Origin: Owenweeksia sp.
Lineage (GTDB): Bacteria > Bacteroidota > Bacteroidia > Flavobacteriales > Schleiferiaceae
DNA length: 64,000 bases
Direction of reading: 5' to 3'
Assembly: GCA_965229445.1 (NCBI GenBank)
Contig: OZ245876.1
Coordinates: 2,128,099 to 2,192,098, forward strand
The notes under the pieces were generated by a model. The model was not told the DNA's origin and searched no databases. It saw nothing but the letters and a program-made list of their open reading frames with translations. Both the position numbers and the translations under genes were made by a program. This document shows positions 1-64,000 of this stretch, one piece after another. How positions within the stretch are numbered: the stretch's first letter is position 1; each line of letters starts with the position of its first letter.

Positions 1-579
1 TAAGTCACCCCAGGGTTGTTTGGTGAGATACTGGTCACAGAGTTCGCGCACGGTGTAGGATTCCTCCACATAGTTGGAATCAAATTGGATGTCATCCCCT
101 AAAACTTCAACCAATACATCCCTTACCCTGGTGGCACAATTATCATAGAAATAATCATAGAGATAATCTCTGTTCTGTGGTTGTGCATTCCAGAGTAGGT
201 ATTCGAATACTGCTTGCTTTTGGTTCTGATCAAGATCAAGGACCTGTTCATGAATAAAACGATTGTCGTCTACATAGGGTTCAGAAAAATCATAGTAGCT
301 GCTAACTGCCAAGCTATACAACAAGTGACCTCGGGTGAAATTCAGATAAAAATTAGGTTGATTGAAATCGAATACACCGTAGTTAAATACCAGATCAATC
401 TTATTTTCCATATCCCTAACATGAATTGCGCTGTGTCCGAAGGCGGAATACAATTCACCCTGATAGGGTCCACAGGTTACAATGCGAATTTGAGCCTTAG
501 GACTCAATTGCGGTTGAGCATGGAGGGAGTAAAACTGAAATATCAGAATTAAAAGGATGCCTATGGAAAATGCTCTCAT
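1..579 (-). CDS. DUF4105 / Lnb N-terminal periplasmic domain-like protein (partial, 3' end outside window)
   Basis: Not in the ORF track because it runs off the window edge. My minus-strand translation from the ATG (complement of 577-579) reads MRAFSIGILLILIFQFYSLHAQPQLSPKAQIRIVTCGPYQGELYSAFGHSAIHVRDMENKIDLVFNYGVFDF... It has a signal peptide plus the G..LYS.FGHSA and NYG.FDF motifs I associate with DUF4105. Confidence 0.6.
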   Translation of the reverse strand, partial: MRAFSIGILLILIFQFYSLHAQPQLSPKAQIRIVTCGPYQGELYSAFGHSAIHVRDMENKIDLVFNYGVFDFNQPNFYLNFTRGHLLYSLAVSSYYDFSEPYVDDNRFIHEQVLDLDQNQKQAVFEYLLWNAQPQNRDYLYDYFYDNCATRVRDVLVEVLGDDIQFDSNYVEESYTVRELCDQYLTKQPWGDL

Positions 580-602
580 TTCTAGGACAAAGATGATGAA
601 TC

Positions 603-635
603 AAAAAAAAATAGGTCGACGCATTGTCGACCTAT
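603..635 (-). terminator. Rho-independent terminator downstream of gap
   Basis: Minus strand reads AUAGGUCGAC-aaugc-GUCGACCUAU, a perfect 10-bp stem, followed by a run of 8 U. Confidence 0.75.
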
Positions 636-672
636 CCATACTATGTTTTTCCTTTTTTATCAATTAGAAATG

Positions 673-1668
673 TTAAAGTGCACTGATTCTCAGTCCTTCT
701 CTAATCATCTGACTGGTGTAGCCCCATTCATTATCGTACCAGCTTAGAATTTTAAGCATATCTCCATCAACCAATTGGGTACTAGTGCCATCAACGATTG
801 AACCACGTGTGTCCATGACTATGTCGGCAGAAACCAATTGCTCGTCACTAAAACCCATCACCTCTTTGTACCGGTCACTTTGGGATTCTTCTCTCAGTAC
901 ACTGTTAACTTTCTCCGCGGTAGTGTTGGTCTCCAGCAACATGGTTATATCAGTAATAGAACCCACGGGAACCGGTCCTCTCACTGACAAGCCATCAAAT
1001 TTTCCATCAAGCTGCGGCAATACCTTTGAGGTGGCTTTGGCAGCACCTGTAGTACTCGGAATAAAACTCAATGCTGCTGCCCGACCTCTGCGCTGTCTGT
1101 CGCTGAAGGTATCCACCAATGCTTGAGTAGATGTATAGGCATGAATGGTGTTCATCAGGGCTTTTTTAATCCCAAAATGACGTGAAATCACTTCCATTAC
1201 CGGAGCAATACAATTGGTTGTGCAACTGGCGGTTGAAAGGATTGATTCATCAGGATCCGCCTGGTTCACCCCATGAACCACAGTCGGAACATCCGGACTC
1301 TTTGCCGGCGCAGATAGAATGACCTTTTTAGCTCCGGCCGTTATATGCTTCTGCAGCGCCTCTCGTTTAGTAAAGATGCCGGTACATTCAAATACCAGGT
1401 CAATATTCAAATCTTGCCACGGCAGCGCCTCGGGATCCTTTTCACTCAAGTAGTTTATGGTGTGACCATCCACCTCAATATTACCGCTGAAACTCATTAA
1501 CGAACGCTGATATCTGCCATACACTGAATCGTACCTCAGCAAATACACCACATCATCCAGATTGGCCAGATCATTTACGGCCACCAGCTCAAATTCTTTC
1601 TGTTCTAATATAATTTTAAGGGCGGCTCTGCCGATGCGACCCATTCCGTTAATTGCTACTCTTGTCAT
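673..1668 (-). CDS. gap: Type I glyceraldehyde-3-phosphate dehydrogenase
   Basis: 331 aa. NAD-binding INGMGRIGR, catalytic ASCTTNCIAP and C-terminal WYDNEWGY hallmark motifs are all present. Confidence 0.95.
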   Translation of the reverse strand: MTRVAINGMGRIGRAALKIILEQKEFELVAVNDLANLDDVVYLLRYDSVYGRYQRSLMSFSGNIEVDGHTINYLSEKDPEALPWQDLNIDLVFECTGIFTKREALQKHITAGAKKVILSAPAKSPDVPTVVHGVNQADPDESILSTASCTTNCIAPVMEVISRHFGIKKALMNTIHAYTSTQALVDTFSDRQRRGRAAALSFIPSTTGAAKATSKVLPQLDGKFDGLSVRGPVPVGSITDITMLLETNTTAEKVNSVLREESQSDRYKEVMGFSDEQLVSADIVMDTRGSIVDGTSTQLVDGDMLKILSWYDNEWGYTSQMIREGLRISAL

Positions 1669-1769
1669 GCTTTTAAATTAAAAGAACAAAGTACGTAAAT
1701 GAATGGCGCAGTGATAAGGATATTAATCATCTTTCTCAATAAATATCCATGAACTATACCAGGTGCAGA

Positions 1770-2069
1770 CTAAACGATAGCTCTTAAGGCGGGAATTCCA
1801 TAAACAAAAAATCCTGCTACCAGCACACTTCCCATAACGCTTCCTGAGATAATAACCAGTGGGAGCCTCACCAAAGTTTTCAGTTTAGACCCAAGCAGCC
1901 TAATTAGAAGGAGCTTGCTTATTAAAATTCCCACAAAATAGAAGGCAAGGGCTAGCATATTTCCTGGTTCCAATATTCCTTTAAGGTGATAATTCCCATC
2001 ATCAATGTAGTATAGCAATACCGTCACCAAGAAGCTGCTGATCAGAAGAATTATGCTGGTGCCTTTCAT
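1770..2069 (-). CDS. Small integral membrane protein (about 3 TM), function unknown
   Basis: 99-aa ORF that is almost entirely hydrophobic helices. No overlapping better ORF and no family recognised. Confidence 0.4.
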   Translation of the reverse strand: MKGTSIILLISSFLVTVLLYYIDDGNYHLKGILEPGNMLALAFYFVGILISKLLLIRLLGSKLKTLVRLPLVIISGSVMGSVLVAGFFVYGIPALRAIV

Positions 2070-2138
2070 GGTTTCGAGATTAGATAAACCTAACGCAATG
2101 GGCTTTTATGTAGTATGCTGCCAGATGGTTCACGGGGC

Positions 2139-3116
2139 TTATTTGGGTGCAACGGCAGTTTGAACTACCTCATTTTCAACAGGCTCAAGGGAATTCAGAT
2201 ACTTATAAACCGCAACAATATCTACACTATCCATCTGGGTAAAAGCACCCCAGGGCATAGGAGAGTTCATATGCAGCCGACCTTTCTTCATACGCATGAA
2301 AAAAGTATTTAAGTCCCAATCATAGATGTGCCCGGTTTTAGGGTCTGGTGTGAGATTTGGTGCAATAAAGGTGTAACCTTGAGTCATATTATCCGGGCCA
2401 AAAGCCAAACCGCCTGCAAACTCCTCGCCGATGTATTCCCCGGTTTTCATATCTCTGTTCGTGTGACAACCATTGCAATTAGCCACGGAATTTGCGATGT
2501 ATGCTCCGTACTGAACGGTGGGCTCTTTCTTTATGGTATAAGGTATCCCATCTTTAGGCTCCCCTGGCTTTATGGCTCCCATAGCCTTAATCATTTTACC
2601 CAAAAACGAATACTTTACTTTTTTACTCGGGGCATTTACCGGTTCCAGGGTGCGCAGATAGGCAATGATGGAATAGATATCTTCATCAGACATATTCACA
2701 AAGGGCATAAAGTCTATACAAGCTTCGCCCCTATGGTTAATATTATATCTAAACATTCGGTAAAGTTCACCATCAGATAGCTTACCAATGCCAGTTTCCT
2801 CATCTGAGGTAATGTTGGGAGCATGGAAGCTTCCGGGAGGAATATCAAGTCCGAAGCCACCGGTTAGCGCCACTTCTTCCCCTGCCTCAACAAGATCCAT
2901 CTTTTCCATGGGTGCATGACAATGCGAACAATGTGCTGGCCCATTTGCCAGATACCTACCCCTTGCAATCATTTCTGCGGTAGCCTCCACTTCTAGTTCA
3001 GGAACCGGATAATCTTCAGAATAATCTTTGTTATAGCTAAACTGGACGAAGCTGGCAAAACCAGCAATAATTACCACCACCACAATAAGCAGTGTGATCA
3101 ATACTTTTTTCCACAT
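2139..3116 (-). CDS. Membrane-anchored dihaem c-type cytochrome
   Basis: 325 aa with an N-terminal TM helix (LITLLIVVVVIIAGFASF) and two CxxCH haem motifs (CSHCH, CNGCH). Confidence 0.8.
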   Translation of the reverse strand: MWKKVLITLLIVVVVIIAGFASFVQFSYNKDYSEDYPVPELEVEATAEMIARGRYLANGPAHCSHCHAPMEKMDLVEAGEEVALTGGFGLDIPPGSFHAPNITSDEETGIGKLSDGELYRMFRYNINHRGEACIDFMPFVNMSDEDIYSIIAYLRTLEPVNAPSKKVKYSFLGKMIKAMGAIKPGEPKDGIPYTIKKEPTVQYGAYIANSVANCNGCHTNRDMKTGEYIGEEFAGGLAFGPDNMTQGYTFIAPNLTPDPKTGHIYDWDLNTFFMRMKKGRLHMNSPMPWGAFTQMDSVDIVAVYKYLNSLEPVENEVVQTAVAPK

Positions 3117-3393
3117 GATAGATAGTTTGGTTGTATTAGTTGAGAACTAATATATTAATCATATAAATTCAAAGCAACTAAAGTGCTCTTATTGTGCTAA
3201 ATATGACGACCAGCAGCGAGACTTTCAGAAGGCTCGAGGGTGAGGAAAATCGTTTTAAATACTGTGAATCCGGCAAAGCCAAAGCCCCTGGTACAAGGAT
3301 TTAATAGAATTGTTGACGGAAGTCAGGCTCATTTATGACCTCAATCAACCTGCAGATAAAGTTCTATTGTAATTTAGTGGAAACTTAAACAAT

Positions 3394-3783
3394 ATGGATT
3401 ACCGTAAATACTATAATGAACTGGGTAAATTACTTTATGCCGTAGCCAATGTTGATGGGAGCATACAGCAAAAAGAAGTTGAAGAGGTACATAAGGTAGT
3501 TAAGGAGGAATTGCTGCAATTGGAGAATAGCATAGATGATTTCAATACTGACGCCGCCTTTTTTACCGAGTTTGAATTTGATTACCTGCGAGAAGAAAAT
3601 ACAACCAGTTCCGAAGACTTATTATCATCCTTCAAGGAATATTTAAAAAATACCCCAGAGCTCACACCTGGTTTAAAAGAAGCTGCCAGGCATGCAGCTG
3701 AGCGCGTGGCCCGCAGCTTTGCCGGAATTAATAAGCAGGAGGAAGACTTTCTCCGAAAACTGGATGAGGCACTTGAAGCTTAA
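3394..3783 (+). CDS. TerB-like (tellurite-resistance TerB / DjlA N-domain fold) small protein
   Basis: 129 aa. The N-terminus LGKLLYAVANVDGSIQQKEVEEV resembles the TerB-family acidic helical motif. This is a recollection-based assignment only. Confidence 0.4.
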   Translation: MDYRKYYNELGKLLYAVANVDGSIQQKEVEEVHKVVKEELLQLENSIDDFNTDAAFFTEFEFDYLREENTTSSEDLLSSFKEYLKNTPELTPGLKEAARHAAERVARSFAGINKQEEDFLRKLDEALEA

Positions 3784-4639
3784 GGTGGAGCCTCAGAATA
3801 CATCCAGGGCTCAAAAGTTATCTCCTCTAATTGAAGCGGGAGCACTTAAAACCATACTTGGCAGTAATGCCCTGGTCATTATTGATGCAAGACAGGGAGC
3901 TGATGCCTATGATCACTATCTACACAAGCACATAGCGGGCGCGCTATGGATGGATTTGGAAAAAGACCTGGCCACTCCGCTTAATCCTGAAAATGGAGGC
4001 AGACATCCCCTCCCTAGCGTTACAGAATTCACAGCCACTTTAGGAAGTTTGGGCATAACCCCCCAATCTCGCATTATCATTTATGATGAGCAGAGTGGTG
4101 CTATGGCTTCTGCCCGACTCTGGTGGATGCTCCGTGCCATCGGTCATGAGCAAGTGCAGGTATTAAACGGTGGCTTAAAAGCTGCTGAAAAGATGAGCTT
4201 GCCGTTGCGTGGCGGCGTAGAAAACTCAAATCCTGCCCCGCCTTATCCCATTTCAGAATGGCAGCTACCCCTTGCGGATTTTGAAGAGGTACAAGGGCTA
4301 TCAGAATCTGGAAAGGGATTAATAGTTGATGTAAGATCACCAGCTAGATATGCTGGAAAGGCCGAGCCTATAGACCCGGTTGCAGGACATATACCAGGCT
4401 CCGTTAATATTCCTTTTCAAGAAAATCTGGATCAGAATGGTCGGTATCTGAACCCCGATGTTTTGAGAGAAAATTATCTTTCTTCACTGACCGGCCACGT
4501 ACCGGAGGATCAGGTATTTCACTGCGGGTCTGGAGTTACAGCTTGTCATAGTTTGTTGGCATTGGATTATGCCGGATTGCCTCTGCCAAAACTTTATATA
4601 GGCTCATGGAGTGAGTGGTGTAGGAGAGTTGAAGGCTAA
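3764..4639 (+). CDS. sseA: Tandem-rhodanese sulfurtransferase (3-mercaptopyruvate/thiosulfate sulfurtransferase-like)
   Basis: Active-site loop HCGSGVTACH and a two-domain length. The track ORF starts at 3692, inside the upstream gene. In-frame ATG 3764 or GTG 3785 (giving 284 aa) are more plausible starts. Confidence 0.8.
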   Translation: MRHLKLKVEPQNTSRAQKLSPLIEAGALKTILGSNALVIIDARQGADAYDHYLHKHIAGALWMDLEKDLATPLNPENGGRHPLPSVTEFTATLGSLGITPQSRIIIYDEQSGAMASARLWWMLRAIGHEQVQVLNGGLKAAEKMSLPLRGGVENSNPAPPYPISEWQLPLADFEEVQGLSESGKGLIVDVRSPARYAGKAEPIDPVAGHIPGSVNIPFQENLDQNGRYLNPDVLRENYLSSLTGHVPEDQVFHCGSGVTACHSLLALDYAGLPLPKLYIGSWSEWCRRVEG

Positions 4640-4758
4640 AGGTGAAAAGCGCATACAGGGTAATGATTATTGATGAATGATAAGTGAAAATAAGAGTAGC
4701 CTTGACCGATTAACTTCCATACACCCCTATTCCAAGGCCTGGCTATTATATCCTGCTC

Positions 4759-4948
4759 CTTCCTTTTCCATTGATGAAAAGGAAGCAAAAATCTAGAGCA
4801 TTTTAAGAAAGCTTTGCTGCGCAAACCGCCGTCAAAGCTTGGCTTCATGCTCCTTCAGCCTTCGGCTGACGCAATTTCGCCTGCTTTGCCGCTGGTTATG
4901 AAAAATGCCCGGTTTTACTCTGAGTTTACCACGTAAAACGTGGCAGGC
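4759..4948. repeat. 190-bp structured intergenic repeat, copy 1
   Basis: Aligns without gaps to 5227-5416 with 9 mismatches by hand count. Contains hairpins CTTCCTTTT-N9-AAAAGGAAG, CAGCC-TTCG-GGCTG and CCACGT-AAA-ACGTGG. Confidence 0.85.
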
Positions 4949-5226
4949 ATACGACTCATGTGGTTCAATACTTAGAACGTGAAAGGTTCCGTGAAAGGCA
5001 ATGGGCACCACAGGAAATGTCACATTGAGCGGAGTCGAAATGGACATTTCCCAGTTCAGAAAGAGCCATTGTCCTTAGGTAAAACACAATTCACGACGAG
5101 CACGTGGCAGAAGCATGAAGAACGCAGCAAGTCCAGTCATCCATTACATTGTCAAATTAATCACATTAACCACATTGGCATCACGTAAAACCTGACAAGC
5201 CCATCACCCGTCATTGGTTCTTCTGT

Positions 5227-5416
5227 CTTCCTTTTCCATTGATGAAAAGGAAGCAAAAATCTAGGTCATTTTAAGAAAGCTTTGCTGCGCAAACCGCGGT
5301 CAAAGCTGGGCTTCATGCTCTTTCAGCCTTCGGCTGACACAATTTCGCCTGCTTTGCCGCTGGTTATGAAAAATGCCCGGTTTTACTCTGAGATTACCAC
5401 GTGGAACGTGGCAGGC
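5227..5416. repeat. 190-bp structured intergenic repeat, copy 2
   Basis: Same element 468 bp downstream in the same orientation. Two of the substitutions fall in a hairpin loop (AAA to GGA) and leave the stem intact. Confidence 0.85.
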
Positions 5417-5943
5417 TAACGAACACTTCATGCTTCGGTAGACAGGCAGCCAGGCTTTAGGTCTAACCGCAGCTTAATTCTAAATAAATATTATTCTTTT
5501 ACTCCCGCACCAGGCTGTGCATTGGTTCGTGAAGGCCTAATCCAATTTTTTTTGGCAAAATCCGGGAGATAGTTCGCGTGGATAGCGATTATTATTCCGC
5601 CCTTTGGCAGATATTGCCTTTGAAATAATGCTGAATATCAATACCTTGATACTGGGGACAGCGGGAGCTGGCCCCTGGGGCGTTCACCAATTAACATTTT
5701 CTGTTACACCTCTCTTTAGAAGAAGTTCGAACTCTAATCAATTCCCTGTAATCGATCGTTCTCTAATTAATCTAAGCCGGCCGGCGAACCTCATTAAGAT
5801 GGGTAAGCCGCTCCAAAGGTGGTTTACCATATTTCACTCTTAGTTTTAACTCCCTCCCAATGTTGCCCATTGATTTTCGGATAGTTTAGTTTATAGAAAA
5901 CTATACCTTTAAATCTAAATAACATCCTTAAATCCAATTGACT

Positions 5944-6402
5944 ATGAAACCTAAACTAGTTTCACTAACGCTCCTTATGCTCGCAGCATGGTTGGTTTTT
6001 GCCTTTAACCCCACGCTCAACCACCAGATAATTCCTGCCAAATCGGGTATCGTCAAAGCCAAAGTAGATGGTAAAGCGTGGCAGGGTGAAAAATTTGAAT
6101 TGGCGATGCAGGTAGCCGGGCAGCTTCACATTGAGGCTATGGCGGAAGACGGCACCGGTATTAAATTAGCTCTATTTGGTGCTGACAAGCCCGGTACCAT
6201 TAAGGTAGGAGCCGGAAATATGAGTATATGCGCCTATCTCACTCCCGATAAATCATATATGTCTAATGTGTTGACCAAGCCCGGTGTGGTGGAATTAACT
6301 GAAGTATCAAGTTCGGGAGCTAAAGGCACATTTGAATTTTATTGTGGGGATGACAAAACTCAGATTCACGTTACCGAGGGTAGTTTTGATGTGAAGTTTT
6401 AG
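5944..6402 (+). CDS. Secreted hypothetical protein
   Basis: Signal-peptide-like N-terminus (KLVSLTLLMLAAWLVFAF) in a beta-rich, ~150-aa protein. ATG 5944 is preferred over the track's TTG 5938. Confidence 0.5.
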   Translation: MKPKLVSLTLLMLAAWLVFAFNPTLNHQIIPAKSGIVKAKVDGKAWQGEKFELAMQVAGQLHIEAMAEDGTGIKLALFGADKPGTIKVGAGNMSICAYLTPDKSYMSNVLTKPGVVELTEVSSSGAKGTFEFYCGDDKTQIHVTEGSFDVKF

Positions 6403-6724
6403 AGCTACCCCAAGTTATATTCCTCACGAAATCCGGGCGATCATAACCTTAGTTGCCAGTGCGGCCAAATGCTGATGGATAGCCTCGCAATGCCCCGTAC
6501 CGGTGCAAAGCTCTCCTTATGTTATCAATGAAAAGTGTATTTCTCACCGAGAGCGATGATTGGAAGGTAGAAGACTAAATACATCCTTTGGGCTTGAATA
6601 GGCACCGCTCACCAAGAGATGAACAACGAATGAAAAACATGGCCTGACCATTGGATTCCTTACACACTAAGTAAACATACCAGGTAAGCGTCGGACCCTA
6701 TTTTTCATTCAATTGTTACCACAC

Positions 6725-8356
6725 TTATGCAACGGTTCTTAATTTCTTTCCACCAGTATCATTGGTCGAATTATCCTTGAATTGATTAGAGGTATTCTTG
6801 GTTCCTCCGGCTTTCAAGGCTTTTTCGCCGGCGAAACATGTTTTGTGATCGTCTCCGAGATCAGATCCGGCCATCCATTGATGTTTAACACAGGAAACTC
6901 CTTTTCTGATTTCTTGTCTTTGCACTCCTCTCACGTACGCCAACATTCCCTCTTCTCCAAAATAACCTTCGGTAAGATCATTCATGTGGAGCGCGGTAGT
7001 ATGATAAGTTGGTAAGGTGATCAAGTGATGGAATATACCGGCTTCTCTGGCACCATCTCTTTGGAAAGTTTTGATTCTCTGATCAGCGCGATAGCTCAAT
7101 TCCGTACCATCATACTGAGGATCCATCAAATTATTCCGGTCGTAAGCAGTCATATTCTCCCCTTCTTCCAGCATGGCTTCATAAGCTTGCTTGCGGAAAT
7201 TTAATGTCCAATTAAAGGACGGAGAGTTATTGTATACCAGTTTGGCATTGGGCACAACCTCTCTCACCCGGTTCACCATATGTGCAATTTGCTTCAGGTC
7301 TGGAGTTGGCGTTTCTATCCATAGCAAATCCGCTCCATTTTCCAGACTGGTGATACAATCAAGCACCACTCTATCAATATTTGAATTGCTCTTAAACTTA
7401 TAAAGGCCATTGGGCAATCTCACCGGACGAACCAGCTTGCCATTTCTCTTGAGCAGCACATCGTCTTCCTTGGCATCCTCAATAGCGATCTCTTCAGCCT
7501 CCACAAAAGCCAGGTATTGAGAAGCCAGATCTCCAGGCTTTTGACTAACCGGTAATTTTTGAGTCAGTCCGGCGCCTTCGGAATCTGTTCTGGCCACAAT
7601 AATTCCATTATCAATACCTAATTCGAGAAAGGCATATCTAACCGCGTTTAGTTTAGCGATGAAGTCTTCGTGAGGTACGGTGACCTTTCCGTCCTGATGC
7701 CCACACTGTTTGGCGTCAGATACCTGATTCTCAATCTGTATGGCACATGCCCCCGCCTGAATCATTTTTTTGGCCAACAAATAGGTGGCTTCTTCATTGC
7801 CAAAACCCGCATCGATATCGGCAATTATGGGTACGATATGCGTTTCAAAGTTATCGATCTCATCCTGCACGTCCTCCCCATTCTCTAGTCTTCTAAAAAG
7901 GTCATTCAATTCTACGGCATCTGCCTGACGCAGAAATTCATAGATCTCAGCGATCAGTTCTGGTACGGCAGTTTTTTCATGCATAGACTGATCCGGTAAG
8001 GGGCCAAATTCAGAACGCAAGGCGGCCACCATCCAACCGGAGAGGTACAGATAACGCTTACTGGTTGTATGATGATGTTTCTTAACGGCAATCATATTTT
8101 GTTGCGCTACAAATCCATGCCAGCAACCCAGGGATTGGGTATAGTTTGATGGATCAGCATCGTAAGCTGCCATATCAGCTCTCATGATGTCGGCCGTATA
8201 TTTAGCTATGTCCAAGCCGGTTTTAAAACGATTTTGTGTCAGCATTTTTGCCGCATTTTCAGGATTTACGGCATGCCAGCTGTTGCCATACTTAGCTTTC
8301 AAGTTGCGTACAGTTTCCAGAGCTGAACTGTATTTGCTTTGGGTTAAGTTTTTCAT
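6725..8356 (-). CDS. aceA: Isocitrate lyase (long ~540-aa form)
   Basis: KQCGHQDGK, close to the ICL signature KKCGH. Also ARTDSEGA, WIETPTPDL and YNNSPSFNW motifs. Confidence 0.93.
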   Translation of the reverse strand: MKNLTQSKYSSALETVRNLKAKYGNSWHAVNPENAAKMLTQNRFKTGLDIAKYTADIMRADMAAYDADPSNYTQSLGCWHGFVAQQNMIAVKKHHHTTSKRYLYLSGWMVAALRSEFGPLPDQSMHEKTAVPELIAEIYEFLRQADAVELNDLFRRLENGEDVQDEIDNFETHIVPIIADIDAGFGNEEATYLLAKKMIQAGACAIQIENQVSDAKQCGHQDGKVTVPHEDFIAKLNAVRYAFLELGIDNGIIVARTDSEGAGLTQKLPVSQKPGDLASQYLAFVEAEEIAIEDAKEDDVLLKRNGKLVRPVRLPNGLYKFKSNSNIDRVVLDCITSLENGADLLWIETPTPDLKQIAHMVNRVREVVPNAKLVYNNSPSFNWTLNFRKQAYEAMLEEGENMTAYDRNNLMDPQYDGTELSYRADQRIKTFQRDGAREAGIFHHLITLPTYHTTALHMNDLTEGYFGEEGMLAYVRGVQRQEIRKGVSCVKHQWMAGSDLGDDHKTCFAGEKALKAGGTKNTSNQFKDNSTNDTGGKKLRTVA

Positions 8357-8424
8357 GATAACGAGTTTACTTAGTGTTAAGGTTTATATGTAATTAGCTA
8401 GTTGTTTCTTTTGCTGAGTGATGA

Positions 8425-10023
8425 CTATATATATTGGTAAGCAGGTAGCGTCAGGAATTCTTCAAACTCTTCGGCTAGCACCAACTTGTTGAACAATTCA
8501 AAAGCCAGATCGAGCTTGCTGTTCTTATAGTTTTCCTCTCCATAAAGTGCTTTTATCCCGGCCACTTCATCTTCAAATAATTGCTGATACAATTCACGGT
8601 TAAAGCTTCTACCGTCTTCGAGTACCACCTTGTTTTTTAGCCACTGCCACAACTGGGTGCGGGATATTTCGGCAGTAGCCGCGTCTTCCATCAAATTGTA
8701 AAGAGCAACGGCTCCATTACCCCTGAGCCAGGCTTCCATGTACAGGATACCGACATTGATGTTTTTTCGCACACCTGCTTCGGTAACAGTTCCTTGCGGA
8801 AGTTCTACCAGATCTTCTTCTGTTATATTTACATCATCACGAGTGACGTGCAGTTGATTGGGAGTTGGCATATGCTTATTAAACTCCTCCATGGCTACCG
8901 CTACTAGTGCGGGGTGAGCAACCCATGTTCCGTCATGTCCGTTTATAGCTTCCCGCTCCTTGTCCTTTCTAACTTTCTCCAATGCTGCGGCGTTGGCCTC
9001 TTCATCATTCTTAATGGGGATCTGAGCGGCCATACCTCCCATGGCGTGAATGCCGCGTTTATGACATCGCTGAATCACCAATTTGGAGTAGGCATCCATA
9101 AAAGGAGTGGTCATCGTAACCTGATCGCGGTTTGGCACTACAAAATTGGGGTGGTTTCTAAGCTTCTTGATGTACGAAAAGATATAATCCCAACGTCCAC
9201 AGTTTAATCCTACAATATGATCTTTCAACTCATAGATAATCTCATCCAGTTGAAAGCTAGCGGTGATCGTTTCAATTAAGACCGTCGCTTTAAAAGTACC
9301 GGCTGGAATACCCAAATATTTTTGGGCAAAAAGAAAAACATCATTCCACCAACGAGCTTCTGTGTAGTGCTCTAACTTAGGCAGATAGAAGTATGGCGCG
9401 GTACCGCTGGCCAGCATGGTTTTGGTATTGTGAAACACGTACAGTCCAAAATCTACCAAACTGCCTGAGGCCACCTGATTGTTTACTAAGAGATGTCTTT
9501 CGTTGAGATGTAATCCTCTGGGTCTAACCAATAGAACCGCAGTGTTCTCATTTAGCCGGTACGACTTACCGCGAGCGGCATCATCCAGGGAGATCGTTTT
9601 TTTGTTGGCATCAATTAAGTTTTGTTGCCCTTGCATGGCGTTGTCCCAGGTTGGAGAGTTACTATCCTCTAAATCAGCCATGAAAGTTTTAGCTCCTGAA
9701 TTGAGAGCGTTAATAATCATCTTTCGATCTACCGGACCAGTAATTTCAACACGACGGTCCAGCAGGTCAGAAGGAATGCTTTCAGCGGTCCAGTCTCCCT
9801 CTCTTATACTTTGTGTTTCGGGTGGAAATACAGGAAAGCCACCTTGATCAAAAACCTCTTGTTGTTTATCTCTTTTAGCCAGCAGTTCTAACCTTCTGGC
9901 ATTAAAATTTTCATGCAAGAGTGCAATAAACTCCAGAGCTTCATCGGTGAGAATGTTCGGATAATGATGAGTAGCCGATTGAGCAAATTGTATCTGATGC
10001 TTTGTGGTTAGGGTATTTTCCAT
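8425..10023 (-). CDS. aceB: Malate synthase A
   Basis: KDHIVGLNCGRWDYIFS matches the malate synthase signature. About 530 aa. ATG at 10023 (MENTLTT...) is preferred over the track's TTG at 10047. Confidence 0.93.
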   Translation of the reverse strand: MENTLTTKHQIQFAQSATHHYPNILTDEALEFIALLHENFNARRLELLAKRDKQQEVFDQGGFPVFPPETQSIREGDWTAESIPSDLLDRRVEITGPVDRKMIINALNSGAKTFMADLEDSNSPTWDNAMQGQQNLIDANKKTISLDDAARGKSYRLNENTAVLLVRPRGLHLNERHLLVNNQVASGSLVDFGLYVFHNTKTMLASGTAPYFYLPKLEHYTEARWWNDVFLFAQKYLGIPAGTFKATVLIETITASFQLDEIIYELKDHIVGLNCGRWDYIFSYIKKLRNHPNFVVPNRDQVTMTTPFMDAYSKLVIQRCHKRGIHAMGGMAAQIPIKNDEEANAAALEKVRKDKEREAINGHDGTWVAHPALVAVAMEEFNKHMPTPNQLHVTRDDVNITEEDLVELPQGTVTEAGVRKNINVGILYMEAWLRGNGAVALYNLMEDAATAEISRTQLWQWLKNKVVLEDGRSFNRELYQQLFEDEVAGIKALYGEENYKNSKLDLAFELFNKLVLAEEFEEFLTLPAYQYI

Positions 10024-10073
10024 GGTTTTTAATGTTTGGCAAGACAATAATAGAAAAAGATTTTAGAAAAACA

Positions 10074-10087
10074 AGCGAACGTTCGCT
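10074..10087. promoter_or_regulatory. Perfect 14-bp palindrome AGCGAACGTTCGCT in the aceB/regulator divergent intergenic region (candidate operator)
   Basis: Read directly. It is flanked on both sides by AAAAAC(A/G) and lies between the aceB start (10023) and the regulator start (10130). Confidence 0.45.
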
Positions 10088-10112
10088 AAAAACGTCTTTT
10101 CGCAAGTTTTAC

Positions 10113-10120
10113 TACTTTTG
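10113..10120 (+). promoter_or_regulatory. Bacteroidota -7 box (TACTTTTG) for the regulator gene
   Basis: Matches TAnnTTTG. It lies 10 nt upstream of ATG 10130, which implies a very short leader and argues against the TTG 10118 start. Confidence 0.35.
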
Positions 10121-10129
10121 GCCGCAGCA

Positions 10130-11614
10130 ATGGAACAGGACTATATCAAACTTATTTTCGGCTTAAAGCTCAAGCAGATTCGTACAGAGAAGAAACTATC
10201 ACTTTCCGCTTTGGCCAGAATTTCAGGCCTATCAAAGTCCTATCTAAATGAAATAGAAAAAGGAAAAAAGTATCCCAAACCAGATAAAATTGCCATCCTT
10301 TCCGAGAAACTTGATGTTCCTTACGATCAGATGGTATCCTTAAAGCTCGATAAGAATCTGGCGCCTATTGGAAAGCTCCTACAATCTAAAGTATTGAAGG
10401 AAATACCCCTGGATTTATTTGGTATTAAGGAAAGTAACTTAATAGATATTGTGGCCAACGCCCCGGCCAAAGTGAATGCCTTCATCAGTACCATCATAGA
10501 AATAGCGCAGAATTACAATTTTAGTAGAGAGAATTTTTTTCTGGCTTCGGTACGTTCATTTCAGGAAGCCAACAACAATTACTTCGAGGATATTGAGGAG
10601 CAGGTAATAAAGTTCTGTAAATCCCTAAAGCTGGATTCTACCAAGCCATTGAGGTCATCAGACCTTGAGCAGATTCTGATCGATAAATATGCTTACACGA
10701 TAAATCATTCTGCTTTAAGTGAGTATGAAGCCTTGGGAAATCTGCGTTCCATCTTTGTTCCAAAAACCAAAACCCTATTGCTCGCCAATACCATCGATGA
10801 TGCCCAACGCACATTTATTTATGCCAAAGAAATAGCTTATAACTTTCTTAAGATCAAGGATAGGCTTTACACTTTCTCCTGGATAAAGTTTGAAAACTTT
10901 GAGCAGGTGATCAACAATTTTTACGCCTCTTATTTTGCCGGGGCCTTGATAATTTCCAAAGACGTATTGACAGCAGAGCTGGAGAAGTTGTTCTCCAGAG
11001 TTGCCTTCGACAGGGATTTATTCCTGGAGATGCTGGATGCCTTCAATGCTTCACCGGAGACCTTTTATCAGCGTCTAACCAATATTTTACCAAAGTCATT
11101 TGGCATTCAGGATTTATTCTTCCTGAGGTTTACCCACATCGCTGGCAGTGGGAAATTTCATTTGAAAAAAGAACTGCACTTGTCACATCAGCACTCTCCT
11201 CGTGCCAATGAAACCAATGAGCACTATTGCCGACGATGGGTTTCATTGCGTGTATTGGAAGACATTAGCTGGAATGGCGAAACCCACCAATTCGATATTC
11301 AAATTTCGAGATACCAGAGCGATGATAAGAGGTATTTGATATTATCTTCTGCCAGCAAAGACCCCTTTGTTGCCAATCAATACCGCAGTATTTCAATTGG
11401 CCTATTGATCAATAAACACCTGGAACGCAAGCTGAAGTTCTTGCATGATCCGTCTATTAAAACCCAATTGGTTGGGGTCACCTGTGAACACTGCGCTATT
11501 AACGATTGCTCCGTGCGACAACGCCCCCCAAGGTATATTGTGAAAGAAGCCCGAGACAAAAAAATAGAGCTTATTGTGGAGGAGCTGGCAGAAAAGTTCA
11601 AGTCGAAAAAATAG
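10130..11614 (+). CDS. XRE-family HTH regulator of the short-chain fatty acyl-CoA regulator (RamB/PrpR-like) type
   Basis: N-terminal HTH (LSLSALARISGLSKSYLNEIEKGKKYP) followed by a ~400-aa C-terminal region with Cys residues (HYCRRW, CEHCAINDC). Divergent from aceBA, as RamB is from icl in actinobacteria. Confidence 0.7.
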   Translation: MEQDYIKLIFGLKLKQIRTEKKLSLSALARISGLSKSYLNEIEKGKKYPKPDKIAILSEKLDVPYDQMVSLKLDKNLAPIGKLLQSKVLKEIPLDLFGIKESNLIDIVANAPAKVNAFISTIIEIAQNYNFSRENFFLASVRSFQEANNNYFEDIEEQVIKFCKSLKLDSTKPLRSSDLEQILIDKYAYTINHSALSEYEALGNLRSIFVPKTKTLLLANTIDDAQRTFIYAKEIAYNFLKIKDRLYTFSWIKFENFEQVINNFYASYFAGALIISKDVLTAELEKLFSRVAFDRDLFLEMLDAFNASPETFYQRLTNILPKSFGIQDLFFLRFTHIAGSGKFHLKKELHLSHQHSPRANETNEHYCRRWVSLRVLEDISWNGETHQFDIQISRYQSDDKRYLILSSASKDPFVANQYRSISIGLLINKHLERKLKFLHDPSIKTQLVGVTCEHCAINDCSVRQRPPRYIVKEARDKKIELIVEELAEKFKSKK

Positions 11615-11780
11615 ACTTATTAAGCTTTCCTGCCATTAGCAAAGCCTCGAAATCCGCAAACGTATTGTATCACGGACAGGTCAGCTTATCCCTTATAATA
11701 AGCCAATTCAGGTTTATGCACTTCCCATTATCCTTCAGAAATCCTCTTTTTGTATCTTCATTGACCCTTTTCCGAAACAG

Positions 11781-14700
11781 ATGTATCGATTCCTGCTTGC
11801 CATTTTTATGTCCTCAATATCCCTGCAGCTCCATGCGCAGTGTAATTCCTTGACGAATTATCTGGCTACCAATATCACTCCAAACTCCGTTGATGTTAAT
11901 CTATCTGGCAATGGTTCTGGACTATGGGAGTTTCAATATGGGTTGGAAGGATTTACCCTGGGACAAGGAACAATATTTCAGACCACAGACCTCACAACAA
12001 CTATTTCCGGTTTAGCGGCATCGCAGAAGTACCGAGTGTTTATAAGACGTATTTGTGGTTCTGCCAACAGTTCATGGATAAGCTTCACCTTCAGCACCAG
12101 TTGCACCAAAGTTTTAATCGCTCCGGTACAATTTCATTTTGAAGGTTCGCACTGGGCTTACCCCACCACCCCCACTGCCATAGGACTGATGGACTCTTGT
12201 TGGCTTGTGAGTCCTCAAGGCGTGGGTACATTTTGGTCAGTAGGTCCACCGCATGAAACCCGTCTAAATACGGGACCAGAAAATGATCATACTACCGGCT
12301 ACGGTCAGTACTTGTGCTTAAATGCCCAGGGCGTTTCTCTTGATTCTGCATCCACCCTCAAGATGCCGGCTATAGACCTTACCGGTTTAAACAATCCACA
12401 ATTTAGTTTTTGGTACCATATTTATGGCGTGGAGGTGGATTCCATGTTGATCTTTGCTAAAAAATCATCCCTTGCATTATGGGACACCATTCACCGGTTT
12501 ATTGGTCAACAGCAATTTGCACAAACAGAAAACTGGCAATCCCTTAGCCTTTCCTTATCAACTTACGCAAATGACACGGTGGATATTCAATTCATCGGTT
12601 ATGGAAATGGCACCAGGGTGCGAATGGCACTGGATGATATTTCCATTCACGATTCAGCTTCTTGCAGACCGCCAGGCTATTTTCGCAGTGTTTCCACCAG
12701 TCATAACTCGGTTCTGCTAGACTGGGATCCGGAATCAGCGGCAAGCTTCAAGATAGAATATGGTAAAAAAGGATTCACTCCAGGCACTGGCACTAAGGTG
12801 GCGGCAAGTGTACAGCCTTTTCGGATTAGCAATCTCACACCAGATACTACCTATGTTTTTTACATACGCAGTGAGTGTGCCTCCTCACAATTCAGCGGTT
12901 GGACAGGTCCGTTGGAAGTAAATACCGACTGTACCCCTATTTTGGCACCCTACTTTGAAGATTTTGAGGGTGCTGCCTGGCCGCAAGGAGGAATTATGCA
13001 TTGCTGGGACCGCTTCAACAAGCTAGACTTTAAGTGGAATGTAGGGCCTCCGCCATTAAGCTGGACTCAGAGTGGGCCAGGCGCAAACAATCACACCCCC
13101 GGTGGCAGCAAATTTATTGTAGCTCACCGCCCCAACCAGTCAGGTGATGCCAGATCTACCATCATCACCCCACCCATCAAGCTGGACAGTGTTACCAATC
13201 CTGAACTCGTATTCTGGTCTCATATGTTTGGGCTGCAGATTACAGCTTTTGAAATTTCCATCGATAGCGGTGATGGATTTCATCTTCTGCAAAGAATAAT
13301 TGGGTCGCAACAGCTCTCAAAAACAGCCGCTTGGGATGAACGAATCTTTGCGCTACCTGCTTATGCGGGTAAAACCATCAAAGTAAAGTTTACGGGGATT
13401 GGCTCCTCCAATTACGCCTCTCTCTCTCGGATAGCAGTAGATGACATTTCCATAGACGAAGCACCTTCGTGCCGCAAGCCCACCAATCTACAGCTCAATC
13501 ATGTGAGTTTCACGACTGCCGGCATAAGTTGGTTAACCGGTGGTTCTACCAACTGGATGATAAAATTAGCAACCAACGGGACACCGGATAGCATTTTCGC
13601 GAGTTCATCTAACCCCCTAAATTTAAGCACTTTGCAGTCTGGGGCTGATTATACAATATGGGTGAGAGATAGTTGCGGCCTGGGTGATGTAGGAGAATGG
13701 AGTGCTCCTTTAGCCTTTAGAACTTTTTGCACCCCCGACACTGCACCTTATCTTGAAGATTTTGATTCCAGTTCGTTTGTGGTACAAACCTCCTATTTTT
13801 CAACCGGCTACCTGGCTCCATGCTGGGAAAGAAGTCATGAGATTGGTCCTATATGGCAGCCTTCTCCAGCTACCATTTTTCCCAACAACTTGCTACCGGC
13901 CAATGATCACACCTCCGGTACCGGCCAATATCTTGGCGGCTCACTCTTCCTTGCCAATGGCACCAACGAATTTACATCCTTTACCTCTCCTCATATTGAT
14001 ATTTCTAAACTTCCCAATCCCGAAATGTCATTTTGGTACTTCTTAGGAGGTTATATCTTTTCCACTAACCAACTACAACTGGAAATTAATGATGGTTCGG
14101 GGTGGCAGCATATAACCACCATATTCGGGCCTACCCATCCCTCAACCAATGATCCCTGGCTCGAGAAAATTGTTGATCTCAGTAACCTCACAGGCGATAC
14201 GATAAGACTTAGGTTTAAAACCCTGGGGGATGATCTATATGCCACCACAGCGGGTGGTGTTGACGATATTTCAATTTACAATCGACCCTGTTCTTCTCCC
14301 TCGGCCTTGAAAAGTATCAGTGTGGGAAGTCATCACGCCAGTTTAAGCTGGATTTCAGGAGGAGCTACAAATTGGGTCTTAAGGTTTGGACCAGACAGTA
14401 CTAGTTTTCAGTATTTAACCACCTCCGTCAATGATTCGTTTGTACTAAATGGGCTTTTGCCCAATACCCGCTATCAGATATGGGTGCGAGACAGCTGCGG
14501 AGCAGATGTGAGCGACTGGCACGGCCCTCTATTCATCCATACCGACTGTCTTCCTACGCAGGTTCCCTATCATGAAAGTTTTGACGATCCTTCTTGGGTT
14601 CCCGCAGTTACTTTTGCCGATTTAGGGATGATCAATACTTGTTGGAGACGGAGCGACAGCCTTCACCAGGTTTGGGTTCCAAAAACCGGGGCCAGTTTTA

Positions 14701-16349
14701 GTAGCCTTAGTGGCCCTGCCAGTCCTCGCAACGGATCGGGTAATTACCTGATGTTGACCATCTTAAATAACAACCCGGGATCGGGCGATACTGCGGTGGA
14801 AATTATAAGTCCACCCATAATCAATACAGGGCTTCAGCAACCGGAATTAAATTTTTGGTATCACTTATATGGAGCAGAAATAGAGAAGCTAAAGATATAC
14901 CTGGAAAAGACAAATGGATCCCGAACATTGATTGATGAGTTTCTGGGGCAGCAGCAAAATTCGCAAACTGACCCCTGGCAACAACGTACCATCCCGCTCT
15001 CAGCATTTCAGGGAGACACCATCAAAGTGATTTTCTCAGGGAAAATAGGCAATACGCTAGCCCTGGTGAATGCCGCCATTGATGACCTGGAGATCATTGA
15101 TGCCGTTTGCAGCAGTCCATCTAACCTTACAGCCACCAACATTAGCTACAATTCTGCAGATCTTAACTGGAATTCCGTCAGTGTTTACAGCAAAATAGAA
15201 TACGGACCGGCAGGATTCACCAAAGGAACGGGAACCCTTATTTCCGGAGTTGCTCCCGGCTATGTACTTACAGGCTTACTCCCCTTAACCACTTATGAAT
15301 ACTATGTACAGGATAGTTGTCGGGCAACCATTAGTCCCTGGGCAGGACCTTTTAGTTTTACTACCAGTTGTAGCTTACCCGTGGCAGATTTTAGCTATCA
15401 GGGACCGGCGTTGAGCGTGAGTTTTGACGGAACAAATTCCCTGGGCAGTGGGCTTAGTTTTTACTGGGAATATGGAGATGGCAACACCGGTGTGGGGCTG
15501 AAGAGCAGTCACACCTATGCCATGGCCGGCACCTATAATGTAAGTTTAGTTACCACGGATACCTGTAGCCAGCATGATACTCTAAGTAAGCGTGTATTGG
15601 TTTGTGACTTACCCATAGCGGTGATCAACTATACTCGAAATGGACTTCAGGTTAGTTTGGATGGCACGTCCTCTACTAACGCTGCGCAATACTACTGGGA
15701 TCTTGGCGTAGCGGGCATTTTTACCGGTGCAAGCCCTACCGCCAGCTTTCCTGCCAAAGGAAACTATCCCATCTACCTGGTAGTGACCAATGACTGTGGC
15801 GGTCAAGACACTTCCGCTATGAATTTGTTAATCTGTGATCCACCTATTTCATCATTTACTGCTAATATTTCAACCGTCGTTTCTCCCGGCATGTTGGTGT
15901 ATTTTGATGGCACCGCCTCACGCTTTGCCGACTCATTTATGTGGATATTTGGTGATGGAAATATAGATACCTCTTCGCTTACTCCAGCTCATGTGTATGC
16001 AACCAGCAGCTTAAATTATGTTGTAACTCTTATTACCCATGCCGATTGTGGCCTTTCAGATACTCTGTCATATAAGCTTAGTAGTATTGGTATGGATGAG
16101 CCAGGAAAATCAGCATTATCCCTCTACCCTAATCCGGTAAAGGATGTTTTGCGGATAACCAGCTTTACAGAGAACCTGTCTGCCTCTGATTTTATCTGGA
16201 TTGATCAATCAGGAAAACCGCTTAAAGTTGCCATAACCTCGATCTCTAAAAAATCATTGGAAATCGATGTATCTCAGCTACCAACTGGTGCGTACTATAT
16301 TTTAGATATCAGTAGAAATACTGAAGCCATTAAAGTTATAGTACACTAG
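11781..16349 (+). CDS. T9SS-secreted multidomain surface protein (5 FN3-like, 4 MAM, about 3 PKD domains, C-terminal sorting domain)
   Basis: Signal peptide. Four modules end in DD(I/L)(S/E)I and carry GP..DHT.G.G.Y plus FWYH..G (MAM-like). Cys-bounded FN3-like modules lie between them. PKD-like FxGDGN motifs are present, and the C-terminus LSLYPNPVKDVLRI...IKVIVH is typical of a T9SS type A CTD. Confidence 0.8.
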   Translation: MYRFLLAIFMSSISLQLHAQCNSLTNYLATNITPNSVDVNLSGNGSGLWEFQYGLEGFTLGQGTIFQTTDLTTTISGLAASQKYRVFIRRICGSANSSWISFTFSTSCTKVLIAPVQFHFEGSHWAYPTTPTAIGLMDSCWLVSPQGVGTFWSVGPPHETRLNTGPENDHTTGYGQYLCLNAQGVSLDSASTLKMPAIDLTGLNNPQFSFWYHIYGVEVDSMLIFAKKSSLALWDTIHRFIGQQQFAQTENWQSLSLSLSTYANDTVDIQFIGYGNGTRVRMALDDISIHDSASCRPPGYFRSVSTSHNSVLLDWDPESAASFKIEYGKKGFTPGTGTKVAASVQPFRISNLTPDTTYVFYIRSECASSQFSGWTGPLEVNTDCTPILAPYFEDFEGAAWPQGGIMHCWDRFNKLDFKWNVGPPPLSWTQSGPGANNHTPGGSKFIVAHRPNQSGDARSTIITPPIKLDSVTNPELVFWSHMFGLQITAFEISIDSGDGFHLLQRIIGSQQLSKTAAWDERIFALPAYAGKTIKVKFTGIGSSNYASLSRIAVDDISIDEAPSCRKPTNLQLNHVSFTTAGISWLTGGSTNWMIKLATNGTPDSIFASSSNPLNLSTLQSGADYTIWVRDSCGLGDVGEWSAPLAFRTFCTPDTAPYLEDFDSSSFVVQTSYFSTGYLAPCWERSHEIGPIWQPSPATIFPNNLLPANDHTSGTGQYLGGSLFLANGTNEFTSFTSPHIDISKLPNPEMSFWYFLGGYIFSTNQLQLEINDGSGWQHITTIFGPTHPSTNDPWLEKIVDLSNLTGDTIRLRFKTLGDDLYATTAGGVDDISIYNRPCSSPSALKSISVGSHHASLSWISGGATNWVLRFGPDSTSFQYLTTSVNDSFVLNGLLPNTRYQIWVRDSCGADVSDWHGPLFIHTDCLPTQVPYHESFDDPSWVPAVTFADLGMINTCWRRSDSLHQVWVPKTGASFSSLSGPASPRNGSGNYLMLTILNNNPGSGDTAVEIISPPIINTGLQQPELNFWYHLYGAEIEKLKIYLEKTNGSRTLIDEFLGQQQNSQTDPWQQRTIPLSAFQGDTIKVIFSGKIGNTLALVNAAIDDLEIIDAVCSSPSNLTATNISYNSADLNWNSVSVYSKIEYGPAGFTKGTGTLISGVAPGYVLTGLLPLTTYEYYVQDSCRATISPWAGPFSFTTSCSLPVADFSYQGPALSVSFDGTNSLGSGLSFYWEYGDGNTGVGLKSSHTYAMAGTYNVSLVTTDTCSQHDTLSKRVLVCDLPIAVINYTRNGLQVSLDGTSSTNAAQYYWDLGVAGIFTGASPTASFPAKGNYPIYLVVTNDCGGQDTSAMNLLICDPPISSFTANISTVVSPGMLVYFDGTASRFADSFMWIFGDGNIDTSSLTPAHVYATSSLNYVVTLITHADCGLSDTLSYKLSSIGMDEPGKSALSLYPNPVKDVLRITSFTENLSASDFIWIDQSGKPLKVAITSISKKSLEIDVSQLPTGAYYILDISRNTEAIKVIVH

Positions 16350-16380
16350 ATAACCAGTGCCAATTAAGCCTTGTAATTCA

Positions 16381-16411
16381 ACGGAAAGGGAATGAACATC
16401 ATCCTTTCCGT
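16381..16411. terminator. Hairpin between convergent genes (possible bidirectional terminator)
   Basis: ACGGAAAGG-N13-CCTTTCCGT followed by TTTAT. Lies between the stops at 16349 (+) and 16427 (-). Confidence 0.45.
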
Positions 16412-16426
16412 TTATGGACAAAAGTT

Positions 16427-17116
16427 TTAGTCGAATCTATAGGCTACTGTAAATCCCCCTCTCACACTGAGTTTATTAAACACATTTAGCACCACACCAT
16501 AAGGGTTCAGATTGGGACCATCGTATGGTGTAAAGTTAGGACTCAGGGTTTCAGAATAGACAATGGAATATCCTAAGCCTGTCCATGCTGTGAAGGTAAA
16601 CCCAGACTCCGTTCGCCATTCATATCCCGCGGTAACACCCGGTGCTAAAGACACGTTGGAAATGTCATAATACACTACTTCCTCATCCTCGTCCAGGCCT
16701 AAATAGGGCGCACCGCTGGTAGATGTAGTTCTAAAGCTTAAATAGGCGCCAAAAAACCACTTATCATTTCCATCGTCCGGAGAAATATAATATCTATACT
16801 CCGGGGATATCGCTAAACCGGAATAAGAAACTTCCGTATCTATAATACTCCCGCTGGTATCTACGCTTATGTATGGTGACTTTACATAAGTGTAAGCCGC
16901 TTCCAAAAAGATTGAAGATTCATCCGATAAATGCAAGCCACCAATTACGTTGTAAAGTCCTACCAGATAACCAACCGGATTAATACCAACTTCAATGGAC
17001 GGTCCGCCGCGTCTTCTTCTGCGCCTTCTTCTATCTTCATCTTCATCCTCACCCGCAAAAGCGGTTACCGAACCAAATAACATTATAAGCACCAGGAATA
17101 TAGATACTTTTTTCAT
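16427..17116 (-). CDS. Outer-membrane beta-barrel-like protein with N-terminal acidic/poly-Arg block
   Basis: Signal peptide, alternating aromatic/Gly beta-strand pattern, and a C-terminal ...VAYRFD. The GEDEDEDRRRRRRRRGG block directly follows the signal peptide. Confidence 0.55.
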   Translation of the reverse strand: MKKVSIFLVLIMLFGSVTAFAGEDEDEDRRRRRRRRGGPSIEVGINPVGYLVGLYNVIGGLHLSDESSIFLEAAYTYVKSPYISVDTSGSIIDTEVSYSGLAISPEYRYYISPDDGNDKWFFGAYLSFRTTSTSGAPYLGLDEDEEVVYYDISNVSLAPGVTAGYEWRTESGFTFTAWTGLGYSIVYSETLSPNFTPYDGPNLNPYGVVLNVFNKLSVRGGFTVAYRFD

Positions 17117-17579
17117 GAGTCTTTGTTGTAAGAGTTATTTTACAATGTTATGAATTTTGGAACTTCTTGCCAATGATTCTTCTATCAGAATCCCGATAAT
17201 TTGGGTATTGTTTAAGCTAAGGTTTAGCTTAATACAATGAAATAAGTTTGTTCAACCAATAATACCTAGCTGGGAAATGCAATATGATCCAGAATTTGGT
17301 AGCATCCATCAAGGAATACATAAAAGGCATTTATTTAAGTTATCATAATTGATCTAAAACGCGGATTTGCGAGATCTAAAAGCTTGAGATCTGGCAACCC
17401 AATTAAACGGCATTATGGTAATTCCATACTTGCAAATTTCTACGCCCATCCCATCGGGAACTTCCTCACCCAGACCTGGGACAAAATCTAAAATTTGCTT
17501 AAAACTGGTTAAAAATTGATAAATACCACTCGATTTTTGCATGATTTCGATTAAAATCACCAAAAAACTTTAAAATCCA

Positions 17580-17587
17580 TAACTTTG
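17580..17587 (+). promoter_or_regulatory. Candidate -7 box TAACTTTG upstream of cdo
   Basis: Matches TAnnTTTG, about 97 nt upstream of the CDS start. Confidence 0.3.
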
Positions 17588-17683
17588 TACTGAGTTAAAT
17601 GGAAGTCGTCATTTTGATGATTGGTTGGATTTGAGGGTTGACCTTAGATTTGATAGCATAGCAAATAAAAGGGAACACCAAAT

Positions 17684-18229
17684 TTGAGTTTCGCACAACA
17701 CCAACACCAGGATATTGATAATATTGAAGATTTAGTTACTACCCTATTTCGAGAGGATAGCGCTAATTATGCAGACATCTTGCGCCGCCTCAATCTACCT
17801 CTCAGTAAGTTTGATCCGTTCTGTTCCTGGTCCAGTAATTCCTATACCAGAAACTGCATTGAAGAGAATGAGGAATTTGAATTAATCCTACTCTGCTGGG
17901 AGGCGGGTCAGTGCACACCCATTCATGACCATGGCGGAGAAGAATGCTGGGTTAAAGTTCTTCAAGGTAGTTTTAAAGAAACCGTGTTTAAAGTAACTGA
18001 CCAGATGGCATTAAAGCAGGTAAGTTCTGGCGTAGCCAATGAAGGAGATGTTACCTATATGGTAGACTTTATGGGCTACCACAGATTGACAAACCAGTCG
18101 CCCCATCGAGGTATGTCACTGCATCTTTACGCCAAGCCGATTAGGACCTGTAAGGCTTATGATGAAGAACTAAAGGAGTTTGTGAATAAGGACCTGGTCT
18201 ATAATACGGTTTTCGAAACAGAAGCCTGA
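17684..18229 (+). CDS. cdo: Cysteine dioxygenase type I (Arg-type, eukaryote-like)
   Basis: By eye it aligns well with rat CDO. Compare YTRNCIE...LILLCWEAGQCTPIHDHGGEECWVKVLQGSFKETVF and GYHRL and SLHLYAKPIRTCKAYD with rat YTRNLVD...[36 protein letters not shown], GLHRV and SLHLYSPPFDTCHAFD. The start is TTG in the track. Confidence 0.85.
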   Translation: MSFAQHQHQDIDNIEDLVTTLFREDSANYADILRRLNLPLSKFDPFCSWSSNSYTRNCIEENEEFELILLCWEAGQCTPIHDHGGEECWVKVLQGSFKETVFKVTDQMALKQVSSGVANEGDVTYMVDFMGYHRLTNQSPHRGMSLHLYAKPIRTCKAYDEELKEFVNKDLVYNTVFETEA

Positions 18230-18247
18230 ATAAACAATAAAACATTT

Positions 18248-19651
18248 ATGTCGGAAATTACTGAGGACTTGGTTCTATTCAATGAGCTGGTAAAAACCTT
18301 GTTTGTTGAAGAGCAAGAGCATCCAGTTGCCCCCAGAATAGAAGTGAGTGAGCTTTACGATACTATTGACCTGTCCTTGAAGGAACAACCCATAGTGGAT
18401 GCTAAATTTAAGGCGATATTAAAGGAGGTAATTAAGACCACTCCCAAAACAGCTAGTAGCCTATTTTTCAATCAGTTATTTGGAGGCAGGCAAGGCAAGG
18501 CCGTATTGGGAGACCTACTGGCGGTGATGCTTAACAACAGCATGTACACCTATAAGGTAGCCGGACCACAAGTAGGCATAGAGCAGGAAGTAATACGTAA
18601 ATCTTGCGATTTGGTGGGCTATGGTTCCCATAGTAATGGAACATTTCCAACTGGTGGATCTATGAGTAATTATATGGCTCTGGTTATGGCCAGAGATGCT
18701 AAAGATCCCGATTGTAGATCATTGGGAATGAGAAAAGCTCTAAGCATCTACACTTCCAGGGAGTCTCATTATTCCAACGCCAAGAATGCCAGTTTTGCCG
18801 GCTTTGGTCGAAACCATATCCGGTATATCGACGTGGACGCTTATGGTAGAATGATACCTGAAAAACTGGAAGAACAAATCCTGAAGGATCTATCCAATGG
18901 ATTTATACCCACCTACGTAAATGCCACTGCTGGCACTACTGTTCTTGGAGCCTTTGACCCCATTGATCAGATTGCCGACATCACCGAAAGGCATAATATC
19001 TGGCTGCATGTGGATGGCGCCTATTGTGGTAGTGTGATTTTCAGTAAAAAGTTCCGGTCTTTGGTTGAAGGCATGGAACGTTCGCAATCCTTTAGTTTCA
19101 ATGCTCACAAAATGCTGGGGACGCCACTTACTTGCTCAGTGATATTGGTAAATGACAAAAAGCAATTACACGATTCTTTTAGTAATGAAGCCGATTACCT
19201 ATATCAGACCGATGGTGATGATTTTAATCTGGGCAAAACCTCTTTTCAATGTGGACGGCGGAATGATGCCTTAAAATTCTGGACCTTGTGGAAGTCTGTT
19301 GGCACCGCTGGACTACAAGCTATAATTGATCAGCAATTCGCGCTGGCGGATGTAGCTCGAAAGTATGTCTCAAGCCACCCTGACTACACCCTGTACAGCT
19401 ATGAAGATTCTGTATCCATCTGCTTTAATTACAAGGATTTAGATCCGGTGGCTTTATGTACTGCCTTGTATGAGCATCAGGTTACGGTAGTGGGTTTTGG
19501 ATCTTTTAAGAAGGATACCTTTATCAGACTGGTGACGATAAATGCCAACAACTCGCAAGACGATATCTTACATTTCTTCAAGACCTTGGAGGCCTTCGCG
19601 GCCAAAAACCCCGATTTACCCAGAATTAAACCGGGTGTATTCAGCGAATAG
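18248..19651 (+). CDS. PLP-dependent group II decarboxylase, cysteine sulfinic acid decarboxylase-like
   Basis: PLP lysine motif SFNAHKMLG. FFNQLFGG and NNSMYTYK resemble CSAD (FFNQLFSG, NTSQYTYE) rather than GAD (YFNQLSTG, NTNMFTYE). Confidence 0.75.
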   Translation: MSEITEDLVLFNELVKTLFVEEQEHPVAPRIEVSELYDTIDLSLKEQPIVDAKFKAILKEVIKTTPKTASSLFFNQLFGGRQGKAVLGDLLAVMLNNSMYTYKVAGPQVGIEQEVIRKSCDLVGYGSHSNGTFPTGGSMSNYMALVMARDAKDPDCRSLGMRKALSIYTSRESHYSNAKNASFAGFGRNHIRYIDVDAYGRMIPEKLEEQILKDLSNGFIPTYVNATAGTTVLGAFDPIDQIADITERHNIWLHVDGAYCGSVIFSKKFRSLVEGMERSQSFSFNAHKMLGTPLTCSVILVNDKKQLHDSFSNEADYLYQTDGDDFNLGKTSFQCGRRNDALKFWTLWKSVGTAGLQAIIDQQFALADVARKYVSSHPDYTLYSYEDSVSICFNYKDLDPVALCTALYEHQVTVVGFGSFKKDTFIRLVTINANNSQDDILHFFKTLEAFAAKNPDLPRIKPGVFSE

Positions 19652-19707
19652 CACAGAACTTATGGTAGTGAGAGCAGGCTACCAAGCAACACTTTTGCAT
19701 AATGCAC

Positions 19708-22104
19708 TTAGCGATAAAAGGATTCGCAATAGGATCCTATTGGTGATCCCATGGGTAATTCCGGGACAGTATAAGGTTTTACATGGCCAGGATTAAGAAA
19801 GAAATTTTCTATTCTCCGTTGACAGGCCTGATCAAAAACTGATTTGACTTTCTTGCTGGCAAAATAAGCTTGGAGTTCTGTCAATTTACTTTCAAATACA
19901 CCTTGAACCTGAGGCAATACCTGGCTACTTTGGGATAAGCTCATAAAGAGATCAATAATAATATAGCTTGTATTTTGCTGAATACTTTCATAATAACTAT
20001 TCCCGCCAGATGCATCATACACCGTACTGGCCAAGAGAAGGTCCAGGGTTTCCTCTAAACCCAATTGTTTATCATCCAGAACATGTTGCTGATATAATCT
20101 AGAAACACGCTGCGGATGCAGCAATAGCTTCAATGTAAAGGAAGCGTTCATTCCTGCCGCACCGATGGCATCAAAAGCAAGGCCGGTTTGCCCGGTAAAA
20201 TTCTCACGTGTCTTGGTCCATGAAGAACGAGGAGGAAAAAGCGATAATTGAGATTTCGGAATTGCGAGTTCCGAGGGTGAAATGCTTTTCAAAATAGTGG
20301 ATAGAGCTGAAAGCTGATCAGCTTTAGGTAATATTTTGGCCGGTGCACCACCATCACCTTTGGTCGCATAGTGGTATTCCATTCCCGCAACGCACTTCAC
20401 CGCGGCCTCAATTTGATAACGATGCATGAGGTAGATAGGAACAAAAAGATCTTCAAGAGAATTTATCGCTTCCCCTTCCTGAATGTTATCTATGGAGAAT
20501 TGCTTCATAGCCACTTCACGCACCGCCATAATATGTTCTAATTCAGCTACCGCATCGGAACCATTGTCCCAGCGGTGCGCGTTATTACTTGCTCCTCCGG
20601 GCACAACATCCATATCACTCAGGTTCTTAAAACCTTCCTTCAGGGCCGTATTGAGAATTGCTACCCTTTCGGCATGACTGCCATCCCCATAGGCATAGGC
20701 TGTGGCAATTTTATCCCAGGCTCCTATACCGCTGGCATAGGCTGCATCATAGCTTATTTCACCTTCCTCCAGTTCAAAAAGTGGGTGAGGATAGTCCATC
20801 ACCGAAGCTCTCTTATTGACGCTGGCAGCAAAATTGTGCTGAAACCCCAGGGTATGACCAATTTCATGTGCTGAAAGCTGACGAATTCTCGCAAGGGCCA
20901 TCTCCAGCATCATCTGTTCCTGCTCACGACCATTACCGTCGGCATAAGGCCTGTTGCTGATGGCCTTGGCGATCATAAAATCCTGCCGTACCCTTAAAGA
21001 ACCCAGGCTAACTTGTCCTTTAATAATCTCTCCCGTCCGCGGATCAACTATCGTCATGCCGTAGCTCCAACCCCTGGTAGACCTGTGAATCCATTGTACT
21101 ACATTATACCTGATATCTAAGGGATCTACTGTATCAGGCAATATTTTGATCTGAAAAGCATCTTTATAACCGATAGCTTCAAATGCCTGATTCCACCAGG
21201 AGCCTCCTTCCAATAAGGCAGAGCGAACCGGCTCTGGAGTACCATTATCCAGATAATATATGATAGGTTCCACGGCTTCTGAACTTTCCGCTCCAGGATC
21301 CTGCTTTTCCAATCGATGTCGTTCTATAAGTTGTTTTTGGAGGTTATCCGTGATTGGGGAGGCGTAATCGAAATAATTGAATTGAAATGATCCGCAATTT
21401 GGATGATGCTTTCTGGTTTTATAGCCTGCTTTAGGAAGCGCGATGAATGAATGATGCTGATAGGTGGTTACAAAATTTGCATTTGGAACAACATCCATGA
21501 GTTTATCACCGGTAGGCTTTCCTTTTAGGGTGATAATGGATTCAAATTCCACATTCCTGGGAAAGGCTCTGGTGCGTTCTAAATTTAATGCAGAGCGCGA
21601 AATATCAATACCATACGCCCCTTGATCACTGTCTTGCAACCGGTCTCCTACGCTTAATGCATCCTGCAATAAGAACGGCTTGAGGTCAATTTCATAACCT
21701 TTCCTGGTTTCAGCAATAATGGGAAAGCCAAATAAGATGCTCTTGCCAAAGGCCTGCTCCACCGATGCTTGTTCCAATGGATTGTTTGAGGTTGCGCGAA
21801 ATTTAAGGTTGGGTTGGACGAGGAGGATTTTATTTCCTGCCTTATGGAAATATACCAGTTGCTGCCTTCCAATTTGTCCTCTATCCAGGCCCAGGTCGTT
21901 ATTGCCAATACCATGACTTAAATAGGTTACATAGAGGAAATTGGAATCCAGGTGTTCTACTTCCAGTATCAGACTTTCCTCAGGCATGGATTCATTTGCC
22001 GTGGCTTGTTTTTCTGTGTAAGCGAAGTTGAAGAAACCCTGATATTCTTGGGCTGAGACTGAAAAATGAATTGCTAAGGATAATATTAGGATAGCTGTTC
22101 TCAT
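19708..22104 (-). CDS. Secreted zinc-dependent metalloprotease (DUF5117/DUF4953-type)
   Basis: HEIGHTLGFQHN zincin motif. Signal peptide MRTAILILSLAIHFSVSAQ from ATG 22104; the track start at 22161 is probably too long. Confidence 0.75.
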   Translation of the reverse strand: MRTAILILSLAIHFSVSAQEYQGFFNFAYTEKQATANESMPEESLILEVEHLDSNFLYVTYLSHGIGNNDLGLDRGQIGRQQLVYFHKAGNKILLVQPNLKFRATSNNPLEQASVEQAFGKSILFGFPIIAETRKGYEIDLKPFLLQDALSVGDRLQDSDQGAYGIDISRSALNLERTRAFPRNVEFESIITLKGKPTGDKLMDVVPNANFVTTYQHHSFIALPKAGYKTRKHHPNCGSFQFNYFDYASPITDNLQKQLIERHRLEKQDPGAESSEAVEPIIYYLDNGTPEPVRSALLEGGSWWNQAFEAIGYKDAFQIKILPDTVDPLDIRYNVVQWIHRSTRGWSYGMTIVDPRTGEIIKGQVSLGSLRVRQDFMIAKAISNRPYADGNGREQEQMMLEMALARIRQLSAHEIGHTLGFQHNFAASVNKRASVMDYPHPLFELEEGEISYDAAYASGIGAWDKIATAYAYGDGSHAERVAILNTALKEGFKNLSDMDVVPGGASNNAHRWDNGSDAVAELEHIMAVREVAMKQFSIDNIQEGEAINSLEDLFVPIYLMHRYQIEAAVKCVAGMEYHYATKGDGGAPAKILPKADQLSALSTILKSISPSELAIPKSQLSLFPPRSSWTKTRENFTGQTGLAFDAIGAAGMNASFTLKLLLHPQRVSRLYQQHVLDDKQLGLEETLDLLLASTVYDASGGNSYYESIQQNTSYIIIDLFMSLSQSSQVLPQVQGVFESKLTELQAYFASKKVKSVFDQACQRRIENFFLNPGHVKPYTVPELPMGSPIGSYCESFYR

Positions 22105-22272
22105 GGTCGGTCTGTTTATGCAAGGTATGTATTTGGGCATTGCCGCATGGTTGATTGACAAGTTATGCTAAATTACAGTGAAGCGTAGACCGGGTTAAGA
22201 AGAATGCCCAACCCGATTCATGGCAATATCGTATAAAGCCAAGGCGTTGATGTATTACAATCACGGCTTAGA

Positions 22273-24507
22273 TCAAGCGGGTTCTGCATTTAACAATAAG
22301 GCCAGCTTTCTACCATATTCAATGAATGCGACGGTCTCATCAGTGCGGGCTAGCTTTATTTTATCAAAAATGATAATTGACTCACCATTGCTTTCTAAGT
22401 GATAGATCTGATTTTCTTCAAAGAATCGTATAATGTCGTCGGTAAAAAAAGACCTGATCTCCGATTCATTGTTACCCATCAGTAAAAACTTGCTTGAAAA
22501 GTCCGGATACATTTCAAAATCAATGTCCTTATAGCCGGTGAAGGCCATCACCCGGTCGAATATCCGCTCAAACACTCTTTCTTTTTCCATTGAGAATATT
22601 GGTATTCTCTTATTCAACTTAAGCACCATTAAGGTGGTATTGAAAGTTTCTGCGGTAAAGGCCTGGCCTTCATTAAAAGTTACGTCTGCTATTTCCCATG
22701 ATACATTCAAATCTTTAAAATCACCTGAAAGGCAGTTATACTTGCGTTCGATCGGCCTGATTTCGAAAAAGTGAAATTTCTTGAGGTAACTTGTATTCCA
22801 ATCCACCTGACTGGTAAATTGATAATCATTTTCAGTAGCTAGATTCCGAAGGCGTTTTTGCCGAGGTGATAATTTGGCCGTAGAACCAATCAAGCTGATT
22901 TTCAAAGCTCTGTTGTAGGTAGAGGAGGAAACATGGGAATCCAAACCAGTGATATATACCTGGCCTCCCGTATCCCTTTGCGTTTTTAAAAATTCCACCA
23001 GGTAATCCATATAAGTCATCCCTACCAGTCTGGTTTCTGAAAGATTTATATTGACATTAGCTCCTGCCGGTACCTGCTCAGTTAATTTACTAAGCTTTAA
23101 AATCCCCAGAAAGTTAGCTATTCCTCTAATTTTTAAATCATAACTCCCATCCGGATGCTTAATGAGCTTGGTTCGCGAATTATAAATCATCCTGAAGAAT
23201 TGTGGAATTGGCAACCTCGCCAATAAGATATGGGTTACCAAAGCTAGAAGCAATCCTCCGAGCAAACCGGTGAGCAAGTTGGTATATAAGGTTAAAACCA
23301 TAGTCCCTATGAAGAATATGAGTTGCTCAGTACCGTGGTTATATGCTTGTTTGAACACCGCTGGAGAGGCCAGTTTAAATCCGGTATAAACCAGAAGAAT
23401 GGCAAATGCACACAAGGGCACTTGCCTCATCACCGGACTTAAAACCACAATGAAAAGCAGCAGCAAAAGACCCTGATACATATTGGACCACTTGGTTTTA
23501 GCACCGTTATGGATGTTAACCGTGCTTCTGATAATGACGGCGATGATCGGCAAACCCCCAAGCATACCGGCTACTACTGTGCTTAACCCGATTCCTGTTA
23601 AATCCTTATTCAAATCTGTCTTTCGTTTATAAGGATCAATCTTATCCACTGCTTTGGCTATGGCAAGAGACTCTATGCTCGTTATAAAGAGCATGGAAAA
23701 AACGGTGGTCCAAAACTCAATTGTATGGATTTTGCCAAAATTTGGATGCATGACTGAATCCATGATATTATCAGGAATATCAAGCAGCAGATGAGGCCCT
23801 ACTTCATATGCTCTGCCAAAGAAGGACAGGGTATGATCATCGAAAAAATTAAAGGCATAAGCAAAGGGTATGGACAAGGCAATAACCCACATTGGGGTGG
23901 GTAATATGTGGAAGAAGCGGTAGCTGATCTTATTATGAAAAAGGAGAAGCAATAAGCCGGTTAAGGAAATAATCACCACAAAGGGGTTTGCTTCCGGGAT
24001 GCTAAGAACAGCATCGATAAGGTTTTGAACGATTTTCGGACTGTCGGAATGCGTGCCCATGGCCACATGGATCTGCTTAGCAACTATGATTATTCCGATG
24101 GCTGCTAAAATCCCATTAATCACCGAAGTGTGAAATATGTTTGCCAGGCGACCTAGTTTCAAGAGACCTAACACAGCTTGCAAGGCCCCTGAAATGACTA
24201 CAGCGGCTAAGACATAGTTAAAGGCTTGACCTGACCCATCATCCATTAGGGTAATGCCTAACAGAATTACCCCAATTACCCCTTTGGCGGGACCGTTTAC
24301 AGAAATGTGGCCGCCTCGATAAAGAGTGGTTATGACTCCACCAATAATGGCCGAAAGAATACCAGACATGGCCGGTGCACCGGCGGCCAGGGCAATACCA
24401 AGGGAAAGGGGTAGCGCAATGAGCGCCACACTCACGCCCGCGATTAAATCGCTTTGCCAGTTCTCTACTAATCCCTTAATACCTTCCTTTGGTCTAGCTT
24501 CCATCAA
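22273..24507 (-). CDS. SulP-family anion transporter with extended C-terminal region
   Basis: N-terminus DLIAGVSVALIALPLSLGIALAAGAP is typical of SulP, with multiple TM helices and a STAS-like segment. About 190 extra C-terminal residues have no recognised family. Confidence 0.8.
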   Translation of the reverse strand: MMEARPKEGIKGLVENWQSDLIAGVSVALIALPLSLGIALAAGAPAMSGILSAIIGGVITTLYRGGHISVNGPAKGVIGVILLGITLMDDGSGQAFNYVLAAVVISGALQAVLGLLKLGRLANIFHTSVINGILAAIGIIIVAKQIHVAMGTHSDSPKIVQNLIDAVLSIPEANPFVVIISLTGLLLLLFHNKISYRFFHILPTPMWVIALSIPFAYAFNFFDDHTLSFFGRAYEVGPHLLLDIPDNIMDSVMHPNFGKIHTIEFWTTVFSMLFITSIESLAIAKAVDKIDPYKRKTDLNKDLTGIGLSTVVAGMLGGLPIIAVIIRSTVNIHNGAKTKWSNMYQGLLLLLFIVVLSPVMRQVPLCAFAILLVYTGFKLASPAVFKQAYNHGTEQLIFFIGTMVLTLYTNLLTGLLGGLLLALVTHILLARLPIPQFFRMIYNSRTKLIKHPDGSYDLKIRGIANFLGILKLSKLTEQVPAGANVNINLSETRLVGMTYMDYLVEFLKTQRDTGGQVYITGLDSHVSSSTYNRALKISLIGSTAKLSPRQKRLRNLATENDYQFTSQVDWNTSYLKKFHFFEIRPIERKYNCLSGDFKDLNVSWEIADVTFNEGQAFTAETFNTTLMVLKLNKRIPIFSMEKERVFERIFDRVMAFTGYKDIDFEMYPDFSSKFLLMGNNESEIRSFFTDDIIRFFEENQIYHLESNGESIIIFDKIKLARTDETVAFIEYGRKLALLLNAEPA

Positions 24508-24943
24508 TTTAACTATGCCCGGGTTGAAAAATTCGATCTCGGTCGTATAAAGTAGTAATTATTGGGAAATCCCAGCTTTGAACGTAGAGACAAAAGCTTA
24601 AAACTTATAAGTCTTTAATGGGAACGTTGACTCTAAGGAATTCGATTAGCAAGATTCAATAAGGAGAAAGATTAGGCTTTAGAAATACAGCTTTCCCAAC
24701 AATTGACTAGAATGTAATGCTAAAGAGAATGATTCATTTTTCCATTATATCTCATGGGTTTTAGAGGATCATTGCTTTGATACCTGGCCGTTTGAATTAT
24801 TATTCAATTTCGGGGCTACCACTCAGACCGAGTTATTACATCTCAGTTCACCATCTAGCTAGCTTGTATGTGGTAAAAAAAGCCTCACTATCGTGTTGTA
24901 AAGCTTTTCATTTTAGTGAGCTGGGAAATTATTGAAGATTTGT

Positions 24944-26911
24944 TCAGGCCTTCGAAACATAATACACGGTCATTGCCCCCTTTCCTTTTACATCAATCTT
25001 ACCCCTCTCTTCAAAATCCAGGTCGGTGTTATCTTTTAACAGATTATAAGTAGCCTCACTGATATTTACTTTACCAACAGACCCATGGCTCTCCATGCGT
25101 GCAGCAGTGTTCACTGTATCACCCCAGATGTCATATTGAAATTTCTTTACGCCAACAATACCTGCCACTACGGGACCGGTATGGATACCCACTCTCATCT
25201 GAAATGCGGGTCTTCCAAGAGCCTTCAACTTCTTGTGCCTGGCTTCAATAAAAGCTTGCATCTCAAGCGCCGCTTTCACCACATCCTTTGGTTCAGACGT
25301 CTTAGGATCATGAAGCCCACCCGCGGCCATGTACGCATCACCAATGGTCTTAATTTTTTCAATATTGTAGCTGTTGATAATCTCATCAAATGTTCTGAAG
25401 CAGGTATTGATCTCTTCCACCAACTCTTTTGCAGAAAGCTTTTCAGCGGTTTGAGTGAACGCCACAAAATCGGTAAACAATACCGTTACATCTTCAAAGT
25501 CTTTGGCTTCACTCTTACCATTCAGCTTGAGTTCTGCGGCAACTTCCTCCGGTAATATATTATGCAGCAATCTGTCTGACCGATCCCGTTCTTTTGATAT
25601 CAGGTCATGTGATTTACGCACGTACAGCCACCTACTGTAAAAGCCACCGGCAAGGATAAGAAACAGCACTCCACCGGCCAGTGACCAGTTTTTCGATTGC
25701 TGTTCCCTGCGCACCTCTTGCTGGTGCTGTTCTTCAATTATTCGGGCCTTTTCAATATTGGCAAGGCTATCCTCCAACATTAACTTTTGAAATTCCATTT
25801 TCTGAAGCTCCATGGCCGTTTCTTCATGATCCAATGAGTCTTCAATTTCTTGTAAGACTTCGTAGAACAGTAAGGCTTGGCCGGTATTTCCTACCGCCTT
25901 GTAGCTCTCATACAAACACTTGCATCCTTTCTTTTTCACTGCCAAGCCTTTGATTTTCACAGCCATGTCATACGCCTTGAGACAGTTTTTGATGGCCTGG
26001 ACGTACTGCTGCTGGTCATAAAAGTTTCGGCCAATATTGGAATAGGTTGAGGATACCCCGTGTTCATCACCAATAGTCTCTTTAATGCTCAAACTCTTTA
26101 GGTAATATTGATGAGCCTTATCAAATTCCTGCTTCTTACCATAGGCATTACCAATATTGTTTAAGGCATTGGCCAGTCCACCCTTATAATCGAGGCTGTC
26201 GAAAATATGGGCGCTATGCTTGAAGTAATTTAATGAAACTTCATGCTTCTCCAGGTCTAAATAGACATTTCCCATATTCCCGTATATAATGGCCTGCCTT
26301 AGTTTATCCGTTGGGTTCATCAGGTCAAGCGCCTTCTGAAAATATTCCAGAGCCTTGTCATAGTTCATTTGCCGGCTGTAAATGACCCCAATATTTCCTA
26401 AAGTGGTAACTATGCCATGGGAGTCGGCATGTTTCTCTTTATAAGCAAGGCTTAATTGGTAAAAACCAAGCGCCTTTGGATAATTACCCAGCTGCTTGTA
26501 CACCAGGCCGCAATTGTTGTGGATATCAGCCAAAGCCTGACCATCAGAAATTGTTTCATAGAGTTTTTCGCTTGTGGCATAATGTTTCAACGCATTAAAA
26601 TATTTTCCCGCCAGGTACTGGCAGTTACCCTTTAGGTATTCCCCTCTGGCCTGATAGGATAAATTATTTATTGTTTTGGCGTAATCCATCATTTGATCTG
26701 CCAGCTTCATGGCTGAGTCGGGTTGTGATCGCATAAATCCCTTTCTGAGGTAGGTATCGAAGGCTGCTAATCGCACAGAGTCTGGTTTGGTGTCATCTTG
26801 CCATACCTGGAAAAGAGAATCGAGTTGCGATGGCTGGGCTCGCAATGAGATGGCTGTAAAGACGAAAACTAGTGCGAGTAAAGCTAAAGTGAGCTTGGTT
26901 GATCGTGGCAT
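24944..26911 (-). CDS. TPR-repeat, single-TM class III adenylate/guanylate cyclase
   Basis: Signal/TPR N-half, a TM helix (WSLAGGVLFLILAGGFY), and a cyclase core with VTVLFTDFVAFT, KTIGDAYMAAGG, RVGIHTGPVVAGIVG and YDIWGDTVNTAARMES. Confidence 0.88.
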   Translation of the reverse strand: MPRSTKLTLALLALVFVFTAISLRAQPSQLDSLFQVWQDDTKPDSVRLAAFDTYLRKGFMRSQPDSAMKLADQMMDYAKTINNLSYQARGEYLKGNCQYLAGKYFNALKHYATSEKLYETISDGQALADIHNNCGLVYKQLGNYPKALGFYQLSLAYKEKHADSHGIVTTLGNIGVIYSRQMNYDKALEYFQKALDLMNPTDKLRQAIIYGNMGNVYLDLEKHEVSLNYFKHSAHIFDSLDYKGGLANALNNIGNAYGKKQEFDKAHQYYLKSLSIKETIGDEHGVSSTYSNIGRNFYDQQQYVQAIKNCLKAYDMAVKIKGLAVKKKGCKCLYESYKAVGNTGQALLFYEVLQEIEDSLDHEETAMELQKMEFQKLMLEDSLANIEKARIIEEQHQQEVRREQQSKNWSLAGGVLFLILAGGFYSRWLYVRKSHDLISKERDRSDRLLHNILPEEVAAELKLNGKSEAKDFEDVTVLFTDFVAFTQTAEKLSAKELVEEINTCFRTFDEIINSYNIEKIKTIGDAYMAAGGLHDPKTSEPKDVVKAALEMQAFIEARHKKLKALGRPAFQMRVGIHTGPVVAGIVGVKKFQYDIWGDTVNTAARMESHGSVGKVNISEATYNLLKDNTDLDFEERGKIDVKGKGAMTVYYVSKA

Positions 26912-27366
26912 GGCAGGAGACTAGATTGCTATTAAAGGTAATTAATCTGACTTAGCTATATGGATTTGATCTGCCATAATTGATGATGGGTTTCACTGAT
27001 GGTGGCCGCGATATTGAGTTTTTTCCCAGGCCAATGTATAGCCGCTTCCTCTAGCCAGCCCTCGCTTTATGCGCAATGTCTTGATGGTTGGGTGGCAGGG
27101 ATTGCTCTGTGATCCTTATCCCCTCCTCATTACCTATGAAAAGCTGTACCCCTTAACTTGTATGGATTATCCGCTGCGAAAGTGATCCTCTGCCCTTCAT
27201 GTTACCAATGTAATCACTCTATAGATTTCAAAGAAACGCCAATCCTAATTCCATTTTACTTTCACTTTGAAATAGTATACCTTGGCGAAAAGGAGACTTA
27301 ATTCGTAGAGCGTTGGCCTCTGCCGGATATACTTAAAATCACCAAACTTCACTTATATACTGCTTA

Positions 27367-28179
27367 ATGAAAGCTTTTGAAGGAAATCTGGATGTATTTG
27401 GATCCGTGTTTAACCGAGCTGTGAAGCATCACTATAAATTCGAACCAAAAGACTTGCATTCGATGATGATCATTGCAGATTCCAAAAATATTCAGACTCT
27501 TGACCAATTTGGAAGCAGATACTGCGAGGACAGAGTACAATTTATATATAATACCGAGTTCCTTTGGTCAAATCTTATCCAGCTTATTGACAATACTAAA
27601 CCAGATTTGTTGCTAATTCAAAGGCAGTTAGGAATGCATGCGGGTATTGAGTTTTCTTTGGGGCCATTATTGGTGAACCTGTCTCAGGAATTTGAAATTC
27701 CTATTCTCGTATTACCCAGTCATCAGAAAGCTTATGAAATAAAGACTGTTCTAGCAGGGTTTGATCACAAGATAGATAACAGTCATTTGGTGAACCATTC
27801 GCTCATGTTAAAAATGGACATGGAGAACTTGCTTCTGGTCCATATTGAAGAAGAAAGTGTTTTCAACTATTATATGGATGCTATTACCAAGATTCCAGGG
27901 ATAAATACGGACTATGCAAAAACCAATATCGAAAAGACCATTCTTGATTTATCCGGCGACTTCTTTGACGATGTGATTGAGAGTTTATCCAACAAAAGAT
28001 TTAAGGTGCATCAGTACTGCAGACTGGGAGATGTAGTAAAGGAATACCAGGCAATAGTCTCACAGCACAATGTTGATTTGATGGTTTTCGAGGCAGAAGA
28101 TGATTCTAAATTGGCGATGCACAGCTTGGGTCAATCCTTAGCTATACAATTTCCTCATATAGCAACATTGCTGGTATGA
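27367..28179 (+). CDS. Tandem universal-stress-protein (UspA)-like protein, degenerate nucleotide-binding motifs
   Basis: Two ~135-aa halves each end in a Usp-like pattern (DLLLIQRQLG...LGPLLVNLSQEFEIPILVLP and DLMVFEAEDD...LGQSLAIQFPHIATLLV). The G-x2-G-x9-G(S/T) ATP motif is not intact. Confidence 0.5.
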   Translation: MKAFEGNLDVFGSVFNRAVKHHYKFEPKDLHSMMIIADSKNIQTLDQFGSRYCEDRVQFIYNTEFLWSNLIQLIDNTKPDLLLIQRQLGMHAGIEFSLGPLLVNLSQEFEIPILVLPSHQKAYEIKTVLAGFDHKIDNSHLVNHSLMLKMDMENLLLVHIEEESVFNYYMDAITKIPGINTDYAKTNIEKTILDLSGDFFDDVIESLSNKRFKVHQYCRLGDVVKEYQAIVSQHNVDLMVFEAEDDSKLAMHSLGQSLAIQFPHIATLLV

Positions 28180-29552
28180 TTCCATTAAGTACACAATTAG
28201 GTCAGGTATCACAAGGAGTAACCTTTCTGTTTGTCTTCATTCTTGGACTGATGATTTTAGCCTTGGCCCTCGAAACTAAAATTCATGCACATAAGTCGGT
28301 AATCACAGGGGTCACCGCCGGACTGGCCTTGATCCTTGGACAAGCTCTCGGGATATTTGACGGCCTCGAGTCGCATAGCAGTCATATGAAGTTCTACATC
28401 AGTTTCATCGATTGGGGTGTGATTGCTATTATTCTCGGATCAAGTATATTCATTGATGTTACTTCCAAAAGTGGAATTTTCTCATGGTTAGCAATTAAAC
28501 TTACTAAAATGACCAAAGGAGATCCACTAGGGTTGCTCATCACCTACTCGGTGCTTACAGTGATATTTTCAGCATTGTTGAACAATGTTACGGCTATGTT
28601 GATCATTGGTTCGCTTACGGTAGTATCACTCAAAAATCTTGATCGTAATGACTTATTGCTCGGGTTTCTGCTATGTGAAGGTTTATTAACAAACATCGGG
28701 GGCTTATTGACGTTAATCAGTTCAGTACCAAACATCATTGTTGGAAATACTGCTGGCATTTCATTTGCTACCTTCTTCCTGATTTCTGCACCTTATGTGG
28801 TTATAGCTTCAGTAGTCACTATAATTATTTCCAGCAAACTGTTTAAAATTTCCTCACTTAATACCGAGGAAGAAAAAAATACTGCAGCCCTCCTGATCAA
28901 TGACTTTGACGAGAAGGAAGGAGTTTCTTCTGAATCATTTTTTGTACTTGGTTGGATTGCGTTTCTTTCATTTATCCTGATTCTAGCAACAACCGACCTC
29001 ATACCATATGTCAGACAGTTGGGAATTGGCTTTGTTGCGATGTCTTTCGGAGTGATTATGCTCTTAAAAATTAAGAATAAGACTGAGATCACATATCGTG
29101 TACTTGATTGGGATTTGTTGTTTTTCTTTGCTTTTCTCTTTGTTGTAATTGGTGTGATGGAACATGCTCAGGTTCTCAACCTGATAGGAGGATTTGTAGT
29201 GAAACTAATGGATTTGGGAAGTGAATCGGGACCGATTGCCTTACTATGGGCAAGTGCCATTGCCAGTTCCGTAACTGATAACATTCCCCTTGCTGCAATG
29301 CTGGCGAAGACCATGTCTTCACTTCCTGAATTTTCTCAGAATTTTTGGTGGTCAGTGATCTATGGGGCTAATCTTGGTGGAAATATCACACCAATTGGAA
29401 GCGCATCTACCGTTGTTGCAGTGACCGTCATCCAGAGGAATAATTTGAGCCTTTCCTTTATTCAATTTATAGTAAGGGCTTTGCCATTTGCAATCATACA
29501 GTTGATTTTAGCCAGCGGGTATGTTTATCTGATTGGATTGTTTCTGGCTTGA
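28176..29552 (+). CDS. ArsB/NhaD (citrate-transporter-like) superfamily permease
   Basis: 458 aa and polytopic. Motifs LNNVTAMLIIG, SSVTDNIPLAAMLA and YGANLGGNITPIGSAS. ATGA overlap with the upstream Usp-like gene. Confidence 0.7.
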   Translation: MIPLSTQLGQVSQGVTFLFVFILGLMILALALETKIHAHKSVITGVTAGLALILGQALGIFDGLESHSSHMKFYISFIDWGVIAIILGSSIFIDVTSKSGIFSWLAIKLTKMTKGDPLGLLITYSVLTVIFSALLNNVTAMLIIGSLTVVSLKNLDRNDLLLGFLLCEGLLTNIGGLLTLISSVPNIIVGNTAGISFATFFLISAPYVVIASVVTIIISSKLFKISSLNTEEEKNTAALLINDFDEKEGVSSESFFVLGWIAFLSFILILATTDLIPYVRQLGIGFVAMSFGVIMLLKIKNKTEITYRVLDWDLLFFFAFLFVVIGVMEHAQVLNLIGGFVVKLMDLGSESGPIALLWASAIASSVTDNIPLAAMLAKTMSSLPEFSQNFWWSVIYGANLGGNITPIGSASTVVAVTVIQRNNLSLSFIQFIVRALPFAIIQLILASGYVYLIGLFLA

Positions 29553-29627
29553 TATTTAGTAACAAAAATTAACGGCCATGAAACTTTGAATTGCATTAAC
29601 CTGATAGCCATATTGCCATCAATACAC

Positions 29628-29635
29628 TAGATTTG
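29628..29635 (+). promoter_or_regulatory. Candidate -7 box TAGATTTG upstream of the six-gene operon
   Basis: Matches TAnnTTTG, 37 nt upstream of ATG 29672 in a very AT-rich 120-bp gap. No convincing -33 element. Confidence 0.3.
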
Positions 29636-29671
29636 AATAATAACATTAATAAATTAATTTATAAATAATAT

Positions 29672-31039
29672 ATGTCTGATTCATTCGACCTTTTAGACCA
29701 ACTAGGTGACTCCAAAAAAGTAGAGAACCTCAAAGCCAAGATTGAAAAACAAAAATCTGCAGACATCGTGTCAAAACTCGATCAGATTGAATCGGATATT
29801 GACAAGGCGGTCGCAGATCAACGGGACCCAGAGGAGATTGTATCTGGAATAATAGAGTCGAACTTTGAATCATTGAATGGTGACGTTACTCAGACAGAGC
29901 AAGATCTTCAGGAGCTTATGTTACACCTGCGTGGCATGCTCGATTCTTGTGGTGGCGAATTCTCAAAGCTTCAAGAGCTAAATGCTGAAGAATTAGGGTG
30001 GATTGAGCAAGCCAAAAGAGCCTTGGCCAATGCGGAATCCGATCTTACTAATGCACGGGGAATGAGCAATGCCTGGAACATACTGTTTGGGTATAAAAAT
30101 AGCCAGGTTGCTAAAAGAGAAAAAGGTTTACTTGATAGTCAGGCCAACCTTAAACATACTGAAGCGCGTGCCAATAAAAGCTATCGCGACAGATTGAAAA
30201 ACGCTGATATTGGCGAGTCATTAAACCGAGTCATTAGTCAGGTGCAGGGTATGGTTGGCATCATCGAGGATATGATTTTGGACGTTGAAAAGCAGATTGA
30301 CGCCTTGAAAAACAGAAAGGAGTTGGCCTTTGAAACTAAAGAGAAGGCTGCTACGGTGATGCGAGATAAGAAGAAGGAACTCGAAGAAATTGAAGCCCAA
30401 TTGAAGAGTGCGGAAAATGAGTTGATTGAACTCCCCAACAACAGTCCAGAATATACTGAGCAAGAGAAGAAAATTGCGGACCTTAGAGAGAAACGGGCTG
30501 GTGCTAAAGGCAATTACAATATTGCTTTGGGAATCTTTCAAAGTAAGGAGCGTTTTGTGGATCAAATCGTTATTCATCTCGAAGCACAAACTACTACCAA
30601 GAACAACTTAAAACAACTCATCGGTCAACTTAAGAGTGATACGGAAGAGCGCGTCACTACTTATGAATCCGGACTTCAACTAATTCAAACGGCAACGGCT
30701 CAGGAAGCGGCTTCCCTCTATGAGGAGGCTGGGGTTAAAACAGATCAGAAAATCACTGAAATAGCTGCCAAAGTTCTCGTAAGCTCGGAGAAAGACCGCG
30801 TAGAACGCGTGAAGAAACACCCTAAAAGAATGACTGAATTGCACCAGGTGTTGGTAGCAATGGCCGAGGCTACTGCCAAGTATAAAGAAGAGGACGCTAA
30901 ACTAATGGAGGCGCACAGCAAGAAGTTCGGAATAGATATCCGAGAAACCTTCTCACATAGTCATGAAAATTCAGCAGATGAACCTCCTGTCACAGAGGAA
31001 AAAAACAAGGATTCCTCGGTAAATGATCTGATGGATTAA
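29672..31039 (+). CDS. Long coiled-coil protein (operon gene 1), family unknown
   Basis: 455 aa, E/K/Q-rich with heptad-like helical sequence throughout. No TM helix or signal peptide. Acidic C-terminal tail. Confidence 0.6.
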   Translation: MSDSFDLLDQLGDSKKVENLKAKIEKQKSADIVSKLDQIESDIDKAVADQRDPEEIVSGIIESNFESLNGDVTQTEQDLQELMLHLRGMLDSCGGEFSKLQELNAEELGWIEQAKRALANAESDLTNARGMSNAWNILFGYKNSQVAKREKGLLDSQANLKHTEARANKSYRDRLKNADIGESLNRVISQVQGMVGIIEDMILDVEKQIDALKNRKELAFETKEKAATVMRDKKKELEEIEAQLKSAENELIELPNNSPEYTEQEKKIADLREKRAGAKGNYNIALGIFQSKERFVDQIVIHLEAQTTTKNNLKQLIGQLKSDTEERVTTYESGLQLIQTATAQEAASLYEEAGVKTDQKITEIAAKVLVSSEKDRVERVKKHPKRMTELHQVLVAMAEATAKYKEEDAKLMEAHSKKFGIDIRETFSHSHENSADEPPVTEEKNKDSSVNDLMD

Positions 31040-31056
31040 TCGGCTGATCTAAATCT

Positions 31057-32148
31057 ATGAATACTGCCGATATTTCAGATCATTTCACTCCGCTGGATAG
31101 AAGTGTGCTAGAGGGCAAGAGTGCCTACAATGATTATTTCCGTTATGTGAAATTTGCTCTCGAGCAATTCATCAATTCATTAGATAATTATAAGGGTGAT
31201 GAACCTTATGAGGCGAAGATCATCAAAGATTTTTCCCAAAGGCTGCTGAACTCTATTGAGGTGCTAGCATTAAAGTACGCCTTTAACGATACGCACCCTA
31301 TGTTAATTGATCTTACAGAATCAGGATTCCCCAATCACATGGAATTCAAACGTTTATATAATGACTTGCACCGAAAGGCGGAACAACTCAGAAATGGCCC
31401 TAACTCTGAAACGCTAAAAACACTTATTCTGGATCAAATGATCCGCAGTAAAACAGAGCCTATTCGGCTACTTAAGCAAATAAGTAAACGTACTTATTTT
31501 GAGTTGATAGATGCGACGAAACTATATCTGGAACACAATTCCGGAAAGCTTATTCTATTGTCGAAAGGCAGGAATTTTCATCGAAAATATCTTTATAGCT
31601 GGGCATCATTTGACACCGTTACAAACAGACCTTACATCTATATGTTAGTGTTTGAACATTACCGAGAAAATGTGGCTGCAGAAAAGGCTCTTCACAGTAA
31701 AGATTTTGTAGATAGTATTAAAAGGATAACTCATAATACTGCCCCCCTGAAAGTAATGATATCTGATATAGATGCCTTGAATGATCTAATAAGACCAAAA
31801 ATTCTCAAAAGAGTAGCTATTGGACCCATATATGGTCAGTATTCTCAGGATGAACATCCATTTAGCCAGTTGCTTAAAAAGCAATTCGACTTTCAGGATT
31901 TTATCTTTCGCTATAATGCGGAGGTGATCTTCTCAGTAGGCCAACAGCGAAAGGAAAGCTTTCTCTCTAAGGGCGAATTGAGACAAATCTTCTATATCGA
32001 TGAGTCTAATAAGGAATGTATGGAGAAAATGATTTCCAAGCTACATAAATATAGTATTACCAGTCACCCAGTTTGGCAATATCTGAGCGAATACCATCCG
32101 GAAACCTTAAACGAATTAGCAGTTCCACCCTATATATATCAATATTGA
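31057..32148 (+). CDS. Hypothetical protein (operon gene 2)
   Basis: 363-aa ORF, 17 nt after gene 1 and 4 nt before gene 3. No motif recognised. Confidence 0.55.
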   Translation: MNTADISDHFTPLDRSVLEGKSAYNDYFRYVKFALEQFINSLDNYKGDEPYEAKIIKDFSQRLLNSIEVLALKYAFNDTHPMLIDLTESGFPNHMEFKRLYNDLHRKAEQLRNGPNSETLKTLILDQMIRSKTEPIRLLKQISKRTYFELIDATKLYLEHNSGKLILLSKGRNFHRKYLYSWASFDTVTNRPYIYMLVFEHYRENVAAEKALHSKDFVDSIKRITHNTAPLKVMISDIDALNDLIRPKILKRVAIGPIYGQYSQDEHPFSQLLKKQFDFQDFIFRYNAEVIFSVGQQRKESFLSKGELRQIFYIDESNKECMEKMISKLHKYSITSHPVWQYLSEYHPETLNELAVPPYIYQY

Positions 32149-32152
32149 CTAA

Positions 32153-34114
32153 ATGGAGAAAACAGATTCATCTTTACTGATCATTAAAGAAGAACACCTT
32201 GAAGAATACAAGGAGGAAGTGACCAATTACCTGAAAATGGTGGGTTGGATCACAGATGTTAAGAAAGCAAAAGGTGAAATTGACTTGTCTTTTCTGATTC
32301 ACGCAGGTAAAGCATTGAATATCAATGAAACAGATGAGCTTTCTATCATTCGTAACGCTATTCGCATCAGTAAGGATCGGATAATTCTGAGTAATACTTC
32401 AAATGTTATTCTTAATGCGCTAAAGAAGGGATTTAGTATCGGAAAGTACCTGGCCACACAATATGCACGAAGTTCGGGACTGGAATTACTCCTTCAAAAG
32501 AATAAGGATGGCAGTTTACACCAATCTGAAATGCCAGAATTTCATGATAAATGGCAAACCCAATCCGCCGTACTCTTAATGTCGGCTTCTAATTACGTAC
32601 TATATGCCCTTCGTGACCACAGGGCAGAAGAAACAAGTTCCATAAATATTGATTTTAATGGGATACCAGAGGTCAATCTCAATCGGCCATCCAAAGCACT
32701 GCAGTGCGCTTTGTATTACTATGCTGCCTACCTGGAGCGATCAGGGGTTGTAAATGACGACCTTCATTTTCTCAAGATTACCCACCTATTTTTTGAACGT
32801 TTAACTGAAGAGCTGAAGCTGAGAAGAGATGGCTTTAAGTATGTTGAGTCCTTTACTGACAATCATTATAAACTAGAGAAAACAGATTTTGTGGTTCAAG
32901 GATTTGAAACGGTGTCCACCAGTGTTACTGTGGGGATGAGTTTCAACCATGTGGAGATGGAAGATATTGTTGCCAATAAGGAGGCCAAGCACCTTTTTCA
33001 GCGGTATGCCGAACGATTGATGTGCTATGATATGGAAACACGACGTAACCCCTTGAATGAGCTGGGAGGTCTTCCAAATGTTACTATGGCGGACGGAAAG
33101 CCAGGTACCGGAAAGAGTATGCTCATAGCCGCAACAGCTACCTTGCTAAAGGAGCGTTGTGATATGCTTGGCTATAATTTCTTTTTTTGGCCTTTACCGG
33201 AGAATATCGTTTCTACCTATCAGGGTGGTACAGCCGAAAGAGCTATGGAATGGTTTAAACCCATGCGAGATCCAAGTAAGATCATCTTTGCTCCCATTGA
33301 TGATGCAGAAAACAATCTTGAAGAGCGAACAAGGCGAGGTGTTTCCTCGGGAGTTAGGGAGTTTATTGGTGTGTTTTTGAGAAATACTGAAGGTGCTTAT
33401 GCGGTTAGTTACGGCAACCGATTGATCAGCCTTTTCACAAATATTCCGGATCAAATAGATAAGGCAGTGCTCTCAAGGATTCAAATGCGCGTAAGAATGG
33501 ATGGCGCCGGTACGGACAAAGATTTTATTGATCAGGATTATCTGTGGTGGCGCAAGTATGAAAACCTGGAAGAAGGATTTGTAAATTCACCACCCCCCTC
33601 AGGATATGAGTACATGGCCAGCCAGAAAAGGCCGGATTCACTCAATGATCTTCTCAGCCACAACTATGAGTTCACAAATCAGGATGTAAAGGCCATATTT
33701 GAAGAGACCATGTCAGTTTCCCATACCCATTCGCATGACTTTTTTGGTGATTTCTATTCCGCGATTCAAAGGAAATACCCTTTTTTCTCGTCAAGAGATC
33801 TAAGGAACATTCAGAAAGCAGTTGATGCAAGGGTGATTGATTTTGATCTACCAGAAATATGGTGGGAAAGACCGGAGGATTTTTTTCACAAGGATTATGA
33901 CACCAAGCTTGAAATGCTTAAAGTACTCATGAAGGAAAATCTGAAAGGTTCAAACTTCTCACAACTTAGGCTTTATGAGGCACTTAATTATATTGAGACG
34001 TCGGTTAGAATAAATGAGACTGGCATAAATCGGGAGATCAAGGAGGCTGCCAAACGACTGTATATTCAATCTCAAGCTCGCGAACTGGCAAGTAAAGGTC
34101 AAATCCATGATTAA
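32153..34114 (+). CDS. Divergent classical-clade AAA+ ATPase (operon gene 3)
   Basis: Walker A GKPGTGKS (nt 33095-33118). STYQGGTAERAMEWF parallels SKWVGESEK..R.LF of classical AAA. Walker-B-like IIFAPIDDAE. NIPDQIDKAVLSRIQMRVRM parallels N.P..LD.A..RRF. An N-domain of about 300 aa and a C-extension of about 200 aa flank the core. Confidence 0.8.
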   Translation: MEKTDSSLLIIKEEHLEEYKEEVTNYLKMVGWITDVKKAKGEIDLSFLIHAGKALNINETDELSIIRNAIRISKDRIILSNTSNVILNALKKGFSIGKYLATQYARSSGLELLLQKNKDGSLHQSEMPEFHDKWQTQSAVLLMSASNYVLYALRDHRAEETSSINIDFNGIPEVNLNRPSKALQCALYYYAAYLERSGVVNDDLHFLKITHLFFERLTEELKLRRDGFKYVESFTDNHYKLEKTDFVVQGFETVSTSVTVGMSFNHVEMEDIVANKEAKHLFQRYAERLMCYDMETRRNPLNELGGLPNVTMADGKPGTGKSMLIAATATLLKERCDMLGYNFFFWPLPENIVSTYQGGTAERAMEWFKPMRDPSKIIFAPIDDAENNLEERTRRGVSSGVREFIGVFLRNTEGAYAVSYGNRLISLFTNIPDQIDKAVLSRIQMRVRMDGAGTDKDFIDQDYLWWRKYENLEEGFVNSPPPSGYEYMASQKRPDSLNDLLSHNYEFTNQDVKAIFEETMSVSHTHSHDFFGDFYSAIQRKYPFFSSRDLRNIQKAVDARVIDFDLPEIWWERPEDFFHKDYDTKLEMLKVLMKENLKGSNFSQLRLYEALNYIETSVRINETGINREIKEAAKRLYIQSQARELASKGQIHD

Positions 34115-35378
34115 GCTTACAGAGTCAAAGTTATTTGGCGACCGCCTCTACTATATCAACACACCGTTAATGCAAAAACGCTATAACCGATGTTTGAAAG
34201 ACATAGGAATTACACCCACCAAGCTCAAGAAATTTCATGTGGATGGTTGGGGTTGGAGTCCGGAGATTGCTAAGGAGAAGGAGGACAGATACTATCTATC
34301 TCATGGCCTCGCCAATCCCTTCTCTATTATCATTTCTCCCGAACAAAAAAACCGGCCGGTCTATATGCCGTATCACAGCTTTGATTGGGAAATACACCGA
34401 AGGGTGTTTGAGAATTATGCCTTACAGATTGAGGACATCACATCTTTGAATGGTATTTGGTTTGAGCTGGATCAGAATATAAGTGCATACCGTACTCCCC
34501 AGGATCTTCTCATGATGGAGATCGTTAATGTAAAATTTAATGTAGCGGGTGATTTAGCAAGTGCTGCCTCCGAGCAAAAAGATTTGGTTAACAAATATTT
34601 CCAGGAACCCATGGCCTGGCTAAATCCGGACTTGCGTGAAAACATCATTAAAAGTGCTAAGATGCATGGAGACTTGCGGTATCGCAATCTTGAGTTACCG
34701 AACTTCCCGTTATCCAATATCACATGTTACTACACGCTGGCGTTTAATGGACTATTTATTTTTAAAGGGGTAGAAGGTGGAAAGCCGGTGATCATTTTCG
34801 AGGATAATTCTTCTGAGATCAGTGGGGATTTAGAGCATTTGCATGTTGAGTTTAATCTCAACGATCATAAATTCATTTCATACCTGAATAAATTAAATCT
34901 GTTGGATTCTGAAGTGGGATACTTTAAGGAACACATTGAGTTGTTGGAGCTTCAATTGGAGCATATGGTGGTAGCAGCAGCGATGGAGCTGGATGAAACC
35001 ACCCCGGTTCACGAGTTGACAAAGACTCAGCGCAAGGGACTTATCAGAAAGCTCAATATTGCAGGATTGCTTGATGAAGATTTTTTTGAACTTGAGGTTC
35101 TGGTAAACAAATTAATCAATGGTGATACGGTCGCGTTAAAAACACCGGAAGAACTCCATAAATTCCTGCTGCAACCGCATAAGGATACCAGCGCTGAACA
35201 AAAAACAGTCCTTTGGCATCTTATTTCAAAAATTCAGCAAAATAACCCTGTACTACAATTTGCCTTCGATAAGACGAGATTCTATAGTGATTATCAGACA
35301 TGGAAAGAGCCGATGCAACAATGGGCAATCAATTGTATCTTGAGGAATCGAGGAATATATTCTAAACTGATTAACTAA
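34107..35378 (+). CDS. Hypothetical protein (operon gene 4)
   Basis: 423-aa ORF with an 8-nt overlap with gene 3. Soluble-looking, no recognised motif. Confidence 0.55.
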   Translation: MIKLTESKLFGDRLYYINTPLMQKRYNRCLKDIGITPTKLKKFHVDGWGWSPEIAKEKEDRYYLSHGLANPFSIIISPEQKNRPVYMPYHSFDWEIHRRVFENYALQIEDITSLNGIWFELDQNISAYRTPQDLLMMEIVNVKFNVAGDLASAASEQKDLVNKYFQEPMAWLNPDLRENIIKSAKMHGDLRYRNLELPNFPLSNITCYYTLAFNGLFIFKGVEGGKPVIIFEDNSSEISGDLEHLHVEFNLNDHKFISYLNKLNLLDSEVGYFKEHIELLELQLEHMVVAAAMELDETTPVHELTKTQRKGLIRKLNIAGLLDEDFFELEVLVNKLINGDTVALKTPEELHKFLLQPHKDTSAEQKTVLWHLISKIQQNNPVLQFAFDKTRFYSDYQTWKEPMQQWAINCILRNRGIYSKLIN

Positions 35379-35905
35379 TGGATACACTACTAGCCTTTTT
35401 CATTGGCCTTGGAACCGGGATCATCTATTATTTTGTTGATTACAGGAAGTTGATTGGCAGTTACAAGTCTTGGTATAAACTCACCCACAAGAATGGACTG
35501 CCTAAGGGTGTAGAACAAGGATTTGTTTATGCACAACCCTTCTCTGGTAAGCTATATAGTGCCATATTTCTAGCCATTATTATAACTGGTGTATTGATTC
35601 TAACAGGAAGTGCGAATATTCTTGTCCAAATAATGTATGGACTTTTTATTGCTTTAGGTCTGATGGTGGCATTTTATGTCGCCCCATTGATTTTCCGCCA
35701 TGCACCGGGAAAAATTTCAAAAGTGAAACAACAATTGGATAGGATAGATGAGCTTGAATCAAAGCTTAAGTCTGAAAGGCCTGCTGAACCGACAAAGAGG
35801 ACTGAATCCTTAAATAAAATAGATCAAGAGCCTAAGGAAAAGGGAAATAATCATAAAAAAGATGATGATTGGCGCAAAGGAATAAAGGATTATCTCAATG
35901 AATGA
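35378..35905 (+). CDS. Small membrane protein with charged C-terminal tail (operon gene 5)
   Basis: 175 aa, about 3 hydrophobic helices, then a K/E/D-rich tail. Its ATG overlaps the stop of gene 4 by 1 nt. Confidence 0.55.
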   Translation: MDTLLAFFIGLGTGIIYYFVDYRKLIGSYKSWYKLTHKNGLPKGVEQGFVYAQPFSGKLYSAIFLAIIITGVLILTGSANILVQIMYGLFIALGLMVAFYVAPLIFRHAPGKISKVKQQLDRIDELESKLKSERPAEPTKRTESLNKIDQEPKEKGNNHKKDDDWRKGIKDYLNE

Positions 35906-37493
35906 TCAAATTGATGAAACTGTTGAGGAGAAGAACCGCATATACTGGTTCTTTCATAATATAAAGGCACGCATCGGATCAAGTGTTCGTAGCTGGATAA
36001 AGCGTCGTCCTTTTCTGCTCACATTCATTCTTTTAGTAATTCTTTATGGTTTGTTTAGCGGACGTGGGTCATGGCAACCGCTAGTATTGTACATAAGACA
36101 ATACCTGGCATTAGTGCTGGTTATTGTTTTGGTTTTGATTTTGTTTGCTCTGTTTATTCGAAAGCGAGCCTGGAATCAAGTCATAATTCCGAGTATTCTG
36201 TTTGTTGTTTTCCTGGTGGCCTGTTGGTTCAGAGGGCCTGAGGTCCATAACTACTTTAGTTTATTCATCCATTATTCTAGTATCAACAAGATAGAATTGC
36301 AAGAGATGCCTGTTTCAGGAAACGAGCGAATTCAACCAGTTAATTCTATACGCACTTTAATTAACCAAGAAGCACTAAGTGAGACTGAGGATGCCACTCG
36401 TCCCCAATTTATAAAAGGAGTAGATGGTAAATTTTATTTTACGTCAGCAGTTGGCCCGGCCAGAAACTATATCCTACAGAGACTGAGTAAAAACATGTAT
36501 GAGGTGCTTAGGGTACCCGCTTATCTGCCTTCGCCCGTATTTGATAGCAGACATAGGGCGAAGGTAAATTTCGAAATTGGAGAACAGCTTCTTTTCAGTC
36601 ATAATACTAAAAATGCAGTAATCAAGCGATTTGGATTAAGTGCATTCTTTAACTGTGAACCAGCAACACCTATCTATCTTCAAGACGATACCGGAAAATG
36701 GGTTCAGGTAGTACCAATCATCAAGTGGAAAGGATTTTTGTTTCCCAGACCAGTATTTGGTGGAGTATATGTTATACAACAGTTGAGAGATCGTGATAAT
36801 TTCTTTGCTCGTATTCTATTTGGAAAAGGAGACTTCATTTCGCCTAAGGAGATTGCAGAGCATAACTATTTAACAGGACAAAACCTACAACCGCAAAAGG
36901 CACTAAACTACACTGCTAACAGTTTTAAATTTGCCAATGGATTCCTCGCCCCAATGCCCGGGTACCACGAAGGGGACGTGAGAATCCCTGAGATGCCAAA
37001 AGATCAAAACCCAATGCCATTTATAACCTATTTTACCATTAAGAATAAAGGTAAGCTTTACAACTATTTTGGACTTGAACCTTATCAAGAGGACAAGAAA
37101 GGCTTAAGTCTGAGCTTATTTATTCCGGGTGATAATGATGATACTGTTTACTTCATCAATCACAGAACCGAGAAGTTCATCGGAAGTGGAGCCATTTCAG
37201 CCAAGATCGTAGAGAGTAAAAAGAATTATGATTGGACCGTAAACTATCCGGCGGAGTCCAGACCATTTGTAAGAAAAGTAAATGGTCAAGTTCGATTCTT
37301 CTGGCTGAGTACCATTGTTTCTCGAGCTGGTAATGAAGAAGGAGATTACATTGGCGGAAGCATTCCTGAAATTTGCCTTACAGATGCTGTTTATGGAAAG
37401 GTGACCTGGATTCCGCAAGACTCTCTAATAAATTCGGAATCGTGGTTGAGAGAGGCTAGGCGCCAAATGAAAGCTTATTGGGATTCTGAATAA
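35898..37493 (+). CDS. Membrane protein with about 4 N-terminal TM helices and a ~400-aa non-membrane domain (operon gene 6)
   Basis: 531 aa. ATGAATGA overlap with gene 5. Hydrophobic helices span aa ~38-115, and the rest has no recognised family. Confidence 0.55.
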   Translation: MNDQIDETVEEKNRIYWFFHNIKARIGSSVRSWIKRRPFLLTFILLVILYGLFSGRGSWQPLVLYIRQYLALVLVIVLVLILFALFIRKRAWNQVIIPSILFVVFLVACWFRGPEVHNYFSLFIHYSSINKIELQEMPVSGNERIQPVNSIRTLINQEALSETEDATRPQFIKGVDGKFYFTSAVGPARNYILQRLSKNMYEVLRVPAYLPSPVFDSRHRAKVNFEIGEQLLFSHNTKNAVIKRFGLSAFFNCEPATPIYLQDDTGKWVQVVPIIKWKGFLFPRPVFGGVYVIQQLRDRDNFFARILFGKGDFISPKEIAEHNYLTGQNLQPQKALNYTANSFKFANGFLAPMPGYHEGDVRIPEMPKDQNPMPFITYFTIKNKGKLYNYFGLEPYQEDKKGLSLSLFIPGDNDDTVYFINHRTEKFIGSGAISAKIVESKKNYDWTVNYPAESRPFVRKVNGQVRFFWLSTIVSRAGNEEGDYIGGSIPEICLTDAVYGKVTWIPQDSLINSESWLREARRQMKAYWDSE

Positions 37494-37948
37494 AACTTGA
37501 GTATTTTTAAGATTACCATCCTATGCCAGTCCAAATATTGGATTTACCTCACGCTAATGGTGGATCGTGATCCTTGGCTCTTTTCATAGCCAAAAAAAGG
37601 CCTAACACGCTATGAGGATATCCAAATGGATGAATCTGCCCCTACAATAAAGCTTAAACTTTAGATCATTGCAGCCCTGAGGACATTCAGCGCTCAAATG
37701 CCACCATGCACTTTACTATTTACCAAAAAAGAGCACAGAAAATAGGATTCCAAAATAGGAATATCGAGCATAAGTCGGTATTAGCTCGAGCATTGAAAAT
37801 ATCGCCCGGAAAACACAAGATTTCTGATATCTTGATATTCAAAGGGTAACGTTTATTATAATAGGATTAGTTTGATGGCGTTTTACTCTTAACCGGGTGA
37901 ACGCAAGCTGCTTTCTCCCAGTCTCGAGCAAGCTCGACCAGCCTAAAT

Positions 37949-37980
37949 AAAAAAAGCCTCCCCGCCCAAGGCGGAAAGGC
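37949..37980 (-). terminator. Strand-specific rho-independent terminator
   Basis: Minus strand reads GCCUUUCCGCC-uug-GGCGGGGAGGC, 11 bp including two G-U pairs that would be C-A mismatches on the plus strand, followed by U7AUUU. Confidence 0.65.
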
Positions 37981-38253
37981 TTGATTGTCGGGGTGGCCAC
38001 GCCTTAGGCGTGGCAAGTCAGGATTTAAGATCCTGTTAATCCCCTTAGTTGGACACAAACAAAAGCCTTTGGCCATTTACAATGGCGTCAAAAGCTTAGC
38101 ATGCAGTATAAAGTGTAACTACAATTACAAAGGATTACTCGCTCCGCTTGTGATCCTTACTTCCTCCTTCTTACCAATGAAAAGCCTTGCACTCTGCGAG
38201 TGCCTGGTCTTTTTCCATGACTCCTTCACTCAAGCAAGCTTGGCTTGGAGCCA

Positions 38254-38286
38254 TAAAAAAAGCCCCGCAGCATTGCTGCGAGGCTT
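38254..38286 (-). terminator. Rho-independent terminator after tRNA-Pro
   Basis: Minus strand reads GCCUCGCAGCA-aug-CUGCGGGGC followed by U8, about 10 nt after the tRNA 3' end. Confidence 0.7.
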
Positions 38287-38296
38287 TTCATTTACG

Positions 38297-38371
38297 TCGG
38301 GGTGGCAGGATTCGAACCTGCGACCTCCTGCTCCCAAAGCAGGCGCGATGACCGGGCTACGCTACACCCCG
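38297..38371 (-). tRNA. tRNA-Pro (anticodon TGG)
   Basis: Hand-folded cloverleaf: acceptor CGGGGTG/CACCCCG, anticodon arm CCTGC-TTTGGGA-GCAGG, T arm GCAGG-TTCGAAT-CCTGC, discriminator A. No encoded CCA. Confidence 0.93.
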
Positions 38372-38538
38372 TAAATATGTTCCCTTCTCTTTTTTTAGCA
38401 GGTGAGAAGATCCTGCGTGCTTTGCGCTTTATCCTGGCGCTAGTTCCAATTTAGGCTTGCTCTGAGCTTGTCGAAGAGCTACCTGCCACGTTCTACCTGC
38501 GCCTGCCACATTTTACGTGACACCCCGCAAAGGGGCTG

Positions 38539-38546
38539 CAAATATA
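38539..38546 (-). promoter_or_regulatory. -7 box TATATTTG within the shared motif ATTTGCAGCCCC (tRNA-Pro promoter candidate)
   Basis: Minus strand reads TTATTATATTTGCAGCCCC. The same TTTGCAGCCCC core precedes tRNA-Ser. It implies a leader of about 160 nt. Confidence 0.5.
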
Positions 38547-38762
38547 ATAAGCTTTGCTGCACTAGCAAGTACTATTTATCGAAATTCAGAATGTCTTTTA
38601 AGATGGACATTGGGGTTGATAGTCCGAGTCGATTTCTGCTTGAGGCAAGGAAGTATTATCTGTAAATGGACTATCATTTGATCGCAACTTGTGCTAGTCA
38701 AAAATGCGCTCCTGCCATGGCGCATTGGGATCAGGTCCACCAATAAATATCTGGAAGGGTAC

Positions 38763-40460
38763 CTAAATCAATTCTCCAGCATTGTAGGTCTTAACGGCAA
38801 AGTCTACCGCTCTGGCCGTAAGAGCCATATACGTGATGGAAGGGTTCTGGCATCCGGAGGAAGTCATGCAACTACCGTCGGTAACAAACAAATTCGGAAT
38901 GCCATGAACTTGATTTAACCCATTGAGCACGGAGCTGTTTGGATCTCGTCCCATTCTGGCGGTTCCCATTTCATGCACTGCGGAGCCGGGAGGTTTCTCA
39001 TAATCAAAGGAATCAATCACCTTAAAACCACATTTCTCAAGCATTTCAGCAGCGGATTCTTTCATATCCTTGCGCATGGCGGCTTCATTTTCACCATACT
39101 TAAAGCTGATGTTGATGATGGGCATCCCCCATTCATCCACCTCGTTTTTGTCCAGAGTTACCCGATTATCCTCATAGGGTAGCGTTTCCCCAAAACCGCT
39201 AATTCTCAATCGCCATGGCCCAGGAGCCAGTAAATTATTCTTGAATTCTTCACCAAAGCCTTGGTCGTAAATCTTATCATTCCAATTCTTTCGTTCTCCC
39301 CTTCCCTGATAGCCATATCCCCTTACAAAATCCTTAGTTTGCTCTCCATTTTTAAGGTTTCTGAACCTGGGCAGATATATCGATCCTGGCGTACGGCCAC
39401 TATAATATCGATCTTTGAGAATATCTAACTCTCCTTCTGCACCTGCGGTCGTAAAATGGTCCATTAAGTTTCTACCTAGTTGTCCTGAGTTATTTCCCAG
39501 ACCGTCAGGGTGAGCTTTGGTTTTTGAATTCAATAATATGGCTGCGGTATTTATGGTTGATGCATTCAGGAAAATGATTTCTGCGAAATATTCAGTTGCC
39601 TCTTTGGTGATGGCATCGGTTACCCTTACTCCAATTGCCTTTTGATCATCATCAGACATAATCACTTCGGTAACCACAGAAAATGGTCTCACCGAAAGCT
39701 TACCTGTAGATTCCGCAGCCGGAAGTGTGGATGTTACCGAACAGAAATATCCTTTAAATGGACAGCCCCGGGTACACATATTTCGAAATTGACAAGGCCC
39801 TCTGCCATGAGTTTCAACGGTGAGATTTGCGGTGCGAGCAGGGGTAATAATGCGATCGTCATAATTGGTTCTAAGCTGTTCCGAGAAATACTCCTCGATG
39901 GCATTAAATCCGATTTCGGGTAAAAACTCTCCATCAGGCAGATGGGGCAAGCCCTCCTTTCTACCACTAATGCCAACAAACTTCTCCACATAACTATACC
40001 AGGGAGCAATATCCTTATACCTGATGGGCCAATCAACACCAATACCTTCTTTGAGGTTTGCTTCAAAATCAAGATCACTCAGTCGATAACAATTCCTGCC
40101 CCAGGTTAAGGATCTTCCTCCCAATTGATATCCTCTAATCCAACTAAAGGGATCTAACTCTTTATATGGGTGTTCGTCCTTATCAAGTACAAAATGTGCC
40201 TTGGCTGGCTTGTCAATAATCGCTTTTATAGGGTTTTGATCTCCAGAGAGTTTGGATAACTCAAGGGCATAGGCAAAATCCCAGGGATTCAGGAAGGCCG
40301 TTGGATAATCCTTAATATGCTCAATATTTCTGCCCCGCTCCAATACCAGAGTCTTTAAACCTTTCTCGGTAAGTTCCTTCGCAGCCCAACCGCCACTAAT
40401 TCCAGAACCAACCACAATGGCGTCATAGGTATGACTATCCTTTCCTGTTTTTTTAGCCAT
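38763..40460 (-). CDS. GMC-family FAD oxidoreductase (gluconate 2-dehydrogenase flavoprotein-like)
   Basis: N-terminal YDAIVVGSGISGGWAAKEL dinucleotide fold, 565 aa. The C-terminal HEMGTARMG...NLFVTDGS motifs are typical of GMC enzymes. Confidence 0.85.
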   Translation of the reverse strand: MAKKTGKDSHTYDAIVVGSGISGGWAAKELTEKGLKTLVLERGRNIEHIKDYPTAFLNPWDFAYALELSKLSGDQNPIKAIIDKPAKAHFVLDKDEHPYKELDPFSWIRGYQLGGRSLTWGRNCYRLSDLDFEANLKEGIGVDWPIRYKDIAPWYSYVEKFVGISGRKEGLPHLPDGEFLPEIGFNAIEEYFSEQLRTNYDDRIITPARTANLTVETHGRGPCQFRNMCTRGCPFKGYFCSVTSTLPAAESTGKLSVRPFSVVTEVIMSDDDQKAIGVRVTDAITKEATEYFAEIIFLNASTINTAAILLNSKTKAHPDGLGNNSGQLGRNLMDHFTTAGAEGELDILKDRYYSGRTPGSIYLPRFRNLKNGEQTKDFVRGYGYQGRGERKNWNDKIYDQGFGEEFKNNLLAPGPWRLRISGFGETLPYEDNRVTLDKNEVDEWGMPIINISFKYGENEAAMRKDMKESAAEMLEKCGFKVIDSFDYEKPPGSAVHEMGTARMGRDPNSSVLNGLNQVHGIPNLFVTDGSCMTSSGCQNPSITYMALTARAVDFAVKTYNAGELI

Positions 40461-40469
40461 GGTTTAATA

Positions 40470-41042
40470 TTATGATAGTACCCATGAAGTTTGCCCCTCT
40501 TTCATCGGAATATTAGGGTGATAAGCTCCGGGTATAGCTTCATAGTTAAATGCTTGTGTAGCCCCCACTCTTGAAAAAGCAAATCCTGCGCAGACCATAA
40601 ACTTCAATGTCCGGATAAAGGGCTTACCCATAAATTTATCCTGAATCTTAAGATAGATCCTATTGCTGGGGCCGGCGTCCTCAAAATCTGCTAAAACAAG
40701 CTCTCGTTCAGCTTGACTGCAATCTTGGAATCTCCGGCCGTAAGCCGATTGGGAAAGTTTTTTCACATCCTCCATCCCATCCAAAAATCGGTTGACATCC
40801 TTATGAGGCAGAAAGTCTTTGAGCATCTTAATCATAAACTCATCAACTCCAGCCTTGAGAGCACCGGGTGAGTTGGTTTCCGGAATTACTGTTTCTGCCA
40901 AATAGGCCAAAAACTCCCGCTCTTCTTCGATAGACCCTAAGCCCGGTTTCTTTTGGAGATCATACCAGGTGAAACCGGTATAACCAACTGCCCCGGTCAC
41001 GCCAGCGGCAAGCAATCCCTTAATTAATGTTCTCCGTTTCAT
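40470..41042 (-). CDS. Gluconate 2-dehydrogenase subunit 3-like small Tat-signal subunit
   Basis: MKRRTLIKGLLAAGVTGAVG twin-arginine-like signal. About 190 aa, 9 nt upstream of the GMC gene. ATG 41042 preferred over the track start. Confidence 0.7.
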   Translation of the reverse strand: MKRRTLIKGLLAAGVTGAVGYTGFTWYDLQKKPGLGSIEEEREFLAYLAETVIPETNSPGALKAGVDEFMIKMLKDFLPHKDVNRFLDGMEDVKKLSQSAYGRRFQDCSQAERELVLADFEDAGPSNRIYLKIQDKFMGKPFIRTLKFMVCAGFAFSRVGATQAFNYEAIPGAYHPNIPMKEGQTSWVLS

Positions 41043-41236
41043 GCAGCAGATTAAATTTCTGTACAACAGCTAAAAGTAAAAAAAATGCTGCTCGAGAATC
41101 TCTAATTTGGTTAAAGCGCAAGAATAGTCGAGCATATTATGATCTTCATTCATATAACCGAGAATCTAAGACAGCATAAAGAGGAAATCCGGGCAACTTC
41201 AACCAGGTAGTTACCTTTATCCAAAATTTGATTCAT

Positions 41237-41734
41237 ATGAAAGGTTTTTTTGCTCTGATCTTATCGATTCTAGCCTTGATCATTCTCAGCCAATGTACTA
41301 GCGCCAGCGACTCACCAAGTGACCCTACGTCCAGCAATGAAGCTAGCGAGAAGCGGAAGGTTGAGAAACCTGGCATCAATCAAAATGAGGCAGCATCTAG
41401 TGCGCGTGAGATTCCTGAGCTGCCACAATTCAAGCTTTCAGAATCCATCAATCAGGATCTTGTCGCTGCCGGTAAAACGGTGTTTGACTCAAAATGTACC
41501 ATGTGCCATAAAACAGATGCGGCTTTTATTGGTCCTTCACCTCAAGGTGTTCTGCAAAGAAGGAGTCCGGATTGGATCATGAAACTAATTATGTATCCAG
41601 ATTTAATGCGCGAACAAGATTCCGTTGCCAAGAGATTGGTAGATGAATACAATGGTGCGATTATGCCCAATCAGAATGTAAGCTTTGAAGAGGCCAGGTC
41701 TATTCTCGAATATTTTAGAACGTTGGAAGCATAG
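41237..41734 (+). CDS. Monohaem c-type cytochrome lipoprotein
   Basis: Lipobox LSQC after a hydrophobic signal, a single CTMCH haem motif and a distal Met (GAIMPNQ). Divergent from the GMC operon. Confidence 0.75.
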   Translation: MKGFFALILSILALIILSQCTSASDSPSDPTSSNEASEKRKVEKPGINQNEAASSAREIPELPQFKLSESINQDLVAAGKTVFDSKCTMCHKTDAAFIGPSPQGVLQRRSPDWIMKLIMYPDLMREQDSVAKRLVDEYNGAIMPNQNVSFEEARSILEYFRTLEA

Positions 41735-41893
41735 CTTCTTCCAAATCATTGAGCAGCATGCTAATCTCCACAAACCAACTTCCTCAGGTTATTTGACTTC
41801 CGTGCTAAAGCATTCTATTACTGGTGAATAAAGCTAATATGTTCGGATTACCAACTAATGCCTGCACCAGGTTGGTCCTTTAATATCAATGCT

Positions 41894-42023
41894 CTCGCTT
41901 GAAGGCAAGTCTTCAGACTCGGAGGACGGGATTACCTCTCCCGCTAAGGCGGGATCAGTGATCCCTGGAGGGGTAACAACAAACATCACAAACCTCATGG
42001 CTGACGCCATGTTGCTTTTTTTT
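41894..42023 (+). ncRNA. Candidate structured small RNA, unit 1 (ends in hairpin + U8)
   Basis: Two 5' hairpins, then a 10-bp stem (UUACCUCUCC/GGAGGGGUAA) enclosing two small hairpins, then a CA-rich single strand, then CAUGGC-ugac-GCCAUG followed by UUGCU8. Plus-strand specific. Confidence 0.35.
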
Positions 42024-42032
42024 GTTGGTTCC

Positions 42033-42162
42033 CTCACTTGAATGCAAGTCTTCAGACTCAGAGGACGGGATTACCTCTCCCGCTAAGGCGGGATCGGTGA
42101 TCCCTGGAGGGGTAACAACAAACATCACAAACCCCATGGCTGACGCCATGTTGCTTTTTTTT
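42033..42162 (+). ncRNA. Candidate structured small RNA, unit 2 (ends in hairpin + U8)
   Basis: Same architecture as unit 1. Differences fall in loops or convert A-U to G-U pairs. Confidence 0.35.
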
Positions 42163-42213
42163 AGTTGGTTCATCCTCACTTGAATGCAAGCATTCAGACT
42201 CGGCTGATCCTAC

Positions 42214-42240
42214 AAAAAAAACCCCGCTATTCGCGGGGTT
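42214..42240 (-). terminator. Rho-independent terminator after tRNA-Ser
   Basis: Minus strand reads AACCCCGC-gaau-AGCGGGGUU followed by U8. Confidence 0.75.
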
Positions 42241-42249
42241 TGTGATGTT

Positions 42250-42339
42250 TGGCGGTGAGAGCGGGATTCGAACCCGCGGTACGATTGCTCGTACGGCAGT
42301 TTAGCAAACTACTGGTTTAAGCCACTCACCCATCTCACC
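42250..42339 (-). tRNA. tRNA-Ser (anticodon GCT), CCA encoded
   Basis: Acceptor GGTGAGA/TCTCACC, anticodon arm GTAGT-TTGCTAA-ACTGC, long variable arm, T arm GCGGG-TTCGAAT-CCCGC, 3' GCCA. Confidence 0.9.
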
Positions 42340-42404
42340 AAAATTTATCCCAATCAGGCTTTCAGGGCAGATTCTATACTTTCCTGCTCACCATAACGGG
42401 GCTG

Positions 42405-42412
42405 CAAATTTA
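42405..42412 (-). promoter_or_regulatory. -7 box TAAATTTG within ATTTGCAGCCCC (tRNA-Ser promoter candidate)
   Basis: Minus strand reads TAACTAAATTTGCAGCCCC, about 65 nt upstream of the mature tRNA 5' end. Confidence 0.5.
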
Positions 42413-43188
42413 GTTAAACATCAATTCTGCACAAGTAAAATTCAATATAGCTTCATTCATCTTGAAAGTATTCATTAATTCACAAATCAAATCCGGCTTT
42501 TAAAACTAACTAACCCATAATTCCCATAAATACTATTTCACCAGCATTCCTCATTAACAAATTACCTCAATCAAACAAACTTGAATATTATTATATTGAT
42601 TTTCAGAATATTACACTGGTTTATTTGCCTGATATATGCCTCATTCACAGAAATTTCTATAAATATCTTCAGATTGGAATTTTAGTGGGTAGCTTCAAAA
42701 TACAGCGTTTAAAGAGTCACCGATGATTCCACTACATCAAAAAATCAAACTTTCTACTTAAGGATAGCATTACCAGCTTCTAACATTGTTAATAAATCTT
42801 GATAATTCCAATTAATGGAAAGTGTCAATTGATGCTAATTATCAGAATCTGAAGCGCAAAGATTTGGGATTTGTAATCCGCTTCTTACATCATTAGCCCT
42901 TTGTAGAACAAGGGATTACCTCACTCACTAGCATTCATCCATTATATTTGTCTCCGTCGGGTGAAAGCCTGATCATTTGAACAAGCATTTAGAAAACTCT
43001 ACTCGATTCGGTCTTGATTCCACATCTGGGAATCACATTTACGCGACCATGATCGAGGACTATGCAGCTCGTCAGAGCTAAAATTGATTGAAGAGGATAT
43101 CCAGGGTGATATCCAGTTAGGAAACGTGTGGATGAATTCCTGAGATAGGTAGCACACTTATTTCAGGATGCAGCAAAACTGAAAGGTC

Positions 43189-46100
43189 ATGAAACAAGTG
43201 TTAAGAATAATTCTGTTGGTTGGCAGTATTCTCCCCTTATCATCGGTAGCACATACTTATGGTAACAAGAACTCAATTGTAACCAAGAAAACGGATCCCG
43301 AGGTAGTCGCCACCTTGTCGGATAGAGATGCCATTCCCCTGGCCTTTCGTGCGGAACGCATGTATTGTTATGTGGCGGATAATCATAAGATCTACCAACT
43401 TCGCGGTGGTGTAACCAATGCCCATTGGGTAGAATTGGATATCGCCAGCAGCATGAAAATTCAGGGTCCTGCGGGGAGTCTGCCTTATATTGATCCTACT
43501 GGATTGCTGGCCACCGATCTGAGATATTTGGGTAAAGCCAAGTATGATTTCTCCGGCGCCAATATTCTGGGGAGCGGACAGTATGTCAACGTAAATGGTA
43601 TCGGTAACACGGTCAATGATCGTTCACACAATTCTCTCAACGCTTATAACTCCTACTCCGATGGCAATTATGTGCTAATGGTAGGTGAGCGCGATAGTGC
43701 CTTGGGACATTCGGGAGTAATTCTGGGTAGTGATATTAGCCTAAGAGCCAATCATCAGTTTGCCGCCGGTAAAGGATTGGTTGCCCAAACGGCCGGTGAA
43801 ATACTTTTTGGTCAGTATAACCAGTATGCTGGCTCTAGCAGTAACCAGTGGTTGGGTTCAGACAAACTGCTTACACTTGGAAACGGAACGGGGATGAATA
43901 ATCGCAGCAATGCCCTGGTTATCTATAAGAATGGTGATGCCGTATTCAGTGGTGATGTTTCGGCTGCTAACCTATATAGCAAACTACAGGTTGATAGTAT
44001 GTTTGTCGTGAACGGCGGTGGTGGCGGTACCGGAGTGGTTCAATCACTCAACCTTAGCGGTACAGCACTGACCATTACGGGCAGCAACACGGTAAATTTC
44101 TCTGGTTGGGATACCGATGCTTCGGATGATTTTTCGGGAGACTACAATGACCTTATTAATGCGCCAGCTGCTTTCAGCGGTAGCTATAACGATCTTACGA
44201 ATAAGCCGGCCTTATTTAGTGGGAATTACAACGACCTCACCAATAAACCGAACTTTGCCGGTTGGGATACCGATGCCTCAGATGATTTTTCCGGTGATTA
44301 CAATGACCTTATTAATGTTCCGGTTGCCTTTAGCGGAAACTATAATGACCTTACTAATAAGCCGGCTCTTTTTAGCGGTGATTACAATGACCTCGTCAAT
44401 AAACCGAGCTTTGCCGGCTGGGATACCGATGCCTCAGACGATTTTAACGGCGATTACAATGCCCTAACCAATAAGCCGACTCTTTTTAGTGGGGATTACA
44501 ATGACCTCAACAACAAACCGAGCTTTGCCGGTTGGGATACCGATGCCTCTGACGATTTTAATGGCGATTACAATGCCCTGACCAATAAACCCGATTTTTC
44601 GGGCTGGGATACAGATGCATCCGACGATTTTTCGGGAGACTATAATGACCTTAACAATCTCCCTGACATCTATGTGAAATCACAGGTAGACAGCGCCATA
44701 ATTGCGGGAGTAAATGGCAGTGCTATTCAAAACCTGAATCTAAATGGCACCAACTTGAACATTAGTGGTGGAAATACGGTAAACTTTTTAGGATGGGATA
44801 CCGATGCCTCGGATGATTTTTCTGGTGATTATACTGATTTGGTTAACACGCCTACCCTCTTCTCTGGGAGCTACAATGATCTTACCAACAAGCCCAACCT
44901 CTTTAGTGGCGATTACAATGACCTCAACAACAGACCGAGCTTTAATGGTTGGGATAAAAATGCCGCCGATGACTTCTCTGGTGATTATATGGATCTGATT
45001 AACCGGCCCAATTTTATTGGCTGGGATACGGATGCTTCTGATGATTTTAGCGGAGATTACAACGATCTGATAAATCAACCCGCACTGTTTAGCGGTAGCT
45101 ACAATGACCTGAGCAATAAGCCTAGTTTTGTTGGTTGGGATACCGATGCTTCTGACGATTTTAATGGCGATTACAATGCGCTCACCAATTTGCCAGACTT
45201 TACAGGCTGGGATACCGATGCTTCGGATGACTTTAACGGGGATTACAACAACCTTACTAACCAGCCAAATTTTACCGGCTGGGATATGGATGCCTCAGAT
45301 GATTTTAGCGGCGACTACAATGCCCTCACCAATAAGCCTAATTTATTTAGTGGCGATTATAATGACCTGAGCAACAAGCCATCTGTGTATTCCAAACTTC
45401 AGGTTGACAGTATGTTTGTGGTGAATGGCGGCGGCGGTGGCGGCACCGTGCAAAACCTTAACCTGGCCGGTAGTCAACTTACCATTACTGGAGGAAATAC
45501 CGTTAATTTCTCCGGTTGGGATACCGACGCTTCCGACGATTTCTCTGGTGACTACAACGATCTCTCTAATACCCCTGCACTCTTTAGTGGTAGCTATGCA
45601 GATCTTACCAATAAACCAAGTTTTGCTGGATGGGATACGGACGCTTCAGATGATTTTAGTGGCGATTTTAATGATTTGAGCAATCTACCCAACTTTGCCG
45701 CCTGGGATCAAAATGCGGCGGATGATTTTAGCGGGGATTATGCTGACCTTACGAACACACCGACTCTATTTTCCGGAAACTATAATGACTTGACCAATAA
45801 GCCCAAATTGTTTGACGGTGATTACAACAAGCTTCTAAACAAGCCCACCTTTAGTGGCTGGGATACGGATGCTTCCGATGATTTTAGCGGAGATTACAAT
45901 GATCTGGTCAACCTGCCGAATCTGTATAATAAAAATCAGGTGGACAGCGCCATTGCCGCTAATGCCGGATCAGGAGGATTGTCTCAAAACCTCAATCTTG
46001 CAGGTTCCACTTTGAGTATCACCGGTGGAAACTCCGTTAATTTTGCCGGTTGGGATATGGATGCTTCCGATGACTTCTCTGGTGTTTACAGCGACTTAAA

Positions 46101-46551
46101 CAGCATACCAACTGATTTCGCAGATGGCAAGATATCGTGGAATGAGCTGGATGCCAAACCTCAATTGTACACTGCTGCTGAGGTGGATAGCATAAAACAA
46201 GGCTTGATCGACAGTCTGGAAAGTTATGTAGACAGTGCCGTAATTTCTCAAGCGCATGCCGAACTGACCAGCAATAGAAATCTTGCAAAACAGGATTGTG
46301 GAAAAACCGTTTATGTAAAAAGCTCAACAGCTATCTTAACCATACCAAATGGTGCTAACTTGCCTTTTAATAGCCATATCGAATTAAGAGACTTTGGTTC
46401 AGGTGCACTCATTCTTGATGCCTCGGCAGTTACCTTGCGCGATGCTGCAGGGGATGTCATATCCGGAAACACCTCCGCCATCGTTATAGAAGATGTGGCT
46501 ATTACTGCCATTGGAAATGATGAATTCAAAATAATTGGTTTATACCAATAA
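43189..46551 (+). CDS. Secreted fibre/adhesin-like protein with YadA-head-like N-domain and about 28 'phage tail repeat-like' G-x-Y-N-D-L-x-N-x-P motifs
   Basis: Signal peptide. The N-domain ends ...NNRSNALVIYKNGDAVFSGDVSA. It is followed by repeated GWDTDASDDF(S/N)GDYNDL.N.P and LFSG(S/N/D)YNDLTNKP units. Confidence 0.8.
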   Translation: MKQVLRIILLVGSILPLSSVAHTYGNKNSIVTKKTDPEVVATLSDRDAIPLAFRAERMYCYVADNHKIYQLRGGVTNAHWVELDIASSMKIQGPAGSLPYIDPTGLLATDLRYLGKAKYDFSGANILGSGQYVNVNGIGNTVNDRSHNSLNAYNSYSDGNYVLMVGERDSALGHSGVILGSDISLRANHQFAAGKGLVAQTAGEILFGQYNQYAGSSSNQWLGSDKLLTLGNGTGMNNRSNALVIYKNGDAVFSGDVSAANLYSKLQVDSMFVVNGGGGGTGVVQSLNLSGTALTITGSNTVNFSGWDTDASDDFSGDYNDLINAPAAFSGSYNDLTNKPALFSGNYNDLTNKPNFAGWDTDASDDFSGDYNDLINVPVAFSGNYNDLTNKPALFSGDYNDLVNKPSFAGWDTDASDDFNGDYNALTNKPTLFSGDYNDLNNKPSFAGWDTDASDDFNGDYNALTNKPDFSGWDTDASDDFSGDYNDLNNLPDIYVKSQVDSAIIAGVNGSAIQNLNLNGTNLNISGGNTVNFLGWDTDASDDFSGDYTDLVNTPTLFSGSYNDLTNKPNLFSGDYNDLNNRPSFNGWDKNAADDFSGDYMDLINRPNFIGWDTDASDDFSGDYNDLINQPALFSGSYNDLSNKPSFVGWDTDASDDFNGDYNALTNLPDFTGWDTDASDDFNGDYNNLTNQPNFTGWDMDASDDFSGDYNALTNKPNLFSGDYNDLSNKPSVYSKLQVDSMFVVNGGGGGGTVQNLNLAGSQLTITGGNTVNFSGWDTDASDDFSGDYNDLSNTPALFSGSYADLTNKPSFAGWDTDASDDFSGDFNDLSNLPNFAAWDQNAADDFSGDYADLTNTPTLFSGNYNDLTNKPKLFDGDYNKLLNKPTFSGWDTDASDDFSGDYNDLVNLPNLYNKNQVDSAIAANAGSGGLSQNLNLAGSTLSITGGNSVNFAGWDMDASDDFSGVYSDLNSIPTDFADGKISWNELDAKPQLYTAAEVDSIKQGLIDSLESYVDSAVISQAHAELTSNRNLAKQDCGKTVYVKSSTAILTIPNGANLPFNSHIELRDFGSGALILDASAVTLRDAAGDVISGNTSAIVIEDVAITAIGNDEFKIIGLYQ
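44100..46110 (+). repeat. Intragenic nucleotide/peptide repeat array (about 16 GWDTDASDDF units, about 28 YNDL-type motifs)
   Basis: ggttgggataccgatgc(t/c)tc.ga.gatttt recurs throughout. The motifs are organised in three super-blocks (10, 10 and 7 motifs) plus one terminal motif. Confidence 0.85.
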
Positions 46552-46560
46552 TCTGCAGCA

Positions 46561-49500
46561 ATGAGAATTCTTGGAACTATCATAATATTACTGTATTGCA
46601 GTAGTATTGGGCTTGCTCAACGCACAGTACGCGATCATATGCGTGTGGGTAACAGTCAGCCTGATTCTACCGGCACTTATTTCTTCAGTATTCCTGAGAA
46701 CGAGGATTTTGATTACCTGGTGGGTGATTTAGGCATCACCTCAAATATGCCTTCCGGCGTTCTGGATAATGATTTGTTCTATCTGAGAAACGATTCTCTC
46801 TTTACGAGATACTCCTTTGACTATGAGGGTTTTCTTCCAAACCCCTTGCAAGTAGTTGTCTCAAATGCCACCGGGTTGGATACTGTGGTGATAAACATAA
46901 CTGATGTAAGCGGTAAATGGGATACCAATGGAAAAGCCGACGCTGACATCGCCAATAAGTATGAAAATGTAAAATTGGGTGATTATATAGTCTGGAATTA
47001 CACTTCCGGTATGGATCTACAACTGGCTGTACCCTCTATTGCCTCAGGCAAAAAGATTCTAATCCAGGGTAAAGCTTATGATAAGATTGAGCTGGATCTT
47101 CAGAATTGTGCCGGCTCAGGCGTCACCAATCGTACCATTGTCACTAATTTTTTAGGTCAGGTCCAAACCAAAGATGGTATTGTCTTAGACAATGCAACAT
47201 ACGTGCGTATTACCGGGCAATATGATCCCATTAACTTCACCGGCCATCGATATTTTCCGGGTTGTGATAAAAATGGAAGTAGCGTCTCTTTTGGATACGC
47301 TCACGGCACATTTGGTATTTATTACGACAACGAATGGCAATCGGAGACATCAGGCACCGGCTTAGAAATCAGCTCCAACAATACCGGGGTTGAAATAGAC
47401 CATCTGGAACTAGGCAATGGTGGTTTTACAGCGATCAGCATTGGATGGAAGAATACCTACAGTATTGCAGACAACACGCATATTCACCATAATTTTATTC
47501 ACGACGTTGGCTCGCAGGGGATCGTCTTAGGAGTCTTGGGCAGCTTTCCTCAGCAAATCTTCACCAATTGTGTCATAGAAAATAATGCATTAGTGCGTTG
47601 TGGCGGAGAATGCCTTCAAACGGCCTGGATATCCTCTGGTTCAATAGTTAGAAATAATTTCATGCATGGTGCAACAGACTGGAAAGATCCATTTGCTCGA
47701 TGGCAGGATGGCGTAATCGAGTGGTTTTCTCTTGGAGGTGATATTGATGTCCAGAGCAATATTCTTATTGGAGGTGGATATCGCACCATGAATCTTACTA
47801 CCAGAAACAACAATACACCATTTAGCTATGAGCTGGATACATTGAGATTTTTTAATAACCTCGTATATCGCAATCGCAGCAATGTTGCTGTATTTGCACA
47901 TTCAACCTCCGATACTTTAACCCAGCTAAAATTTGACGGTAACTATTTTGGTAAACTGGGATATGACCTGGATGAAGTTTATCCCATTGGCGATACAACC
48001 AATAACAAAGCCCTGGGATTGCATACCAAACCAGTGAGTATTGTAGTGAGCAATAACTCTTATGATTTTAGTATCGAAAACCTTACCGGAGGTTCTGCTA
48101 GTCCTACTTTCTCGAACAATAAGAAGCTTAATATCCCAGTACCGGAGTTTGAAAATTATCTGGGGACCCCGGTTGGATTTAATTATCTGAAAGTTAATAG
48201 ATATGCTAGTGTGATTGGTTCGAGCACCAACTTCCCCAATACGGGCACCAACAAGGGAGATCCCGCATCCTGGGAAGTAAATGACATTGTACAAACATCC
48301 AATAATCAAGGGAAAACACGATTCTACAAATGTCTTCAGGCTACCAATAACAGCTCCAATAATCCACCGGTTGATGATTCCAGCAACAGCACCTGGCAGT
48401 TAATGACATGGCTAAAGCCCGACGGCAGTACCAGTTATTTTCCTCCAGATGACATCAAGCTTAAAGGGACAAATTACTACTTTACTCAAAGGGGTATAGG
48501 TGTTTCGGATAGCGTCTCCAACAATCCACCTCCACCACCTCCACCCATTCCCAACATTCCTCCAGTAGTGAGTATTGCCAACCCACTAGACAAATCAAAA
48601 CTAGGTATCAATGACACCATCAATATCCTGGCAAGCGCTTCTGATCCAGATGGTGCAGTATTCTCCGTGAAACTGTTTGTAAACGGTCAACTGAATAAGA
48701 TTGAATATTTCGCTCCTTATAACAATGAATTCATTCCAACCGCAACCGGTAGCTATGAATTCTTCGCGATCGCTTATGATAGTGATGGTGACAGCACAAT
48801 TAGCGATACGGTCACAGTTTACATACTCAATCCTAATGCTTTCAATGTGTTGAACTTCACGAAGCATACCGGTGTGGACCATGGCACCACAAATGCCTCT
48901 CAAAACATGTTGGATTCTCTGGGAACGCTTATTGGCTTTAACGTAGATCTTGACTCTACGGGAACTTCTTTTAATTCATTGAGCAGCCTTCAGAACTACA
49001 GCGTTATTATTTTCAGCAACACCACGGGCAACAACCTGTTAAGCGGCATCCAGAGGGCAAACTTTGAATCTTATATGCAGAATGGAGGGTCTATGGTGGG
49101 TATTCACGCCGTAGTAGACGCTCATCGTCATGCCACGGCCAATGGCACCGGCACCGGTACCTGGGATTGGTTACCAGAATTAGTCGGTGCGAGTTCCAAC
49201 TTCTCACCCTCAGAAACCAGTTCAGGAACTACGGCTAGCGTACAAAAAGTAAACAGCCACTCCAGTGTGGATTTCCTCTCCAACACCTTTAATTATACCG
49301 GAGCTTTTCCATATTTCGAAGGAGGCTACTTTGACTCTACTGTAACACCCATTCTCAAGGTTCAATCTACGGGATCACAATCCTATGATGCACCTCGCTA
49401 TTTAGCATGGTATAAATACCTGTCGGGTGGGGGGAAATTATTCTATACAGGACTGGGGCACAGTTCTAACGAATTTGACGCCAACCCAAATTTTCAGAAC

Positions 49501-50883
49501 CATATTTTACAAGCTATTCTATGGGCACAGGCCAATGCTCTGCCAGAAGTGTCCATTATCAATATTCAAAATGGTGACACGGTATATAAAAATGACGACA
49601 TCGAAGTTCAGGCGGTTGCATATGACCCTGATGGCAATATTGATTCTGTATCTTTTGAAGTTGACAATGTGACTTATGCAACGGATGCGGACAGCGCCTA
49701 TAAAGCGGATTACGTTGCTAAAAAAGTAGGAGTAAGAAATCTAAGTGTAACGGCTTATGATAATGATGGGGGCAAGAAAAAGTCCCAAATCATCAGTATT
49801 CATGTTGTAGATACTACTGCTCCTTTTCAAAATGGTCGGACTTATGCTGATCTCGACCCGTACTTTACGCATGTTTATACTGCAGACAGCTCGCTTTACA
49901 CATTCAATCCCGCCCATGTAGTGTCTGATGGGGATACGGTAATGATGATGCTAGATAGAAAGCAGGTGCATGATGTGAAATGGATCGGCGACAGGTTCTC
50001 GATTGTCTTACCTTCTATTCCACCCTTTCATGATGATGCTGCAGGTAAATATATATTCTTTCAAAACTCCAAGAATCAGGTTTATAATAAGGAAGTGCCG
50101 CCATTTGGTTTACCGGCCGAAGCACACTATTTGGTAATGATCTTAGAGGGCCCCGGTTATGAAGGATACACTCAAAAGGTTCTAGGTTACAGAGACCGTA
50201 GAAACGGTGGATCCTATGAACTGAAATGGACCGGTAGCCCTGAGTTTTCTGATGGGGGAAGAATTGATGTAAACCGATATACCTGGATTCGGATCAAAGC
50301 TGATGTTAACGGACAGGCGAAAATGTGGTTGAATGGTGTACCCTATAATGGTGGACAGACACTGAATGTAGGAACGGGAACCAGAAAGCAACTAGGCTAT
50401 GGCACCCCTTCTCACATTGGTGAACACATCATGTTTGGATCCTGGTATCTAATTGGAGATACCTTCAACAATAATGAAATGGATTCCATAGAAACAATCT
50501 TTAATGATTTGTTTGATCTAGGTGCACCACCACCTGCACCGATAGCAGACAGTATATGGATTACCTGGGACAACAATCTGAAGCGCTGGGAAGCCAACTA
50601 TGAGTATCTCAATACTCTGGGCATCCCTGAGGATCCCTCCAGAGTAGAATATCAATGGTTTGCTCCGGCCGATACTTCTTTTCCAGGTACCAATGTTATC
50701 GACATTATTAAGCAAATTCCCGGCGCAAATGGGAAATACCTGAAAAGAGCTGACTATCCGTATTGGTTCCCCCCACCCTATCCATCTAAACACAATGTAT
50801 ATCTTCGGGTAAAGGTTTATGATATTCAAGACAACACCTGGCGGTTCTTAAGATCTGACTCGGCCAAGGATCTGGCCAAGTAA
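46561..50883 (+). CDS. 1440-aa secreted multidomain protein (parallel beta-helix, CBM5/12-like, poly-Pro linker, Ig-like x2, ThuA-like, C-terminal unknown/lectin-like)
   Basis: Signal peptide. Beta-helix repeats (HIHHNFIHDVGSQGIVLG, VIENNALVRCGG, IVRNNFMHG). WEVNDIVQ...RFYKCLQATNN...STWQLM, then PPPPPPPIPNIPP. Two ...DPDG...Ig-like modules. ThuA-like LFYTGLGHSSNEF..NPNFQNHILQAILWA. Starts 10 nt after the previous gene. Confidence 0.7.
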   Translation: MRILGTIIILLYCSSIGLAQRTVRDHMRVGNSQPDSTGTYFFSIPENEDFDYLVGDLGITSNMPSGVLDNDLFYLRNDSLFTRYSFDYEGFLPNPLQVVVSNATGLDTVVINITDVSGKWDTNGKADADIANKYENVKLGDYIVWNYTSGMDLQLAVPSIASGKKILIQGKAYDKIELDLQNCAGSGVTNRTIVTNFLGQVQTKDGIVLDNATYVRITGQYDPINFTGHRYFPGCDKNGSSVSFGYAHGTFGIYYDNEWQSETSGTGLEISSNNTGVEIDHLELGNGGFTAISIGWKNTYSIADNTHIHHNFIHDVGSQGIVLGVLGSFPQQIFTNCVIENNALVRCGGECLQTAWISSGSIVRNNFMHGATDWKDPFARWQDGVIEWFSLGGDIDVQSNILIGGGYRTMNLTTRNNNTPFSYELDTLRFFNNLVYRNRSNVAVFAHSTSDTLTQLKFDGNYFGKLGYDLDEVYPIGDTTNNKALGLHTKPVSIVVSNNSYDFSIENLTGGSASPTFSNNKKLNIPVPEFENYLGTPVGFNYLKVNRYASVIGSSTNFPNTGTNKGDPASWEVNDIVQTSNNQGKTRFYKCLQATNNSSNNPPVDDSSNSTWQLMTWLKPDGSTSYFPPDDIKLKGTNYYFTQRGIGVSDSVSNNPPPPPPPIPNIPPVVSIANPLDKSKLGINDTINILASASDPDGAVFSVKLFVNGQLNKIEYFAPYNNEFIPTATGSYEFFAIAYDSDGDSTISDTVTVYILNPNAFNVLNFTKHTGVDHGTTNASQNMLDSLGTLIGFNVDLDSTGTSFNSLSSLQNYSVIIFSNTTGNNLLSGIQRANFESYMQNGGSMVGIHAVVDAHRHATANGTGTGTWDWLPELVGASSNFSPSETSSGTTASVQKVNSHSSVDFLSNTFNYTGAFPYFEGGYFDSTVTPILKVQSTGSQSYDAPRYLAWYKYLSGGGKLFYTGLGHSSNEFDANPNFQNHILQAILWAQANALPEVSIINIQNGDTVYKNDDIEVQAVAYDPDGNIDSVSFEVDNVTYATDADSAYKADYVAKKVGVRNLSVTAYDNDGGKKKSQIISIHVVDTTAPFQNGRTYADLDPYFTHVYTADSSLYTFNPAHVVSDGDTVMMMLDRKQVHDVKWIGDRFSIVLPSIPPFHDDAAGKYIFFQNSKNQVYNKEVPPFGLPAEAHYLVMILEGPGYEGYTQKVLGYRDRRNGGSYELKWTGSPEFSDGGRIDVNRYTWIRIKADVNGQAKMWLNGVPYNGGQTLNVGTGTRKQLGYGTPSHIGEHIMFGSWYLIGDTFNNNEMDSIETIFNDLFDLGAPPPAPIADSIWITWDNNLKRWEANYEYLNTLGIPEDPSRVEYQWFAPADTSFPGTNVIDIIKQIPGANGKYLKRADYPYWFPPPYPSKHNVYLRVKVYDIQDNTWRFLRSDSAKDLAK

Positions 50884-51002
50884 CAGAAGTGGGGTCTATG
50901 GTCGTTGTTATGCGGATTTTATCGAAAAACAATCCATGCCTGAATCAAACTTTCTAAATTTACCCTAACTACACTGGCAAACAACAGCCACAGCAAGGTA
51001 AT

Positions 51003-51863
51003 ATGTCGCCGAAACTCTCCAATCTGCTCAATCGCTCATCGGTAAAACTCACCGGTAAAAACTTCGATTCTCATAGAAAGGTTTTTAAAAACACTTTGCG
51101 CAGGAAATTTGTGGGAGCAGTAGACAACAAGTTTCTCTTTATTCTCTCTCCTCCTTTTTGTGGCAGCACTTTACTCAATCAGGTGATTTCTACTTCACAA
51201 TTTGTTTCGGTGAACAATGAGGTAGATACCCGTGAAGGACAAACCCTACCTGAGGTGCGTAAGATGATGTTCGATCACCATCAAAGATGGGATGAAAACT
51301 TGGTGCTAGACTGGCCCTTCATCAAGAAGATTTGGCTCAAATACTGGGATCGTACCAAACCCATTTTATTGGAGAAAAGTCCACCTAATATTGTGCGCGC
51401 AGCCAAACTTCAGGAACATTTTGCCCCCTCCTACTTCATTATTTTCCATCGCAATCCATACGCTCACGTGGAGAGTCTTATTAATCGGAAAAATCCCGAT
51501 CTCGAAGAAGCGGCCAGATTCTCTATAAGATGCCTGCAACATCAAAAAAGAAATTTAGAAAACCTGAAGAATCATATTCACATCAGTTACGAGCAGCTCA
51601 CGAACGCACCGGAAAGTGTAGTGAACCAACTTCAAGAAATGTTACCTGAACTTACCGATATCAACATTGAACAGAACTTTACCGCCCATAACTTTAAGAA
51701 GGAAAAGGCGATGAAGATTACCAACTTAAACCAAGAGAAGATCGGTAAATTGAATCCTGATCAGATGGAAAGAATCAATCAAATCTTTGAACCGCATGGT
51801 GAGCTTCTACAATTCTTTGATTACGATCTGGTTGAAACAAATACTAATAGCAATTCCGGATGA
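51003..51863 (+). CDS. Sulfotransferase-family protein
   Basis: 5'-PSB-like loop SPPFCGSTLL and 3'-PB-like FHRNPYAHVES. 286 aa. Confidence 0.6.
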   Translation: MSPKLSNLLNRSSVKLTGKNFDSHRKVFKNTLRRKFVGAVDNKFLFILSPPFCGSTLLNQVISTSQFVSVNNEVDTREGQTLPEVRKMMFDHHQRWDENLVLDWPFIKKIWLKYWDRTKPILLEKSPPNIVRAAKLQEHFAPSYFIIFHRNPYAHVESLINRKNPDLEEAARFSIRCLQHQKRNLENLKNHIHISYEQLTNAPESVVNQLQEMLPELTDINIEQNFTAHNFKKEKAMKITNLNQEKIGKLNPDQMERINQIFEPHGELLQFFDYDLVETNTNSNSG

Positions 51864-52639
51864 ACCTATCCACCATACCACGGTATCTAAGCACGCTTTC
51901 CAATAACCCCAGAATCTTTTTTGGACCAAAAAAGTACTTGTTTCTGGTCAGTCATATGCGCAGCTTTTCTACGCTGCTTTCGCACATCTTAGGCAGCAGC
52001 AGCGATATCAACGGGTACCGTGAAAACCATATTTCATATCAGGGTTCCATGGATTTACTCAAGCTCAGATATCGTACCCAAATGGCCATTGAAGGAAAAC
52101 TGGATGGCACCTATGTCTTAGACAAAATTTTACACAATCACTGGGCTATTAACAATTCCATTATTCAGAAGCCCAATTTAAAGCTGCTGTTTACCATGCG
52201 TAAGCCGGAAGACACAGTGAAGAGTATTATTAACATGGGTCAAAAGTTAGTGGATGAAGATTGGTATCTGGATCATCAGAAGGTGGCTAACTATTATGAA
52301 GGAAGACTAAAGGCTATGGCTACTTATGCCAATATGATTGGCAAGAATGCCGCCTATTTTGATGCCGAAGAACTAATTGAAAATCCCGAAAGTCTCACTG
52401 AAAAGCTTACGCATTGGCTCCAATTATCCGACCCCTTAAAAACTGAATACAAGCAATTTAGAGACACAGGAAAACCCATTCATGGTGACCCCTCCAGCAA
52501 TATACTCAAGGGCAAAATCCTTAAAGACAAAAGAAAATACGAAATCGACTTAAGTAGGGAATTAGTGCAAATTCTGGAGCAAGTTTATCATGATACGCGC
52601 AACAGCCTTCTGGATAAATGCACCGTTCTCAATTCCTAA
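51860..52639 (+). CDS. Sulfotransferase-family protein (degenerate PSB loop)
   Basis: VSHMRSFSTLL (compare PRSG(T/S)TLL) and MRKPEDTVKS (compare R.P.D...S). ATGA overlap with the upstream sulfotransferase. Confidence 0.5.
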   Translation: MNLSTIPRYLSTLSNNPRIFFGPKKYLFLVSHMRSFSTLLSHILGSSSDINGYRENHISYQGSMDLLKLRYRTQMAIEGKLDGTYVLDKILHNHWAINNSIIQKPNLKLLFTMRKPEDTVKSIINMGQKLVDEDWYLDHQKVANYYEGRLKAMATYANMIGKNAAYFDAEELIENPESLTEKLTHWLQLSDPLKTEYKQFRDTGKPIHGDPSSNILKGKILKDKRKYEIDLSRELVQILEQVYHDTRNSLLDKCTVLNS

Positions 52640-52658
52640 ACCAGAAAATTACATGAGC

Positions 52659-53540
52659 TTAGACGGTGTCTCTTTTTGATCGTTCCTCGTCAATCATATT
52701 CATAATCTCAGAATCAATGCGCTCGTCAAACTTTCGGGCATAAAGGGCATCCATTCCCATTAATTCTTCAAAATCCTTGGCTCTAAAAACCAGTGGATTT
52801 TCATCCCCCGTGGTCCATACCAGATGACGCTTATCATCCGGTACCACCTGATCTTTAAAAGGCGAGTTCATGATTATCGTGTTAAACATGACCTCATCGG
52901 GAATGAAGGTATTATTGAAAAATTTGAGCAGTTGCGGATGATTGTTTAAGTAATCGATGATATATTGAATAGCTTCAGTTGACGCAATAAACCACTGGCT
53001 CACACCATAATAATCCGGAAAGAAATCAACCTTGCGCTGTATTCCGAGAAACTTGGAAATTTTTATCCATTGTGTGCGCATAAACCAGGTCTTATAACTG
53101 CGATCGATCATCCATTTGGGAAAATAGACGGTTAATCTGTCCATGCCGCCACTGTGATGGCCCCATTCATCAAAAGGAAATTTTCTCACTTTAAAGAACT
53201 GCTTTCCCTTGTTGGCTTCCAGAAATGACTCGATTTCTTTGTTGCTCTTTAATGGGTAATCCTGGCCCGATAGCAACACCATATAGTCAAATTCTTCACG
53301 CTTCTTTAAAGCTTCCTGGCACAGGGCAATAGTGGCTTCCACCAATGTAAAATCACCCCACTTTACCGATATGCGATTATTAATCAAGTGAATCCGATCA
53401 CCTTCATCGATGGAGGAGGCGATGTCTGATTTCTGATCAACGTGCAGAAAAAACTGGTTTTTGCCATTATCCAATGCCCTAACCAACTGATTAATTTGCT
53501 GGGGATTGGTATGAACGAGTAAGAGGTATGCAATTCTCAT
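52659..53540 (-). CDS. GT14 (core-2/I-branching enzyme-like) glycosyltransferase
   Basis: MRIAYLLLVHTNPQQINQLVRAL...FFLHVDQKSD is the typical N-terminus of Branch-domain (GT14) proteins. 293 aa. Confidence 0.7.
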   Translation of the reverse strand: MRIAYLLLVHTNPQQINQLVRALDNGKNQFFLHVDQKSDIASSIDEGDRIHLINNRISVKWGDFTLVEATIALCQEALKKREEFDYMVLLSGQDYPLKSNKEIESFLEANKGKQFFKVRKFPFDEWGHHSGGMDRLTVYFPKWMIDRSYKTWFMRTQWIKISKFLGIQRKVDFFPDYYGVSQWFIASTEAIQYIIDYLNNHPQLLKFFNNTFIPDEVMFNTIIMNSPFKDQVVPDDKRHLVWTTGDENPLVFRAKDFEELMGMDALYARKFDERIDSEIMNMIDEERSKRDTV

Positions 53541-53545
53541 CGTAA

Positions 53546-54880
53546 CTAGGACCTAAATTCTTTAGTAATTAATTTACACTGAATAAAACCCTGCTTAAGG
53601 GCTGCAGGTATATTAAAGGGCAATTCTCGTCGGTGAACATAGTAGGAATAAGCTATCCCAGACATTTTGGTAATCAGGGTGATAGCCGCTACTCCTACCA
53701 CACCATATCCCAACATGATCACTATGAGGTCACCAACAATATTCACGATCAATACAATCATGTACTTCCTGAGGTTATACTTCGGTCTATTGGTGACATT
53801 AAGGACAATTCCGCTTAAGCGATCAAAGGGTGTAATAAATAAGAGCAGGGCGAAAATTTGTACAATTATTCCAGCATCAGCGTATTGCTCCCCACCAAGT
53901 ACCAGTACCAGCCAGTCGGCAAACACAAAAATAAGCACGGAGAGTGGGCTTAAGGTGATGAGGGCAAAACCAAGAATTCTTTGAAATTGAATCTTGAGTT
54001 CTTCATCGGATACCTTGCCGAACTTCTTAGAAAAATAGGGAAATGAAAGTTGCAAAATCCCCATTAAAGGTACCGCATGAAGTTTTTTAATCCGCTTGGG
54101 AATCTCATAAATAGCCAGGGAGGCCGGTCCCAGGAAAGACATAATGATTATGGAATCTGAATTAGTGAGGGCGATGGAACCAATGGATGCCCCCAGGCTA
54201 AACTTGCCAAAGTTTAAAATCTCCTTATTATACACCTTCTTGTATTGGAGATAATACTTAAAATGAGACCACCCGAGTATTAAGACCATGAGTGAGGTCA
54301 GACCGTTGGCTGTTAGATAAGCGATGAAAACATAATTGATATCCTTTTCAAAATGATATACAAGCACTATTCCAATGAGAAACAGACCTACAGATATGAA
54401 CCTAATCACCAGCAAATGCTGAAATTTCATAGTGGCATTGGTGACCCATCTACCAATAGTTTGAGGGATGACCACAATTCCATAAACTAGCACCCAGATG
54501 GATATTTTTAGTAAGTAGGAATCCTCAGTTGCGTAACCAATGATGCCTAGAATGAGCGATGCTCCGGCGCTTAGCATTAAAATGAATTTCATCACCAAAT
54601 CCCAGGTACTGGCAATCACCGACTTAAAATCATAATCTTCATTGGCAGCCATGCGAATGACCGGCGTCTTGATCAAACCGTTTAAGGTCATCTCAATGAT
54701 ACCATAGATGGTGAGAAACAGAGCCCAATATCCAAATTCACCTTTGGTTAATGCCCGCGCCATTAAACTGAAGGTCAGCAAAGCAATTGCCGAGTTGAAC
54801 ACACTGGAAAACAGTGAGTAAAACTTTTGAGAACGGAAGAATACCGGTAGCCTTTTGCTGGTGAAAGGATTGAGTTTCAT
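53546..54880 (-). CDS. Wzx-like oligo/polysaccharide flippase (MOP superfamily)
   Basis: 444 aa, about 12 TM helices. Its N-terminal pattern ...ALLTFSLMARALTKGEFGYWALF is typical of polysaccharide biosynthesis flippases. 5 nt upstream of the GT14 gene. Confidence 0.7.
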   Translation of the reverse strand: MKLNPFTSKRLPVFFRSQKFYSLFSSVFNSAIALLTFSLMARALTKGEFGYWALFLTIYGIIEMTLNGLIKTPVIRMAANEDYDFKSVIASTWDLVMKFILMLSAGASLILGIIGYATEDSYLLKISIWVLVYGIVVIPQTIGRWVTNATMKFQHLLVIRFISVGLFLIGIVLVYHFEKDINYVFIAYLTANGLTSLMVLILGWSHFKYYLQYKKVYNKEILNFGKFSLGASIGSIALTNSDSIIIMSFLGPASLAIYEIPKRIKKLHAVPLMGILQLSFPYFSKKFGKVSDEELKIQFQRILGFALITLSPLSVLIFVFADWLVLVLGGEQYADAGIIVQIFALLLFITPFDRLSGIVLNVTNRPKYNLRKYMIVLIVNIVGDLIVIMLGYGVVGVAAITLITKMSGIAYSYYVHRRELPFNIPAALKQGFIQCKLITKEFRS

Positions 54881-55038
54881 GTGAGAGTAGTTCCTTTGAC
54901 TTTAGCGTCTTTTAAGCTCAAGTAAATGTAGAGAATAACTTATTCTGGGGAACTTGCCATCGATGAATGACGCTAATTAGCTGATAACAAGAAGCTAAGA
55001 TTCTATCTCCTTTTAATTTTATGCCCGCAAATCTGCCA

Positions 55039-55788
55039 TTACCTCGGTCCTGTTAAAGTTGGATCCTTTTCAATCAGTTCCGCACAAATCTCCATAAACC
55101 TATAATCCTCTTTGTACCACGCTCTCAGGTTCTTCTGAGCTTCTTCGCTCAATTCAGTATTTGCAGAGTCAGGATTTTTGTGTGCCTTGATGTCGTCTTG
55201 GGGAAGCACCACCTGTTTGGGCATGCCAAACTTGTCTCTTAAGGCCGGAAAATCATGGTTTAAACTCTCCTGGAAACCAATAAAAAAGAGGTCTGAAACA
55301 CGCGATCTGAAGAAATCTTCATCACCAAACCAATCCCAAAAGGAATCCTTAATATGCTGGATTTTGGTCATGCCCAATTCGGCTATTCGTCGTTTTTCCG
55401 GATCAGTAGAGGAAAGACCTCTAGCCAGTTCATCCGGACTGGTAAAGGTTTCAAATACCAACTTCTCATCTTCATTCCAGGGCCAATAATAGCGGGGTTT
55501 ACCCTGCCTTTGTCTGCTGAAATAGCCGCTGGTAAAGCGTTTCATCGGATCGCGAAGAAAGAAGAAAAAACCCTCCCCCTTTTTAATATCCTTTAGGCGG
55601 AAATGATGGGAGTGCAATTCAATCTTGAATTCACGGGTAACCGTTCCAGATTCGCTAATGGCATGTTTTACCGCCGTTCCTCCGGTTTTTCCGATATGCA
55701 GGAGGTGAACAAACTTCTTACCCATGAGCTTAAACAGCACACGCAGCGCAGAGCCTTTCATCTTTCTATATAACTTTCTCAGTTTCAT
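55039..55788 (-). CDS. Sulfotransferase (Sulfotransfer_2 / HS6ST-like motifs)
   Basis: LHIGKTGGTAVKHAI (compare H.(P/Q)KTGGT) and FFFLRDPMKRFTSGY (compare RDP..R..S). 249 aa. Confidence 0.7.
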   Translation of the reverse strand: MKLRKLYRKMKGSALRVLFKLMGKKFVHLLHIGKTGGTAVKHAISESGTVTREFKIELHSHHFRLKDIKKGEGFFFFLRDPMKRFTSGYFSRQRQGKPRYYWPWNEDEKLVFETFTSPDELARGLSSTDPEKRRIAELGMTKIQHIKDSFWDWFGDEDFFRSRVSDLFFIGFQESLNHDFPALRDKFGMPKQVVLPQDDIKAHKNPDSANTELSEEAQKNLRAWYKEDYRFMEICAELIEKDPTLTGPR

Positions 55789-55915
55789 ATTGAGCTACAT
55801 AGATTTTTGTTGGAGTGAGTATTCATTTAGGGGGTAAATATACTCTTTCAAAAGCGCCAATGCTGGGGTGCCTTCGTTGTGAAACATATATTGTCTGTTA
55901 ATGGTAAATCAAGGG

Positions 55916-58027
55916 TCAATCGGGATATTGAACCCTTACGTGATAGATATTGGCCAGCATCTTTTTAAAAATCTTTTTGGTGAGCTTGATATCTTTCATG
56001 GTAATATTGGCATTCTCAAATTGACCGGCATCCATTTGATGATTGATGATAGATTCCACCAGAGAATCAATGGTATCATGCGTAGGTTTATTTAAACTTC
56101 TACTGGCCGCTTCTACGGAATCTGCCATCATCAATACAGCGGTTTCCTTGCTAAAGGGTTTTGGCCCCGGATAAGTGAATTTGTTTAAGTCTACCTCTTC
56201 CTCAGGGAAGTTCTTGATATACTGTTTGTAGAAATACATCACCGTAGTGGTTCCGTGATGGGTGCGGATAAAATCAATTAACACATCCGGTAAATTGTAC
56301 TTCTTAGCCATCTTGATTCCTTCCAGCACGTGATTGATTATAATTTCCGAACTCTCTTCAAAAGAAAGTTCATCGTGAGGGTTTAATCCAGTACTCTGAT
56401 TTTCAATGAAATACATGGGATTTCGGATTTTACCGATATCGTGATAGAGCGCCCCTGTACGCACCAGCAAAGCATTGCCGCCAATTTCAAGGGTCGCCGC
56501 CTCTGCCAGGTTTGCCACTTGCAATGAATGCTGAAAAGTGCCAGGTGCTTTCTGACCAAGCTCCCGCAACAAAGGATTGTTGGTATCACTGAGTTCCAAT
56601 AGAGAAACATCCGACACCAAACCAAAGATCTTTTCCTGAAAATAGATTAAGGGAAAGGACATCAGGGTCAAAAATCCATTACCCGCAAAGAAGGCAAAAT
56701 TCATATAGTGGATATCGCGCCAGTTACCTTCCTGAATGATCGCCACACTCAAATAGGAAATGCAGTAAACCAATATAATCTGACCGGCCGTAAAGAATAG
56801 CTGACTTCTCTTATAAAGATTGCTCACCAGAAACACGGAAAACACTCCTGCCACAAACTGTAAATAGATAAACACAAAACTGTTGGGAACCAGAAATCCA
56901 CATAGAAGTATGCTGATCATATGTACAAACAGAGCCAGCCTCGTGTCAAAAAATGAACGCAGGGTGATCGGCAAGATAGGTAAAGGTACCAGCCAGATAT
57001 ACTGAAGGCCGAAGTCCATTACCATTCTTACCATCACAAACATGAAGAGCATATTGATGAGGATAAAACTGAGTTTGGATATATCTTCTAACAAATGGAG
57101 TCTGAACTGCTTCAGAAATAAGTACAGTATGAGGTATAAAAGTGCTACCTGCAATATCTGACCCAACAGTATGGATAACAAGCTTTGCCCTTGGTCTCCC
57201 CCCTCATAAGTTTCTCGAAGCGACCTCAGTTTGGCAAATTTCTCATCATCTACAATATTTCCCTTAAAAATGATCAACTCTCCTTTTTGCACCATATTTC
57301 GTGTGGGGAGAATATTGTCCAATTGATCAGCGAGGAATTTGTCGGTTAAGCTTTTATCGTAGTAGATGTTATGGGTCAATTGGCTCAGCAGTATCGGTAG
57401 TAGAAAGGAACGGGCACCTTCGATCTCAAGTTCCTGTGTGCGTTGATGAAGTTGTTCCGATGCCGATTTAATAGAATAAAACTGACTGATTTCCACTACC
57501 GAAGAAACTCCTTGTTCATTTAAGAGAATTTCTCCATAACTACTTTCTTCATCCTCAAAAGGTTCCAAAACGCCCTGCCTGAAAACTGCACCCAAGAGGT
57601 CTCTGCCGGCATAGAGAATTTGCTCCTTTACCGCTTCATCTTTTCGCCAGGATTCCCGATAAAATGCCTGTAAAGAATCCTCATCGCTTCGGTTCCGACT
57701 AAAAATTTCACGCCACTTCTCTTGAAAGGACTGCTCATAGCTCACGAGGGCATTCTCTGCCGCTTGTATATCGCGACTTAAAAAAATGGTTTTGTTGTTA
57801 ATGATTCCCTCCTTCTCCTCAGCGATAGCTTCCTCAGACTTCAATACGGCAAAATCAAAAGGGGCTACCAGGTTCTCATAAAGCCAGGGTTTTCCTTTTT
57901 GAAATTCGTATTTAAACTTTATCTCTCTGGGACTGAGATACACCACGGCAGTTATTGAGATGAGAAACAAGACAATGCCTGCAATGGCCGTTTGGTGGTT
58001 TTGAAAAAAGAGTAGAAGCTTCTTCAT
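55916..58027 (-). CDS. 7TM-HD (PgpH/YqfF-like) membrane phosphohydrolase
   Basis: N-terminal extracellular domain, 7-TM block, and a C-terminal HD domain (HSLQVANLAE...GALYHDIGK...IRTHHGTT). Confidence 0.85.
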   Translation of the reverse strand: MKKLLLFFQNHQTAIAGIVLFLISITAVVYLSPREIKFKYEFQKGKPWLYENLVAPFDFAVLKSEEAIAEEKEGIINNKTIFLSRDIQAAENALVSYEQSFQEKWREIFSRNRSDEDSLQAFYRESWRKDEAVKEQILYAGRDLLGAVFRQGVLEPFEDEESSYGEILLNEQGVSSVVEISQFYSIKSASEQLHQRTQELEIEGARSFLLPILLSQLTHNIYYDKSLTDKFLADQLDNILPTRNMVQKGELIIFKGNIVDDEKFAKLRSLRETYEGGDQGQSLLSILLGQILQVALLYLILYLFLKQFRLHLLEDISKLSFILINMLFMFVMVRMVMDFGLQYIWLVPLPILPITLRSFFDTRLALFVHMISILLCGFLVPNSFVFIYLQFVAGVFSVFLVSNLYKRSQLFFTAGQIILVYCISYLSVAIIQEGNWRDIHYMNFAFFAGNGFLTLMSFPLIYFQEKIFGLVSDVSLLELSDTNNPLLRELGQKAPGTFQHSLQVANLAEAATLEIGGNALLVRTGALYHDIGKIRNPMYFIENQSTGLNPHDELSFEESSEIIINHVLEGIKMAKKYNLPDVLIDFIRTHHGTTTVMYFYKQYIKNFPEEEVDLNKFTYPGPKPFSKETAVLMMADSVEAASRSLNKPTHDTIDSLVESIINHQMDAGQFENANITMKDIKLTKKIFKKMLANIYHVRVQYPD

Positions 58028-58150
58028 ACGCTGCTAAAGTAGCTATTACGGTCAATCAGAGCTATAATATGCACACATGAACTGATAGGAATTCAACAAA
58101 ATTCCGGTGCAAATCGTACTTTCGCGGTAAATTTTGAAAGTCCGAAAAGC

Positions 58151-59326
58151 ATGAAAGAGGTTGTTATCGTTGGAGCAAAAAGAACTCCCATAGGTAGTTT
58201 TGGAGGAAGCCTGGCTGGTATTCCGGCACCTAAATTAGGTGCGGCAGCAATAAAAGCGGCCATGGAAGAAGCTGGGGTCAACTCAGATATGATCGATGAA
58301 GTCCTGATGGGTAACGTTCTGCAGGCCGGTACGGGTCAGGCACCGGCACGTCAAGCGGCCATAGCCGCCGGTATTTCCAACACAGTTCCTTGTACTACGG
58401 TGAACAAAGTTTGTTCTAGCGGCATGAAAGCGATTATGCAAGGTGCGCAGGCCATTATGCTGGGTGATGCAGATGTTGTTGTAGCGGGAGGCATGGAAAA
58501 CATGAGTAGCGTACCCCATTATCTCTATGGCAGAAATGCTGTTAAACTAGGTGATATTAAATCTCAAGACGGCCTCTTAAAGGACGGATTGATGGATGTG
58601 TACAACGGTGTTCATATGGGGAATTGTGCGGAGATATGTGCCAGCGACATGAATTTCTCCCGGGAAGAACAGGATGCCTACGCCATAAATAGCTACAAGC
58701 GAGCGGCTGCCTCATGGGCAGATGGAAAGTTTAATGAAGAAGTTACACCCGTAAGCGTGCCTCAAAGAAAAGGGGATCCGATAGTCGTATCTGAAGATGA
58801 GGATTATACCAAGGTGAATTTTGATAAGATTCCTCAATTGCGTCCGGTATTTGACAAGGAAGGATCGGTTACCGCCGCAAACGCTTCAAATATTAATGAC
58901 GGAGCAGCGGCAGTAGTACTGATGAGTAAGGAAAAGGCTGAAGAATTGGGAATTACTCCGCTGGCCAGAATAGCAGGATATGCAGATGCCGCCCAGTCAT
59001 CCGAATGGTTTACCACCTCCCCTGCCCTTGCCGTGCCCAAAGCCATTGCCAAGGCCGGATTAAGCGCTGATGACATTAGCTACTACGAACTTAACGAGGC
59101 ATTTTCAGTTGTAGGCTTAGCCAATATGAAATTGCTCAATATAGATGATAGCATAACCAATGTTAATGGAGGAGCTGTATCTATTGGCCACCCGCTGGGA
59201 GCCTCTGGCGCTAGAATAATGATTACCCTTCTGAATGTGCTAAAGCAAAATGGAGCCAGATATGGCGCTGCAGGTATTTGCAATGGTGGTGGAGGTGCTT
59301 CTGCTATGGTAATTGAAGCCCTCTGA
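58151..59326 (+). CDS. Acetyl-CoA C-acetyltransferase (thiolase II)
   Basis: VNKVCSSGMKA active-site Cys, NVNGGAVSIGHPLGASGAR, and C-terminal GICNGGGGASAMVIE. Confidence 0.93.
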   Translation: MKEVVIVGAKRTPIGSFGGSLAGIPAPKLGAAAIKAAMEEAGVNSDMIDEVLMGNVLQAGTGQAPARQAAIAAGISNTVPCTTVNKVCSSGMKAIMQGAQAIMLGDADVVVAGGMENMSSVPHYLYGRNAVKLGDIKSQDGLLKDGLMDVYNGVHMGNCAEICASDMNFSREEQDAYAINSYKRAAASWADGKFNEEVTPVSVPQRKGDPIVVSEDEDYTKVNFDKIPQLRPVFDKEGSVTAANASNINDGAAAVVLMSKEKAEELGITPLARIAGYADAAQSSEWFTTSPALAVPKAIAKAGLSADDISYYELNEAFSVVGLANMKLLNIDDSITNVNGGAVSIGHPLGASGARIMITLLNVLKQNGARYGAAGICNGGGGASAMVIEAL

Positions 59327-59335
59327 TTTAGAAGT

Positions 59336-60112
59336 ATGGCTAAAGGCCGTTGCATATTAAGTCTGGTACCCATGCGTCGCGATCCCAGCGATCAATCAGA
59401 AATGGTCAATCAGATTCTCTTTGGAGAGTCCTATGATATTCTTTCTGAAAACGATAAGTGGTCGGAGGTTCGGTTGCATCATGATAATTATACCGGCTGG
59501 ATTGACAACAAGCAGGTTTTTAAGATAGACGAGCAGACTTTTACCCAGGATGCACCGGAAAAAGTGGCCGTCTCGTCTGATATAATAGAGCTGGTTACCA
59601 ACGAAACTTTTCAAGACTATTTCCCTGTTCTATTGGGTTCATACTTACCGGGAATAAATAGTGATGGCATTTTTGAAATGGGTGATTTCCAGCTCAAATA
59701 CAAAGGGGGCATTAGTCAAGGACTCAGTGCCCGGGATAAGATGATTAGTCAATCCTATCAGTTATTGAATGCGCCGTACCTCTGGGGCGGACGCTCCCCT
59801 TTTGGTATCGATTGTTCAGGATTTACGCAAATTGTATATCGCCTGGGTGGAAGGAATATACCGCGGGATGCCTGGCAACAGGCTGAGCTGGGTCAGGGAT
59901 TGAGTTTTATTGAAGAAAGTGAGCCTGGAGATTTGGCATTCTTTGATAACGAAGATGGTAAAATTACGCATGTGGGAATTATCCTTAAAGAGAATTACAT
60001 CATTCATGCTAGTGGAAAAGTCAGGCTGGATCGTCTCGATCAAATGGGAATATTTAACGAAGAGCTTGGAAATCACACTCATAAATTGCGCGTGATCAAA
60101 AGAATTATTTAA
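59336..60112 (+). CDS. SH3-like + NlpC/P60 (C40) cell-wall peptidase
   Basis: GIDCSGFTQIVYR catalytic Cys motif and ITHVGI His motif, with an N-terminal SH3b-like region. Confidence 0.85.
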   Translation: MAKGRCILSLVPMRRDPSDQSEMVNQILFGESYDILSENDKWSEVRLHHDNYTGWIDNKQVFKIDEQTFTQDAPEKVAVSSDIIELVTNETFQDYFPVLLGSYLPGINSDGIFEMGDFQLKYKGGISQGLSARDKMISQSYQLLNAPYLWGGRSPFGIDCSGFTQIVYRLGGRNIPRDAWQQAELGQGLSFIEESEPGDLAFFDNEDGKITHVGIILKENYIIHASGKVRLDRLDQMGIFNEELGNHTHKLRVIKRII

Positions 60113-60196
60113 TCTCTCCTTTTAATAACTTTAATCATTCATACCGCTGAATCTTAGTAGGGTGCATTATATTTATGTCTATTATATTCGCTGAAG

Positions 60197-60625
60197 ATGA
60201 AGGTTACAGATATTTTGGGAATTGATGATCAGGAGGGAGTGAGTATTCCCTTTTATGATGTAAGCGTGGCCGCAGGTGCCCCTGCCTATATTCCTACCTA
60301 CTTTGAATCTACTATCAATGTGGGAAAGGAGCTCATCAATAATCCCAAAACTACTTTCTGTGTAAGGGTAAATGGTCAATCAATGATTGATGCTGGCATT
60401 GATGATGGCGATTTACTGATCGTGGACAAATCCCTGGAACCTGAAAACAAAAACATTATACTGGCCGTAATTAATGGAGAATATACGGTAAAACGCCTGT
60501 ATAAAAATGGTGAGGATCTTTTCCTTCAGCCGGAAAACAAGCACCACAATCCTATTAAGATAACCCCTTACATGGATTTCCGAATCTGGGGAGTGGTGAC
60601 AGGTTTAATTAAGAAGCTTCTCTAG
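60197..60625 (+). CDS. umuD: S24 LexA/UmuD-like autopeptidase without HTH (UmuD-like)
   Basis: 142 aa. Cleavage-site-like AAGAP, catalytic VNGQSM Ser and YTVKRL Lys. No DNA-binding domain. Confidence 0.65.
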   Translation: MKVTDILGIDDQEGVSIPFYDVSVAAGAPAYIPTYFESTINVGKELINNPKTTFCVRVNGQSMIDAGIDDGDLLIVDKSLEPENKNIILAVINGEYTVKRLYKNGEDLFLQPENKHHNPIKITPYMDFRIWGVVTGLIKKLL

Positions 60626-60766
60626 GCAGGTTCTCAACCCACTTATAATCACCTTTCCATCGTTGGTGGCACGTCCAAATTGAGCTCAGATATAGTATAA
60701 AAAATGAGCTTATCCCATCAATAAACTTGATGCAATAAGCTCATATAAAATACTTAGCAAAAGATC

Positions 60767-60982
60767 TTAGCGTGGCCCGAAACGCATATTCGGAGCGCTG
60801 TGGACAGCCTCCGAGGACTCAGATCCAGCCTCAATCTGACTGATGGCTTCATCTTGATCCAACTGAGTTTCTAGCTTAGCTTCATCCAAAGATGGCTTTT
60901 CATTCTGACAAGACATCACCGATATCATAACAAACATAAATGATGCTGCAATAAATAAAAGTGGAATTCTTAGATTTTTCAT
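60767..60982 (-). CDS. Small acidic lipoprotein
   Basis: Signal peptide with lipobox (VMSC), followed by a ~45-aa E/D/S/Q-rich tail. Confidence 0.45.
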   Translation of the reverse strand: MKNLRIPLLFIAASFMFVMISVMSCQNEKPSLDEAKLETQLDQDEAISQIEAGSESSEAVHSAPNMRFGPR

Positions 60983-61221
60983 AATAGAGTAGGGTTAGCG
61001 AATACAATATCAGATAATTCTTAATGGTGGCGAAGCCCAAGGCTAAAATGCCAGGCTTTTATGGCTGATTCCAATCTGATTCAGTGAAAAATAATGCAAT
61101 CTAAAGACTTGACTTACTGATATATATGAATTCAGGCTTGTGATAGCCCCGTAAGGAGCCAAGAATGACCATGGATTTCAAAAATTCCTCTAAAGACAAC
61201 TCAGGCGATCGATCTCGTATC

Positions 61222-61854
61222 TTATAAGGATATGGTATCCAGGTGGGTCACTATTCCCGTACTGACATTTACTTGTTGAATGGTACTATCCTTAAAGTTG
61301 CTATTTCCTTCAATCTTCACCGTATAGCTACCCGGATCAAGCCCAACCATCAAAAAATATCCTGAATTAATATCTGCACTGGTATAAACTGTGTCGGTAC
61401 CAGAGGCATTGTAAGAGTATATCTGTTTGGAAGACATGGGCGGATTCACATAGCCATCAATTGATCCTGTGCTGTTCTTGGTGAAAACTCGAATCACCGG
61501 CTGTAAGTTATATCCCCCATTGCCCTTTTTTACGATCGATTTATCGGCATCAAAATCCAACCAAAACTCATAGCGCAAACCTGGTTCAAGCTTGTAGTTC
61601 ACCTGTAACTTTAGACCCGATTGTTGAGCCGAAGGTGTTTTTAGCGTCTCCTTTTTGCCGGCAACAACCACATAATTATCCGGACCCAGGATCAACCTGA
61701 TTTGCGTTAATTGACCGGAAGGTATTGAATCCCACGCCAGTAGAGTATCTATGCCATTTTGTAAGAGCAACAGATCATATCTACCCGGGCTAATGCTATC
61801 CAGTACGATCCAGCCCGAAACAGTATCATTCAGATCATCATCGACAATCTTCAC
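61222..61854 (-). CDS. DUF4382-like protein (no signal peptide in this ORF)
   Basis: YDLLLLQNG...QIRLILG...LKTPSAQQSGLKLQVN pattern as in DUF4382, plus a C-terminal carboxypeptidase-regulatory-like beta-sandwich (GYF.M.GL.PG.Y.V). GTG start overlaps the upstream stop (GTGA). Confidence 0.55.
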   Translation of the reverse strand: MKIVDDDLNDTVSGWIVLDSISPGRYDLLLLQNGIDTLLAWDSIPSGQLTQIRLILGPDNYVVVAGKKETLKTPSAQQSGLKLQVNYKLEPGLRYEFWLDFDADKSIVKKGNGGYNLQPVIRVFTKNSTGSIDGYVNPPMSSKQIYSYNASGTDTVYTSADINSGYFLMVGLDPGSYTVKIEGNSNFKDSTIQQVNVSTGIVTHLDTISL

Positions 61855-62669
61855 TCCTCCCCTTCAAGAATCTTGAACAGTTCTTCCAATTTTGGTGTAA
61901 GCACTATCTCGGTTCTCCGATTCTTAGCCCTTCCTTCAGCGGTGCTGTTTGATTCAATCGGTTCATACTTACTGCGTCCGCTGGCTGTAAGCCTATCCCC
62001 TGGAATACTTTGCTCATCAATTAATAGCCGCGTAATGGTTTTTGCTCTTGCCGTACTCAAATCCCAGTTATCGCGATATGTGCTGGTGTTAATGGGAATA
62101 GAATCGGTGTGACCTACGACGGCAATATTGATGTCTGGATGAGCAATAAGCACTTCACCTAATTTGCCAATAGCTTCGGTACCTCCCTTATTTAATCTGG
62201 CACTGCCACTTGGAAAAAGCAATTTATCGCTAAATGAAATATAGACTAAACCATTCCTCACCTCCACATCTAAATCTTCATCTGCAAAACCCACCAAAGC
62301 TTCTTCAATAGACTTGCGCAGTTCATTTACAATGGCCTGTTGTTGTTCCAAACGAGCTTCCAAGGCCTGAAGTCTTTCCGCTCTCTCCTGGAGCATCATA
62401 TCCTTGTCGCTCAGTTCTTCCCCTTGCGCCTCAAGTTGCGCCGCCAATGTGGCAATTCTAAGATCGGTCTGATTGACAAACTCTTCATGCTCTGCTTTGT
62501 CACGAGCCCTCATTTCTTTCAATTCCATTATTTCACGGGCAAACTGTGCACTATCTCTGCGCAAATGATTCACGCGAACTTCAGAGGCGGTATACTTTTT
62601 CTTGGATACGCAAGAACCTAGGGTCATGAACAAAATTGCCGGTATAAACAATAATCTGAATGCCTTCAT
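61851..62669 (-). CDS. OmpA-family lipoprotein with coiled-coil linker
   Basis: Lipobox LGSC, a long E/Q/R-rich helix, and an OmpA-like C-domain (VVGHTDSIPI...NWDLSTARA...NRRTEIVLTP). Confidence 0.85.
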   Translation of the reverse strand: MKAFRLLFIPAILFMTLGSCVSKKKYTASEVRVNHLRRDSAQFAREIMELKEMRARDKAEHEEFVNQTDLRIATLAAQLEAQGEELSDKDMMLQERAERLQALEARLEQQQAIVNELRKSIEEALVGFADEDLDVEVRNGLVYISFSDKLLFPSGSARLNKGGTEAIGKLGEVLIAHPDINIAVVGHTDSIPINTSTYRDNWDLSTARAKTITRLLIDEQSIPGDRLTASGRSKYEPIESNSTAEGRAKNRRTEIVLTPKLEELFKILEGEE

Positions 62670-62863
62670 TGCTAAATCTTTTAATTGGATCCTGAAAGAT
62701 ACACAGAGTGAGTAAACTGCTATATTTTACCTAACTAAAATATTCGTCGCCCAATTTCTCCCAGACAATGCCACCGTATCGATACGATTTCCTCGCTTAT
62801 ATTCATAGATTTGAATTCTTTCAACTTCTGTAATTTGATCCTTCAAACACTCACGGTATAAAT

Positions 62864-64000
62864 ATGCCCGCATTCCACCCCGGTTTGAATAAGATTCTAC
62901 TGCTTTTCTCTCTCCTTATTTGGGTTGCCCAGCCTATTTATGCTCAGGATGATAATGCCATCTCCGATGAATCTGAAGAAGCGCTTGAGATAATCGCGAT
63001 CTCTGACATTCCCGCGCAGTCTGCGGAGGTTTTGAAAACCATCAATTCAAAATACAAACCGGCCGTTGAAGACAGTGTTATTCAAGATATTGCTCCGGTA
63101 ACCGATACACTAAGACTTGGGATGAACGAGGTGATCGCTCTCACCCAATATGCCATTGATCAGAAGTTCCCAGCCGACATTAGTGAAAGCTTTATATCAA
63201 AGTGGGATGACCTCATCAGAAAAATAGACGGTCCCATTGATGAGATCTCTACATATACCAAAAGACTAGAGGAAATTCACGACGAAATCAACAAAACCCG
63301 TGAGTTATGGAACCTCACTGCCATGGAGTTTGAATCTGATGAGCAGGCTAGTCTGGAAGCAAGCAATAGAGTGCGATTTGTTTTGGATGAACTATCTAAG
63401 ATTGAGCGAGAGGTAAATGATAGACTTAACCTGGCACTCGATCAGCAAAACCGGCTTATAGATTTAAAGTTGGAAGCAACTGATCGCATGAAGTCGCAAA
63501 AATCATTTTTGCAAAAAGAGCTGGGAACCCTCTTGTCGGAACAATCCGAATACCTCTGGCAAATGCAAAAAGATTCTGCCAGTGCCGATAGAAAAAAGGA
63601 GGGCAGTGAGTTCTATTATGCCTATAATCGCTCCGAAGCCAAACGCTACCTTCATGAGAATCCACTGAAATTCATATACATCGCCGCCATTCTTATGGGC
63701 TTTTTGCTACTGCTTTACCTCATGAAAGCAAAACTTGAGGAGTTTGATCGGTTTGAACCCTCCATTGCCGATATAGGAAGGGGAATTTTTAAACGGCCAA
63801 TATTTGCAGCCTTATTTCTGGCGTCTATCAGTTCCATTCCCATCCTAATGGGTAGCCCCACTTTCGTAGGCCTATCACTAGTATTCGTAATTGTTGTCTC
63901 CTTCATTTTTCTGATTCCGGTCACTATTCACAAAAACTTCAGAGTAGCGGTTTATGCATTTACGCTAATCTACATCTTGTTTCTCTTTCAGGACTTAATT
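62864..64000 (+). CDS. Mechanosensitive-channel-like protein (large MscK/MscS-type N-terminal region; partial)
   Basis: Not in the track because it is open to the window end (379 codons). My translation reads MPAFHPGLNKILLLFSLLIWVAQPIYAQDDN..., then a long coiled-coil periplasmic-like region, then TM helices (FIYIAAILMGFLLLLY, IFAALFLASISSIPILMG...). The family call is tentative without the C-terminal pore domain. Confidence 0.5.
   Translation, partial: MPAFHPGLNKILLLFSLLIWVAQPIYAQDDNAISDESEEALEIIAISDIPAQSAEVLKTINSKYKPAVEDSVIQDIAPVTDTLRLGMNEVIALTQYAIDQKFPADISESFISKWDDLIRKIDGPIDEISTYTKRLEEIHDEINKTRELWNLTAMEFESDEQASLEASNRVRFVLDELSKIEREVNDRLNLALDQQNRLIDLKLEATDRMKSQKSFLQKELGTLLSEQSEYLWQMQKDSASADRKKEGSEFYYAYNRSEAKRYLHENPLKFIYIAAILMGFLLLLYLMKAKLEEFDRFEPSIADIGRGIFKRPIFAALFLASISSIPILMGSPTFVGLSLVFVIVVSFIFLIPVTIHKNFRVAVYAFTLIYILFLFQDLI

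Follow-up and report, generated by a model that had tools for sequence, protein, structure and literature searches.

Among the described systems close to the operon analyzed here are ESCRT-III/Vps4 (archaeal CdvB/CdvC, eukaryotic Snf7/Vps4) and PspA/Vipp1 (IM30). Classical AAA+ ATPases are present in some PspA/Snf7 operons, and several other bacterial contexts combining PspA/Snf7 proteins with AAA+ ATPases have been found by comparative genomics (PMC11237479). The operon, g1 to g6, lies in a 64,000-nucleotide stretch of Owenweeksia sp. DNA (the window) and also joins a coiled-coil protein, an AAA ATPase, and membrane proteins. Hundreds of bacterial species in several phyla retain the gene set as a unit. 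None of the six proteins has been characterized before, and only g3 (AAA) and g4 (DUF6638) match known families. The best explanation of the data is that together the six genes specify a single machine that is conserved and chromosomally stable.

Layout and conservation of the operon

The six ORFs lie on the + strand as one tightly packed operon. They fall exactly at the coordinates given beforehand in an earlier note on this DNA, and the spacings that it lists from g1 to g6 (+17, +4, -8, -1, and -8 nt) are all confirmed. The note had also described an AT-rich upstream gap with a TAnnTTTG box. The Bacteroidota-type -7 box TAGATTTG is found on the + strand at 29628–29635, 36 nt before the g1 ATG and within a 119-nt AT-rich gap, and its sequence suggests that it may act as a promoter. 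TAnnTTTG is depleted across the whole window (33 found versus 59 ± 7 expected by pattern count), and the sole other + strand copy inside the operon is at 36926. The description of the ~800 nt downstream as repeat-bearing holds for weak dispersed repeats, which are accompanied by hairpins resembling terminators and by 11 nt that duplicate the tRNA-Pro 3′ end, but not for tandem repeats, none of which was found there. The proposed accessory-region context was not borne out. Ordinary metabolic genes flank the operon in the window, its GC content is not deviant, tRNA-Pro adjacency is absent in related loci, and the Flavobacteriaceae locus sits between conserved housekeeping genes. We did not detect an integrase, a transposase, or neighboring defense genes in the flanks within the window.

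The ORFs of 80 related loci were clustered all-against-all. Families g1 to g6 recur in 73, 73, 69, 69, 62, and 61 of the 80 loci, respectively. The next commonest neighbor family occurs in 13/80, and no other neighbor is conserved. At least four phyla are represented, namely Bacteroidota, Desulfobacterota, Deinococcota, and Verrucomicrobiota. Throughout them the six families keep the same strand and the same order while the flanks differ, and the overlapping start/stop codons are conserved. This co-occurrence across phyla speaks decisively against a chance grouping of unrelated genes, which the earlier note had allowed for. No point in support of that reading was found, and with order and strand kept in 61 to 73 loci its probability is negligible.

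The operon is composed of two sub-operons, g1-g2-g3 and g4-g5-g6. The g2-to-g3 junction is ≤20 nt in 51/69 loci, as are the g4-to-g5 junction in 31/38 and most g5-to-g6 junctions. The g3 and g4 genes are >300 nt apart in 20/68 loci, with up to 6 kb of unrelated genes between them. Desulfonema and Trueperaceae have g1 to g4 without g5 and g6.

A remote version of the g1–g4 core (coiled-coil, unknown, AAA+, DUF6638) is found in Sinorhizobium, Shinella, Rhizobium, and Vibrio megaplasmids of ~0.9 Mb. The Sinorhizobium meliloti cluster is chromosomal and located near choXWV-tdk; one S. meliloti strain carries insertions of an IS element and an endonuclease-domain gene. The proteobacterial DUF6638 clusters have the same four-gene order as g1 to g4 and are equally uncharacterized. 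Their coiled-coil protein is homologous to g1 (hhalign 97.9%), but it is ~360 aa long and lacks the acidic tail. The S. meliloti cluster has a g2 homolog (hhalign 99.9%), and the proteobacterial AAA ATPase, which shares the IDD Walker B of g3, is 26% identical to it over 564 residues. The g5 and g6 genes are absent. In Sinorhizobium and Shinella an unrelated 2-TM DUF2333 gene directly follows DUF6638, and there are thus two unrelated membrane forms directly after g4 (g5 plus g6, and DUF2333), each with a large non-membrane domain. No membrane gene adjoins the core in the Vibrio megaplasmids, in R. leguminosarum pRlX5, or in Desulfonema and Trueperaceae. Because the core lacks an adjoining membrane gene in several lineages, the membrane link may be lineage-specific or encoded elsewhere. 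The syntenic locus of one R. leguminosarum replicon retains only the g1-like gene beside DUF2333, and in Skermanella DUF2333 has an ECF sigma/anti-sigma pair and membrane proteins as neighbors.

The six proteins

Hydropathy analysis assigns g1 to g4 to the cytoplasm, with no TM segment detected in any of the four, and g5 and g6 to the membrane. The g1 gene (29672–31039, +) encodes a 455-aa protein without a Pfam family that had been described as an all-helical coiled coil. Its AlphaFold2 model is indeed all helix (mean pLDDT 73), with helices at residues 53–100, 105–129, 141–177, 180–253, and 259–369; residues 425–455 fall below pLDDT 50. In alignments the SDTEER motif (residues 322–327) is invariant and the W-N-x-L-F-G loop (residues 135–140) is conserved. 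Also conserved are the N-terminal MSDxFDLL and the DDLL that closes the disordered acidic C-terminal tail, and these FDLL and DDLL termini belong to the Bacteroidota forms only.

The g3 gene (32153–34114, +) encodes a 653-aa divergent classical-clade AAA ATPase that exceeds the threshold of Pfam AAA PF00004 (38.6 bits, cut-off 21.2; E = 1.8e-9), which agrees with the view that the operon is centered on such an enzyme. It consists of a conserved ~300-residue N-terminal domain, an AAA core at ~305–450, and an extended C-terminal lid/helical region, and g3-type proteins form a full-length family of ~650 aa. The invariant elements are Walker A GxPGTGKS, the pore loop S-T-[YF]-Q-G-G, Walker B hhAP[IV]DDAENN, sensor-1 FTN, Arg 442, and the lid motif F-S-S-R-D-L-R-N-I-Q. 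The protein thus keeps an intact P-loop, aromatic pore loop, sensor-1, and arginine finger. Its Walker B is hhhhDD in place of the canonical DE, and the ATPase chemistry may therefore be unusual. Among solved chains, Rpt4, Vps4, and Yme1 come nearest, with weak E-values (best PDB E = 1.3e-3 with a single sequence and 0.03 with a profile).

These features bear on the idea that the operon encodes a true, very divergent ESCRT-III/Vps4 or PspA/Vipp1 homolog, with g1 as the ESCRT-III-superfamily polymer and g3 as a Vps4-like disassemblase. Vps4 is among the closest solved relatives of g3, and the g3 second region of homology (T-N-x-P-x3-D-x-A-x-L-S-R) is similar to the Vps4/katanin pattern. Like ESCRT-III proteins, g1 has a helical structure with long hairpins, and its disordered tail carries a conserved short end motif. 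The bacterial PspA/Snf7 and AAA+ contexts introduced above count in the same direction, although they differ from the six-gene set (PMC11237479). The searches with g1 argue against homology. Twenty g1 homologs gave no Snf7 or PspA_IM30 Pfam match at E ≤ 0.1, hhalign of the g1 profile to E. coli PspA returned a probability of 0.3%, and ESCRT-III, PspA, and Vipp1 chains are missing from the top 50 Foldseek matches. The matches obtained were F-BAR domains, ClyA-type toxins, and axonemal coiled coils, all of them non-significant (E ≥ 0.024, TM ≤ 0.3). In addition, g1 is about twice as long as PspA or ESCRT-III proteins, and g3 has no MIT or Vps4_C Pfam match. True homology is highly improbable, and g1 has no detectable relation to any membrane-remodeling protein at the level of sequence or modeled fold.

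The g2 gene (31057–32148, +) encodes a 363-aa cytoplasmic protein that belongs to no family, and relatives were not found in the PDB or Pfam. Its conserved motifs in the alignment include D-L-T-E-S-G-F-P, S-W-x-x-Y-D-x3-N-R-P, and H-P-K-x-L-K-R. The g4 gene (34107–35378, +) opens the second sub-operon and encodes a 423-aa cytoplasmic protein. It matches DUF6638 (PF20343, E = 5e-34), which corrects the impression that only the ATPase core could be named. The g4 family comprises only 397 clusters at 50% identity in 1.84 billion representatives. Among the 150 matches listed, full-length proteins measure ~400–450 aa, the shorter entries are incomplete, and no entry exceeds that length; there are therefore no g4 fusions among them. 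We found no mention of DUF6638 in published papers. An adaptor role for g2 and a tether role for g4 are guesses from gene order alone.

The g5 gene (35378–35905, +) encodes a 175-aa protein in which hydropathy reveals three TM-like segments and a charged tail, as anticipated. Hydropathy and K/R counts give a basic cytoplasmic loop at residues 21–58 and place the tail (residues 107–175) in the cytoplasm, where it is probably helical and then disordered. A counterpart 3-TM ORF of ~175 aa occupies the g5 position in 62 loci; the counterparts in Flavobacteriaceae are too diverged for tblastn. The g6 gene (35898–37493, +) encodes a 531-aa membrane protein with TM segments at residues 39–57, 69–87, and 95–113. 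The earlier description of about four TM segments and a large non-membrane domain is right about the domain but not the count, which is three: the first of the four N-terminal helices is amphipathic and cytoplasmic. The AlphaFold2 model (pLDDT 77.5, pTM 0.79) has a helical N-terminal bundle and a beta-rich domain of ~400 residues, which the positive-inside rule and K/R distribution would place outside the cytoplasm. Foldseek returned only beta-propellers, with weak scores (E ~1e-3, TM ~0.2), and the model weakly suggests such a fold. One strong match is to an unnamed BFVD entry, and the g6 alignment contains many invariant P/G/W/E/R/H/K/S residues. PDB sequence profiles and Foldseek gave no specific link to solved structures. 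Together with Pfam, NCBIfam, PADLOC, and PHROGs, these searches place none of the six beyond AAA and DUF6638, consistent with the original assessment that the operon has no recognizable pathway.

Evolutionary rate, mobility, and defense

Median pairwise identities were determined for nine syntenic loci of Flavobacteriaceae. Among the six proteins, g1 ranks highest (86%); g3 and g6 stand at 81% and 77%, g5 is second-lowest at 60%, and g4 is below it at 54%. When identity is taken relative to the window instead, g5 ranks lowest of the six. The neighboring genes give 87% (acyl-CoA dehydrogenase), 70% (RNase HII), 69% (porin), and 58% (AnmK). These data show that g1 and g3 are as conserved as core metabolic neighbors in syntenic Flavobacteriaceae. 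Across Flavobacteriaceae genera, the operon keeps a syntenic position on the chromosome.

Defense had been raised as an option, and an anti-phage or abortive-infection system would use the AAA+ ATPase and its partners to sense infection and the two membrane proteins to disrupt the membrane. Across phyla the operon has a patchy distribution, and at 42–45% identity the Flavobacteriaceae forms come no closer to the window than those of Desulfobacterota; this pattern implies old divergence or horizontal transfer. The megaplasmid location of the Vibrio core and the insertion in the S. meliloti strain would also fit defense, as would weak matches to PADLOC IetA (E = 0.006) and Pfam SUa-2TM (E = 0.013). 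However, a PADLOC scan gave no match above noise, and the SUa-2TM match is not repeated in any other g6 homolog. We did not detect phage relatives in IMG/VR or INPHARED or a link to PHROGs phage families. The matches in plasmid collections are only the remote proteobacterial core versions on very large non-mobilizable replicons, and no small or mobilizable plasmid in these collections carries the operon. The housekeeping flanks without mobility or defense genes also argue against defense, as does the absence of the putative membrane effectors from many lineages. Synteny in Flavobacteriaceae with conservation equal to or above that of core genes is the opposite of arms-race behavior. A defense role is unlikely, and the operon looks like slowly evolving cell machinery rather than a phage-defense island.

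A proposed machine and its relation to known systems

We tentatively propose a cytoplasmic AAA+ remodeler of g1 that DUF6638 links to an inner-membrane pair exposing a beta-rich domain. Most likely, g3 would be a ring-forming, presumably hexameric, substrate-threading AAA+ unfoldase or disassemblase. Its obligate partners would be g2 and the long helical-bundle protein g1, whose conservation is very high. On the cytoplasmic side of the inner membrane, the g1 protein would build a higher-order scaffold, which g3 would assemble, remodel, or recycle, possibly gripping g1 by its conserved terminal peptides and disordered tail. The g4 protein would tie this cytoplasmic machine to a membrane module formed in this lineage by g5, with its charged cytoplasmic tail, and g6, with its external beta-rich domain. 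In rhizobia, the 2-TM DUF2333 protein would substitute for the pair. The role would be housekeeping or stress-related upkeep of the membrane or envelope.

A rather doubtful alternative is an AAA+ assembly, quality-control, or signaling device that pulls the tails of g5 and g6 (or DUF2333), with g1 as a stator or adaptor and not the substrate. Extraction, insertion, or pulling on the tails would control the activity of the external domain. The long charged, probably disordered g5 tail and the conserved cytoplasmic N-terminal helix of g6 would be suitable handles, and the g4 gene is closely linked to those for the membrane proteins. That two unrelated membrane partners with large non-membrane domains share the position after g4 points the same way, as does DUF2333 near the ECF sigma/anti-sigma pair in Skermanella. 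By gene count only, we take SMc02733 to be a member of the S. meliloti cluster. A binding fragment of the envelope-stress regulator ChvI has been reported within SMc02733 (PMC3687685), which would also suit a signaling device. Against this reading, the core lacks adjoining membrane genes in several lineages, the low conservation of g5 is odd for a key substrate, and the extreme conservation of g1 over its whole length is easier to reconcile with self-assembly than with a passive adaptor role.

The proposed g1 remodeler can be compared with known systems. IetAS (PADLOC) likewise has an AAA-type ATPase and partner proteins in a compact operon, but IetA is the sole match and lies in the generic ATPase core, the IetS protease is absent, and defense systems differ from this operon in genomic context and evolutionary rate. 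Classical AAA unfoldases (Rpt subunits, Yme1/FtsH, Vps4) have in common with g3 Walker A, aromatic pore loop 1, the sensor-1 Asn, and the arginine finger in the second region of homology. They differ in that the similarity is very weak, Walker B is DE where g3 has DD, their lid motif has G-A-D where g3 has arginine, and the N- and C-terminal domains of g3 are unique to its family. In ESCRT-III/Vps4, g1 has no detectable sequence or fold relative and is about double the length, g3 has its own ~300-residue N-terminal domain in place of MIT and Vps4_C, and g2, DUF6638, and the membrane pair are extra obligate partners without a counterpart. Both systems have a classical-clade AAA with an aromatic pore loop and a helical, probably self-associating partner whose disordered tail ends in a short conserved motif, and both are membrane-associated. 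Compared with PspA/Vipp1, g3 is not a PspF-type sigma-54 activator, and PspB/C, Toastrack, and LiaIF domains are absent. The likeness is that each operon encodes a coiled-coil protein of the cytoplasm together with small integral membrane partners, and that in both cases action is expected at the membrane's inner face. The membrane-remodeling logic suggested earlier survives only as an analogy: the machine may resemble ESCRT-III/Vps4 or PspA systems in the way it works, with no homology behind the resemblance.

The six-gene operon and its relatives

Six plus-strand ORFs occupy 29672–37493 of the window. In order, they encode g1, a coiled-coil protein (29672–31039, 455 aa); g2, which has no family (31057–32148, 363 aa); g3, an AAA ATPase (32153–34114, 653 aa); g4, a DUF6638 protein (34107–35378, 423 aa); and two membrane proteins, g5 (35378–35905, 175 aa) and g6 (35898–37493, 531 aa). 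The successive spacings are +17, +4, -8, -1, and -8 nt, and the coordinates match exactly those claimed in the earlier note. A promoter-like box, TAGATTTG, was read at 29628–29635, 36 nt 5' of the g1 start. TAnnTTTG, the Bacteroidota -7 promoter motif, is strongly depleted over both strands of the whole window (33 found versus 59 ± 7 expected; 100 of 100 shuffles had at least the observed number), and the plus strand inside the operon holds only one further copy. The box and the rarity of the motif fit a single putative promoter, and the depletion is consistent with selection against spurious promoters.

In a scan that took one genome per species, at least 490 species have a relative, and the best 80 loci were kept. 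When these loci were searched by tblastn with the six proteins, the order g1-g2-g3-g4-(g5)-g6 was the same in many lineages: Flavobacteriales, Chitinophagales, Saprospiraceae, Desulfuromonadales, Opitutaceae, and some MAGs labelled Patescibacteria. There are many cultured carriers in the Flavobacteriaceae (Kordia, Tenacibaculum, Olleya, Dokdonia, Seonamhaeicola, Leptobacterium, and Patiriisocius). Annotation-free all-against-all ORF clustering gave exactly six recurrent families, present at 73, 73, 69, 69, 62, and 61 of the 80 loci; the seventh-ranked neighbour family was found at 13. In Flavobacteriaceae g5 was missed by tblastn, yet a 3-TM ORF of ~175 aa occupies the same position. Desulfonema magnum and two Trueperaceae genomes carry g1–g4 only. 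These data show that the six-gene set is a real, conserved system, whose genes stay linked in at least five phyla. The rival reading, a chance juxtaposition of six genes, is excluded, and its residual probability is vanishingly small. Two MAG contigs labelled Alteromonas (L050) and Saccharospirillaceae (L015) carry Bacteroidota-type versions of the operon. The genes flanking the Alteromonas-labelled locus are common to Flavobacteriaceae, so it is probably mis-binned; both contigs are probably the product of contaminated bins and no sign that those Gammaproteobacteria have the system.

The junctions are tight at most loci. Spacing is 20 nt or less between g2 and g3 in 51 of 69 loci, between g4 and g5 in 31 of 38, and between g5 and g6 in 27 of 37. 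The g3–g4 junction is equally short in 43 of 68 loci and exceeds 300 nt in 20 of 68, reaching up to 6 kb. The inserts are unrelated genes, with no family recurring in more than five loci, and the split therefore divides the operon into two sub-operons, g1-g2-g3 and g4-g5-g6. In Flavobacteriaceae the insert varies by genome (L057, 12018–13478; L081, 13435–16440; L047, 11954–15829); examples are DUF1963, a 3-TM protein, an RDD-family protein, an amidohydrolase, and several small secreted or membrane proteins.

A tblastn search of a plasmid collection with g4 identified remote versions in Sinorhizobium meliloti, Shinella, Rhizobium leguminosarum, and Vibrio. The S. meliloti version lies on a 3.7-Mb record labelled pSymB, and the Vibrio vulnificus and Vibrio parahaemolyticus versions lie on megaplasmids of ~0.9 Mb. 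The gene order is g1-like, g2-like, AAA, DUF6638. Such four-gene loci occur in S. meliloti Ak57 (L084, 2653–11517), Shinella (L087), R. leguminosarum pRlX5 (L088), and Vibrio megaplasmids (L085, L089). The g1-like protein aligns with g1 (hhalign 97.9%, E = 3.6e-13) over a span that includes the D-T-E-x-R motif, the g2-like protein aligns with g2 (hhalign 99.9%), and the ATPase matches g3 over 564 residues (BLASTP E = 2e-54). The clusters also have Pfam AAA and DUF6638 matches. These DUF6638 clusters of Proteobacteria are the only true relatives of the system, and their function is equally uncharacterised. The ATPase and DUF6638 genes of strain Ak57 are separated by an ISRm16 transposase and a gene with an endonuclease domain; Flavobacteriaceae have their inserts at this junction too.

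In Sinorhizobium and Shinella, the DUF6638 gene is directly followed by the gene for a 2-TM DUF2333 protein. Across these arrangements, DUF6638 is the gene consistently joined to whichever membrane partner is present. DUF2333 was considered as a distant g6 homologue and rejected (hhalign probability 1.9%). A locus on R. leguminosarum pSK03 (L090, 5777–8131) shares the surroundings of the S. meliloti cluster (choXWV, tdk ... fhs, extensin) in synteny and has only a g1-like gene next to DUF2333, without g2, AAA, or DUF6638. Its g1-like protein is 32% identical to the S. meliloti protein (E = 7e-57). This arrangement suggests either a minimal coiled-coil/membrane pair or a decayed cluster. On Skermanella rosea pSR-2 (L091, 3821–8487), DUF2333 sits within a same-strand gene run, immediately preceded by an SPW-repeat membrane protein and immediately followed by a YqhA-family membrane protein. 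The run starts with ECF-type sigma and anti-sigma factor genes, which lie two hypothetical genes further upstream, and this neighbourhood hints at an envelope-stress context for DUF2333. By gene count from shmR to choX, SMc02733 is putatively one of the S. meliloti core genes. One fragment obtained in a DNA-binding screen with ChvI, a regulator of envelope stress, lies inside SMc02733 (PMC3687685), which is a weak lead for the system.

The six proteins

Pfam, NCBIfam, PADLOC, and PHROGs searches of all six proteins returned AAA and DUF6638 only. The g3 motor is of a known kind, and each of the other five families is either new or known no further than as a DUF. The full-length g3 family is ~650 aa long, with 43–94% identity. 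Over residues 315–449, g3 scores 38.6 bits for Pfam AAA (PF00004; cut-off 21.2), and its S. meliloti and Vibrio homologues likewise score above threshold. In 16 diverse homologues, Walker A (G-x-P-G-T-G-K-S) and the lid motif F-S-S-R-D-L-R-N-I-Q are invariant. Sensor-1 F-T-N (N430), the arginine finger R442 in A-V-L-S-R, and pore loop 1 (S-T-[YF]-Q-G-G, with Gln where a hydrophobic residue is usual) are also invariant in these homologues. As judged from its motifs, g3 has kept what is needed to bind a nucleotide, to sense between subunits, and to thread a substrate. The invariant Walker B reads h-h-A-P-[IV]-D-D-[AG]-E-N-N; whereas the classical AAA motif has DE, g3 has DD, with a Glu two positions later, and the S. 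meliloti homologue also reads I-D-D. Among solved chains, PDB sequence and profile searches put Rpt4, Vps4, and the Yme1 ATPase domain nearest to g3, each with a weak score. The N-terminal domain (~300 residues) and the C-terminal region matched nothing.

The AlphaFold2 model of g1 (42 sequences, pLDDT 73) is entirely helical, with predicted helices of 48, 25, 37, 74, and 111 residues and a disordered tail at 425–455. g1 is conserved along its whole length. S-D-T-E-E-R (322–327) and a W-N-x-L-F-G loop are conserved, as are the N terminus M-S-D-x-F-D-L-L and the C terminus D-D-L-L in Bacteroidota. No Pfam family was found in any of 20 homologues, and the g1 profile retrieved keratin/coiled-coil noise only from PDB sequences. 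The best Foldseek matches (E = 0.024 at best, TM <= 0.3) are F-BAR domains, ClyA-type toxins, and axonemal coiled coils; the F-BAR and ClyA-type toxin readings were rejected at these TM scores.

The earlier note compared the set of coiled-coil, AAA+, and membrane proteins to ESCRT-III/Vps4 and PspA-type systems. True homology to these is highly improbable, as every test run of it failed. Neither Snf7/ESCRT-III (PF03357, E <= 0.1) nor PspA_IM30 (PF04012) was matched among the 20 g1 homologues, ESCRT-III and PspA chains are absent from the top 50 Foldseek PDB matches of g1, and the g1 profile aligns with Escherichia coli PspA at an hhalign probability of 0.3%. At the sequence level, g3 has no MIT or Vps4_C Pfam match at E <= 1, and it scores 14.7 bits against NCBIfam CdvC (cut-off 650). 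Pfam and NCBIfam gave no PspB/PspC or LiaI/LiaF-type matches in g5 or g6. What stands of the comparison is a proposed analogy of function.

g2 has no relatives in Pfam, scanned homologue by homologue, or in PDB profiles. g4 belongs to DUF6638 (PF20343; cut-off 27 bits): it scores 118.4 bits, and its residues 10–409 align to positions 2–391 of the 439-position profile. An exhaustive search of 1.84 billion representatives found only 397 clusters of this family. Full-length matches are ~400–450 aa with none longer among the matches listed, and there are therefore no fusions among these. The g4 profile found nothing specific among PDB sequences. A paralogous relationship between g2 and g4 was rejected (hhalign probability 0.3%). 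No paper mentioning DUF6638 was found, and literature searches on DUF6638, DUF2333, the S. meliloti genes by locus tag, and the BFVD entry matched by g6 (described below) found nothing functional.

g5 and g6 each have three TM-like segments, and g1–g4, the cytoplasmic core of the module, have none. K/R counts place the g6 N terminus, the g6 loop 88–93, and the g5 loop and tail in the cytoplasm, and the large g6 domain is therefore predicted to lie outside it. The g6 AlphaFold2 model (pLDDT 77.5, pTM 0.79, 44 sequences) has N-terminal helices followed by a beta-rich domain at 130–505. Its top Foldseek PDB matches are all 5–7-bladed beta-propellers, and they are weak (E ~1e-3, TM ~0.2, rmsd 14–17 Å). 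The g6 profile found nothing specific among PDB sequences, and Pfam scans of g1, g2, and g6 homologues gave nothing recurrent beyond coiled-coil/TM noise. BFVD contains one strong match over the whole model, A0A6G5YLZ4 (588 aa; E = 1.1e-14, TM 0.57/0.52, 15% identity), which is either a genuine viral homologue or a misclassified bacterial sequence.

Genomic context and evolutionary rate

The earlier note described an accessory-region context next to tRNA-Pro and likened the gene set to, among others, some AAA+-driven defence systems. The genomic context argues against both. The window flanks encode a PLP decarboxylase, a met-zincin, a SulP transporter, a TPR adenylate cyclase, a CitMHS transporter, a GMC oxidoreductase with its small subunit, and a cytochrome c, and the GC content of the operon (0.38–0.44) is like that of the flanks. 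The upstream genes are common to the closest relative only (ATPase 91% identical). The Flavobacteriaceae locus has acyl-CoA dehydrogenase/AnmK on one side and porin/RNase HII on the other. Median pairwise identities at nine syntenic Flavobacteriaceae loci are 86% for g1, 81% for g3, 77% for g6, 64% for g2, 60% for g5, and 54% for g4; those of the neighbours are 87% (acyl-CoA dehydrogenase), 70% (RNase HII), 69% (porin), and 58% (AnmK). A tRNA-Pro is next to the operon in none of seven relatives checked, and with ordinary flanks and normal GC the accessory-region reading is not supported. The tRNA-Pro was also rejected as an island integration site for the operon, the sole repeat of its 3' end being intergenic and 309 nt away.

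Scans against PADLOC-DB 2.0 gave best E values of 0.004–0.012 for three proteins, in three unrelated systems and none above noise, and no PHROGs model was above noise for the six proteins. Relatives of g3 or g6 were not found in IMG/VR, nor relatives of g4 or g6 in INPHARED phages. The plasmid-collection matches are confined to Vibrio megaplasmids and to rhizobial replicons that are very large, in some cases as large as a chromosome. In Flavobacteriaceae, where its position is syntenic, the operon is conserved as strongly as core genes or more so. The pattern is one of long vertical inheritance, strong purifying selection, and a housekeeping position, unlike a defence island. Genomic context and evolutionary rate thus count against a defence system, and we consider that reading very unlikely.

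Several other features of the window were observed. The 3' end of tRNA-Pro is copied exactly over 11 nt, GTCGGGGTGGC, at 37987–37997 and also at 38296–38306. The first copy heads a tRNA-like remnant on the minus strand (37945–38075) that has a stable predicted fold (-33.4 kcal/mol, z = -2.7), is not called as a tRNA, and is followed by a strong minus-strand terminator (37982–37954, 13-bp stem and T-run). The remnant has the look of either a small RNA or a tandem copy of the tRNA that has decayed. The tRNA-Pro has its own terminator-like hairpin at ~38255–38293. At 27367–29552, a 270-aa ORF without a Pfam match overlaps the start of a CitMHS/ArsB-type transporter gene by 4 nt, and this pair is conserved in the closest relative only (L003; 60% and 84% identity). 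A 1120-aa ORF at 43189–46551, with no Pfam match at E <= 1e-5, lies directly upstream of a 1440-aa ThuA/Big_7 protein. An Rfam match to the plastid psbI-rps4 3'UTR at 42253–42304 on the plus strand, opposite tRNA-Ser, scores 53.4 bits, below the gathering score of 68, and is almost certainly an antisense-tRNA artefact.

A proposed mechanism and its comparison with known systems

We propose that g3 would form a ring that threads or pulls a polypeptide, with g1 as its scaffold, its substrate, or both. The high conservation of the g1 coiled-coil points to numerous fixed contacts of the kind found within a polymer or lattice, and its disordered tail and conserved termini could be suitable handles for g3. 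In this scheme g2 would serve as a co-factor, and g4 would attach the assembly to g5/g6 or, in rhizobia, to DUF2333. Docking of a motor and scaffold on membrane partners would make maintenance or remodelling at the inner membrane or envelope the likely role. This mechanism as a whole is put forward tentatively. Its main weaknesses are the several lineages without an adjacent membrane gene and the non-canonical Walker B of g3. The most serious alternative is that the machine acts on the membrane proteins themselves, in extraction, assembly, or signalling, and we judge it unlikely.

Five of the six proteins belong to families without known function, structure, or literature, and shared retention with slow, core-metabolism-like evolution usually marks important unrecognised cell biology. 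If the remodelling and docking mechanism is true, it would mean that bacteria use an AAA+ motor at the inner membrane in a new manner, and it would give functions to DUF6638 and perhaps DUF2333. The remote versions occur in S. meliloti and Vibrio, and standard genetics is therefore possible without culturing marine Bacteroidota.

A survey of PSP/ESCRT-like systems describes several bacterial contexts that combine PspA/Snf7 with AAA+ proteins, none with the g1–g6 gene set (PMC11237479). On the remodelling reading, the system is likened to ESCRT-III/Vps4 and PspA in its working and is not a member of either family. A broader and rather doubtful reading is that it represents an unrecognised, widespread class of machine in which an AAA+ motor remodels a new coiled-coil scaffold and DUF6638 couples ATP hydrolysis to membrane proteins with large external domains (g6, or DUF2333 in rhizobia). 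Such a machine would be a non-homologous counterpart of ESCRT-III/Vps4 remodelling or of trans-envelope energy transducers.
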